Both the position numbers and the translations under genes were made by a program. The notes under the pieces are model-generated. The model had not been told where the DNA came from. It made no database searches and worked only from the letters and a program-made list of their open reading frames with translations. DNA of 62,668 nucleotides, from assembly GCA_002269645.1 (NCBI GenBank), contig NIVC01001559.1, positions 1 to 62,668 of the forward strand. The letters run 5' to 3'. Below, piece by piece: positions 1 through 62,668 of this stretch (within the stretch, counting starts at the first letter, position 1; each line of letters starts with the position of its first letter). This stretch comes from Macrostomum lignano. Taxonomy: Eukaryota.

Positions 1-790
1 CTAGTTACAAGGGGTTGCTTCCCTCTTACGAGTCTTACAATGGGTTGCGTCCCTTTTTAGAGTCTTACAATTGGGTTGCTTCCTTCTTAGAGTCTTAGGG
101 TTGGGTTGCTTTCCTCTTAGAGTCTTACAATCGGGTTGCTTCCCTCTTAGAGTCATAAGACTAGGCTGCTTCCTTCTTAGAGTCTTAGGGTCAATTTGCT
201 TTCCTTTTAGAGTTTTAGGGTCAGTTTTCTTCCTTCTTAGAGTCTTAAGGTTAGGTTGCTTCCTTCCACAGATACTAGAATAACTAGATGGTCCACTCTG
301 GCATATATACTTGGCAAAACAGCTTTCTACTTTCAGTTTAGTAAAGAAGAATACATAAGCTATTTTATAAGAATAAGGCAGCTGAAATGACTTTGATAAG
401 TTTAGAAGCCCAAGCTTGCAGACGTAAACAGCTTGCTAATTAGTTCAGCCAAAATTTACATTGGCCACTGAAATGTACAAGGCAGATTTAGGCTGGAACA
501 ACCAAAGAAGGTAATAAAATAAGTCGCGGGCTGGGGTAGAGGTTCTATGAGGAGTTTGAGGGTTTAATAGCTTGGGAAGGGTTAGAGCCAATAAATAAGC
601 TTTGTCTTTAAAAATACATTAGAATGTTTCTGTTTAACTTACTACTGAACTGAAAGTAGCTGGCATGCAAATGTGCCGAGTGGCCTATCTAGTTATTCTA
701 GTATCTGTGCTTCCTTCTTAGAGTCTTAGGGTCAGTTTGCTTCTCTCTTAAAGTCTTAGGGTGGTTAGGTTGCTTCCCTTTTATTCTTAT
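1..790. repeat. ~30-bp degenerate tandem repeat (GGTTGCTTCCYTCTTAGAGTCTTA...), interrupted by a MITE at 267-709
   Basis: About 9 units at 1-266; the array resumes at 710-790. ORF 71..283 is a by-product of the 30-bp period. Confidence 0.85.
267..709. mobile_element. hAT-type MITE, 443 bp
   Basis: TIRs CACAGATACTAGAATAACTAGAT / ATCTAGTTATTCTAGTATCTGTG; exact 8-bp TSD CTTCCTTC (259-266, 710-717); second copy at 15509-15957. Confidence 0.9.
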
Positions 791-2026
791 TATAACTGAT
801 TCTTATTTTAACTAAGTATGTCAAGAATAATTTATATTAAGTCAAAAAGTCTTTCTTTATATACAAAACATACAACTGAGTTCTATTAGACCCTAAATTA
901 TAGTCACTAGGTTTAGATTTTGTGCAATAAGGATACTATAAGGTAGAGCATCCTAATTTTCAAAAATGCATTCTTAAATTAGACTTTGAATGCAATTTAG
1001 CATTTTAATACTAACAAAAAGCAATGCAATTTTTAGGTTTTAAAATAAAATAGGAATACTATATAAGATTTCTACTTACCAAATCATATCCTAAAATTGG
1101 ACATTAGATTTAACTTTGCATCTTAATGCTAGCAAAAACTTATAGCCTACTAGGGTAGTGATAAATTAGTGTTATAATAGACTTCTACATTAGAAGCCAC
1201 CCTTCCACATGCTATATATGGTATTTAATATTCAGCCCTTTTCTTTTTAGCCAGCCTTTACCAATAGGCTTGCATCTTCGTGTCTAATGAAATGCACCTA
1301 GACCAAATGCCAACCCAATCTCTAAGTTTATAATAATCAGTGCTCCTAAATCAATGTTCTATAAACTATATTCTTAATGCTCCACTTCTTATAAAGCTTC
1401 AAAGTATCCTAAAGCCTCAGTATTTAATCTGAGCACAACATGCTTGCATCTCAAGCATCCACATATTATCCTATCCTTAATTACTTTTCTTATTTATAAG
1501 TCATAAGGCTACAACCCCCAACACTTTTTGACTTTTCAAACACAAACTTCTTAGTCCTTAATGCTAGAATTCATATTTATTTCTAATTTTTCCTTTTATT
1601 TATGAGCCACAATATCAATACTTAATTCTTGACTTGTCTAAAATCTTTACCCCATATCAAAGCAACTATTTAGCTTTTGATTGTTAACTTTTCAATTCTA
1701 ATTTGAACTGAATATTTGGTCAATTTAAATTCAATTCTGAATATTTAAAATATTTATTCTATATCTATTTTGTTAATATTATACTTTTTTATCAATTTAA
1801 ATTAAGGTTAAAAAGCTAAAATGATAAATTAGGTCAGACTAGTCAAGCATATAGCTAGAAATTTTTCATGGGGCTAAAAGATACAAAAGGTAAGATTACT
1901 GCTTATTACTATTGCAGAAGGTAATTTTCATAAAAATTACATGCATAGTAATATATTATCCATTGTACCCATAGCCACACAAAGGTATATCCCTTTATCC
2001 CCTTTGTTTATGCCACTGCATTGGTT

Positions 2027-5000
2027 CTACGACATTTGCCAGCTAGACATTTGCTACCAATGTTTGCTAGCCAGACATTTGCAAATAACAATTGGTTAAG
2101 GATTGGTTAAGGATAACCTTTAAGAAGGTTAAGCCTTCTTTAGGCTTACATGTACTTTCATTTAAAAACTATAGACATTGCACCAATTTAATCCCACCTT
2201 GTTTCCTACTATTATATGAACTGCATACTTTATATAGATTTTATTTTAGAACTTTTATATATACAAAAATAATAGTCAAAAGTAACAAACAATGCAAACA
2301 TTTTAATATAAAATTTTTCACTGCCTGAAAAAGAAATTTTGATTACATTAGTTACTTTGGTACCCATTTTTAAACCCTAGCCAAAATATCAAGAAGATAA
2401 AAAGCATTCTAATGAGCAGTAGTTTGTTACCCTTTTGGATTAAGTGAACAAAAGGTATCCAACCATTTATTGCAATTTTGGAATTTTCTAGTGGATGTTG
2501 CAGCTAGAGTCAAGGCAACAATGTTGCAGCACAGTGTGGTTTTGGATAAAGGGCAAGAGTAACTATGACTGTCTTGTTAAGACTAAATGCTTCATCATCT
2601 AATTAGTACTATGTCTATATTTGGTGAGAAAGTTAATGTTTTGCATTGTGTTATATTTTTAGCTATAATTTTAGACCCTAGACCCTATGCCGTATGTCTG
2701 CAGGTTTTCTACACTTATTCCAATAGGGGTTTGTCATCAATAGCCTATATATTCAATAGCAGTATAGGGAATGAGGCAGGATCAGATTGGTGCTATTTGC
2801 AATTTTTAATACAAGTATATATAAATATAAGCCTAGACAAGAGAAGGCATAATTCAAATACTAGATGATTCACCAAAGACCTTTTTGACAAAAGTTGATT
2901 TGTCAAAAACCTACCATACATGTCCAACCTCAAAATTTTACCCATCTAGTGTGACTTAGTTTTGTCCAAATTTGCAACTTAGTTCCTCCCAATTGCGACT
3001 TAGTTCCCCTGATTGCAACTTAATTTTAACTTTGTATATGACTTTTCTTGCCATTTTCTCTTTTTCTTTCTTGTTCCTTCTTCATTTCTCTTTCATTTCC
3101 TTCTTTTCTTTTCCTTTTGGCTCATTCCATATAAGCATGGTCGTAACATGACAGGTTATTTTTACTTATAAAATGAAATCTAATAATAGAATATACTAAA
3201 CCAATATTTTAAATGAAAGATTATTTTGTCTAGAATATATTTATAGAGTTTCATATAGATATCGTCATTAGTATAGATGCTATTAAACCTTAAATGACAC
3301 TTATGGTCGTAACGACAGGATTTTTGACATATAGAAACTAAAAGGTAAAAGTCTTATAACATTTTTCATTTTTGATATTTTGCAATACATTTTTAAAATT
3401 TGACTAAGAACATCTTTAGAAATCATAATCTTTTATTAGAATATATAAACTCAAAAGGCAACAAAGATACAAAAGAAAAGGCAGCCTTATGGTCGTAACA
3501 TTATGGTCGTAACATATTTTTTTCTGTCAATTCAGTAACTTTGAGGTACTAATACATTAAAAATATAATAGATTATTTGGTCACCAATGCTTTTATCTGA
3601 TGATGCAAGTACTATACTTTTATCTATAGTTTGTTTCAACCTTCAAAAGCTTTCTATTTGTTTTTAAAAGGTACAAAATCTTAATGATGTCTTTTGCTTC
3701 GAAAAATGTCCAAATTTTTACAAAAATGACTTTTTGCCAATTGATAACATACTAATCCAACATTTTACCATTCCTTTATTCTTAGATTGTATATATTGCA
3801 CAATATAAACATTTGGTAAAAAAATAGGCTAATTAGGCAATGGCAAGCAAAAATATTGACTTTTTTCTATTTTCCCAATATGTCCATCTTATATGGAATG
3901 AGCCTTTTATCTTTCTCTTCTTTCCCCCCCCCCCCAATTGTTTTTTTTTGCATTTTTGATTTTGCAACTTACCTTGGCCAGTAGCCATTTCACCTATCCA
4001 GCCAGTTTGGATAGGTTGGATAGGTGTTGGGCATATATGAAACCTACTGATTGTGAAACTGATATATCTACCAATTCAAAAGCGATATACTGTATCACTC
4101 ACTGTTCTAAGTGAGTGAGTTATATTCTATTGTAAATGTACATCTTGGTTAGCATGATTCATATACATTGTATTGCATTTTAGAACCCCATTTAAACATA
4201 TAAACAAACCTTAGAGATTTAGTATATTAGGATTATATTAAGATTATATTTTATATTATAGATTATAGATTTTTTTAGGATATACATCATCTTTAACTTG
4301 GCCAGTTTGGGCCTATATATATATTTTCTTAGCTTAAACTGCTATCTTTAGACTTAACAGTAAGGTTATAAGTTTGATTTTTTAGTTTTTTATATATGAA
4401 AACAAAATACAAGGAGAATATTTTTTGCGCAACAACTGCCACATGCTATATAAAATATGTTTCTTTCCTACTTTTGCATATTATAATAGCCAAAGTGGGA
4501 CCCACTCAACCCTTTTCTGCCTTTCTTTTACTACTTAGACTCATGACCAATTACTATACATATATGTAGATTCACTAGCAACAAGCAACTACTTCTCTCT
4601 GCAATATGCATTTGTTATAAGCTTTGTTGGCAGTGTACAGCATCTGACATACAGCATTGAAACAGCAATAGATCAATGCTATATGTCAGAAGTGCATGTC
4701 TATATGGCAGTAGGCACTACAATGCAACTGTGGTTCCTGGCAACATCACAAGTGCAACAGTGGCTTCAACAGTAGCAATACCAATAGTTGATGTGGCAGG
4801 CAATATTTGATTGGAAATGTCACAATTGCATAGCTGGCTTGGCAGCAAAAGCTCCAGCTGTAGCTAGAGGCACTCAATGATTTCAACAAGGACTTGGCAG
4901 CAGAAGCTCCAGCTATAGCTAGAGTCAACGCGATGACTTCAATGAGGACTTGGTAGTAGCTAGCTAGGGTTGATGCTAATGATTTCAATGAGGACTTGGT

Positions 5001-5520
5001 AGCAGAAGTTGGAGCAAATGACTTCAATGATAACTTGGTGGCAAAAGTTCCGGTTGCTAACTTCAATAATGCAGTTGACAATGTTGTACTATTTTGCAAT
5101 GTAATCCCTCGGAAAGACAATTTTAACATCTAAATTTTGACATTAAACATTCTACATTTATCTTTATTTGTTATTGGGATCATTGATTGATTTTGACATT
5201 TTACATTTTTTAACATTTAACATGCTAAATTTTATTTTTGATTGTTATTTGGGTCATTGATTGATTTTTCACATTGTGACATTTTATATTTTAATAGTTA
5301 ATATTTCTTCTCTTTATTTGTTCATTTTATTTATTTGTTCATTGTTTATTTATTTTGCAAAATAGGGCCTAATTTTTAGCAAAACAATCTTTTTGGAAAA
5401 TTAAATTTTAGCAAATCAACTTTTGGCAAATTGACTTGTTACCTATAATTCTTTATGCAATTGCCATCTACAAATGTCTAGCTGGCAAATTTCCCACTGG
5501 CAAACATTGGCTAGCTAATG
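2027..5520. mobile_element. Decayed TIR element(s) forming the outer layers of a nested TE stack
   Basis: GACATTTGCCAGCTAGACATTTG (~2032) is inverted to CAAATGTCTAGCTGGCAAAT (~5471). An inner inverted pair is TTTGACAAAAGTTGATTTG (~2884) / CAAATCAACTTTTGGCAAA (~5412). Exact ends and TSDs not resolved. Confidence 0.5.
3119..3904. mobile_element. Non-autonomous TIR DNA transposon, 786 bp, superfamily unassigned
   Basis: Perfect 17-bp TIRs GGCTCATTCCATATAAG / CTTATATGGAATGAGCC; TTTT on both flanks. It splits a copy of the repeat family also seen at 10325-11940. Confidence 0.75.
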
Positions 5521-5574
5521 TTACTAGGCTTATCTAGAGATAGCCTATCTCTACTGCATTCTATACTTCAGATC

Positions 5575-5720
5575 ATCTCTACATATAAAAATCAAAACTT
5601 TGTGTGTCTGTGTGTGGACAGTTTTGATTGCTATGGACTCACAAAACCGCCTGAACCAAATGACACCAAATTTTGCACCTACCCTAAACTTACTACGGAG
5701 AATGTCCTAGGCTACCTTTA
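5575..5720 (+). mobile_element. Helitron-like non-autonomous 5' end fragment
   Basis: TCTCTACATATAAAAATC...GTGTGTCTGTGTGTG...AAAACCGCCTGAACCAAATGACACCAAATTTTGCAC resembles the head of 52709-55088 and typical Helitron-N heads. Confidence 0.35.
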
Positions 5721-6754
5721 AATTTCCTAGACTCAAGTCTTCCTACCTAAAAGTACAAAAAACTGCTCAAAATGCGCAATTTTTTTACTAAATGCTCCAT
5801 AGCGCCACTCCACTTCTACCGATTCTCTTCCAATTTGACACAGACAATTTTCAACTATTTTGGCATAATCATGTAAAATTTTGAGTCTCAAAGTTAATCC
5901 TGAACAATGTTGTACACTTTTAAAGTTAGGCTATTTTTTGTCAGCGAGACAGCCACCCCAACCTCCACCCGCCTGCCTCTGTTTCCCGATTCCGATCTGG
6001 GCCTAGGTGTATAAAAGGGTTTCAAAATTGACAAACTTTTCAGCTGCCATAAGTTTACTCCACGTGAAGTGATTGACTTTAAACTTGACACAATTCTTCA
6101 TTGACTTATTATCTATTTTAATGTAAAGTTTCAACTCTGTAACTCAACCGAAAAAGAAACTGTAAGCGTGTGAAGTTTGTCTGTGTTTTTCTGTTGTTTG
6201 TGCCACTCACTCATTCATTCCCCCAGAGGCAAAGCCAGACAAAGGGTCAGGCAATAGAACTGAATGTACATGGCAATGTACAGTGTTTTGGAACAACTTT
6301 ATTTAGCCTTCTTTGCACCCCGAAAGTGGAGAGGCTACGTTTAGCCATAACAGTTTAGTGAGAAATTCTGCCTTCTGTATTAGCACACTCTGCAGCAGTC
6401 TAACAGTGGATAGCAATTGGCAAATTGAGGGAAATTGGGAATCCAGCATGGTTTATAAAAGCAAAAAGCCAAAAGATTTATGAAAAGGCAATGCGATGCA
6501 ATGCAATACAACCCTACTAAATTAGGCACACCATGGAAATTTTAGGTTTCTTTTAAAGGTACTGTGTAAATTTTAAATGGCCTCCTAAGAAATGCGTATT
6601 TCCTTGGTTGTTACTGTTAGACTGATGCAAACTGCAGTGGTGCTGAAGATACACAAATTCCTTTTAGGGCTGCAAATTGGCAAGAAAGATGACGTGATCA
6701 AAGCATGAGAACAACCATGAGAGTACTACGTCCCACAAACTGGCTTTCCAAGCA

Positions 6755-7488
6755 GGGATAGGCAGACTTTTACCTCAAAGGCCAGATAAAGAATACAGCT
6801 TATGGCTGAGAGGCAGATGAGAGTGGAAAGAAGAAGGAATAGACGATTCAAAGAGAGGAGAGGTGACAGAGGGGATAAAAGAAAAGATAAAAGATAATAA
6901 GAGAGATGAGGGGTGAGGACGATGAGAGAGAGGGGGAGAAAAGGGGAGAGAGTAGAGATGAGAGAGCAGAGAGCTGCAGATGAGAGGAGAGGGGAGACAG
7001 CAGAGAGGAGAGCAGAGAGGAAACAGGTGAAAGAAGAGATAAGAGAGTAAAGGAAAGAGAGAAGAGATAAAGATACATCTCTACATCTCTAAGGTTGTAG
7101 AGATGAGAGAGGTGAAAGGAGAGATGAGAAATAAGAGATGAGAGATAAAGAGGAGAGGAGAGAAGAGAGGGAGAGAGAGTATAGAAAAGGGAAGAGAAGA
7201 GAAAAGAAGAAAGGAGAAAGGAAAGTGAGGAGTCAAAAGAGAGGAAAGAAAAGAGTACAGAGGAGAGAGATGAGAGAACATATAAGACATAGATGCCAGA
7301 TCAAGGAGGGGGATGAGAAAGCAGAGACAAGAGTGAACAGATGAAAGATAGGAGAGTAGAGAGAATAGAGGAGAGATTATAGAGATGAGAGAAGAGAGGA
7401 GAGACAAAGGTAGAGAAGTGAGTGAGGAGAGAGGAGAGGAAAGAGGAGAGAGTAGAAAGAGGAGGAGAGATAAGAGAGAAAGACAGAA

Positions 7489-7571
<83 letters not shown>

Positions 7572-8313
7572 AAGAGCAGGCAGAGCAGAGAGAAAAGAGA
7601 AGAGATAAAATAGAATAGATAAAAGAAGAAAAAGGAGAGATAAAAGAGCAGACAAGAGAGAAGAGAGGTGAGGGAAAAGATGAGTGACGAGGGGAGAAAA
7701 AAGAGAAAAAACAAGAAAAGAGATGAGAAGAAAGAGAGAGAAGAAAGAGGTAAGGGAAGAGATGAGAGAAGAGGGGAGAGAGGAGAGAGAGGGGAAAGAG
7801 TAGAGAGGAGAGATGAGAGAGTAGAAGAGAGAGTTAAGAGAAGAGAGAAAAGAATAGAGAGAAGGAAGAGATGAGAGAAAAGAAGGAGAGATGAGAGACG
7901 AGAGGAGAGAGAAAAGAAGAGGGAAGAGATGAGATAAGAGATATGAAAGAGAGGAAAGATAAGGGAAGATATGAAAGAAGATGGGAGAGAGTAGAGGAGA
8001 GAGAGAATGAAAGAGTAGAGAGGAGAGAGGAGAGCAGAGAGAAAATGAAAAGTAGAAAGGAGAGAGGAGAGGAGAGAGAAAACATAGCGAAGAGATGAGA
8101 TAAGAGAGATCAAAGAGAAGAGAAATAACGGAAGATATGAGAGAAAAGAGGAGAGAGGAGAGAAAAGAGAGGAGAGAGGAGAGAAAGAGAGGAGAGAGGA
8201 TATACGAGGGACGAGAGAGAAGAAAGGAAACAGAAGAGATGATAGAAATTTTAAAGGATCCAAGGGACATAAGGAGAGTTAGGGAGAGGCCAGGCCACTA
8301 GAGTTTGCCAATA
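6755..8313. repeat. ~1.45-kb GA-rich tract with an (AG)n core, inside a decayed copy of the CAGGGGTCGGCAAAC MITE family
   Basis: Flanks resemble the intact copy at 59361-59592 (GGCAGACTTTTACC...GGCCAGAT at ~6762; GAGTTTGCCAATACATG at ~8301). The L/S-rich and E/R/K-rich ORFs here are artefacts. Confidence 0.7.
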
Positions 8314-9699
8314 CATGTTTTAGAGTCAGACAGACATTGCCTGGCATTCTGCAGAGTGCCCCAGCCAATAATATCAATGTTTGCCTCAAACCCTAATTTT
8401 ATACAAATGTGCTCCATTTTATGTCTACCTCTATCCTATTAACTATAAATTTGTTTGTGTATAGCCTTAGATTTTAGAATATATGCAAAATTAGTTCTGG
8501 GGATTGGAATTTTCCGGGTTCAAAGTCTGCGGGTTTCAACAGTTTGTAAATATATATATATATATATAATATATATTTGTAAACAGTTTGTAAATATATA
8601 TAAGTACAAAAACTGATTAAATAAAAATATTATAATAAAAACCATAGTATATAGGCAAAATTAGATCATAGCCTATTGTAAATTATGATCATAGGCAAAA
8701 CTTATAATAACTATTTTATTACTTGACCAATTCTCTAAAAAAGACAAACAGGACAAACAAAAAGTTATACTTCACAAATTGGTTCTGGTTCTGGAACCAG
8801 AACAAGCAATATGAAAAGGCCCCATATAGGCCTATAGCGTACAAGTAGGCCTATGTCTTAAAAAATATCAGCTTTTTAAAAGTCAGAATTGCATATTTGA
8901 GTTTAAATTGACTCCCAGGTCTCTTGAGTCATGAGAGGCCTATCACATGCTCCTTGATAGTCTCGGTTCTTGAATGATAATCATGATAAATCTGTTAGAA
9001 ATAAAACAATTAATTGGAAAAAGAGCCTAGGGCTTAGGGCCTAAGTAGTCAATAAATGCCAGGCCAAACATAGGGATTATCAAAGGTGGGTCGGTCCTCA
9101 GGCAGGCTAGAGCCTAGAGACTAGTAATAGGCCTAGTCCAGTGAGTGAGATTTTGAAAGTTTTTTTTAGTATTTTTTTCTTTTTAATTTGATAGTAGGCC
9201 CTTAATCCTGTTTGTCAATTTTGTCTCCATAACTAGAGGGAGATACGTGCTATAAAGTTTTTATTATTGAATGACAATCGCCAAGAAGAAAGTGAAAAAT
9301 TATGCTACAGCTAAGTGAGGTTGTTAACGCAGTTAAATGCTGTTTTTCTTGGAAGATTTGAACCGATTCTGATTCTGGAATTGGTAATATGAAAAGCCGC
9401 AAAAGCACCAGTCACTTAATGTTATAACAATTTTTTACTTTAAATAACCGAAGTAAAACTAAAACTGTGAATGCAGAGCTAAAAATACGTCATTTTGTTT
9501 TTAACAAAACAAATAACTTTTTTGTATTAACTGCTTTAAACGTTAAAGCAATTGTGTACGAAATATTACAACCTTGTTCAGGAGAGGTTTTAACATTCTG
9601 ATTGATTTTCTGCTGTTCATATAAATTTACTTTCGAAGTCAATAACTTCTTGAAGAAGTGATTTTTAGTTTCCCTACTAGGCCTGAATTTATACAAGAT

Positions 9700-12600
9700 A
9701 TGCCATTCCAACGCGGCAGGCCTAATTCTCGATATCGTTTTGATAGAAGAAGTAAGTATATATGATGTTGTATTGTGTATGCCTTGTGTGTTGACTGTTG
9801 TGTAGGCCTAATGGCTAGTGCCATGGAAGTAACTTTTTTCTGTATCATTTATCTTATTGCTTTTATTATTATAAAAATTTCTGAACAAATCAAAACCTTT
9901 TCATAGAAGTAGACATGCATATCTTACAGGGTGTTGACAGTCTCCTTAGGCTTATTTTCTTTATTTCTTCTTATTTTATTTTGGACTTTGTCTCCTTATT
10001 TTTAGGGAGTATCTCCTTATCTTTTATGTATATTTTTTAAAGAAAACTTTTTTTAATAATTATTTGTAATAACAATTGCGAATGCATTGCGAATACTTTG
10101 GTTTAATTGGTTTAATTGGTTTAATTTGGTTTGCTTTAATAATAATTTTTTGGTGATATTATTTACAGTGGAAAACATACTAAAACCATGGGCAAGAAAC
10201 AATTTCTTCTAACACCATTGTGCTGCACACAAATTGGAGCCTCCTGTATCATGCCTTCAAAAATTTGCCATATTTACAATGCCTAGATACACTACTCCAA
10301 TGCCTAGATGATAGGCAAAAAATCTCTCAATTGCAACTTAGTTCCTCCCAATTGCAACTTAGTTCCTCCTAATTGCAACTTAGTTCCTCCCAATTGTAAC
10401 TAGTGATGGATCCGAATATTCGGATTCGGAAATTTTTTTTTCCTAATATTTCCGAATGTGCTTCTAAAATTCAAATCTAAAATAAATATTACAAATCAAG
10501 AAACCAAAGCATGCAACCCGTTAAATAAAGAAACTAAAAACTAAAAAGAAAGAAAATTAAAAGGCAAAGAGCAAAATCTATCACGTTATTCTTTTTTTCT
10601 ACGATTGTCTATTTTTGCAGCAATATATGTTTAAAAAAATTTAAATAAGTAAATTTACTAAACCTAGGGACCCGTAAGACGATAAACCTAAAGTTACGGA
10701 AATATTTTGGTAATTATTGTTTAAGTGTAATAACAGGTTTTTTCAAAATGCAAAATTGCAACTGCACGGGTCACATGGACTGTACGTACGTACAGTAAAA
10801 TTATCATAATTGCACTGTATATATATGTCACTCATTAGCTATAGTCAGTAGTACTAGAATTAGATGTTCATGTAACACGGTAGAAGTAGAACTGAATTTC
10901 CTATCTAAGTCCGTCTCTTTAAATTTGGTTTCGCAATAGATATCAGTAGAGGTCAGACAAGTAGAAGATTTTGGTCATGCGTGAATTTTTCAAAGGCAGG
11001 CGTGATCATGATTGTGAATTTATATTAGCATACATGTATATTGAGCTCGTAAGTTACAAGTGTTGAAAATAACAAACAAGAAAAGAAATCATACTCGTAT
11101 ATTGATAATAGCTACTTGGCCGTAATGCTATCAAGTCAACAAATTTAAAATTTGTTAATTCTTTACACATTGTGTTCAACGTTTTTTGGTAAATCAAGTA
11201 GAAAAGTTATATTTCTAATAAAAACGTAAGCAGAAATTCACAACTGATGGAACAGGTTTCAACAAAATCACTATCGTGAAAAAATGGTCTTGAATTCACG
11301 ATTGTGATCATATCTGACCCCTAAGATAAAAGTACGAGTACAAATATAATCCCAGGAGAGATGGAATCTTGTCAGTCAATTTATGTGCGCACTAATTAGA
11401 TGACAAGACATTTTCGTAAATTAAAAGAGTCATAGTTACTCCCGCCGTTTACCTTACACTTTTTGCTTACATTCGGAAACATTCGGATTCGGATTCGGAT
11501 TTTTTTTGTACATTCGGATTCGGTTTCGGAAACTTGCAAAAATCCACATTCGGTCCATCACTAATTGTAACTTAGTTCCTCCTAATTGCAACTTAGTTCC
11601 TCCTAATTGCAACTTAGCTCCTCTTAATTGCAACTTAGTTCCTCCTGATTGCAACTTAGTTCTTCTTGATTGCAACTTAGTTCCTCCTAATTGCAACTTA
11701 GTTCCTCTGATTGTAACTTAATTTTCGCTTAGTATATGACTTTCCTTGCCTTTTTCTCTTTTCTTCTCTTTCTATTTCTCTCCTCTTTCCCTTTTCCTTC
11801 CTTTCTTTTCCTTCTCTTCCCTTCCTTTCTTTCTTCCAAAAGTTTTTGTTTTTTATGTTTTCGATTTTGCAACTGACTTAAGCTAAGGCCATTTCACCCA
11901 TCAGTTTGGACAGGTCAGATGGGTGTTGGGCATGTATGGTGGAAAATTGATACACACAAAGATTAGTATGAATGCTTTATTATAAGCTTTAAAAACACAG
12001 AAAGCTAGCAATTAATAATTTTATACCTAAAAATGATTTTTTTTCATCTTTTTTTCACAATAACTTTTCCGCATGAATCTATAAAGTGCACACCAGGTAT
12101 GCACATATATTATTTTCTTAGGAGTGATGTACGCCAATTGTACATACCTACTTTTGGCATGCAAGGCATGCAAATTTTTGGGCCTAGCACAGGAAAGTTT
12201 TCCAAGATAATCCCTACAGGAAAAAGTTGTAAAACTGTGGACGGTGTCCGGCGCACTTTTGAAATTTTTCTAAAGCGCAGTGCGCACACAAGCGCGCAGG
12301 GCCTGCTCGCGCAGTGCCCTTCCCCACTGGCTGCTGCTCAAGCAAATAAATATACATAGAAGGGGGCCTAATACCTCTGGAGAAGGAGCCTATACACTTG
12401 TCATTTATAATACCTAGCAATGTTCCGAAATTTCAATTTCAATTTTCTAAAATTCAAAATTTTTAAGAGCAAATTTCAATTTTGAAAAAAATTGGAAGTC
12501 AACATTTCAAAAGTGTCTAAGTGGCTAAAAATAAACAGCGAGTAATTTCTGCTACATATACATGTATTTTGTTTTGCATAAGCAGTAAATCAAAATGTAA

Positions 12601-15600
12601 AAAAGTAAGTGTTAGGCCTAGTCATATTAAACTTTCAAGTTCAATGGGAAATTTCAAGTTCAATTTCAATTTTGGAAAGTTGTCAAATTTCAATTTCAAC
12701 AGATTGAAATGGACAATTTCGTCAATTACAATGGAACATCTCTAATAATGCTAAAGCATGGTAAAATAATTTGACTCTACTCTAAAGTGCACGTCCGTGG
12801 GTTTTCAACTTTTATTCCAATAGGGAAGATAATTACTAGTGTCTATAATTAGTTCCAAAATCTCCTTATTTTCTCCTTTTTGCCTCTTATTTTGGGCCAT
12901 CCAACTCTGTTATCCATACTTACAATCATTTTGGCTTACTAGTTTTTAAAAAAATTATACTATCTCTTTGAATCTATATTATTGCCTTGCCTAAATATGC
13001 CAATTGTTCAGCAAAACATGTTGTGTGAAGACTGATTAATTAATTGCAATTTTATCAAAGATAAAATGCAAATGTTTGCTTTTGATTTCATTTTCCTGAC
13101 TTTTCTCAAACATGCTAAAATCAGCTTTTCAAGTGGAGAAATGACTAGAAAAAAAGTAATGTTTAATTCACAAAATTCATGAATTGTGATTGGCAAAAGA
13201 CTATGCATGATTTTTTCCTTGTGATCATAGTTTTCGGGATTGTGACCATGATCACAGTCAATCCCTAGAAGTTTTTTAAAACATTTAAAATCTATAATAA
13301 ACTACTATATTAGACTATAGAATATAGCTTTAGTTGTTAGACTGTTTACTTTTATGCTACTAAATGTATAAAATTGTTTGTTTTTAATGTATACCAAAAA
13401 ATCAGCAATCCTTCTATACCCCTGTAAATTCCAAAAAACATATTTTTTTCAACAAAGGCAGCAATGCCTATTTAGCTAGTAATCCTACCTCATTGGTAGG
13501 TGTTAATAAAATAATCTTATAATTATTTAGCTAGTAGTCTTGCCTCACTGCTAGTCAAATAAGCTTGCTATTGTTTAGCATTAGCATTATTAGACCAACA
13601 GCAATTGCAAGAAAGATGGCAGCACTTTGCTGGGCAAATTTCAGGCCTAGGTAGCTACAAGTGCAAATGTGCAGAGTCCTAGGTTGCAGGGCAATGATCT
13701 AATTTCAGTAAACTTTACTGCATTAACTAAAAAGTGCATCTACATTGGGGCTGGCTGGCTGCTTTCAAGCTCTTCAAATCTGAGTGCAAGTGCAAAGAAT
13801 GCCAACAGGCATTGAAAGTCAATGGTTTGGAAGCGATGCACTTTTCTGCAACTCAAAAATAGGACGGAACTAGAAACCTGGTCATTGTATACCCAAAAAG
13901 GCAGTCAATCACATCTGCAGTCTATCAGATAGAGTGCACCTTTATGACAACAGACAAAGATGTATTTGTTCTGAAGGGTGTGGGTCAATGGCTGCAAGAA
14001 AAGTTCTTTCCCATTGTTCTTGCTAATATTCACATGCATAGCTTGAAATACAGTGAACGCTGCACAAGGGCAGTGGCCAAGTTGTTTTCCAGAATTCGTC
14101 TGCATCACTGGTGCCTTCCTAAATAAAGTTTAGTTTAGGAAGTTTTGACTTCCTAAATAAATTGACTGGGCTTTACATTTGATCCTTGTAATATGATCTG
14201 TATCTGCTTTTGATACTTTTTGCTAAATTATTCTTTGCTAGTTAATACTACTGGCCAGAGACTTCACAACAACAGTAGTGTGCACGAATTTTAATTTGGC
14301 TTCATGAAAAAGATGTGATTGAGCATTCTGTATATATTATGCGATATGCAATGGTATATACTGTCTTTATTACACCTGCCCTAATGGCCAGATGTGCAAC
14401 TGGCAGCTAAGCTACAACTATTGCAGGGCACATCTGAAGGCTGTTTATGGCTGCTTAGTCCAAGGACTATTGGTTGCTATAGATCTTTGATTATCCCAGC
14501 TAAAGAAAGAATACAGAGTTAAGTGTCTTGCTCAGGAACAAATTGTTCTGAGTGGGTCGAGAATCGAACCCCAACCGTTTAGTTGTAAGTCTAATGCTCT
14601 AACCAGTAGGCTACAACCCCCGTATACAGTATTGTGCAATGTTCTCAGCGACACAAAGGTATAAAAACCGATTTGTGTAAATTAGTGTTGTCTACAACTA
14701 AAAAATAGAAACCTGGCTTTATCAAATATTTGACCTGTTAAGCATAGCTTTGACTACCACTACTACTACAAACTTCGATTTATTAGGTGCCGAAGAGGGC
14801 GGCAGCGGTGAAGGCATCCGCGTTGTTCGCATCAGTCCAGGCCGCGGCGGCGGCGGCGGTGGCGTCGGCGTCGGTGCTGGTGTTGGCAACTACAACCGTG
14901 GCGGTGGCGGAACCTACCGCGGTGCTCGAGGCGGCGGCGGCGACGGTTTCAGCGGCTTTCGCGGCCGTGGCGGCATCGAAAAGCGGGGCCACCCGCGCCG
15001 CGGCGGCGCCAACTTTGCCAATATTAGTCCCGGCCGCGTCAACCTCATCGCCGATAATATCAGGCCTAATGCAGACGAGGAGAGATGGTTCAAGGTTTGT
15101 CTGTTTGACCCACCAGCTAAAACCCTTGCATGAGAAAAGAGCTAATCCCCATGATGCAGAGTGTGTACATGCCTGACGGTGAGACCCTGGGTGCGCGTGC
15201 TCATCTCATCACTCTAGCGACAATGGGTTGGCAAACTCAGGTCCGCAAACCACATGCGAACCGCAAAGCCTCACTTATCCGGCCCTCGGGTCCTTTGAAA
15301 CTTCACAATAGCAATCCGGCCCGCTCAGGGTTTGTGTCTTCTCAGCTCCCTTCTCCTCCCTATCCTCCTCTCGTCTCCTTTATTCCTTACCTTCTTCTGT
15401 CTCTCTTCTCTATTCCCTCTCCTCTCTCCCTCGTGTACCCTTGCGGTAAAAAAAGTTTGCCGACCCCTGCTCTTCAGTAGCTTATTAATAAAATCTACCC
15501 CCATGCATCACAAATACTAAAATAACTAGATAGGCCACTCAGCACATTTGCATGTAAGCTACTTTCAGTTCAGTAATAAGGTTAACTGAAGCATTTTAAT

Positions 15601-18600
15601 GTATATTTTATTTTTTACATTAAAAAGGTTTATTTTTATTGGCTTTTACCCCCCCCCAAGCTTAAACCCTCAAACTCCATACCGAACCTCTCTACCCCTG
15701 CCCCGCCACCCAATTTTTATTACCTTCCTCGGTTGTTCCAGCCTTGCCTTGTACATTTCAGTGGCCAATGTACATTATGGCTCAACCGATTAGCAAGCTG
15801 TTTGCGTCTGCAAGCTTGGGCTTCTAAACTTATCAAAGCTGGCTTTATTTTCATAAAATAGCTTATGTATTCTTCATTGCTACTGAACTGAAAGTAGAAA
15901 GCTGTTTTGCTAAGTATTTATGCCTGAGTGGCCCATCTAGTTATTCTATTATCTGTGCCCCCATTAATAGTCCGTTTAAAAAACTGATAGATGACATTGA
16001 TCTAATCTGATAATCACTGCCTAACTCACTGCTATAAATGCTAAAAAATATCCATAAACTTTTCTCTTAATCCCCAGGTCACGGTGGTATTCGGAGTGAA
16101 ATACGATCGAGCCTGGCTATTGGAGTCGCTGCAGGCGCACCTCAGTCGCAGTTTCATTCCGTTTATGTGGCGCACGGAGCAGCGCAATTGCTTTTTTTAC
16201 GTTAAGGAGAAGAAATCTACCGCTTTGGAGTACAGCAAAGTGGCAAGCAAGATCGCCTGTCCAGATGGGCAGAAGCTCATGATCAATGTCACTGAGGTGC
16301 GCGAGCCCGTTGTACCCGTGCTGGACGACGAGGCCAAACAGGCGCTGCGGCAGTCGCTTAGTCGGCGCTACTTACAGGTGACTGTCTACTTGGCTACCAG
16401 ACACTCTACCCAATTATCTACTTGGCTACCAGCCACTCTACCCAATAATCTACTTGGCTACCAGCCACTCTACCCAAAAAATCTACTTGGCTACCAGCCA
16501 CTCTACCCAAAAAATCTACTTGGCTACCAGCCACTCTACCCAATAATCTACTTGGCTACCAGCCACTCTACCCAATAATCAACTTTCGAGTAGATAAAGC
16601 TACCAGACACTACATGATATACACAACTCCATTCTCAGGTGACCAAAGCGCTGGACCTCAGCTCGCTGAAATCGGACACGGAGCTGGCCGGCTCCGGCCT
16701 GTACCTGCCGCTCAACAAGCCGAACGTTGTCACCGCCGTGCTGGAACTGCTTAGCCAGATACCCAATCTTGAGCTGGCTGTGCTCAACCTGTCCGAGAAT
16801 CAGCTGGACAGTCTCACTCCATTCGCGCCTCTACTGGAGCGCCTGGCGCCCTTTCTAACCACCGTAGACTTGCGCGCTAATCGTTTGCGCACAGTGGAAG
16901 ATCTGAGCTCACTTCGGGCTTGCCAAGAGTTGCGCTCAATCCGGCTAGAGAATAACCCAGTTAGCGTGCGATTCTCGGACACCTGCACCGCTTTGAAGGG
17001 CATGTGCCCTAAACTGGAGAAACTGGTCTGCCTATGCATTTCTATTTATTTGGTTTATTTACATCATATGTGCATCTACCTGCATTTTGAAATGCCGCTA
17101 GATAGTAATTCAAAGTATATTTAGGCGATATGTATCGAAAAATATATATTTAGACGATAGGTATCAAAAAATAAATATATTTAGGCGATATGTATCGAAA
17201 AAAATATTTTGGCGATATGTATCGAAAAGCAAATGTATATTTTTAGCAAACTTTCATTCTGAACGGCTATTCTACTAGTAGCTAGTAACTGATAAATCAT
17301 AAAAAATAATAATACACGGCCTAGACACTTATGACAGCGGCTCAAGCGACTTATCGAATATTATTGCTTGGCTGCTTAATATGTTATTTTGTGTTTCAGT
17401 CGATAAAGATCGACTTGATGCTGTTAAAAGTGCTTTGTCCCGCACAAATAATGTGTGTATTTAAAATTCTGGCCAAGAAATGCATTGCTTAATCACACAA
17501 CACAGGCAATGTAAATAATGTGTTGTTTAATAACAAGTGGCATAAATGAAAAGAACAAAGGCCAGATTGAGAAAAAAACAATTTGATGAAATGCCACTAA
17601 AAATGCTGCTGAAAAGCAAGCGTGTACATGCCACTGGCAGCATGTAATTATTGATTCGATATGGCCATTATTGGTCTGAAGTGCTAGCCTGTCTGATGGC
17701 AAGTGAGATTGAGTCTCATTGTTTATCAATTGAGCTTTATGCGTTCAATATAACTAATAATTGGAGACCTTGAAATAAAGGCTCCCGCAACGGGACTGAA
17801 AGAGCGCACGTTTGATGAAGATGAAAAAAGATTGAATGAGTGTGTTGCTATGCAATATGTAATTTAATATTTGCCGTTTTAAGTCTGCTAGTCCGTTTTT
17901 GTCAAGTCTTAAAAGAGGTTTAGGCCGTGAGTTCTTTGCAAATTCTATTTCTCTATTGAAAACACAAATGGCTGTTGAAAATGATGTTTGCTATTTTGTA
18001 TAAACATAGATTTTCAAATTTCTGGCATTTTTCTAAAGAAAATAATTCATTCTTTCATTTATTGCTACTAATGAGTAGTTCATCCAGCAAACGTCAGCAA
18101 TCTACAAAGCGCCTTGTTCGCCAAAATACCGCCCCACCTCACCTTCCTCCCACTGCCGCTATCCGATTCCGGTTTAAAGAACGATCGCGACGTCCTGATG
18201 CAGCGCCAGGATGGCGGCACTCTGCCGCAGGCTACTCTGGGCTATTTTCCTAACGACGATATTAAAGTGGCCGTCATCAACTATTTAAAGAAGTAAGGGA
18301 ATGACAAATCTTGTATACGTTCTAGGAGAATATTGTCTAGATTTCTGGTGTCGTGTCTATAGATCTCAGGAGACAAATTATATTGTTCAGATGTCTAGGA
18401 TAGTGCCTATAGACATGCACATTGTTCAGATATCTATGACAGTGCCTATAGACATTTCTATTGTTCAGATATCTATGACAGTGCCTATAGACATGCAAAT
18501 TGTTCAGATATCTATGACAGTGCCTATAGACATGCACATTGTTCAGATATCTATGACAGTGCCTATAGACATTTCTATTGTTCAGATATCTATGACAGTG

Positions 18601-21600
18601 CCTATAGACATTTCTATTGTTCAGATATCTATGACAGTGCCTATAGACATTTCTATTGTTCAGATATCTATGACAGTGCCTATAGACATTTCTATTGTTC
18701 AGATATCTATGACAGTGCCTATAGACATTTCTATTGTTCAGATATCTATGACAGTGCCTATAGACATTTCTATTGTTCAGATATCTATGACAGTGCCTAT
18801 AGACATGCACATTGTTCAGATATCTATGACAGTGCCTATAGACATTTCTATTGTTCAGATATCTATGACAGTGCCTATAGACATGTATATTGTTCAGATA
18901 TCTATGACAGTGCCTATAGACATGCACATTGTTCAGATATCTATGACAGTGCCTATAGACATTTCTATTGTTCAGATATCTATGACAGTGCCTATAGACA
19001 TGTATATTGTTCAGATATCTATGACAGTGCCTATAGACATTTCTATTGTTCAGATATCTATGACAGTGCCTATAGACATGCACATTGTTCAGATATCTAT
19101 GACAGTGCCTATAGACATTTCTATTGTTCAGATATCTATGACAGTGCCTATAGACATTTCTATTGTTCAGATATCTATGACAGTGCCTATAGACATTTCT
19201 ATTGTTCAGATATCTATGACAGTGCCTATAGACATGCAAATTGTTCAGATATCTATGACAGTGCCTATAGACATGCACATTGTTCAGATATCTATGACAG
19301 TGCCTATAGACATTTCTATTGTTCAGATATCTATGACAGTGCCTATAGACATTTCTATTGTTCAGATATCTTTGACAGTGTCTATAGACATGTATATTGT
19401 TCAGATATCTATGACAGTGCCTATAGACATGTATATTGTTCAGATATCTATGACAGTGCCTATAGACATGTATATTGTTCAGATATCTATGACAGTGTCT
19501 ATAGACATGTATATTGTTCAGATATCTTTGACAGTGTCTATAGACATGTATATTGTTCAGATATCTATGACAGTGCCTATAGACATGTATATTGTTCAGA
19601 TATCTATGACAGTGTCTATAGACATGTATATTGTTCAGATATCTTTGACAGTGTCTATAGACATGTATATTGTTCAGATATCTATTATAGTGCCTATAAA
19701 GATGTGCATTGTTCAGATATCCAGGAGGATAGTGCCTATAGACATGTATATTGTTCAGATATCTATTATAGTGCCTGTATACATTTCTATTGTTCAGATA
19801 TCTATGACAGTGTCTATAGACATTTCTATTGTTCAGATATCTATGACAGTGTCTATAGACATGTATATTGTTCAGATATCTATGACTGTCTATAGACATG
19901 TAAATTGTTCAGATATCTAAGATGATAGTGCCTATAGACATGTGCATTGTTCAGATATCTATGACAGTGTCTATAGACATGTACATTGTTCAGATATCTA
20001 AGATGATAGTGCCTATAGACATGTGCATTGTTAATTTCGCTGATAAAATCTAGATTTCGGCATTCTAGCTTGCTGTAAACAGTTTATCTACTTACAGTTC
20101 AGTAGCAAGGAAGCATGTGTAAGCTATTATTTAAGCTAGTTGAATATGATCAGTTATTATGGATTCAATGATAATGATTTACACTTTGGAAACGCGCACC
20201 CCCAGCTACTACAGCATTCTGGATAGTGGAGAGCGCAGTCGCCTGCTGCCGTACTACACTGAGCACGCCAAGCTGACCCTGTCTACAGCTTCTCCGCCTA
20301 GCGCAATGAATCATCACAAATCATTGAACTGCTACATCGGTCTCAGCAGGAATCTGAAATACCTGGAGAGCAATCGGAGCAAAGCTGAATCGTTGGTACA
20401 GCGCGGCCGGTTACAGTGCGTGTCCGCTCTAGAGAAGCTGCCAACCACCAGTCACCTGTTAAACAGCATGCGAGTTGACGTGCCTGTGAACAGCGACAAA
20501 GCGGCGCTAATCTTCGTTACTGGCCTGTTCATCGAGCTGACGCCCGGTCGAGACGGTGGCGACAGTCAGGACAAGACTCTGCGCACGTTCAGCCGCACCC
20601 TGGTGCTGGTGCCAGTGCCCGGCTCCGAGGCTGGCATGCAGATTCACGCCGACGATTTTTATATCACCCACGTTAGCCATCAGGTTAGACTTGAATTCAT
20701 TCACCGCGACTCGGAGCTTTATAGAAATTCCCCATGGCTTATATCCATGGAAATTCTTTAAAATTGCATTTATACACATTCCCCATAACTTATTGGACAT
20801 TTTCCGGACTCGATGTGCCTATTTTCGAAGAAATTCCCCATGCCTTATTTTCACTTGAATTCCCCATATGTTGATAGGAACTTCCCATGCTTTATGTTTA
20901 CATGGATTCCCCTGTTTTATGTTCATAAGAATTCCCCAAACTTTATGTTCATAAGAATTCCCCGAACTTTGTGTTCATAAGAATTCCCCAAACTTTATGT
21001 TCATAAGAATTCCCCAAACTTTGTGTTCATAGGAATTCCCCAAACTTTGTGTTCATAGGAATTCCCCAAACTTTATGTTCACATGGATTCCCTCTGCCTT
21101 TTGTTCATAGAAATTCGCCATATTTTATCTACATGCAAATTCCCCACAGCTTATCTACATGCAAATTCCCCATAGCTTATCTACATGCAAATTCCCCACA
21201 GCTTATCTACATGCAAATTCCCCACAGCTTATCTGCATGCAATTTCCCCACAGCTTATCTGCATATCTACTACATATCTATGTCTATTGTCTATCTATAT
21301 CTATTTATCTACATATCTAACTTTTATCGTTCTAGAAGTTCCCAATGTCCTATATTTATGGCAACTTTCTTTATCGTATGATCTATGGAAATTCCCCGCG
21401 ACTTCATCGGCTAATCGTGAAAGAAAATCCTCAAATTGCCTCATATTCGTGTCAACCGCCCCCGCAACCGCAGGGTGCCGAGTGGTTCCGGAAGCAGAAC
21501 GCCAGCGCGGCGGCCAGTGCGACTACAAGCGCCACCCTTCAGGAACTGCCAGCCGCAGCCAAAGAGGCCATGGTGACCGAATTCGCCGCCAAGTCGGGCA

Positions 21601-21722
21601 TGAACGCCGAGTTCAGCCGGCAGTGCCTGAACGAATTCGGCTGGGATTTCGACATGGCCGCTAGCAAATTCGCCCAGCTAAAAGCTGAAGGCAAAATCCC
21701 GCCGGAAGCGTTTCAGAAGTAA
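9700..21722 (+). CDS. NXF1: Nuclear RNA export factor 1 (NXF1/TAP/Mex67 family), ~618-628 aa
   Basis: join(9700..9751,14787..15094,16078..16377,16639..17025,18210[or 18180]..18292,20206..20683,21474..21722), all GT-AG and phase-consistent. Domain order: RGG-rich N-terminus; RRM (WFK|VTVVFGVKYD); LRR (RRYLQ|VTKALDLSSL, LNLSENQL, LENNP); NTF2-like (YYSILDSGERSRLL, RTFSRTLVLVP); TAP-C/UBA (FAAKSGMNAEFSRQCLNEFGWDF...GKIPPEAFQK). The first coding exon (MPFQRGRPNSRYRFDRR, donor A|GTAAGT) is less certain than the rest. Confidence 0.92.
10325..11940. repeat. Dispersed repeat carrying a 21-bp tandem array (ATTGCAACTTAGTTCCTCCTA), split by a hAT insertion
   Basis: Same unit and the same downstream GCCATTTCACC...GGTGTTGGGCAT at 2937-4030. 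Confidence 0.75.
10401..11563. mobile_element. Non-autonomous hAT element, 1163 bp
   Basis: TIRs TAGTGATGGATCCGAAT / ATTCGGTCCATCACTA; subterminal TTCGGA repeats; exact 8-bp TSD ATTGTAAC (10393-10400, 11564-11571). Confidence 0.9.
14371..14620 (-). mobile_element. tRNA-derived CORE-type SINE
   Basis: On the minus strand: A box TAGCCTACTGGTTAGAGC, B box GGTTCGATTCTC, then CCTGAGCAAGACACTTAACT (MIR-CORE-like). The 3' part matches 33965-34170. Confidence 0.75.
15221..15469. mobile_element. hAT-type MITE (CAGGGGTCGGCAAAC family) with CT-rich core
   Basis: Ends GGTTGGCAAACT / AGTTTGCCGACCCCTG; homologous to 59361-59592. Confidence 0.75.
15509..15957. mobile_element. Second, inverted copy of the 267-709 MITE, in an NXF1 intron
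   Basis: TIRs CACAAATACTAAAATAACTAGAT / ATCTAGTTATTCTATTATCTGTG; the body aligns to the reverse complement of 267-709; TSD unclear. Confidence 0.85.
16385..16578. repeat. 32-33-bp minisatellite, ~6 copies, filling most of an NXF1 intron
   Basis: Unit CTACTTGGCTACCAGCCACTCTACCCAATAAT. Confidence 0.9.
18390..20032. repeat. 36-bp minisatellite, ~45 copies, in an NXF1 intron
   Basis: Unit GACAGTGCCTATAGACATNNNNATTGTTCAGATATCTAT-like, head-to-tail with no spacers; it generates the 539-aa and 520-aa ORFs. Confidence 0.95.
20870..21260. repeat. Two adjacent related 26-bp minisatellites in the last NXF1 intron
   Basis: TTTATGTTCATAAGAATTCCCCAAAC units followed by TTATCTACATGCAAATTCCCCACAGC units; shared AATTCCCC core. 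Confidence 0.85.
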
Positions 21723-21879
21723 CTCGAACTGTTTGACAACTTTGCGACTTCAAATTCACTAATCAAATAACTAACCTGTCCCGTAGACTATTCGGTTAGC
21801 GAAATGCAAAATTTAATTTATAACTATAAAGTATCACTGCTTTGTAGAAGCATTTTCTTATTATTTGTTGTTGTTAAAC

Positions 21880-22430
21880 GTGGGTGGAAGCCGGGGGCTA
21901 CCCGCGGATCAGCCCGAAAGGGGGCTCTACCAGGGGCATAAAGCCCGAGATACCCGCAAGATTGGACCCCGACGTCTAGGCCAGAGGGCTTATTGGGGCT
22001 ACTAACCCAAGTCTATGGTACAAGACAGCGCCAACCCATAAGTGGAATCAGGGACGGTGCTAGGACCGAGTCCACCCAGGCCACCACCCAGCAGACAAGT
22101 CCCGGGAGTGCGCGAAAAAAGAAATTGGAATAGAAAATGTTTGGGTTACTACTGAAAGCCGTCCAAGAGCGGGGAAACCCACAAGTCTTGGAAATGGCTT
22201 AAATATTGGAGCGAGTCTAGCTCTATATCCAGCTCTATATTGGAGGCCAAGCCAAGGGGTCGGGAAGGGGCAACAAGGAGCAAGAGGACCCCGACTCAGC
22301 CGGGATCCCCGATTCGGGACGAACATCAACCCCAGGACTCCAGTCCACTGTCAGGATGAGAGCCGAGACACAAGGGCAGGGAGACAACCAGAGGAGCCAG
22401 CAGATGGACCAGGCAAGGAGGGCAGAGCTA
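21880..22430 (+). mobile_element. GC-rich insertion, possibly the 5' UTR / ORF start of a non-LTR retrotransposon
   Basis: Abrupt GC-rich, hairpin-rich block in AT-rich DNA; the RFGTNINPRT peptide near 22305 only weakly recalls APE N-termini. No TSD found. Confidence 0.3.
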
Positions 22431-23104
22431 TTTAACGTTATTTAACATTTCAGTTGTATAGATTGAAGGGTTTTGGCTATTCTCGTTCTCAACTATGCCT
22501 ATCAGCCATATTGTTCATTTTAATAATCCTGCGATCTAATTTTGTGAAATTTTAAATTGGTATTTATGCTGGTAAAGTTACTGGTAGTAAATTAGTGCTG
22601 TAATGTGCAATGTTTTCAAAGGAATAATAGATGTGTGGGTAATGTACTTACTATTTTAAAAGGTAGCTAATATCACGGATACTAAGTGGAATAACTAGGT
22701 ACGCTTTACTCGCTTGAAAGGCCTTCATCTACTGTTATTTTCAGTAGCAAAATCAGCGTTTTTTGCCCGCTTTTTTAATTGTCAGCGAAAACTTGTGCAC
22801 CTGTTGCTATTGATACGCAGATTAGGTGTGTACCTATGCTCTGTTTGTGTCTCTAAACTTTGTTTATGTTAAAAGTACGCACGATAGCGAACACTGGGCT
22901 GATAATAGTGCTTGCATACTCGTAACCCCAAAACAAAAAATATAAATTGACTGCCGAAAGGTTCTGTGCTGCCGCTGCTGTGTGTGTGTATAAACAATTA
23001 AATTCAGTTCATTTTTTGCCAATTGTATTATGCTTGTTACTTATTTTCTTAATGCAGACAGTATTACACAGTATTGGTGTTTTAGGAAAACATCAAGTAG
23101 AATT

Positions 23105-23400
23105 TAGGGTAGCCATTGGTCTGGCGCGGCGCTCTGATGTCCAAGCGGCACAGGTTCGAATCCAAGTGGCAGTCACACTAATTTGGGGCTAAATTGGAAT
23201 CTCGGCTTGGCTCTGCTAGTGAGATTAGCGCCCTTGAGGGCCAACCCCCAAGGCGCAGTGAAGTGTACATGCCTAACGATAAATAAAGTCAGGGCCGCTG
23301 TACACTCCTGTGTGAGTGTGTGCCTGTGCGTGTGACTGCGTACGTATCCGCGCGCTTGTGTGCCTGCTCAGGGGAGTCTGGGCGGAATGGGCAGCAATGC
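23105..23400 (+). mobile_element. tRNA-derived SINE (second family)
   Basis: B box GGTTCGAATCC at ~23174; body GTGTACATGCCT...GACCGCTGT...GTGCTCAGG...GGCGGAATGGG shared with 59075-59345; fragment at ~15160-15200. Confidence 0.7.
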
Positions 23401-23594
23401 CTCTCGCCGGTTGTGTGACAATGTCGCTAATAAAGTGACTGTTTCCTTAGATTTAAACGGCTCATTAAATTGCAAACTGCCTATTATAGCTTTTATGGCC
23501 ATAACTTATTATTGCCTATTTGTTTTTTATTTCAGCTGACTATTGCGTTCGTTGAAATCGAATTAAATAATAGGATAGTGCATCAGAGCTGACT

Positions 23595-26500
23595 ATGTGC
23601 GGAAGAACAGCCTGGTATGGAGCTGTGTTGTTTTTTATTGACAAAAAAACTTACTGGTACAGTGCTTCGTCGAATGTTATATTTGCTAACTGGAATATAA
23701 AGGACATACGTTTTTATAGATTATATACATGTACATGTAGTGGCTCTTATACAGCTGTTAATTGGGATTACATACAGCTGCTAATAGGGATATATACAGG
23801 TGCTAATATGTGGGATAGATGCAGATGCTAATAGGGGATAGATACAGATGCTAACAGAGGATATATACAGATGCTAATAGGGGATATATACAGATGCTAA
23901 TAGAGGATATATACAGATGCTAACAGAGGATATATACAGATGCTAATAGAGGATATATACAGATGCTAACAGAGGATATATACAGATGCTAATAGGGGAT
24001 AGATACAGATGCTAATAGGGGATAGATACAGATGCTAATAGGGGAAATATACAGATGCTACTAGGGGAAATATACAGATGCTACTAGGGGATATATACAG
24101 ATGCTAATAGAGGATATATACAGATGCTAACAGAGGATATATACAGCTTCTAATAGGGATATATACAGGTGCTAATATGTGGGATAGATACAGATGCTAA
24201 TAGGGGATAGATACAGATGCTAATAGGGGATAGATACAGATGCTAATAGGGGATAGATACAGATGCTAATAGGGGATAGATACAGATGCTAATAGGGGAT
24301 AGATACAGATGCTAATAGGGGATAGATACAGATGCTAATAGGGGATAGATACAGATGCTAATAGGGGATAGATACAGATGCTAATAGGGGATAGATACAG
24401 ATGCTAATAGGGGATAGATACAGATGCTAATAGGGGATAGATACAGATGCTAATAGGGGATTTGCATTTGCAGCTGCATTTGCTAATAAGGATATCTTGA
24501 GTAGTACGAATACATGTGCAGTCAATCACAGTACAAGTTCTTAATATGTCGCAGGGCAATTTTTATCAAAACTTATTTAAAGTTGAATAAGTCATATCTA
24601 ATCACTGCTGCACAACAGAGTCAAAGTCTAAGTTTTTTTATCAGTTCTTTTGTTTATTTACCTTTTCAGCACGCTATCGAGGGACCAGCTGCAGAGCCGG
24701 TGCACTTTTGCAAATGGGCGACCTGGATGGCGCGACCTACCGTGCAGTCCGCCCTACTCGCCAGGTTATAACCTGCCGCCTGGAACGTTTCTGTGAGCAG
24801 TTTTGCCTTGTTGAGTCAGTCACGTGTCTAGCATAAAGATGATCTAGGGACTAGCAGAGAGTCATAAAGATTATCTAGGGACACTAGCTTTAAAGTTCAA
24901 AGTTGGCTTTTTTAGACTCTGTAAGAAAGGCTCTCAAATGCTTCAAGAATCAGCCTCTTAACTAGTTAAAGATCGCTTTCTGGTGCCTTAGAACTGTCCT
25001 TACATTCGTACACTTTGTGCTTCACATTAAAAAGCATATTTGCAAACAGACTAAATCTTGCTTAAAAGTCCTTTCCTCAACGACTGCTACGCCTACACCG
25101 GTGTTTCACAGAAGTTATGGGAATTTCGGTATAAACTGCACTCTTATTGCGGTAAATTCTACTGTGTAAGCACATTTTCACGTTGAGCTTGCAGTCTAAA
25201 TCTGTTAAACTTGCCAAGTTAAATTTAGCTTCACAAAAATGCTTACACAGTCTGTACTTCAGCCTTATCATCATGTCGCGATTATATATGTGTCTTTAAT
25301 TAAGCATTTATTCAAGAGATAAACTCCTCTACCAGTTAATTGTAACACAGGCCTTGATTTTAATAAAGCCTTTTAACTAAGTGCTATAAAGTGAATCTAT
25401 GCGCCCGATCTTTATCACTGTGCAGCTAATCATTTTTAGTTCCATATTCGTTAAAGACACTATTTGAACTTTACAGGAACCTTTCCTAGGCTCTCATTTC
25501 TGTTACTAAGTCGCTTCGTTTTGTTGATCAGCTGTGTAACCCCCTATGTTACTGTCCCTAGGTCATCCTTATAGACCTCACTGTTACTGTCCCTAGGTCA
25601 TCCTTATGACCCTCTGTTACTGTCCCCAGGTCATCCTTATGACCCTCTGTTACTGTCCCCAGGTCATCCTTATGACCCTCTGTTAGTGTTTTTAGGTCAT
25701 TCGTATGACCATCTGTAGATGTCCGAGATTATTTACATGACCCTCTGTTACTGTCCCTAGGTCACCCTTATGACCCTCTGTTACTGTCCCCAGGTCATCC
25801 TTATGACCCTCTGTTAGTGTTTTTAGGTCATTCGTATGACCATCTGTAGATGTCCGAGATTATTTACATGACCCTCTGTTACTGTCCCTAGGTCACCCTT
25901 ATGACCCTCTGTTACTGTCCCCAGGTCATCCTTATGACCCTCTGTTAGTGTTTTTAGGTCATTCGTATGACCATCTGTAGATGTCCGAGATTATTTACAT
26001 GACCCTATTTGTTAATGCTATCAGTACTGTTCGCTTATATGACCTTCTCTATGAATGCCTTAAGTCATGCCGTAGTTTCCATGGCACCGTGTCACAGTTG
26101 AGTCTGCCAACACAATCCCACAGGCCAGTGCTGTACTCCAATCAGGGCTGCCAGCTCATCTCCACCATGAAGTGGGGCCTGGTGCCCTCCTGGGTAGGCC
26201 GAGACACCTCAAATTTCACTCTCAACATGTCGAACGCTCGAGTTGAGACGCTGATGGAGAAGGCCAGCTTCCGTAATCTTTTACTGAATGGCCGTCGTTG
26301 CGTTCTACTTTGCGAGGGCTTCTACGAGTGGAAACGGCCGAAGCTGGGCCCCGGGGCCAGAAGCAGGCCTACTTCTTCCACCCGCCCGGCTGGCTGGAGC
26401 GGGACTGCGGCGAAAAGCCGCCCAACCTCATGTTCATTGCGGCTCTGTTCGATGTGCACCAGGGCATGGTGAGCTCTATGGTTTCTTGCTCGGTACTTCC

Positions 26501-27837
26501 GGATAAGAACCTCAGGCTGGGCCATACCCTCCCATCCCAGATCCTCAGTTGCTGGCCCAGCCTCCCAGATCCTCAGTTGCTGGGCCAGCCTCCCAGATCC
26601 TCAGTTGCTGGGCCAGCCTCCCAGATCCTCTGTTGCTGGTCCAGCCTCCCAGATTCTCAGTTGCTGGGCCAGCCTCCCAGATCCTCAGTTGCTGGGCCAG
26701 CCTCCCAGATCCTCAGTTTCTGGGCCAGCCTCCCAGATCCTCAGTTGCTGGGCCAGCCTCCCAGAGTGTCAGTTGCTGGGCCAGCCTCCCAGAGTGTCAG
26801 TTGCTGGGCCAGCCTCCCAGAGTGCCAGTTGCTGGGCCAGCCTCCCAGAGTGTCAGTTGCTGGGCCAGCCTCCCAGATCCTCAGTTGCTGGGCCAGCCTC
26901 CCAGATCCTCAGTTGCTGTATTAAATGTTGTTGCTATTAAAAAAAATAAAATTCCCTCTTCCCCACCTCGCCGAATCCTCGCCCGTCCCTCAGCCAGGTG
27001 AGCCAGATCTGTACAGCTTCACGGTGATCACTGTGCCAGCCAGCGAGACTGTCAGCGACATTCACGATCGAATGCCAGTAAGTTGATGCCTGCATCTGCA
27101 TTCAGCCCAGTTTTACTGCCACAATTAATGATCAATTGTGCCGAATTTCTCAGGCAATTCTGCAAACGGCTGATGAAATCACGGATTGGCTTCAATCTGA
27201 TAATCCGAAGCGGGTGAGGCTAATGGTGTGACTGTGTGATACTTATATTTCCATCAATTATATTTTCACCTATCCAAATTACCTTTTGTAAGGCCTTGGC
27301 CTGTCTTCGCTCTGTGACAGACATCTGCTTCTATGCTGTTTCTTCGCACGTCAACAGTACTCGGAACAATGATAAACTGTGCCTACAGCCTGTAAAACTG
27401 GAATCCAGGTAAATTCTATCTCACTCAGGAGCTTTTCTTTTAATGTGCTGGCTAACTTACTTTTTATAGCACTAGTTTATTATGCTGACTAAACTTGAGC
27501 ATGGACTTCTAGTAAAGCTACCAAAGTGTACTCATTTCAATTACGGGGCCTCAAAAGAGTCCCGTCAGCCACTATGCTATTGTTACTCTTCACTCTTCGC
27601 TAGCTAGTGAATTGAATGACTCAGCGTTGTGCAAGAATTTGTATTTATTTAAGCCGGCCATTTTTATTGCCTAGAAATATTCTCCACTGCACAAACAGTT
27701 GCTTTGGCAGATGCAGGTGGCTAATTAACTGATCTTAACATTTAAAGCGGCGTGCGGTTCAAGTACCGTTATTGATATAATTCGATTTACCTAATATTTT
27801 ATAATAGTCTATCTCTGTGTCTGTCTGACTGTCTGTG

Positions 27838-27933
<96 letters not shown>

Positions 27934-28302
27934 CACATCTATATTTCAATAAAGAATTTCAATAATGTGTATCGCCTCCTGTGACCCTCTGTTCACCTGC
28001 CCAGTGCCCTGCCAACGGCAGCAGTAACGCTAGACAAATGGCTGCCAGCCGCGTCATCGAAGCTGACGGCAGCGGCTTCGGCATCGGCATCGGCAGCCAG
28101 TAGTGCATCGCCGCCTCGTTATCAGCAGAATCCGAAGCCGCCGCCACCGTCGCCGAAGCGCCGCCAGCCGCCGCCGCTGCGGGACACCGGCCTGACTCGG
28201 TGGATTCGCGCTAGCAGAGTCAAGTCAGAAACGGAAGCTTCATCCAAAGCTGAGGCGGAAGAAGAAACAAAGCCGGCCGTGAAGAAGCCGCGTCTCGAAT
28301 AA
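23595..28302 (+). CDS. HMCES: HMCES / SRAP-domain abasic-site crosslinking protein, with a 1-bp frameshift at ~26353-26356
   Basis: join(23595..23614,24670..24792,26124..26468,26994..27077,27154..27213,27293..27408,28005..28302). Motifs: N-terminal MCGRT with catalytic Cys2, YN.PP, MKWGLVPSW, NARVETLMEKASFR, RRCVLLCEGFYEW, YSFTVIT, IHDRMP|AIL, VSSHVNSTRNN. All junctions are GT-AG and in phase except the internal frameshift. Confidence 0.93.
23790..24465. repeat. 24-bp minisatellite, ~28 copies, HMCES intron 1
   Basis: Unit GATAGATACAGATGCTAATAGGGG. Confidence 0.95.
25545..26010. repeat. 33-bp minisatellite with a ~131-bp higher-order repeat (3 copies), HMCES intron 2
   Basis: Unit GTTACTGTCCCCAGGTCATCCTTATGACCCTCT; the variant block GTGTTTTTAGGTCATTCG...CCGAGATT recurs at ~25686, 25817 and 25948. 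Confidence 0.9.
26520..26920. repeat. 28-bp minisatellite, ~14 copies, HMCES intron 3
   Basis: Unit CTCAGTTGCTGGGCCAGCCTCCCAGATC. Confidence 0.95.
27815..27932. repeat. (CTGT)n microsatellite, HMCES intron 6
   Basis: Direct reading. Confidence 0.95.
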
Positions 28303-28726
28303 AATTATTAATTCCAGACTTCACTTCGGTAAGACCGATTCCGATAAAAACTGTACTGGACTTGAAAGTCGACAGTTCCGCTTTTTTGCTTTTAATCTTT
28401 GTTTTTTCAAGTTTTCCCCTGCTTCACATATGGTGCTGCTGAGCCAATGCTGGCATTTTAGTTGGCCGCCGTTGAGTTGGGGGTCGCCATTTCGGAGGGT
28501 GGGAGCATTCCCATTCCCTCGCCTGTCCGGTTTCAATCGGCGTCTCCAGCTAAAGCTCATTCCCTGTCCACTAGGGGGGGGGGGCGTAATCCCGGGATCC
28601 CGGAAAAATTCCGTTATGAAGACAGCCAACCGTGTGGAAAACTTCACATTTCGTTAGATGCTAAAAATAGCGCAGGTCAGTGAATTTATCAGACTATAGC
28701 GTGACGCAAAGATTTTTTTCTAGCCC

Positions 28727-29045
28727 AGGGATCGGCAAAATCCGGCCCACCAAGCCTTTCTATCCGACCCTCCGTGCCTTCACATTCTTCAAACTTCAAA
28801 CTTCACACTTCACACTTTAAACTTCACAAACTTCAAACTTAATATCACAATGGTGATCCTCCGTCCCACTCAAGGTTTGTGTCTCTTCTCAGCTCAGCAG
28901 CTTTCCCTCCTCTTCTCTCCTCTCCTTCTCTCCTATCTCTCCTCTCCTCTATCCTCTCCTCTGGCCCGCAGTCATGCGCTAGGTTCTCCATCTGGCCCTT
29001 GTCGTAAAAAGTCTGCTAACCCCCGATATTTAGCAATGGCCAATG
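28727..29045. mobile_element. Decayed hAT-type MITE (CAGGGGTCGGCAAAC family)
   Basis: Starts CAGGGATCGGCAAAATCCGGCCC; CT-rich core; GGCCCGCAGTCATGCGCTAGGTTCTCCATCTGGCCCT matches the other copies. Confidence 0.65.
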
Positions 29046-31531
29046 ATAGGAAACTAACAGATGGAGCAAATAACTTAATTTAAGTTTGTAACGCTTAGTG
29101 TATGATATACAGCAAAACACAGGATGTATTTATGTGCTTCATGAAGAATGGTATTGCGGTAGCCTCCATTCCGGGATCAGTACAAGTCAGGACCCCTACT
29201 CTCCACTATAGTATTGTTGTTTCCCTAAACAAAAAGCTAGGGAACCATGCAATTATAATTAAGCATTTGCTATTACAATAGCTTGAAAGCATTTTTGGTT
29301 AAAATTTTTGTTCTCATCTGCTTCATCAAATACATTGCGCATTTAGGCGGGTGAACAGGCCGGTTTGTGTCTGTTTGTTTAGATTAAAATAATGCAATAA
29401 TGCTTTTTTAGCTGACTGAATTTCAATCTTTAATTTAAAGTCGACCCAAGGATAAGATAAGCCTTATCGCTCGTATATGAATGCTCGTAAAGCATCGCAA
29501 TGCTATACTATCGTTATTTGTCAGGTACAGAAAAGTGCAGCTTGACAGGTCGTCTACCCCGGACGCACCATGCAAGGACTCCTAAAAATAGCATCAACTG
29601 CTGTCTCTCAACTGCTGTGATGCTATTTTTAGAAGTCCCTGGGCATACAGGGGGGAGAGCGCGTGGGGGGGGGGGGGGTCCGCCCCCACCCCTCTTCGGG
29701 CCGCTAAGGTTTTTAATGGGGGCCTGGGGGTGGCCTGCCCTCCTTGCTGCTACCTTTCAACAACTAACCCCCCCCGTCTTAAAAAATCCTGGTCTCGTAG
29801 TCCTACTCACTTGGACTGCTAAATGTTATTGAAGTGACAGATGACTCATAAAAGTGCGTGTTTTTGCTATATAGGTCAGTCTGTCTGCTGGTGTCAGCCC
29901 ACGCACGAACTATGCTAGTTAAACTGTCTATTCAAGTTTTCCTGCCCTGTCTGCCTGCACTCCCAGTACACACACACACCACACACCACACACACACTAA
30001 AGTTGACGTATCTGAGTTGGTCACGCCATTCTTGCTTACCATTTGCCCAAGGTCTACTAAAAGTTACTGTTGTATCAGGACGAACGCTCGTACGAGTAAA
30101 TATTGCAAAATTATTTGAAGGCCCGCTTGTTTGTATTGCAGCCAAACTTTAAATGCTTATAACTCCGGATCTGTGGCACTTAAAATGATAATTAATTTTT
30201 CGCCAGGTTGTTCGAAACAATCTACAAATCTACAAATCTACAGATAAATACGAGATCTAAGTGAAATATTCAGCCAAGCAACATAAATATTACGAGTGGT
30301 TTTTCGTCTTCTAAAACAGTACATAATAGCATATACGAGTATTAGGGTTAGTAAAAAAACGTTGTCATGACAGCTAAAGTTATGGAATAATATATATATA
30401 TTGCACCTAAATTTCTTCATCCTTTGTTGAATTAGTAGCAGTATGTCTGCATAAAAGCATAGCAAGTTTTAAATGAGTTACCAGGTTGCCTACGAGCTAT
30501 AATGACAAATACTTTTAATGCATGTATATTTAACAGGTTAAGACTTTTAATAAATTATAAATAGACCTATTTTAGAGCTTCTGAGCCTTCAATGGAAGTG
30601 CAGGTTTCTTTAAAACAGTTGAATAGGATGCTTTTTGAAGGCAAGCATCGCTAAATACCAGCTACATGTAAACAAGCGGGTCTTCAAATATTTTTGCAAT
30701 ATTTACGAGCGTTGCGTCCTGATACAACGCTGACTTCTACGAGCGTACTATTCCTTGCCATTCCCTTTCTTAGCTGGCTCTGTGTGGATTAGGAGGCGTT
30801 GATTCTTTATTGTTATCAATATACATTGAGGACAGCAACAGCAAAAGCAGTATTCTAGACGCAACGTGAGCAGTCAATTGAACAACTTTTCAATCGCTTT
30901 TTAGACTCAGATGCAAGAACAGGTTAGGGTCAGGTGTCAGATCCAATCCGGAAACCAAAACAAACACTCCATAAATAGCCTAAAGATAAGCTAAACTTGA
31001 GAATTTTGACTTTTTTGTAAACTTAATTGCTCAATTATGTTAATTTCTACTGTTTGAGTCTCTAAGTTTCTATTAGGCAGCAGCAGATTCTAACTGTATG
31101 CTTAGCTGCTGCGGATGAATTAAAAAAACCAAAATTCAGTTTTATTTGAATGTCATTGTACAATGAACAATTTATTTTATATGACAAAGCATAAATATCT
31201 ATACACGAAGTGATACAAACTGCTTTAAATGATCGCTGAATAGACATTCAGATGAGTACTCTTAGAATAGTAAATTATAACCACACTACATTTCCTATTT
31301 AAATGGAATTCTATAGAAATTGTTTTCTGTATCTCTGAAGTACTTGTAATTTTTTATGTACATGTAATCTGGACTCTAATATAAACTGTACCAACATTTA
31401 TCTATTTGTCTGCAGGGTACTAAGGTAAAATAACATTAGTATTGAAAATATATATTTCTTTAAAATTAGGCGTGTAAGACTACTTTAGCTATGATGAGTA
31501 TATATATTCGAAGTTGTAGTTCGAAGTTTGT

Positions 31532-33240
31532 CTAGTCAGCAGCAGGCCTCCTACTCCCGGTGCACGTGCACGACTGGCACAGGTAGCGCAGAGAGGCGAG
31601 CAGTCGGTGTCGCAGTCGCCGCCGACCTCTGTTCGCGTTGCGGATGCTGTCCCGTCTGTCTTCAGCCCTAGGCTGAATCTCCTGTGGGCTGATGAATTCT
31701 TGCTCGATACCGTCGCTTCTTGAGTCCAACCTTGGGATGGCCGGCGGCGGCGGATCCGACGTCGCTGCTGCGTATTCGGTGGCCGGCATGGATGGAGTCT
31801 CAACCGGCGCCGGCTGCAGCTGCGGCAGCTCCGGAGCTTCCTGATTACTGCATGACGTTGATAGAAGAAAAAAATAGACTTTTAAGGCTTTGACAAATTT
31901 GAGGTTTCGAATTTTTATCATTTTATACTTACGCCTCTGATGTATGAGCTTGTTCTTGTTCAGTTTGCTGTTGCTGCTGCAAATCCTCTGGCTCATCAAC
32001 TTCGGGAGCCGGCGGCAGGCGTTGCGCATCCAGAGTCAAACCGTCTCTAAAGGGTGCGGAAATCGCCTTGAAAATTTACATTCATGCATGTGGCTTTAAT
32101 TGATCAATTTAAGAAAGTTACTGTTCAGTTGATTTACCTTCGCTCAGCTGCTGGCTTCTGTTGTTGCTGGTGCAGCTGTTGCAGCCGTTTCTCTTCCTGA
32201 CTGCTCTGAGCCGGTGACGAGGAGTGCCGGCCCAGGGTACAGCTGCGTTGCTTTTCTTGCGTTTTTCTGCTTGTGTCAATGCTCCCCTCGCTGTGTCCAT
32301 TTCGCAAGCTGGCGTCTGGACGTTGCAGTAGCGGCGGTTGTCCTCTGAGCTCAATTCCAGTCACAAAATTAGCTGTGACTTCAGGACTTCTCGCGCACAA
32401 GTTAGCTGCATGCTCGTGTCCAGTTGTTTTTTCACCCGACTGGTCAGGCTTCGCAAAAACAGCTGTGGCAGCGGCAAGAAGCTCGGCATTCTCGTTAGCC
32501 GCCGCTGCCTGTTGAGCCTCTGGAATCGCAGCTGCGGCGTTGTCTTCATTTGCCGGGGCCTCCTCGTCATTGTCGTCCCCTTTTGGCAGACTGGTTGCCG
32601 CAGCGTCGTTGTTGACATCCGTGCCGATTGCGGCTGTCGTACCTTCCATTGCATCGGTTTGGACGCCACTTCCCATCGGCGGTGAGGGACTTCGTACGAC
32701 TGGCGTCGGAGCCGCCTGCCCTGTTCCAGCCGCTGTGCTGTCTTGTTTACGTTGGAACAGATTGTAGCGAGCTGGAGCCGACTCATGCCTACATACGGAC
32801 GCGGTGGCAGCGGCGCCCGTAACTCTACCTAGGACGTTGTCTTGGACTAGCTCGCTAGACGACTCTTGATCATAAGCGTCGGTGGCGACACTTGCTACTG
32901 AACTTTCGGTAACAGCAGAGACTTCAGAGCCATTCTCCGAAGTGGGCGACTCCGATGCCTCGGCTTGGTCTTCGCTAGATGCGTCGTCCGATGCTGCACA
33001 GTCAGGACTCGGCTGCGATGCGAAGAGCAACTCCCTGTGCGGCTCAGTCAGCTCAGGAAGACTCGCCGGTCGCTGCTGGCTCGAGCCGTCGCCCAAGGAT
33101 GAGTCGCTGGTCTCCAACTCGATTCCACGCAAGTCCTGAGCCGAGCGCGGTAGCGAGTTTGTAGACGACGACAGCGTGTTTTGTTGCGATTGGCCTTCTC
33201 TGAGTGGAAATTCGTCACTATGGTCGCTTCCTTCTGCCAT
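31532..33240 (-). CDS. Orphan gene O1: ~510-aa acidic, A/S/E/Q-rich predicted-disordered protein with a C-terminal basic helix and Cys cluster
   Basis: complement(join(31532..31847,31933..32046,32138..33240)); both introns phase 2 with GTAAAT/GTAAGT donors; 1533 nt open; paralogous to 45903-48532. No known family recognised. Confidence 0.75.
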
Positions 33241-33447
33241 ACTGGTGTTGAACTCGCTTCTGCTTCTTTTCTTGGTAGTTTTTTTACAGTATATAGGAGT
33301 TTTGTATACTGTGTATTTTCAGGATCACAAATTCTTTTGGGCCTTTTCATTTATCAAAAGAGTAATTATGTTGTCCCTATGCTCTTAAGGCTTGGAGATT
33401 TTTACGTGACTCAACTCTGAGAAACAGTTGCTTTGAATTCTCCACCC

Positions 33448-33453
33448 TTTATA
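33448..33453 (-). promoter_or_regulatory. TATA box upstream of orphan gene O1
   Basis: GCTATAAAGGG on the minus strand ~210 bp before the ATG, followed ~35 bp later by TCAGAGTTGAGTCA (Inr-like / AP-1-like). Confidence 0.45.
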
Positions 33454-33964
33454 GCAGCTATGCAAAACCCAATGGCCAGCTGGGGAGTCGGGTCTGAAAG
33501 TCTGTTTGTTGGTTGGCTGTTGGGGTTTGAAAAATCGAGCTTTCTCTGCACCTTTGTCTCTCTGTGAATTCTATCTTCTATGTACGTGTGTACAGTATGT
33601 GTAACACCCCACTCTGCCCTAATGCGACATGCAGCTTTTATTGGCCTGTCTAATGCATGTCTGCCTTTCTCTCTAGTGGTTGAATCTGCTATATATCTAG
33701 CTAGCTATCACAGTGCGCATGCATATTGTCACAAATCTGTGGACTTCTGCATTTTAAAAGCGACTAAAGGATGCATTCTATTACTTTTCCTGACTGAATA
33801 GTCAGACTTTTTGTTATTATTTTATTATTCTCTAATTAACAAGCATACTTTTATTATATTTAGTTTAAAAACGCCACGACACATTGAAAATAAAGCCGAG
33901 AAAATTGTATAAAAGATTCATAGAAATGAATGCGTCCAATAGTAATAATTAATAATAATTGACT

Positions 33965-34170
33965 ACACCTGCCCTAATGGGCAGATGTGCAACCGACAGC
34001 ATCTGAAGGCTGCGTACGGCTGTTCAGTCCAAGGACTGGAGGGTCGCCACACACATCCTCAATTACCGCAGCTAATGCTGGCAACCATTTTACAGCTGGG
34101 TGAACTGAAGCAATGCAGAGTTATAAGTGTCTTCTCTTGCTTAAGGACTCAAATTGGTTCAGATGACCGC
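33965..34170 (-). mobile_element. CORE-type SINE, 5'-truncated copy
   Basis: Minus strand AAGACACTTATAACTCTGCATTGCTTCAGTTCACCCAGCTGTAAAATGG parallels the MIR CORE; same 3' end as 14371-14620. Confidence 0.75.
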
Positions 34171-34674
34171 TTTATACCGCGAATCGATAGAAATGGGGTG
34201 GGTGAGGGAGAGACTTTTCTACAAAGTTTTTTGTCACAAAACTTGTCTAGGTAGGCACCAAGATTTGCGGTCTATTTCTATATGGTCTTTAAATGCGACT
34301 CAGTTTGTGCATGGTTTACAGGGAAGTGCAGAGGAAGAGAACCACCCAATTAGCAGGTTGTAGTTGTACGAGTAACTACATGTTCTGCCCGCCCGGGCTA
34401 GTGGACACTCAAGACTGAAGTTGATGAAGACAAGTTGGGTTGGCATGCTGATGAAAAAGACACGTTTACAAGCTAATTCGAAAATATCCAGCCATAAGTT
34501 CGTAGGTCGACAAAGTTTGATTTTTAAAAGTCAATTTTACTACAGCTTCAAATGGTATGTCCTGAAAATTTTCAATTCAGAATTAAAGCGCACTCTGTCA
34601 GAGACTGACAGTTCAGATTAGCAAAGCAATGACGACTGTAAGACCGAATTAGATCCCTTATACTTCGTACGTCA

Positions 34675-35627
34675 CAGTGGTCGGCAAACTCCGGTCCGCG
34701 GGCCACATGCGTCCGGGTAGCTAGATTAAGCGCACCAGGAACAAGCGCGCATTTTCGCACATATTTTACATGGTTCGGAATAACCATGTAATTCCGTAAT
34801 CCCGGAGAACGGACCAAAACCTGAATAAGCGCGCAGTTAACTTTTCACAGACCGGAATAAGCGCGCAGCATTTTTGATCGATACAGGAAAAAGCGCGCAC
34901 GAGTTTTCCCATGACTTGGAACAAGCGCGCCAAAATTTTACCCGCTTTCGGAATGAGCGCACAGCTGCTTTTGTACTGACGGGATTAAGCGCGCAAATGA
35001 TGATTTTAACTAACTTTTATGATTTTTAGCGAACTTCTCAGCTGCAGTTTCAACTTTCAGCTAAGCTTTTAGCTTTTAGCAATTTTAACTTTGTAACCTT
35101 GCTTCGTCTTAAATACATAGTTTAAATTCGACTTTAATCTTAGTTCTGTTGAAAATCTGTGCGCGCTTATTCCAGGACTTTTAAAAAACGTTGCGCGCTC
35201 TTTCCTGTGCCTAGGAATATGGATGCGCGCTTATTACAGTATTTTGACAAAACTTTTCGCGCTCATTCCTGTATCGAGGAATATCGCAGCGCGCTTATTC
35301 CAACATTTTTCTGTGCGCGCTTGTTCCCTGCGCGCTTATTCCGACGTGTGCAAAAAAATACACGTGCGCGCTTATTCCTGGCGCGCTTAATCAGCCCTCC
35401 CATGCGTCCCGCGAAGCCTCTCTATCCCGCCCTGTGGTCCTGTCAAACTTCACAATCCGGCCCGCTCAAGGTTTATCTCTTCTAAGCTCTCCTCTCTCTC
35501 TCATCTCTTCTGCTTTCCTCTCCTCTCCTCTGGCCCGCAGGCATACGCTGGAGTTTCTATCGGCCCTCCCTTACGATAAAAGGACCTGTCCAAAGTACCA
35601 TGTGGTGGGGTGGTAGAAAGTTCACTG
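34675..35627. mobile_element. hAT-type MITE (CAGTGGTCGGCAAAC) hosting a nested element
   Basis: The family head at 34675-34714 continues at 35410 with GCGAAGCC...CAATCCGGCCCGCTC and the CT-rich core. Confidence 0.7.
34715..35400. mobile_element. MULE-like non-autonomous element, 686 bp
   Basis: Exact 9-bp TSD CATGCGTCC (34706-34714, 35401-35409); long imperfect TIRs built of AATAAGCGCGC / GCGCGCTTATT repeats. Confidence 0.85.
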
Positions 35628-35785
35628 CTTGTTTTAAGTATATTTGAAACGTTTATAGTGAGTGAGTGCTTCTCGTGATAAGTTTAAATCGGAAATCTTG
35701 GAAAAAGTTTTGAATTTTAAAAGCCTTACTGCAAAGGATAAAGTATTTTACCTAATCTAATCGCTCTAGAAGATAAAGACATAAT

Positions 35786-36515
35786 TAAGGATGTCGACCC
35801 CGGGGAGCTTGTCGGGGAATACTCCCCGGGGAATTAGACCGGGGACCCCGAGGAGAAAAAAAAGCATTTTTAACTTAATTTTTGCCATTTAAATAAGAAA
35901 ATGATTCACAGTAAAGCTGATTGAAACTCTGTCTATGCTTTTTTGCCGCATAACTGCTGTTTCAATGTATTATTTCAAACACAACATACGCTTGAATATT
36001 TTTTCACTACGAGTCTTTCAATCAAGCAAATTGCACGTAGAAACCCGTCAGGAAAAAAGAAGCCTCACTGACTACTGTGTTGGTCTGCGTTGACGGCTTG
36101 ACGCATTTGACGCAGGCACAGCGCTGCGTCCTGCGTCAGTCACTGTCGCACGCATACTCTCTATTAGACAAGGACAAAATGGTGATTTATCTGCAAGAAA
36201 TAAAAATTCCGATTATAAAAACAGTCTCATTCATTAATTATCCTCCCACAAGCGTAGCTGCTGAGCATGCATTTTCCGCCTCCTGAGTCTGGACTCTTTC
36301 TGACAAAGGTGTGCGCAGGATTTGGCAATGCCACGTTGTCAAATACAGTTTTAAATAAACATTCCATTGTTTAAAGCTTTTACCCTTGCGCCTTGAACAT
36401 GTAGTCCAAAGCTTAAATCAAAGTAAAAAAATACCACTTAAGATCTAAGTTATCCGCCGTTTCCCCGAGGTCCCCGGGGGATGATAGTAAATTACCCGGG
36501 GAATCGACATCCCTA
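35786..36515 (+). mobile_element. Internally deleted hAT element retaining a dimerization-domain remnant
   Basis: TIRs TAAGGATGTCGA / TCGACATCCCTA; exact 8-bp TSD GACATAAT; peptide PPTSVAAEHAFSAS at ~36243-36285 matches the hAT C-terminal PxTSVxxERxFS motif. Confidence 0.88.
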
Positions 36516-38209
36516 GACATAATGAAAATTCTTAGTAAAATTCATCAAATACGGGACGCAAGCCAGAATGCAACTATAATTCAGAACGCGCCCAGTTTTT
36601 CATCGCTGCTATCTACGCTTATAGCTCGTAGCTTAGTTAATTCAATTGTCAACCAAAATTTATGACCAGAAGCTCAAGGCTTGACATGGCTCATGCCTAC
36701 TTATTCTTTAGGAAATCATTTCTTAAGCATCTAGACACGATATATTTAATTTGCATAAAATGCGCTTTTGGGCATTATGTATTAAACAGTTTGTTAATCC
36801 GCACTATAGCAGAAGGCAAAGGCGGCGGGATAGCAGCGAGCAAAAGCAGCTTTGGTTTTCACTAATAATGTCAACCTTTAGTTATGTTATTCAACCGTGC
36901 AGAAGAGGCAGAGTTGGGGAGAGAAAGATGGCAACTGCATGACTAAGGATTTCTTTATAACTGGAACTAGGGAATAGAAAAATAAAAAAATCGCATATAT
37001 TAGGCCTCTGTTGGTAAGGAGGTTTCTCAACCAGATTCTAGTTATAGAGTAATCCTTGCACTGGCAAGGGTGGGCAGGCGTAGGAATTTTCGTCGCCGCC
37101 TCCCCGCACCAATAAAAAAATCTTCCCGACAAGGGGGGCGTCGCCGCCGCCCCACCCCCCCCCCACCCCAGGCTCGGAGGAGGGTTGGGGTTAACACACT
37201 TTACAGGCTTTAATAGCTATAGTTTTAGTCATACGACGCAGACGGCACCGACGCAGACACCCTCCATAACTACCTCCTTTACTTTAAAATTTTTTCTGCT
37301 ATCACACATCAAAGAGACCGCCGTATAATTTTATTATTGCCTTCCAAACTGTGTGCGGCTTTTATGCAAGCTACAAGCTTACACTGCCAAGTTGATTTAT
37401 GGTGATTCTCAAGTATTTTTTCAACAAATTTCACGGTTGAATAAGCCAAGCATAGGGCTGTTCTTGAGTCAGAATAATTTACATTACTTGTTCTGAGGTC
37501 TAGCCATCAAAGGTGCCGCACTACCGCAGTGCATCATTATTAATATGCTATTCTTGCCTTTGCTGCTTGTGCCGCCTTTCGCCGCAGCAAAACAAACGAT
37601 AGGCAGAAGCCACTGGAAGTTTCACTGTTTATCTGTTGGCTCTCTCACAAGATCAAAAGATTGCACATTCATTTATGCAGAGCTAATTTGAATTGGAGGC
37701 TGCGAGGTGAAGCTATAGACTCTAAATCAGCGAAATAAAGCGAATCAGATCGCTACCTGATTTCAAATTCAAATTTAATTATGTGCAAGAAAATGGCTTG
37801 CACTTATCAACAATAATCCGGTTGTTGAGGTCAGGCCAATCTACGTATCACGGAGGAGTTCTATTGCTTTAAGATATTAGTCTGATACCTGATGGAGTTC
37901 AATGGTGTTGGATTGACCATGTTTGTCGTCTGAGTCTTAGACTATTATAAAGTTAGAGAAGTAAATGAAGGGGAAAGACGGGAAAGTGACGGGGAAGTAT
38001 ACATACTTCTAATCTCATACTAGTAGCTATAGCCTATATTTTAGCATAGGTCTTACATGCCATTTGGTGGTTATTGTAGCTATAGGCGAATTGATGGAGC
38101 AAAACGCATATAGGATGGAAAGCGCGTTCTGTGCATTGGCACAAGGTATAATTGCATTGTAAAGTTATATAGAGATACGAGGCCAACTCCTCCGTTGGCG
38201 GAGTGAGGG

Positions 38210-39990
38210 GATAGAACTCCCATCGCCAGAATTTCATTCCCCGAAACCATCAGCTGAATCCAATGACACGAATCCCATCGTCCAAATCCTCTCCAAATCC
38301 TATATTAACCTCCCAAAAACCATGTTGTTTTACCTGTGTGCAAAAATTGACTGCCTGCCATCGTCCAGACTGAGACTCTCGTCTGTCTCCTCTCTCCTCT
38401 TTGCTCTCTCATCTCTAATCTCTCCTATGTCCTCTCTGCTCTCTCATCTCTAATCTCTCCTATCTCCTCTCTGCTCTCATCTCCTCGCTTATCTATCATT
38501 TCTCATGTCTACTCTCTTATCTCTCCTCACTACTTTCTCCTCTCAACTTTTTCCTCTCTCCTCTTTTATCTCTTCTCTCTCCTCTCCTTTATCTCCTCTC
38601 TGCTCTCTCATCTCTCTACTTTCTCCCCTCTCCTCTCTCCCTTATCCTCTTGCTTCTCTCTCCTCTCTCTCCCCTCATCTCTACTAATTTATCTCTTCTC
38701 TCTCGTCTTTTGGCTCTACTCCCTCTGTCTCCTCTTTCTCCTCTCTTACCCCTCTCCTCTCTCCTCTCAATTCCTTCATCTCTTCTCTCGCCTTTATTCT
38801 CTTTTTTTCTTTTCTCTAATCTGTCCCTTTTAATTCTCTCTTTTCATGTTCTCTTTCATCTAATCTTTTATCTACTCTAGCCTTTTCTCTTTTCTCTATT
38901 CCCTTTCAATTTAACCATTTCATCCTCTCCATGAAACAGCTATCATCAAAATCCTCTCCGTTAAACTGCAATCTAGCTTGTATCATCCTCCTTCAAGCTA
39001 CAATCCATCGATTTAAAAAATACTATCTCTATCAAATTTCAGTCAATCAAGACTATGAAACTGAAGTCTATAAAAATATGATTTTTACTTGTCTGGGTAT
39101 ACGTCAAAAAATCTTCCAAATCTTCCAAATCCTCCATAAAACCTCTGAAATATCATAGCATGTTTTCCCTGTTTACAAAAATTGACTGCCATCGTCCAGA
39201 CTGAGACTCTCTCCTGTCGCCTCTCTCCTCTTTGCTCCTTTATCTAATCTCTTCTTTCTGCTTCCTGCTCTCCATCTCCTCTCTCATCTCTACTCTTACT
39301 TTCTTATCAATCACCTCCCATCTCTCATCTCTCCCCTCTATTTTCTCATCTCTATTCTCTCATCTTTCCCCTTTTGCTCTCTCATTTGTTTTTTCATCTC
39401 TCTCTTCTCTCCCTTCTCTTCTCGCTTCGCTCTCTCCCCTCTTCTCTCTATCTCTTCTCTCCTGTCTTCTCTCAATTCTCTCTATCTCTCCTCTTCTCTC
39501 TCATCTCTCATCTCTACTCGCTTATCTATCGCCTCTCCTCTACCCTGTCCTCTCTCTCTCCTCTTTTTTCTCTCTCGTCTCTCCTCTCTGCTCTCAATTC
39601 TCATACTCCTATTTTCTCTCTTACCCTCTCCCTCTTCATCTCTCATCTTTCCCCTCTTCTCTCTACCGTCTCCTGTCTCATCTCTCCTCTCTCTTCTCTC
39701 TCCTCTGTACTATCTTATCCCTCCTCTCTCCTCCCATCTTTCCTCCCTCCTTTGCTCTCTCATTTTCCTCTCTCCCCTCCTTTCTTCCCTCTACTTTCTC
39801 TTCTCTTCGCTCTCCCTCTTCATCATTCCCGCCTCACTCCCCTCTTCTCTCCCCTCTGGCTCTGTCGTCTTTAATCTCTTATCTCTCATATCTACTGTCT
39901 TTCTATCATCTTTCTATCCTCTCTTCTCCTTGAAATCTCTCTTCTCTTTACTCTCTTATCTGACGGACTGAAAGCGCCGATAATCAAACC
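38210..39990. repeat. Two tandem copies of a repeat head, each followed by a 0.5-0.7-kb CT-rich tract
   Basis: CAAAAATTGACTGCC...ATCGTCCAGACTGAGACTCTC at ~38341 and ~39176, each running into polypyrimidine low-complexity DNA. Confidence 0.7.
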
Positions 39991-40855
39991 AATTGAAATT
40001 TGTTACCAGCCTCCTCCATTACTGAATTTACTCAAATGATAGCTGGCCTGAATTTGTGTACTCAACCCCCCCCCAACTACAATCTTGGCAGAAATTTTAA
40101 AAGTATGGAATCGTTTTTTCAATGCTGTGCTTTTTGTTTTCATATTTAAAGCAAATAACTTATATCCCCGAATTCAGCGTTGCAAGATCCTTCCAGCAAT
40201 ATAAGTCTCTCCTCTCAAAGTTAAAAAAAAGGAACAGTTAACGTCTGAACTTCCCGGTTCAAAGCATTAAGTATCGAGTGTACATTCACCTGCCTGCTGT
40301 TTATTCATTGAATTTCACTGCCCAGCTAATATACAGACAGGCTGCCTTTTGAAAGGCGCCGATAGTAAAACCAATTGAATCTCGACACAGTCCTATCTAT
40401 CTGTTTACAATGTACATTGCTATGTACACTCAGCCCAAACCAACCCTCCGTTCTGGAGGGAAGCATTAAATTTAACTGAACCCCCAACACGCGGGGTTTT
40501 ATTAGCATTGAACCCAGAACACGCATCAACCACCCCTCCAATACACAGCGACCTGCGGGGGAGGTTGGGGTGGTTGTTTTTACAATAATGCCACTGGAGA
40601 GGCAAAGTGGCCAAAGAAGGTTAAGAAAACAGCTTTTTGCTTTTTTAACGGACTTGACTTTTAATTTTTCAACATTAAAATAGCCTATTTGTTGCGTAGG
40701 AAAATTCTGAATTGATATATGTAAGTCCCGCATTTGAGTTGCCAGCCGTCTAGGAGGAGATACGCGTTAAACCCGGCCGGTCGATCGACCCACTCAGCTT
40801 TAGATATAAGATTAAACCCGGCCGGTCGATCGACCCACTCAGCTTTAGAGAAGAG

Positions 40856-43800
40856 TGTTGCAATGTTATTCCAATGTACCTAGTTTCTAGAAGTTTCCTT
40901 TCCCCTTCGCGCATTCTATACGAGTAAAATTTCCAAATTAAGTAAAAGAAATTTCTGCATTTTTCTTCGAATTTCCATAACAAAATATTTCTACGCGGAA
41001 CCTTTACATATCTTATAGTTTAATTATTAGCCATATTCTTATTCAACGCATTTATCCGTATTAGCTACAGTTTACATTATAATGTTGTATCTTTGTTATA
41101 ATTCTAAAGAAATTTCCAGAACACCGTTAATTTTGCTATAAATATACACCAGGCAAACCCAGCTAATAAGCAAGTGTTTTTCCGGTAATCTCGATTATCG
41201 ATAATAAATAACTGAACCACCGCTTTCAAGCCTCATTTATTTTTCAGACCCGCTACAACTGGTCCGGTGAGGCGGATAAATTGACTAGCATTTAATTCAG
41301 ACCATTCAATTCATTCAGCGTGTACGATCCAATGGCGGAAGGAAGCACCAACACACCATCCGTGGTCAGCCAGCAGCCCTCCGGGGTCAGCCAGCAGCCC
41401 TCTGGGGTCAGCCAGCAGCCCACACAAGGAGCGAGTGTCGCGGCGGCACCTGCCGACCCGCCTGCGGTAGCTGCGGTAGCCCTTAAAGTACCGCCATTCT
41501 TTCGTGGCAACCCCGATGCATGGTTTCGGATGTTGGACGCTCAGTTCGACCTTCGAAACATCACCTCCGAGGTATCGCGGTTCAACCACCTGATCTGTCA
41601 TCTACCGGAGGATATCGCAGCTGTTTTATTGTCTGTGGACACTCCGTCCAACTATACCGCACTGAAGCAAGCCGTACTGAAGATGCTTCAGAAGAGTCAG
41701 CAAGAGCGAATTAACGAGGTCATGAGCGTCTCTGACCTGGGAGGAGACAAACCCAGCATCTTCATACAGCGGCTGCAGGCCAAGATGGCTCAATGCAATA
41801 TCAAGGAGAACCCAGACATGGTCAAGGCCACGCTTCTCCGCTGCCTCCCGGCAGAGCTACGCCTTCATCTGTCCGGTTTTCAGGACGAAGATCCAGCACG
41901 GCTCGCTTCCATCGCGGACTCCATGCTGGCTATTCAGCAGTCATCTGGCCACCGCGTCCACGCAGTTCAGAGTACGGCAGGCGACTCAAAGACATCGGGG
42001 CCACGGCAGAAGTCACAGCTGACATCCAGCATGGAACCCTTCTACCCAGGCCAAAAACCAGTAGTCTTGGTCGACTGCAAAGCTCGACAGCTGGTGGATC
42101 CGACAACTACATTCCATACTCCACCGCTGCCTGTCACTACGACGACCATCGGCAACTTCAGCGTCACTCCGAACTACCCCGACGACTGCGATCCACGCGT
42201 CAGGCGGCTGATCGACCGATTTCAGGATACCTTTACCTACGTGGAGGGAGGTCGGCTGCCGCCGGCGGACGTGATCAAGCACGACACTGTTCATAGGGTC
42301 GACACCGGCGGACATCAGCCAGTGCACGCCAGAGCGCGTCAGCTTCATCCGGAGAAACTTCGCATCGCTCGCGAAGAATTCCAGCAACTCATCGATGCCG
42401 GGTACATCCGTCCATCCAAGAGTTCATGGGCTTCGCCACTCCACATGGTTCCGAAGAAATCAGACGGCAAACCATCTGGCAAGTGGCGACCGTGCGGCGA
42501 CTACCGAGCGCTCAACAGCGCTACCAAGCCAGACAGCTACCCGGTCCCACACATCCAGAGTTTCACGCGTTATCTCCATGGCGCGACGTTGTTCAGCAAG
42601 CTCGATCTGGTTCGCGCTTACCATCAGATCCCCATCGCGGAAGAGGACATCGCCAAGACTGCCATCATCACGCCGTTTGGCCTCTTTGAGTGGACTAGGA
42701 TGCCATTCGGACTTCGCAACGCCGCGCAGACCTTCCAGCGCTTCATCGACTCCGTCCTGCGCGGCCTGCCTTGCGTCATCGCCTACTTGGATGACCTTCT
42801 GGTCTACTCGAGGTCGGAGGAGGAGCATCTCCAACATCTAGAAGCCGTGTTGACCCGCCTAGCTCATCACGGCTTGAAGGTTCAGCTCAGCAAGTGTGTT
42901 TTCCTTAAGAGCGAAGTCACCTTTCTCGGCCACCACGTTTCCGCCGACGGAATCCGACCTCTCGAAACGAGGGTCGAGACCATCAAAAACTGGCCGGTTC
43001 CCCGCGACGCTGCTGCCCTGCGACGTTTCCTCGGCGTGATCGGTTTCTACCGACGTTTCATCTCCGGTTTCGCATCCACCGCAGCCCCATTGCAGGATCT
43101 GCTCACCGTAGCACTACGGTCTCCTCGATCCTACCAATGGAGCGACATCCACCAAGCCGCATTCGACGACCTCAAGAAGAAGCTCGCCGAGCGTCTCCTG
43201 CTGTACCACCCCGATCCAGACTGCTCGGCCTATCAGCTGGTCACGGATGCCTCTGCTACCAGCGTCGGAGCCGCATTGCATCAGACAGTCGGAGAGCAGA
43301 CCACCTTGATCGGCATGTTCAGCAAGAAGCTCTCTGCCGCCCAGCGAGCCTATTCAGCATTTGATCGAGAGCTACTAGCCGCTTACCTTGCCGTGCTTCA
43401 CTTCCGGAACCTGATCGAGGGCAGGCACGTCACGGTCTTCACAGATCACAAGCCTCTTGAGCAGGCATTCCGACACAACTCCCACGGCAACTCTGACCGC
43501 AACCAGCGCTACATGAGCATCCTGTCTGAGTACGTCACCGACTTTCAATATATCCGTGGCTCGGACAACGTCGTCGCCGATGCACTTTCCAGACTCGACG
43601 AACCGACCGCCATCGCAGCCATTCAGCAGGGAGCAGCGCCAACTGACCTGTCAGCAATCGCCGATCAGCAAGCCGCCGACAACCTCTCCGAATCAGACCA
43701 TTGCCGCTTCTTTTCACTTGGAGACGGCCGTCGCGTACTCTGCGAGACCTCCACGGGTTACCCTCGCCCGGTCGTCCCCATCTCCATGCGCGAATCACTG

Positions 43801-45554
43801 CTGAAACATTTTCACGAACTCGGTCACTACGGATTCCGCAGGACCGCCAAACTGATCATCAGCCGCTACTACTGGACCGGCATGCGCGCAGAGATCAAGG
43901 TCTTTTGCAGGTCATGCGAGGTTTGTCAGCGCACCAAGATAGACCGCCACACGACGGCCGGCAGCGCTGCCTTCAACCTCCCATCCAACAGGTTCGAGAC
44001 GGTACACATCGACATCGTCGGCCCTCTTCCAGTTCCCGAAAGGAAACATGATACTCAGTGCGGTCTTACACCTCGTTATCTCCTTACCATGATTGACCGC
44101 AACACGGGCTGGCTAGAGGCCGCACCACTCGAGACCGTCACAGCACAAAGCGTGGGAGCAGCCTTCATCGCTTCCTGGATTTCTCGCTTCGGAGTGCCCC
44201 TGTACGTCATCACTGATAGAGGACCACAGTTCGAGTCCGAGCTCTTCGAGACACTCTCGTCCACCGTGGGTTTTCACCGCCTACGCACCACGGCGTACCA
44301 CCCACAGTGCAACGGGAAGATCGAGCGCGCCCACAGGACTCTGAAGACGATGCTTAAGGCGCGCGGTCCTGCATGGCTCGACAACCTCCCATTGGCACTC
44401 CTCGCCATGCATGTCGCTCCGGACGATTCAGGCATCAGCCCATTTACCAGGCTCACCGGCGAGCATCCGATGCTTCCACGGGTCATCGTCAGCGACAAAG
44501 ATCCTAACTCCATTCAGATGAGCTTAGACCACCTCTTGGAGCAGCGACCAAGAATGCCGTCCACCACACCGCATGTGCCTCAGGAGCTATGGTCGACCGG
44601 CAAGGTTTGGGTCCGCGTGGACAGGGTGAGGAAGCCGTTGGAAGCGCCGTACTCCGGACCATACCCAGTCATTCGGCGCACTCCCAAGTTTTTCATCATC
44701 GAGTTCCGCCCTGGTCACGAAGAAGCCATCTCCATCGACAGGCTCAAACCCTGCAGGTCGACCCCAAGGCCACCGACACAGAGCAGGCCTAGGCAGACCG
44801 TACAGCCGACTTCAGGGCAGGAAGAAACCTCTACACCAGCAGGACACCAGGACGACACGGAGGCCACACCAACATCCACTACAGCGAATACACCGAAAGT
44901 CGACGAGGAGGCACCGACGACCCGAACAAGAAGTGGACGACGCGTCCGATTTAAAGCCCAAGATGACTACCTTTACTTCTGACATCACCTGACCTCATCT
45001 GTATCATAGTCGCATCTTGCTATCCATTCGTTACAGACTTTGGACCCGACCGTCGACATCTTCAGTGTATATAGCCCATTCGGTCATTAATTTGTACATA
45101 CTGCGCGATCATCATTCTATCTAGGGACTCCGTCTCCGGTGGGGGGGACTATTGTTGCAATGTTATTCCAATGTACCTAGTTTCTAGAAGTTTCCTTTCC
45201 CCTTCGCGCATTCTATACGAGTAAAATTTCCAAATTAAGTAAAAGAAATTTCTGCATTTTTCTTCGAATTTCCATAACAAAATATTTCTACGCGGAACCT
45301 TTACATATCTTATAGTTTAATTATTAGCCATATTCTTATTCAACGCATTTATCCGTATTAGCTACAGTTTACATTATAATGTTGTATCTTTGTTATAATT
45401 CTAAATAAATTTCCAGAACACCGTTAATTTTGCTATAAATATACACCAGGCAAACCCAGCTAATAAGCAAGTGTTTTTCCGGTAATCTCGATTATCGATA
45501 ATAAATAATTGAACCACCGCTTTCAAGCCTCATTTATTTTTCAGACCCGCTACA
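40856..45554 (+). mobile_element. Ty3/Gypsy LTR retrotransposon, CsRn1-like clade, young, protease-less
   Basis: 402-bp LTRs 40856-41257 and 45153-45554 (TG...CA; 2 mismatches found by eye); PBS TGGTCCGGTGAGG at ~41260 (tRNA-Tyr-like 3' end, tentative); PPT GGTGGGGGGGACTAT before the 3' LTR. Confidence 0.95.
41332..44982 (+). CDS. Single gag-pol ORF (1216 aa from ATG): Gag, RT, RNase H, integrase, GPY/F; no protease
   Basis: Gag [15 protein letters not shown]; [31 protein letters not shown]; RNase H LVTDAS...[10 protein letters not shown]; integrase HELGH...[31 protein letters not shown]; GPYPV...ISIDRLKP. No D[TS]G motif between Gag and RT. Confidence 0.95.
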
Positions 45555-45902
45555 ATAGAAGGGTGCATTTTCATGAAAACACAATACAAGGTGTTGCACT
45601 GAGAGCACTGAGGAAACACTACGAGTATAGGGCTGCCACACCGTGGAAGCAACACACTAGGGGAACGTAGGGGTGCCGCATTGAGGGTACAACAAAGGGA
45701 GCGCGACACTGGGCTTAGGAGGTAGCTCTCCTTAAGACAGCTGTCTCTGGGGGCGCAAATCAGGTGAGTCAAAATTACGGTAGGGCGCAAGACCCCTAAG
45801 CCGTGGATCCTCCCTAGGAAAAGACTGTCTACAATGCAATATTTAACAGACAATGAAGAGCAAATGCTGTTTAGACTTTATGAGATATCTTTGAAACGAC
45901 TA

Positions 45903-48532
45903 CTAATCTTCCACGTTGATTCGTTGCCCAAGGCAGCTGCATGAGTTGCACAGAGGCCGCAGCCAAAGCCAGATTCGAGTCGCTATTGGTCTTGGCCGTT
46001 GATGCTCTTCATATTGATCGTCATGCTGTAGTTGAAACTGCCTTTGATGACCGCGTCTGCTGAGCTGCCAGTTGACTGCTTCTGCGTTCATGACCGAAGG
46101 CAGACTGTCGTAACCGCGCAGCAACGACTGCCGCTGGGCTTCGTCTTCCGCTGGCTCATCTATGACGTTAGCCAAGCCGTCAGGCGAGTCTTCCTGAGCT
46201 AGCGGTAGGCCGGAGCCACCGCCAGCGCTACAAACAGTTTGAGAGTCTTTATCAGTTCAGGTGGTCAAACAGGTGCTTTCGTCACAAAGCTTCATTTTCG
46301 CAACGTCTAGACCTAACCGACTAGCATCCATGCACTTTCATAAACCTTAAGGCTTTCAGAGAGTCGACTAGCATGATCAAACTAATAGAACGCTGCTATA
46401 GCAAATAGAATGCTTTTCGTTTTGTGAAATTAAGTTAGAATGACTGGGGATTTATGAAATTTATGGTTTTCAACCCCATTCCGGAAAAGACTTGTAAATT
46501 TACGAGCATGTAATACATGGTTAGTGCTTGTGAAACAATTACCCTATCTCAGACTCACCAGGTTGGTGTCACGCGGTTCAGCTGTTGGTCACTTGGCTCG
46601 TCAAACAACGCGTCTGGTACCAGGTCTTGCGTATCAGGACAGTCGGGCAATTGCAAACCCTCGGCCGAAGCAGATGATGCAGTGGCGGCGCTAGTCGACG
46701 ATACGGAGCTGCTCTGAGCGCTTTTTGTCGCTGTATTCTGGTCAGTTTGTTCCATTCCGTCTTGTCTACAATACAAGACAAGTTATATGATAAATTATTT
46801 TGATAGCTAAAGAGAAAGTATTCAATTCGAGAGAACCCCTAAAAAATTAACAGCAATTTTTTTACCCTTTTGCAATCTGCGTTAGGCTTGAACTCAGCTG
46901 CTGCTGCTTCTCTGGGTGCGGCAACGAACGCTGTTCAAAGTGTTCAACCCGAGCGACAACCAACTCTGGGTGTTGGTTGGAATTGATGGGTTTTGGCAAC
47001 TGCTCCGATTTCAGCTTAATCCCAGCTACTTCGGGACTGTTGCTGGAAGTTTCGTCAGCACCCTTCCGTGAAGCAGGTGGCCGTTCATCTCTTTCAGTTA
47101 TTTTCAGTTGTTTCGCATTCGGCACGCTGGAAGAGTGATTGAGTTTCAAAACTGGATGGCTAGAATCTACAGATGTTGATGAGCTGCTTGACGTTTCGTT
47201 CGTAAGTATGATGCAACTAATCTCTGGGCGTGGGCAATCCCCTTCGATTGCTGAAACATCTCCACTCGGGTTTGGTACATCGACCAACTCAGGCGCAGCC
47301 TCCTCTGCCTGGTACTCTGTTCTTGAAACTGTAGTGGTCGGATCTTGCGAAACTGAAGCCGCTTCTTGATTAAGTTCCATTCTGGCTGCAGAACTCTGAG
47401 TTGCCAAACATTTTGGCTGCTCCTCCACCTCAACTTCGATGCACGGTGCAGAACTCCGAGCTAACGAATGGTCAGGCTCCTCCATTTGGTGCTCGATGCC
47501 CGGTGCAGAGCTCCGAGCTAACGAATGGTCAGTCTCCTCCATTTGGTGCTCGATGCCCCGTGCAGAGCTCCGAGCTAACGAATGGTCAGGCTGCTTCATT
47601 TGGTGCTCGATGCCCGGTGCAGAACTCCGAGCTAAAGAATGGTCAGTCTCCTCCATTTGGTCCTCGATGCCCGGTGCAGAACTCCGAGCTAACGAATGGT
47701 CAGTCTCCTCCATTTGGTCCTCGATGCCCCGTGCAGAGCTCCGAGCTAAAGAATGGTCAGTCTCCTCCATTTGGTCCTCGATGCCCGGTGCAGAGCTCCG
47801 AGCTAACGAATGGTCAGTCTCCTCCATTTGGTGCTCGATGCCCGGTGCAGAACTCCGAGCTAACGAATGGTAAGTCTCCTCCATTTGGTGCTCGATGCCC
47901 GGTGCAGAACTCCGAGCTAACGAATGGTAAGTCTCCTCCATTTGGTGCTCGATGCCCGGTGCAGAGCTCCGAGCTAACGAATGGTCAGTCTCCTCCATTT
48001 GGTGCTCGATGCCCGGTGCAGAGCTCCGAGCTAACGAATAGTCAGTCTCCTCCATTTGGTGCTCGATGCCCGGTGCAGAACTCCGAGCTAACGAATGGTC
48101 AGTCTCCTCCATTTGCTGCTCGATGCCCGGTGCAGAGCTCCGAGCTAACGAATGGTCAGTCTCCTCCATTTGGTGCTCGATGCCCGGTGCAGAACTCCGA
48201 GCTAACGAATGGTCAGTCTCCTCCATTTGGTCCTCGATGCCCGGAGCAGAACTCCGAGCTAAAGAACGGTCAGTCTCCTCCATTTGGTCCTCGATGCCCC
48301 GTGCAGAGCTCCGAGCTAACGAATGGTCAGTCTCCTCCATTTGGTGCTCGATGCCCGGTGCAGAACTTTGAGCAATGGGCTCTGGTATTGCGGATTCGCC
48401 CGTCTCGAGGCTGTAGGTAACAATATCTTGCACTGAACGGGACAGAGAGGTTATGGACTGTGCCGGCGAGGCCTGCTGTGAGGTGCTAACTCTTCCAGGG
48501 AAATAATCCTCTTCTCCACCGCCCTCGGCCAT
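45903..48532 (-). CDS. Orphan gene O2: ~732-aa paralog of O1 with 16 x 19-aa internal repeats
   Basis: complement(join(45903..46227,46559..46765,46866..48532)); both introns phase 2 as in O1; 2199 nt open; shared N-terminus (MAEG...SL.RS.QD....LET) and C-terminus (LRPLCNSCSCLG). Confidence 0.78.
47446..48365 (-). repeat. 57-bp coding tandem repeat, ~16 copies (SSAPGIEHQMEETDHSLAR)
   Basis: Period 57 nt, in frame with O2 exon 1. Confidence 0.95.
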
Positions 48533-49413
48533 TTTAAGGTTAATCTTTAGTCAACTGTAAATATTCTTTCTTTCTAAAACGTTTAGCGTTCTATGCCAAG
48601 TGTACGATATTTAGGTATGGCTTTATATACTGTTTAGAGTGAGAATGAGAACACTATCCAATAAAAGTTGAACAAGCTTGTTATTGGATAAGAGATAGAA
48701 GGCGACCACAACCACTAGTTTTAGTTCAGAAAAATAGTAAAGTCTAAGCGTGTTGCTAAAAATAAATCGCACTGTACATTAAAGGTAGTGTACTATAAAT
48801 ATTTCTACTGAATATTGAACTAATAAAAAGTACAATTGAAAGCTAAATTGTTTTTTTCTATTATAAAAATGACGATCCATCAGGATCTAGATACTGTAAC
48901 TAATATTGATTAAGCGATTTTAAAACGCAATGATTTTAAAATGCACAATCAATTAGCTTTTTTCAAATAAACAAGCAATAGAAGCGTAAGATTCTATAGT
49001 TCCTCATCCATTAACTTATTATTAATGCTCCTAGGTAGCGAGTCGGCGTATTTACGCTGGTATACACGTTTGCAGTTTTCCAGCAATGCTGCTGTTGAAG
49101 AAAAACAAAGGGTGACTACTGAAATGTGTCTACTGGTCTAATAAACAATAGGCAAAACAGAACGCAAACTATGTGTCCTCAAAATAGTTGCTGATGTGAC
49201 CATTTATTGTTTAATTTTTGCCATAAGGGCCATTTAAGGCTTTGATTGCTTGTTTTTTTCCATAGGTCGGAAAACTCCGACCCGCCTTGGGTCCTTTGAA
49301 ACTTCACAATGGCAATCCGGCCCGCTCTCAACGTTTGTGTCTCTTCTCTGCTCTCTTCTCTAATTTTCTCTATTCCATTTTCCCTCTCCTCTCTCCCGTT
49401 TCTCCTCTGCTCT

Positions 49414-49878
49414 ACAACAACAACAACAAGGTACTGCTCCCGCCGGCCACGCAGTAGCCAGAAAGGGGGAGCAGTCAGAAAGCGCGTCTCTGGGCCATTG
49501 CCCTCAGGAAGTCGCATCCCCCTGCTTGGTCCGGGGCGCCAGCGTCACTCAGAAGTCGGTCAGGGTATCGCACCGTTCGCCCTTGGCCTCGCCTCCGCGG
49601 TCCCTGCAGCTTGAGCAGCAGCACGTCGTGTAGCGGCTCAGGACAGCGGGCCTCCGACCGGATGACGTGGCCAGCCAGTCGAAGTCGCCGCCCGCGCAGC
49701 AGGTCAGAAGGCCGCGTCAGGCGCGCCCTAGTGTAGACCGCGGCATTGGTCTCGCTGCCTGGGCCGCTGCGCACTCCGAAAGCCGCACGCAGCATTGCCG
49801 CATGCGCAGCGTCCAGCTGCCTCTCCAAGGCGTCCGTCAGGGTCCATGTCTCGGCGCTGAGGAGAGGAGGAGACCAAG
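49414..49878 (-). mobile_element. 5'-truncated RTE-clade LINE, inserted in the CT core of a MITE
   Basis: Minus-strand peptide LLSAETWTLTDALERQLDAAHAAMLR...RRLRLAGHVIR...RRRGQGR typical of RTE C-termini; (TTG)n tail; 10-bp TSD CCTCTGCTCT (49404-49413, 49879-49888). Confidence 0.88.
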
Positions 49879-51262
49879 CCTCTGCTCTGCTCTCCTCCTC
49901 TCCTCACCTCACCTCTCCTCACCTCACCTCACCTCTCCTCTCCTCTCCTCTTCTCCTCTCCTGTCATCTCCTCTGCATGCATTCATATGCTCTACATGCA
50001 TATAGGAGAAGCCCTCAACGCTGATTTGTCAATATTCGAGCTACTCGAACTATCTTGATTCGTAGTTAAAAATTTCGGTTCGTGTTAGATCTTATTTAAA
50101 CAGTAATACGTTGATGATAATGCCTTAGAGTCCTTGTCACATTGTCCTCAACTACGGAAAATAATAAGCACTGACAAGACCCTTGCTTCAGAGTATTGTC
50201 GAATAAAAAACAATTTAGTACCATATTGTATTTTTACACTGTTTACTTGTCTGGGCGATTTGAAAAGGCTGCGGGAGGCGAGACAGACAGAGACAGGGAT
50301 GTGGAGAGAGAGAGAGAGCAGAGAGTTTGTGTGTGGGGGAAGGGGTAGCCATAGTTATTTCTAGCCAACGTTTCCACACGCTTTTACTCATGCAGTGAGC
50401 CACCAACCCCCCACTTCACTTGGCTCTAAAGTGGGGGGTTAAGAGATGCCGTCCCAGATTTCCACAGTTGCTGGGGTCTAAGCTAATCGATAAATTCTCT
50501 TCCACTCCTCTCTTCGCCATGCCACCAGCACCAAACATGAAAATGCAATACGAGCTTTATGGCTTCGTGTGATAATTCTGAAGCCGCTTTATCTATAATC
50601 TTAAGTCTGACAACAAGTCGGTTTCTGTTGCCTCAGTGGGTGGTCTACCCAGTACGCTCGTAGCATTAGACATTTAACCATATACAGGCTAATTAACTGG
50701 TCTCATTAAATTCAACTCAACTCTAGCCTTGCAAGTGCCAGGCAGCATATAAAAATTCTACGCCGGTATTGTGTTAGCGTTAGAACTGAGCTCTTCAGTG
50801 AGGTTTTGAGTATAGATGAGATACAGAGAGAACAGTGCGACTTAGTCGCTCTAGTCAGAATAAGTGTTTAGCCCCCGCCCCTTATAGCCGAAGGAAACTA
50901 GAATAAATAAGTCCGCTCTGCATTCGCTACTCCGTTCTATGCCAAAAACAAGCCATAAAACTACACCATTAGTGCTTAAAATTTTACCCTGCCCTGTCCC
51001 ATACGGGTTCATATTCCAATCCCAATTTTGCAGCATCTGACGTGATCACATGATAGCCGTATGCTATACTATATCTCACAATGTCCTTATCAAGAAGCTT
51101 GGGTGATATGCCCTCAGATTCCGGCTTTATGGGGCGCAAAAAATTACTTGTACAATATATAATAGTACAATAGTTTTGATTGATTAGATATTAAAAGCAA
51201 ATAGCCACTTCTCAAATGCATTTTAATTTAAATAGTACGAGCTAATGGAGTCTGCAAGATTT

Positions 51263-51514
51263 CTAGGCGCCACTCCACGACTGCAGACGCCGCCTGCTTT
51301 CTCGACGCTGCTGGCCACCGCTGCCGCCTCCTCCATCTCCTCCGTTCGAGTCCGGTGAGCCTGTCAGCTCGACGTCGCCGTGGCTTCTTGATCGGGTTCG
51401 AGCCAGCACCGGCCGACGCTGATCTGCAGGTCCGGCTTGAGCTGTCTCGAGCTCCAGCGCAGGCAGCGTGGCGCTCAAGTCCGAGACTTCGCTGCTGAGC
51501 CTCGCGTTTTCCAT
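51263..51514 (-). CDS. Short ORF O3 (83 aa), truncated relative or exon of the O1/O2 family
   Basis: GC-rich coding-like block; LSSEVSDLSATLPALELET resembles O1 LPRSAQDLRGIELET; RRESRRRL resembles O1 RRDSI...RRRL. Confidence 0.45.
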   Translation of the reverse strand: MENARLSSEVSDLSATLPALELETAQAGPADQRRPVLARTRSRSHGDVELTGSPDSNGGDGGGGSGGQQRRESRRRLQSWSGA

Positions 51515-53319
51515 TTTTACAGGAAAATTCGTCTGCTTAACTTTTAATACTGACTCAATTGACTAAATAATAGGCAAGTCTCATAGGGCAAGTTTCAGCT
51601 GCTCTCCTCTTCGGATAATACAAGTGTTTTTCTATCCCTCATCTTCTCGTTCCATTATCCCTTTCTGCTGAGGCGGACCAAGCAGGGGAGACGAGCGAAG
51701 AGAGAACGGAGGGATGTCTGCCAATAAGCGCAGGCTAAACGTGCGAGTCAGTGAGTGCGAGCAGCCAACCTGTTAATACACACCCAACGCCTCCCCACCC
51801 CCCTCAGCGGCCGTTACTGCTTCAACACTTTAATTGGTTCAATAGGCTGGCAATCAGACCATGCCTGTCCCGTGACGCCCCCCGCCCCACCCCACTTGTA
51901 TCACGGGGTTTAAGCTCAGTTGTCTCTTGAAAGAATTTGAAGATTAAGCGGCGTTGAAAATGATTCCTCTCTAACCTACTCTCTTCCTCTCTAGCTAGTC
52001 GTAAAAAGGGAATTAACTGAAAGCTTTTCACAACCCCACCCCCAGCCCCCGCGTTTTCTCGCTCTGCCCCCTGTCAGCGTTTTGGAGTTGCTTTTCTGTG
52101 CTTTGCCGCCTAGCGTTGCGCGACCGCGGCTGGCCCGCCCGCCTGCCTGCCACCCACCCTTTCGGCTTGTTATTATCTTTACTTTTTCTCTTCTAGCTTC
52201 GGGGGCTTAATTTTGCCTGGGTCGGTTTAGCAAACTATCACTGTAGCCTTTTATCAACAGCAGCGTATTTGGGAAACTGCATCTCTCATACTGATTCTCT
52301 ATTATAGAAGTGTATGGATTTGCATGTCTTTAAAGTCTCTGAGTTTTATTTCCAGCCGTGCATTTTCGGATGTTTTTTGAAAGTGAGGGAGCTAAATTTC
52401 ACATTCCCTAAATCCCAATTTCCCCAACCTTGCACATTCCCTAAATTGCACATTCCCTAAATTGCACATTCTCTAAAATTCAGTTGATGCACCGTATTCA
52501 AGTAAATAATACAACATACACTATTATACATGTATTGCTAGTTCAATCGACACTGTGGATCTAGCCATGTGACATTTCTTGATACCTGGAATAGAGGTAG
52601 ACCGGAGCCAATCCCACAACAAATAGGACTATAATTGGTGCAGTTGTTTTGAAAATTTCGTTCCATTCTGAGCCTGAAGCTCCTGGTCTATAGGTTATTC
52701 TACTATTTCTATCTATCTATATCTATTTTATATTACTAAACTAATTTTGCGCTGTATTCGTGCGTGCGTGCGTGCGTGCGTGCGTGTAATTGATTTTTTC
52801 GAGAATGGCTCAACCGATTCTCTTCAAACTTGCACCATTCGATCAGAAATTTTCCTGGGATGTTGAATGCATCTTGGCTAAGAAATTGATCAATATTAAA
52901 GGGATTAAATATTCGAAAAACATGATTTTCTGCGAAGGTCAAGCAGCTCTTTCGACCTGAAATGCATTGTAAGAATGCTAGAGAAAAACCTGACTGACTG
53001 AATTTCAATTCTGATAAAGATTGCATCACAGCAAGTTGAAAACAGTGCCAAAGAAATGCACACACGACTTGATTTAAATTGCGTAACCATATTTCTAACT
53101 TAAATTGAGACTGATACTGGCTGACTGAGAAATTGATTATGTCATAACTTTTTACTCTAACCGATTTGCTATAAGAATTGAATTATAAGGGCCACAATTC
53201 ATGCTCTCCGATCGACAAGAGATAGCCTAGATGCGATCAGACTGGACTGCTAATTCAGCGACCTGGGTTCGAATCTTAGTAGTACAAAATAATTTTTTTA
53301 TTAAAACATCTTAAAAACA

Positions 53320-53680
53320 AAATGCTGAACATAAAAGAGGCACAATGTCAAACAAAAGTGGCACCATTTCAAACATTAAAGGCCACCATGTCAAACATAT
53401 ATGACTCCATGTCTAACATTAAAGAGCCACCATGTCGAACATAAAAGAGCCACTATGTCAAACATCAACGAGTCACCATGTCAAGCGTACATACATGACT
53501 TCATTTCAGACATTAAAGTGCCACCATGTCAAATATTAAAGAGCCACCATGTCAAGCGTATAAGTGACTCCATGTCAGACATTAAAGAGCCATCATTGCA
53601 TACATTAAAGTGCCACCAGGTCAAACATTAAAAAGCCACAATGTCAAACACAAAACAGCTACCATGTCAAACATAAATGG
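53320..53680. repeat. Degenerate ~21-bp tandem repeat (CCACCATGTCAAACATTAAA-like)
   Basis: Recurring CCATGTCAAACAT core. Confidence 0.75.
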
Positions 53681-54935
53681 GGTGCCTACTATCTTGGAGT
53701 GCTTGCTATCTGGAGATGCGTGCTATCTGGGGGTGCTTGCTATCTGGGGGTGCTTGCTATCTGGGGGTGCTTGCTATCTGGGGGTGCTTGCTATCTAAGG
53801 GTGCTTGCTATTAGGTGGATGCTTGCTATCTGGGGTGCCTGCTATCTTGGAGTGCTTGCTATTAGGTGGATGCTTGCTATCTGGGGTGCCTGCTATCTGA
53901 GGGTGCTTGCTATCTGGGGGGTGCTTGCTATCTAAGGGTGCTTGCTAACTGGGGGTGCTTGCTTTCTAAGGGTGCTTGCTATTAGGTGGATGCTTGCTAT
54001 CTGGGGGTGCTTGCTATCTGGGGGTGCTTGCTATCTGGGGGTGCTTGCTATCTGGGGGTGCTTGCTATCTAAGGGTGCTTGCTATTAGGTGGATGCTTGC
54101 TATCTGGGGTGCCTGCTATCTTGGAGTGCTTGCTATTAGGTGGATGCTTGCTATCTGGGGTGCCTGCTATCTGAGGGTGCTTGCTATCTGGGGGGTGCTT
54201 GCTATCTAAGGGTGCTTGCTAACTGGGGGTGCTTGCTTTCTAAGGGTGCTTGCTATTAGGTGGATGCTTGCTATCTGGGGGTGCTTGCTATCTGGGGGTG
54301 CTTGCTATCTGGAGATGCTTGCTATCTGGGGGTGCTTGCTATCTGGGGGTGCTTGCTATCTGGGGGTGCTTGCTATCTGGGGGTGCTTGCTATCTGGGGG
54401 TGCTTGCTATCTAAGGGTGCTTGCTATTAGGTGGATGCTTGCTATCTGGGGTGCCTGCTATCTTGGAGTGCTTGCTATTAGGTGGATGCTTGCTATCTGG
54501 GGTGCCTGCTATCTGAGGGTGCTTGCTATCTGGGGGGTGCTTGCTATCTAAGGGTGCTTGCTAACTGGGGGTGCTTGCTTTCTAAGGGTGCTTGCTATTA
54601 GGTGGATGCTTGCTATCTGGGGGTGCTTGCTATCTGGGGGTGCTTGCTATCTGGAGATGCTTGCTATCTGGGGGTGCTTGCTATCTGGGGGTGCTTGCTA
54701 TCTGGGGGTGCTTGCTATCTGGGGGTGCTTGCTATCTGGAGATGCTTGCTATCTGGGGGTGCTTGCTATCTGGGGGTGCTTGCTATCTGGGGGTGCTTGC
54801 TATCTGGAGATGCTTGCTATCTGGGGGTGCTTGCTATCTGGGGGTGCTTGCTATCTGGGGGTGCTTGCTATCTGGAGATGCTTGCTATCTGGGGGTGCTT
54901 GCTATCTGGGGTGCTTGCTATCTGGGGGGTTGCTT
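53680..54935. repeat. 17-bp minisatellite, ~74 copies, with ~170-bp higher-order blocks
   Basis: Unit TATCTGGGGGTGCTTGC; the variant CTAAGGGTGCTTGCTATTAGGTGGATG recurs, mostly every ~170 bp. Confidence 0.95.
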
Positions 54936-55804
54936 GCTGTCCTAGGATGTTTTCTTTTTGCATTGCACTTCATTTGAGCAGTTTTTCTATTGTCTATGTG
55001 AAGACTTTTTTGGCCGTCTTTTTGATACTTGTAGAGAGCCAGAGATTCTATCTAGATGCCCCCCATCGGGGGGGCGAAGATTGCTAGTTTCTACTATTTA
55101 GTTTTAATTTTCAAGCTGTCTGTACGCTCGTACTTGACACGATGTCGCATATTAATAAATCAAAACTTTGATTTACACTCTCAATAGGGCCGCCCCCGCT
55201 TCGGCGGAGATCCGGAAAAATTTTAAGGTCAGAATTTGCTCTTTGGTGCCTGTGCGGGGGTTCGGGGTTGGAGATGGTGTGTTGTTTTCTACCCTCTTTT
55301 CGGTAAAGAATGATGTACACTGTACTGATTGCATATTTTAGCGCTATGAAGTGGGGAGAGGGGGTTCAAAAGCTGGAAATTTCTTAACGAACAAACTTTA
55401 TATAACAAGAACTTACCATGCAGTAGCTTTCGGCTTTGGTTATATTTCGAGCTTTTGAATGCATAAGTATCAGATAGCTTGCAGAAAGCTACGAGCGTAC
55501 ACAATAAGCAGTACCAACATTTCTGAGAACAGATGCGAGCTGACTATCCTGAGTGACGGCAATGGTGCTGATGACGCTAATAAAAAGAGGCAGAGAAGAG
55601 AAAAAAACAGAAAAAGACACTCTTGAAGCCTTCGGGGTCTGGAAACAGCAGAAATATACGAGTATATATTCGTAAGCGGACAGCAGGTTTCTGCCCCAGC
55701 TGTATCCGACATTATACTGCATTATTCTTCGCTAATTTTTGCCATCGCAGTTTCTCTTGAAGAAATAATAGTTTGAATTCGAGCTAACTAAAAAACACTA
55801 ACAG

Positions 55805-57820
55805 TGGCTTCTCAACCTTATGAATTTAATGGTACATCGAGCGCCAATATCGATCCCAGCGTCGGTAATGGCGCTGATCGCAACGGTTCAGACGATGAAG
55901 AAGGAGGCTTAACGTCTTTGACTTCATCGGCAGATCTAGGGCACGGCAGCGAAGTAGAAGATGATTCAAGAAGCGACGCAAATCGCGTCACCAACCCTGC
56001 CAGCATCCCATCTGAATCTACTATAGGTGAAGTGATCTTAATTTAAGCATGTTATGCCCGATGTTAGTCTAATGCGAACTTCAGAAGGTTTTTCTATCAG
56101 GAAAGTACAGCACATGCTTGTGCGGCGGTAAAGATTCCCATGTGTGAAGCGAACACCAATGAAATGCGTTATAGAAATCTTATATGTACTTGCGTTCAGT
56201 GAGAATGAAGCTCTGCCTCCTCTCCTCAGCTCCCTAGCTTGCCTCCTCTCCGCCTCCCTTTGCCCCCACTCCCGCTACTCCTCTACTCTTGGGGGGGGGG
56301 CATCACAAACCCGAAATATCATAACATAATAACTCCAAAGTTCTAGCAATGTCCAACACTATTTTGGTTTTGGTTTTCGGAGTTATGATATTTCGATCGG
56401 GTTTGTGACATTTCGGGTTTAGCTCGTATGATAGGCGTTGCTAACACTTTCGGAGTTATGATATTTTAGGGTTTATGATATTTCGGGTTTATAATGGGAA
56501 GTGCTTTTGGAGTTATGATTTTTTTGGGTTTATGATGGCGACCCTCTGGACACACGTCAAGATATCGAAGTACTCGTGCAACAGTATCGATAAGTAGCCT
56601 GTGGCTCTCATTTTCACTGAATTGCTCAATACATTTGCCAGACTAATATCTATCTGACATTGCAACCATCAGCAACTAGAAACAAACATATTTGTTGAGG
56701 GTTAAAGATCGAGAGAAACATATCGAACCATCGACTTATTTAATTGACTAGAAGTATAGACGCTTAGAGACATCGTCAAAGAGAGACGGAAGAATAAGAG
56801 AGAGGGAAACACACCTAAAACATTTTATAGCATAGGCGTAGGAACGGGGGGCCAGTGGGCCATGGCCCCCCACTTTTTAAACGTAATATGTAGACTTCTT
56901 GCTTATTTTTGGTTTTTGCTGCTTTGCATGAATACATTTTGCTGCAGGGCGACAAAACATAGCGCCTGCGGCGCCAAAATGAGTGCCTGTGGCGCTAAAA
57001 TGAGTGCCTGCAGCGCTAAAATGAGTGCCTGCGGCGCTAAAATGAGTGCCTGCAGCGCTAAAATGAGTGCCTGCAGCGCTAAAATGAGTGCCTGCGGCGC
57101 TAAAATGAGTGCCTGCAGCGCTAAAATGAGTGCCTGCGGCGCTAAAATGAGTGCCTGCAGCGCTAAAATGAGTGCCTGTGGCGCTAAAATGAGTGCCTGC
57201 GGCGCTAAAATGAGTGCCTGCAGCGCTAAAATGAGTGCCTGCGGCGCTAAAATGAGTGCCTGCAGCGCTAAAATGAGTGCCTGCAGCGCTAAAATGAGTG
57301 CCTGCGGCGCCAAAATGAGTGCCTGTGGCGCTTTATAAAATGAGTGCTGACAAGATGGGTTCTGAAAATAATTGGTACATGATAATGGGCATTTTCCATA
57401 TAAAAAAGCTAACTCGACGAAGGCGTGCACCCTATGCGCCCCCCCTAAATCCGTCACTGAACCTGCCCCCCCCCACTTTTTGAAACGTTCCTACGCCTAT
57501 GTTTTATAGGCCTGATGCAGTCAAACGACAGCGGATTTGGCAGCCTAAATATCGAGGCCCTTGTTGCATCCGCTGCCGCCGCCGCATCCGTTGCTGCCGC
57601 CTACTCTGAAGCAGCCCCTACAGGTCAACAGGAGATGCAGCGCAATAAAAATCTTGGCCATCAGGTTGTGCGCTACATAGCCAGAGACCGGCGCCAACAG
57701 CGAACTTTGAACCCCCCCCTAATTGATTTTCAAATGTCCATCATCCATCATGTATCTATAGTTTTTAACGAACTACGAGGGGTGTCCAAAAGTAGTGGGA
57801 ATTTTCAGCCTAACTCATAG
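55805..57820 (+). CDS. Orphan gene S1: small acidic protein with DSGFGS motif; candidate first exon 51714..51750
   Basis: Exons 55805..56026 and 57510..(57820) join in phase 1 (ESTIG|LMQSNDSGFGS). The phase-1 donor GTCA|GTGAGT at 51750 would supply MSANKRRLNVRV and complete an ATG (tentative). Paralog of 60082-60412. The 3' end runs into a mariner TIR. Confidence 0.6.
56831..57501. mobile_element. hAT-type MITE, 671 bp, with an internal 21-bp array (~17 copies, 56963-57331)
   Basis: TIRs CATAGGCGTAGGAACG / CGTTCCTACGCCTATG; exact 8-bp TSD TTTTATAG; array unit GCGCTAAAATGAGTGCCTGC[AG]. Confidence 0.92.
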
Positions 57821-58539
57821 TTGGATTCAGATAGATTAATGGCTTTGACGTTAAATGAAGGCGACTTTATCTATATATACCATACTTTTTGAACTTTGTA
57901 ACTATTTACCGTCATTCAGAAGTTATGTCAAATCTACGACGTAGTACTGTGCCCCTGGCTATAGCTTACAGAAACTAAAAAACAGGTATATTCCGGAAAA
58001 AAATGATAATCAATCTGTAAGAGCATATCCATTAAAGTTCTTAACATGACAGTCAAATTCGCGATCAAATATCCTTGTCTTTAGGGATTGAAACCTTCTC
58101 CATGTAGTCATCGTTGCAGTTGACGCATTTCTCCCAGCGAATGCGCAATGAATCAATGGCATGCGCGTACTGCTCCTTGGGAATCGCATAAGGAGGCGCC
58201 GAACCTCTTCTTTCAGGCAGTGACGTTTGACGTAGACGTTGCTTCTTAGCAGCTCCTTCAGCCTCGGAAAAAAGACAAAAATCTGCTGGCGCCAAGTCAG
58301 GCGAGTAAGGTGGGTGAGGCAGGAGTTCAAACTTCATGCGTTGAATTGCCTCCACTGTCCTTGAAGCCGTGTGTGGTCGGGCATTGTCATAGTGGAGCAT
58401 TGGTGGATTGATTAAGTCATTTTCTGTAAGCGGTACCCAAGGGCACAGTACTAGATTGGACATAACTTCTGAATGCCGGTGGTAGATATTTACAAAAATC
58501 AAAAGTATGTTGTAGATAGAGGAAGTAAGACTACCCTCG
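57776..58539 (-). mobile_element. Internally deleted mariner element with a frameshifted transposase C-terminus
   Basis: TA|CGAGGG ... CCCTCG|TA ends; minus-strand HYDNARPH...HPPYSPDLAPADF (D,D34D) and RWEKCVNCNDDY; long internal inverted repeats ~57900-57980 / ~58405-58490. Confidence 0.88.
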
Positions 58540-59074
58540 TAAGACTATAAATAAGTCATGCAAATGATCGGTTTTACCTCTAACTACGGTATGCGTTTCT
58601 TATTGATAAAATAGAATAGACAATAGGTAGATTTGATCGATATTTACTTGCGTTATCAAACGGGATCATGATTTTTATGTTATACATGTATTTAAATCGA
58701 ACAAAGTTCCTCCTAAAAACATTCGGTTAACATTCGAGTTGCGTTTAACGTTATGATGCTTTTCCTCTATTCGCGTCTTACTGTAATAGTCAGTTCGCAA
58801 TTGCTAATCTTTTTACGTTGAATTACATTTTTATAGCTTTTGACGTATAAATTTGGTGCAGCCAAAGAGCCGCAAGGCGTCAGGACTTATTCGGAAGCTT
58901 GAGCATCTCTCTAAACCTGGAGGCCGTGCTTCATCACTAGTGGCATCACTGGCTGCCATGATCACATGATTTTCACTAGTGTTGCATTCATATTCCTGGA
59001 GGTAGTCTACTAGAAAGTTTACGACTACTGATAGTAGCCAAAATAGAATATGTCTAATATACTGGCAATATTGA

Positions 59075-59345
59075 GGGAGTAGCTTCAACGGTATAAGCGC
59101 GTCTGGCCCTCGCGTCAAACCTCCTGGTTCGAATCCTTGCGCAGGCCACAGTTACTTTGGGCTTGTAAGCGAAAATTGAATGGGAGATTGTCGTGCGATT
59201 CACTCCCATGACGGCGAACCAACACGGCACAGAGAGTGTGCATGCCTGACGGTTAGAAAGGTGAAGACCGCTGTGCATGAGTGCGTGCCTGTGTACATGC
59301 ACATGCGCACCTGTATGTGCTCAGGAGTCAGCGGAATGGGAACGC
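59075..59345 (+). mobile_element. tRNA-derived SINE (same family as 23105-23400)
   Basis: A box GTAGCTTCAACGG, B box GGTTCGAATCC, shared body motifs. Confidence 0.7.
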
Positions 59346-59360
59346 CCTGTTTACCAAAGC

Positions 59361-59592
59361 CAGAAGGTCGGCAAACTTTTTACCGCCAGGGCCAGATGGA
59401 GAACCCAGCGCATGACTGCGGGTCAGAGGAGGGGAGAGAGGAGAGGGGAGATGAAATAAGAGAAGAGAGAGGAGGAAAGGGAGAGGAGAAGGGACACTAA
59501 GAAGAGACACAAACTTTGAGCGGACGGATTACTATTGTGAAGTTTTAAAGGACCCTAGGCATGTGGTTTGCCCTCGAGTTTGCCGACCCCTG
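59361..59592. mobile_element. hAT-type MITE, 232 bp, best-preserved copy of the family
   Basis: CAGAAGGTCGGCAAAC / GTTTGCCGACCCCTG; 8-bp TSD ACCAAAGC / ACTAAAGC (1 mismatch). Confidence 0.85.
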
Positions 59593-60081
59593 ACTAAAGC
59601 AATGTACTTGCTTTCGGATTTGCCCCCGGAATTAATGTTTTTTTATAATAAGCGGGGCTCGTTATTCCACGAAGCTGTCAGCTGACCTATTTTCTTCATT
59701 TCTCTCCATTGTTATTCGTACATTATTCAAAAATAGTCTAGTCACGCGCTGACTGAATGTAAATTTACTAAATTTGTTTATATACAATACGTGGGTGGAC
59801 TGTCTGACCTTGAAAAGAATTTCGTACGTACCCGTTGTTAGCCAACGGGTTGGCCGCTAGATACAGAGTGGAGCTACAAACAGGGGGTAATGTACGACAT
59901 ATGCACACCCCATTGAGCGTTATACAGAAATCTATTTTAGTACTACCTACTAATTGGTTCTGAGTTTTATACATACATTGAAGCAAAATGGATGTCACAA
60001 GTTTTTCTATCTAGTCGTCATTCGGAAAGCACAACTCTATCTGCAAGCTCTGCCGTTGCGTCCAAGATCATCGGAATATTC

Positions 60082-60412
60082 ATGGCATCAAACTCGGCTG
60101 GTTTAACAGAGACGACAATCGTAGACGAGGGAATCGATGACAGCGCATCGTCTTCGTTGACTTCATCAACAGATTTGGGACACGGCAGCGAAGTCGACGA
60201 CCAGGGTCGGGAGCGGCGGTGCAGACCAGTGCGCCGTCACGAATCCGGCCAGCGTCCTGCCCGACGAGGAAGTGAGCTGGATGCTGTCCAACGACAGCGG
60301 CTTCGACCAGCCGCCGGAGGGTCAGACTAAGAAAAGTCTGGCTCGGCAGATTCTGCACTACATGGCCAAGAGCCGACGTAGGCATCGGCAGTCTTCGAGA
60401 CCGACGGCGTGA
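60082..60412 (+). pseudogene. Orphan gene S2, paralog of S1, one frameshift near 60200 (pseudogene or assembly error)
   Basis: Frame 1 MASNSAG...SLTSSTDLGHGSEVDD switches to frame 2 GADQCAVTNPASVLPDEEVSWMLSNDSGFDQ...SLARQILHYMAKSRRRHRQSSRPTA*; frame 2 is blocked upstream by TGA at 60158. Confidence 0.6.
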
Positions 60413-61267
60413 CACCAAAACGGAGAACTGATCTGCTGCGTTCCTAGAAATGGGACATCTGGTGCGATCTCCGAACTTCGATGACCTTTGAACCTTGGAA
60501 ACCCTCAAACCCTCAATGTTTATTCATTAATCGTAGGAGTGTACTTTAATCACGTGTTGTCTTTCTCTACCAACCATTTAGGTCTGGCTTTAAAAATCTC
60601 GTTCAGACTTTAGAATAAACCCTTTTGGTCATACCGTTTGAGTAATTCATTAACTCTCTGTACAAACTGTACATTCAGGCCAGCTGTACATACAAGTACG
60701 CTATACCAGGCGTCTGTCATTATGGTCTTGAAAGCGTATTTTAGGTGTTGTTTTCGTCGCTTTTTTGACCAGCCGCTGTACAAATTTACCCCGACTTAGT
60801 CAGCTGACATTCTGCAATATGCCTGTTCCTGTTCATTTTACCGTCAACATATGAGCTATTTAATTTCAATTGAGTATTCTATAAGTTAATATTTTCACCC
60901 AACCTCCCTACGGCTCGTCCCTATTAAGTACGAATATGTTGTCAATACTTATCAGTTTGTATTCAAAATTCATTCGGGTCTCGTAATGCGTGCGTGTCAC
61001 GCTACTGAATTCATTTAAACGCTGTAGTTACTCGTACATGGAGGACTTCATTTGACTATAATAAACTCTAATAAATAAGCTTTTCAGTTTGAATTTGTTT
61101 TAATTTCATGCGGAAGATACATGTAATGCAAAAACGTAAACGTTTGTTTATTTACAATCAATCATTTTTAAAATGCAACGGATGATAACAGGATATGGAC
61201 AGTTGTATGGATATTTCAATGAGTCGCCGAAAAAGATCTTGGCCTATTCAGTTCAATACGTTTCTTC

Positions 61268-61581
61268 TCAGCTTTTTGAGTAACCAGCCTCTGGCAGCTG
61301 GACGGCCGCTTCATCCGGGTCCAGCGCAGCTTGAGTCGCAACTGCAGCTGGCCGTTGAGCAGCTGCCAGACTCCGTGCAGCTCTGGAAACGCCGGCCTCT
61401 GGAAACACGTCGCCAGAATCGCGATGTCTTTGGCTTCGCGGCTGGGCCCGACGCCGCCAATGCGACAGAGCTCGAGTCGATGCCACGCCGTGTTCAGTGA
61501 GCTGCCGATGCTCCGAGACACCACGGCGGAGAGGCTTTGTGGCAGATGGGACAGCACTGAGTTGCTCATGTTCGCTGCTTT
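61268..61581 (-). CDS. Probable terminal exon of another A/E/P-rich orphan gene
   Basis: GC-rich coding-like block after the acceptor TATTGTAG; peptide ESSEHEQLSAVP...AALDPDEAAVQLPEAGYSKS*. Strand and frame not certain. Confidence 0.35.
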
Positions 61582-62668
61582 CTACAATAGTTTTGACAAA
61601 CAATTTTGCCTTTTGCTTGCTACACTGGCTTTAAGATATAGCTGCAGCTTGCATAGATATGCAGCATATGCAGTATCTGCGCAAGGGTATGTTGTATCCA
61701 ACCACGTGATAGCACGTGACAGTGCTAGCTATACAGCAACAACAATACTTTGCGCTTGAAATCTCGTTCTATTGTACTTGATTCGTTGAGTAAGTGGGGT
61801 AGTTTCGAGTACTTGACATGTACTTCCTATACCAGTAGCGATCTAAATTTAAATTCGTTTAAAACTTAAGGGTGACGTTTCAGCCAAGGACTACCCTCAA
61901 GTAGAAGAGCTGGCAACTAGACGTTTCTTGGAAAAAAATTTGGGTGGCAGTTTTCCGAATAATACACTACGGAGATAGGCAGTTTTCATTTTTTCAGCAC
62001 AAAAATTGTTATTGCTTTCGATAGGAGGCAGACACAGTGTTAATCTTTTGGTATGTCTTGCCTTTCTTATAGCTCCATTGATATTTATAGATCTTTTCGT
62101 TCAGAAAATTATGATTCTGTTTACTAACCTGTCTCCTGAAATTTTTCAAGAAGCGTCGTATCCCGTCCTACTTGAGTGGCCCTTGATTTAAGCCTGTATG
62201 AATATAGGAATACGCTTAGTGATTCAGGATGGTGTGTTTATCGTCTGTGGAAATCTTAGCTTGGCTCGGAAGCATCCAAAATAGACAGACGGTTTGTGTC
62301 AGGTGACTAAGAGTAGACACTCCCTGACCTCTAACAGACTAGAGATTCACTGCACGCTTCACTCGTGGCCTTCAATTCTAATTTTACTACAGATGCTAAA
62401 AAAGGCTATAGATGGGCTACTTGGACATATACAGGTGTGCTGCTTAGTGCAACAGCAATGTAGAATGCTAGGGCAGGAGCCGGCAAACTCCGGCCGCATG
62501 CGGCCCGCCAAGCCTCATGCATTCCACCTCGCTGTTTCACCAATTATACGAGTATGTGACCAAGTAGCCCATGTAGTTGTTTTAACATCTGTGGTCCAAA
62601 TTAGAATGGTAGGCACCAGTGAAACGTGCAGTGAATCTCTATAGTCTGCTCTGTTTGTCACCTGACAC

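Follow-up and report, generated by a model that had tools for sequence, protein, structure and literature searches.

A putative orphan gene pair with alignable ends and divergent middles in the flatworm Macrostomum lignano

Paralemmin and palmdelphin are long, hydrophilic, acidic and largely unstructured proteins, which attach to membranes via clustered cysteines at the very C-terminal end, beside basic residues. The hypervariable C-terminus of H-Ras (GCMSCKCVLS) is modified with two palmitates and a farnesyl group. Furthermore, one zinc ion can bridge two chains through CxxC and CxC pairs, as in the CD4/Lck zinc clasp and the Rad50 hook. Two genes of M. lignano, here termed O1 and O2, encode proteins that resemble paralemmin-type proteins in their acidic, predicted disordered body and C-terminal cysteine cluster, but lack a CaaX box, a Pfam Paralemmin match and sequence similarity to paralemmin, and their lipidation is only putative. 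The cysteine spacing C-x-S-C-x-C is identical to that of H-Ras, the last cysteine of which sits in a terminal CaaX box; in contrast, O1 and O2 contain neither a CaaX box nor a GTPase domain, and the likeness, which spans a six-residue motif, may be coincidence. Like mucin-type and other repeat-length-polymorphic (VNTR) proteins, O2 contains an in-frame array of differing copy number, but it lacks the signal peptide and the glycosylation-type S/T/P repeat of the mucin type. With disordered orphan-gene proteins carrying short terminal motifs, O1 and O2 share the absence of outside homologues, low complexity and a drifting body; however, this class is descriptive and without a defined mechanism, whereas the O1/O2 duplication is old and its intron phases are kept.

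Gene models and annotation

The window, i.e., the whole stretch of DNA analysed, comprises 62,668 nucleotides of M. lignano contig NIVC01001559.1 and contains the following features (window coordinates):

31532..33240, minus strand: O1 gene (exons 33240-32138, 32046-31933 and 31847-31532; 510 aa), from the splice model and the match to PAA66420.1
33094..33240, minus strand: O1 conserved N-terminal module, codons 1-49 (shuffle test; pN/pS vs O2)
31532..31591, minus strand: O1 conserved C-terminal tail LRYLCQSCTCTGSRRPAAD plus stop codon, with the basic stretch RGRRRLRHRLLAS just before it
45903..48532, minus strand: O2 gene (exons 48532-46866, 46765-46559 and 46227-45903; 732 aa), O1 paralogue with like intron phases
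48386..48532, minus strand: O2 conserved N-terminal module, codons 1-49 (shuffle test; pN/pS vs O1)
47436..48367, minus strand: O2 in-frame coding minisatellite in exon 1 (57 nt x 16.4 copies, 94% identity)
45903..45962, minus strand: O2 conserved C-terminal tail LRPLCNSCSCLGQRINVED plus stop codon (shuffle test, motif scan, pN/pS)
51263..51514, minus strand: O3 ORF (83 aa), listed because the preliminary description names it; kinship to O1 and O2 is not demonstrable
40846..45560, plus strand: LTR retrotransposon between O1 and O2, given as context and outside the gene family

In agreement with the preliminary description, O1 and O2 are both three-exon genes on the minus strand, and splice modelling placed all four introns at GT-AG sites in phase 2. 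They are not the unrecognised genes it had taken them for: O1 corresponds to PAA66420.1 (BOX15_Mlig027183g2) in GenBank, and the counterpart of O2 on the sister contig L001 is annotated as a 1261-aa gene with the same introns as the O2 model, both listed as hypothetical proteins. As the GenBank annotation of this assembly derives solely from RNA-seq-derived transcripts (PMC5730564), the presence of PAA66420.1 on the window contig indicates that the O1 gene model is real. The UniProt fragment A0A1I8GB67 (P0004) is identical to residues 524-669 of the O2 model across both exon junctions, which are thus backed by this fragment as well as by the annotated gene on L001. Both genes are real, undergo splicing and have been annotated. 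A look-up of contigs encoding the UniProt fragment returned no record, and gene-ID look-ups in M. lignano papers yielded neither expression levels nor tissue data.

Similar ends and a drifting middle

The N-terminal 60 residues of O1 and O2 align with a local score of 96 (shuffles 26 +/- 5) and the C-terminal 60 residues with a score of 58 (shuffles 23 +/- 4.5), values that none of 2000 shuffled controls reached in either case. BLASTP aligned 49 residues of the N-termini at 45% identity (E 3e-7), which follow the pattern MAEG..(D/E)xFPxR...SQQ...SLxRSxQD.....LET..S. The C-termini have the motif LRxLCxSCxCxGxR in common, followed by six residues of which the last is D, and exon 2 begins with R|DGL in O1 and G|QDGM in O2. 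According to the shuffled controls, similarity extends over the first ~50 and the last ~20-50 residues, whereas the middles are unalignable, with the observed score matched by 1489 of 2000 shuffles. Together, these results uphold the initially reported common N-termini, exon-2 starts and C-termini, as well as the freely evolving middles, for which an omega of about 1 in the post-repeat part of O2 exon 1 provides further evidence.

By these alignment statistics, O1 and O2 are true paralogues. Between the two, the ends have reached synonymous saturation (pS 0.80) while pN is 0.39-0.42 (0.39 in the N-terminal module), so the duplication is old and its ends are constrained; since ~45% identity persists at the ends despite this saturation and the rest is unalignable, the ends must be under selection. 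As the old duplication and the retained intron phases show, the pair did not arise de novo very recently. When the window and three related loci were scanned for the motifs, only O1 and O2 were recovered, with O2 missing at one locus. The local expansion originally proposed is thereby contradicted, and the data indicate a single ancient tandem duplication.

The other copies of the locus are allelic or duplicated contigs of a polyploid genome. The flanks of O1 and O2 are colinear between contigs, with one place per contig. A motif scan of the five copies seen found an invariant cysteine motif at a fixed distance from the C-terminus and a conserved stop codon position, and all five reading frames are intact, even across 42 repeat units. 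Divergence between copies is regionally mosaic. Omega is 0.67 for O1 (window vs L002) and about 1.0 for the post-repeat part of O2 exon 1 (window vs L001), estimates that rest on small counts of 56 and 48 differences, respectively. In the third version of the locus, on contig L002, which has diverged further, O2 is missing; this loss implies that at least O2 is dispensable in one copy.

These omega values, the deletion of O2 at L002, the absence of homologues and the disordered, low-complexity nature of the proteins would also fit transcripts that are real but carry effectively neutral ORFs (young or decaying proto-genes), the end similarity being residual ancestry. However, the ends have kept their identity beyond synonymous saturation when the rest became unalignable, intron positions and phases as well as all five frames are retained, and the omegas stem from few, regionally mosaic differences, so we regard such neutrality as unlikely.

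The middle of O2 contains an array of a 57-nt unit encoding a 19-residue, acidic, histidine-containing repeat (SLARSSAPGIEHQMEETDH), with 16 copies in the window and 42 on the near-identical sister contig L001. The O2 middle thus tolerates a coding minisatellite of 16 or 42 units. Many non-coding minisatellites surround O2 in the window, and a local mutational habit of the genome may be a simple source of the array. An origin of the repeat unit by amplification of the N-terminal SLxRS...LET motif was rejected, as scores were not significant (785/5000 and 2486/5000). The best ungapped register of the unit against the N-terminus starts at residue 29 in both O1 and O2.

O3 had been put forward as a third family member on the basis of a similar motif. 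Its overlap with O1 and O2 is confined to the pentapeptide LELET, and it contains neither the MAEG...FP...SLxRSxQD...LET module nor the LCxSCxC tail. Similarity to O1 and O2 was at chance in pairwise scores (332 and 1770 of 2000 shuffles as high) and in profile HMM comparisons (188 and 1380 of 2000); one relaxed-gap pairwise test gave 28/5000, with no signal in three companion tests. On these shuffle statistics, O3 was rejected as a paralogue. On contig L002 the O3 ORF is kept with the same start and stop and two large in-frame indels (9 and 27 nt), its omega is 0.88, and no gene is called at this counterpart in the annotation.

Predicted disorder and the C-terminal tail

Both proteins are strongly acidic (net charge -36 in O1 and -76 in O2), with 62-65% disorder-promoting residues and a mean hydropathy of -0.85 to -0.89. 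The AlphaFold2 single-sequence model of O1 has a mean pLDDT of 45, and 395 of its 510 residues score below 50 (~77% disordered). O1 and O2 are therefore predicted to be intrinsically disordered, as was proposed from the sequence at the outset. No TM segment was detected in either protein (maximum Kyte-Doolittle 19-residue mean of 0.94 in O1 and 0.81 in O2), and their acidic N-termini leave no evident signal peptide; together with the Pfam results, this agrees with the earlier reading that signal peptide, TM segment and globular domain are absent. The sole confident element of the O1 model is a helix at residues 460-498 (pLDDT 85-95), running into the cysteine cluster. The C-terminal exon of O2, which has a mean pLDDT of 53, is modelled without secondary structure, and its tail contains prolines (RPRP, LRPLC). 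An amphipathic C-terminal helix common to the pair was thus dismissed, being confident in O1 and not predicted in O2. The C-terminal 45 residues carry a net charge of +9 in O1 and -1 in O2. Neither protein has a CaaX box; the C-termini (...CTCTGSRRPAAD and ...CSCLGQRINVED) extend 10 residues beyond the last cysteine and end in D.

The best explanation for these features, which we hold to be somewhat probable, is an ancient orphan duplicate pair of acidic disordered proteins with the termini selected as their working parts. Only three short pieces would be kept, namely the N-terminal peptide of ~47 residues, the exon-2 start (R/Q)DG(L/M) and the C-terminal tail, where LRxLCxSCxCxGxR follows a basic/hydrophobic stretch and the protein ends exactly 10 residues past the third cysteine. 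The tri-cysteine tail could act as a putative reversible membrane anchor via S-acylation or, alternatively, mediate a putative zinc contact, while the N-terminal peptide would provide a putative docking motif and the acidic middle a flexible spacer, the length of which might matter little. The scaffold or membrane-tether role that was suggested for these proteins is an inference drawn solely from the basic/hydrophobic tri-cysteine motif at the C-terminus. Counting against this explanation are the proline-containing O2 tail without a predicted helix, the lack of a CaaX box, the high omega between close copies and the loss of O2 from the L002 locus. If the ends are functional, the pair would be a clean natural case of a disordered protein that evolves in the mode 'conserved anchors, free spacer', to which O1/O2 would add repeat-length polymorphism and the natural deletion of one paralogue. 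M. lignano offers transgenesis and RNAi, which makes the idea testable.

A bolder and rather doubtful proposition is that O1 and O2 represent a class of acidic 'bristle' proteins specific to flatworms, reversibly S-acylated and tethered to the membrane, from which they would hold the N-terminal docking peptide at varying distance, with the O2 minisatellite changing spacer length or valency ~2.6-fold between haplotypes. If so, this would constitute heritable variation in a membrane-proximal scaffold. Alternatively, the pair might encode acidic nuclear or chromatin-associated disordered proteins, in which RGRRRLRHR of O1 would be a putative nuclear localisation signal and CxxCxC would bind zinc, of the zinc-clasp or hook inter-chain type, instead of lipid. 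The +9 charge of the O1 C-terminus beside its strongly acidic body and the invariant CxxC-x-C spacing are compatible with this possibility; it is nonetheless an improbable one, as the basic run is not kept in O2 and three cysteines alone are insufficient for a zinc site.

Homologue searches and neighbouring transposable elements

A HMMER scan with a profile of both ends against all 1.84 billion (1.84e9) cluster representatives recovered only O1 and the O2 fragment, both from M. lignano. Likewise, among the matches listed in word-indexed searches that used the complete O1, O2 trimmed of its repeats and a two-end alignment as queries, only O1 or the O2 fragment were found; these are weak negatives, because low-complexity words swamp the candidates, whereas the full HMMER scan is a meaningful one. 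Neither protein matched Pfam at E <= 1, and a PDB sequence search gave nothing at E <= 10. Consistent with the lineage-specific origin initially assumed, O1 and O2 thus appear to form an orphan family with no detectable relatives beyond M. lignano, although other Macrostomum genomes may lie outside the collections and 'species-restricted' may therefore mean unsampled. The Pfam, PDB and HMMER searches also returned neither a known family nor a TE-encoded ORF, either of which would have spoken against the preliminary description. O1 and O2 are an ordinary orphan pair among many lineage-restricted hypothetical genes; they do not constitute a multi-gene 'system' and have no bearing on a long-standing question.

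UniRef names near-identical M. lignano entries 'RING-type domain-containing protein', 'Pecanex-like protein' (the O2 fragment) and 'GA15393', and these conflicting names for one gene pair suggest automatic mis-naming. A RING-type zinc finger was rejected in the absence of Pfam zf-RING/zf-C3HC4 matches; O1 contains seven cysteines, three of them within CxxCxC. A six-frame search of the window for the eight-ligand RING pattern (C3HC4 / C3H2C3 regular expression) found no instance, and all copies keep the stop codon at the same position; both results also argue against a C-terminus running into a RING finger via an extra exon. A pecanex-like multi-pass protein was discarded for lack of a Pecanex_C match and of hydrophobic segments. 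More broadly, O1 and O2 could be highly diverged 'hidden orthologues' of a RING-type, pecanex-like or paralemmin-like family, masked by flatworm drift. The UniRef names and an overall plan recalling that of paralemmin are in line with this notion. However, the Pfam and PDB searches and the RING scan were negative, pecanex is unfit without a TM segment, a CaaX box is missing and the UniRef names disagree. Hidden orthology is thus quite improbable here, even though many hidden orthologues have been reported in flatworms (PMC5495077).

Since TEs and minisatellites abound in this region, O1 and O2 might be ORFs that belong to a transposable element or descend from one. We consider this highly improbable, as both genes have canonical introns and colinear flanks, the TE insertions found between them vary among contigs, and high-copy matches were not found in protein databases. 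O1 and O2 were also rejected as TE ORFs because they lack Pfam TE domains, in contrast to the adjacent LTR element, whose ORF (41320-44982) gives strong scores for DUF7041, RT, RNase H and integrase domains. The LTRs of this element share a stretch of at least 300 identical nt (40856-41155 and 45153-45452), and on L001 one LTR-sized stretch matches both, consistent with a solo LTR. Elsewhere in the window, a fragment at 49475-49828 appears LINE-like by eye, and a DDE fragment is located at 58065-58502.

Gene models and prior annotation of O1 and O2

O1 and O2, two paralogous three-exon genes, are, as we can state with considerable confidence, real spliced genes of ancient paralogy with constrained termini, an unconstrained, disordered and acidic body, and repeat-length variation. 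Our splice models reproduce the coordinates, intron phases and exon-2 starts (R|DGL in O1, G|QDGM in O2) of the preliminary description:

33240-32138, 32046-31933 and 31847-31532, minus strand: O1, 510 aa
48532-46866, 46765-46559 and 46227-45903, minus strand: O2, 732 aa

All four introns are of the GT-AG type, lie in phase 2 and have pyrimidine-rich acceptors. In a protein search, the spliced O1 product matched a Macrostomum lignano hypothetical protein over its full length with 100% identity, the corresponding cluster containing three near-identical entries (510/511 aa) including PAA66420.1 (BOX15_Mlig027183g2). This entry is assigned to NIVC01001559.1 (assembly GCA_002269645.1), 21532-43240, reversed, and thereby to the window, and the O1 splice model reproduces the annotated protein. 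Residues 524-669 of the O2 model are identical to the UniProt fragment A0A1I8GB67, a match that crosses both exon junctions. Furthermore, the sister contig NIVC01001512.1 (L001) has its O2 copy annotated as a gene (107-4322), whose 1261-aa product has the length expected from the same two introns as in the window. The genes had been introduced as unrecognised, which was too strong a term for a pair of which O1 is already deposited in GenBank as a hypothetical protein and O2 has an annotated copy on L001. The GenBank annotation of GCA_002269645.1 was made from genome-guided RNA-seq transcripts only, with non-coding and repeat-overlapping transcripts taken out (PMC5730564), so that an annotated gene in this assembly implies transcript support.

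After 146 aa of identity with the O2 model, A0A1I8GB67 skips 13 nt (GTCATGAACGCAG, window 46094-46082) flanked by GT and AG, which shifts the frame and removes the cysteine tail. The skipped stretch is shorter than a normal intron would be, so that an artefact of the model or the assembly is probable and a deletion allele possible.

Paralogy, lineage restriction and protein properties

The first 49 residues of O1 and O2 share 45% identity (BLASTP, E 3e-7). When 60 aa from each terminus were compared, the N-terminal score was 96 (shuffles 26 +/- 5) and the C-terminal score 58 (shuffles 23 +/- 4.5), with 0/2000 shuffles as high at either end. The middles scored below the shuffle mean, 1489 of 2000 shuffles attaining the observed value. 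Conserved ends around a free-evolving middle, as first proposed by eye, are thus borne out. Both C-termini contain the motif LRxLCxSCxCxGxR, in which the third cysteine is followed by exactly ten residues, the last being D; none of the five copies examined departs from this motif. Synonymous sites are saturated at both ends (proportion of differences 0.80), whereas the non-synonymous proportion is 0.39-0.42, and the middles are unalignable. It follows that the duplication is old and that purifying selection has kept the ends while the remainder lost detectable similarity. Neutral proto-genes are a rival reading of O1 and O2, against which this retention of the ends beside unalignable middles speaks.

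Hidden orthology to a known family was considered in view of the UniRef names carried by O1/O2 entries ('RING-type domain-containing', 'Pecanex-like' and 'GA15393'). These disagree with one another and were rejected, since none of the frames contains a RING pattern and neither a Pfam match nor a transmembrane segment was found. Neither gene matched Pfam at E <= 1, a profile of both ends found no match among PDB sequences at E <= 10, and a full HMMER search of 1.84 billion cluster representatives with this profile returned O1 and the O2 fragment only, in agreement with the proposed lineage restriction. An origin from a transposable element (TE), suggested by the TE-rich surroundings with an LTR retrotransposon between the two genes, was likewise considered; TE domains were found in that element and not in O1 or O2. 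A match to a known family or TE-encoded ORF was sought in Pfam and PDB and by HMMER and not found. O1 and O2 are an orphan gene pair of familiar type, annotated before but uncharacterised.

Both proteins are strongly acidic (net charge -36 in O1 and -76 in O2) and contain 62-65% disorder-promoting residues. Single-sequence AlphaFold2 prediction for O1 gave a mean pLDDT of 45, and 395 of the 510 residues fell below 50, consistent with the disorder initially proposed. A membrane span is likewise absent, since the maximum 19-residue hydropathy is only 0.94 (O1) and 0.81 (O2). The sole confident element in O1 is a helix at 460-498 (pLDDT 85-95), which leads into the cysteine cluster. This helix was rejected as a common feature, as no confident structure was predicted for the C-terminal exon of O2, whose tail contains prolines; only a motif of about 17-20 residues is therefore common to both.

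The termini may represent functional modules. In O1 and O2, basic and hydrophobic residues lead into C-x-S-C-x-C close to the C-terminus, as in sequences that undergo S-acylation in peripheral membrane proteins, and the tail of H-Ras has this cysteine spacing. On this reading, the O1/O2 tail would be S-acylated and anchor the protein to the membrane. The overall plan of O1 and O2 also seems similar to that of paralemmin. No CaaX box is present at their C-termini. We regard such an anchor as a tentative and rather unlikely reading of the tail, with a nuclear or zinc-binding role as a rival.

Variation among copies

The O2 minisatellite comprises 16.4 copies of a 57-nt unit in the window and 42 units on L001. 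The window also contains many non-coding minisatellites, a general mutational habit with which the O2 coding array agrees. Across this array run an antisense ORF of 339 aa (window 47401-48420, plus strand) and, in a different frame, one of 144 aa; both were rejected as artefacts, because they are open only through the 57-nt unit, which lacks stops in those frames.

Substitution rates between the window and other contigs
O1, window vs L002 (the more diverged contig NIVC01001189.1), whole CDS: dS 0.050, dN 0.034, omega 0.67
O2, window vs L001, exon 1 after the repeat: dS 0.080, dN 0.078, omega ~1
O2, window vs L001, exons 2-3: dS 0.008, dN 0.007, 4 differences in all

The window and L001 are 99.6% identical around O1 and about 96-97% around O2. 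Post-repeat exon 1 of O2 (window 46866-47450 vs L001 2760-3360) is about 7.5% diverged, compared with 1-3% in the introns beside it and 0-3% over introns and exons 2-3. Divergence is regionally mosaic, as this exon segment is more diverged than adjacent introns, which could reflect a mosaic haplotype, gene conversion or a mutational hot spot beside the minisatellite. In the comparison with L002, O1 exons are 96.3% and introns 86.9% identical. In the middle of O1 exon 1 (window 32138-33090), which is nearly identical to L002, dS is 0.018, but it rises to 0.06-0.18 in the N-terminus, exon 2 and exon 3. This pattern is the reverse of that in O2 and suggests gene conversion between the loci.

On L002, the sequences directly upstream and downstream of O2 are colinear with the window and only about 160 bp apart, with no O2 sequence between them. 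As the O1/O2 split is old, this absence is a deletion. Colinearity stops about 560 bp downstream of O1, and in this part of L002 (11712-21712) a syntaxin gene takes the place of the SRAP gene; L002 is therefore not a simple homeologue but a duplicate locus that has been rearranged or dispersed. The M. lignano genome is described as a hidden polyploid (PMC10468722). The additional copies of O1 and O2 lie on contigs of this genome that represent alleles or duplications. Local expansion shows no sign of being under way, and the notion of a locally expanding family was overstated.

O3 and the neighbourhood

51263-51514: O3, an 83-aa ORF

O3 had been proposed as a third family member, which our comparisons do not support. 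It has only LELET in common with O1, and its similarity to O1/O2 was at chance both pairwise (332/2000 and 1770/2000 shuffles) and against the N-terminal-module profile HMM (188/2000 and 1380/2000). One relaxed-gap comparison gave 28/5000, a level not reached by three companion comparisons. Of the proposed cluster, the paralogy of O1 and O2 thus stands and the inclusion of O3 does not. The counterpart of O3 on L002 (2269-2556), where no gene is called, keeps start, stop and frame; neither of its two large indels (9 and 27 nt) disrupts the reading frame. Omega is 0.88, and nucleotide identity is 77%, with flanking non-coding blocks no lower. O3 may represent a small, separate gene.

Other features of the window are:

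16084-21722, plus strand: NXF1/TAP (nuclear RNA export factor) homologue with Tap-RNA_bind, LRR_NXF1-5, NXF_NTF2 and TAP_C domains
25981-28302, plus strand: SRAP/HMCES homologue
40846-45560, between O1 and O2: LTR retrotransposon with DUF7041, RT, RNase H and integrase domains
49475-49828, minus strand: degenerate TE fragment, an ORF resembling by eye the C-terminal part of a non-LTR element, no Pfam match
58065-58502, minus strand: degenerate TE fragment, weak DDE_3 transposase match under the Pfam cut-off
23749-24461: high-identity minisatellite, 23 nt x 31
53679-54938: high-identity minisatellite, 17 nt x 74
56964-57332: high-identity minisatellite, 21 nt x 17.6

The LTR element inserted recently, as its LTRs are identical over at least 300 nt. 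L001 contains one LTR-sized stretch (4670-5080) matching both LTRs, as would be expected of a solo LTR. Between these near-identical contigs, the insertion is therefore a structural polymorphism. A CT-rich low-complexity block of 2.7 kb (38177-40846, GC skew -0.63) is absent from L001. A similar block lies in opposite orientation at 7301-8270 (GC skew +0.54), and both yield long spurious S/L-rich ORFs.

The window as a whole is unusually rich in minisatellite arrays. The NXF1/TAP homologue contains a 39-nt x 42 array (18379-20032) between its LRR and NTF2 exons, and the SRAP/HMCES homologue has an internal 28-nt x 13.7 array (26535-26918), with 33/131-nt repeats just upstream (25542-26006).
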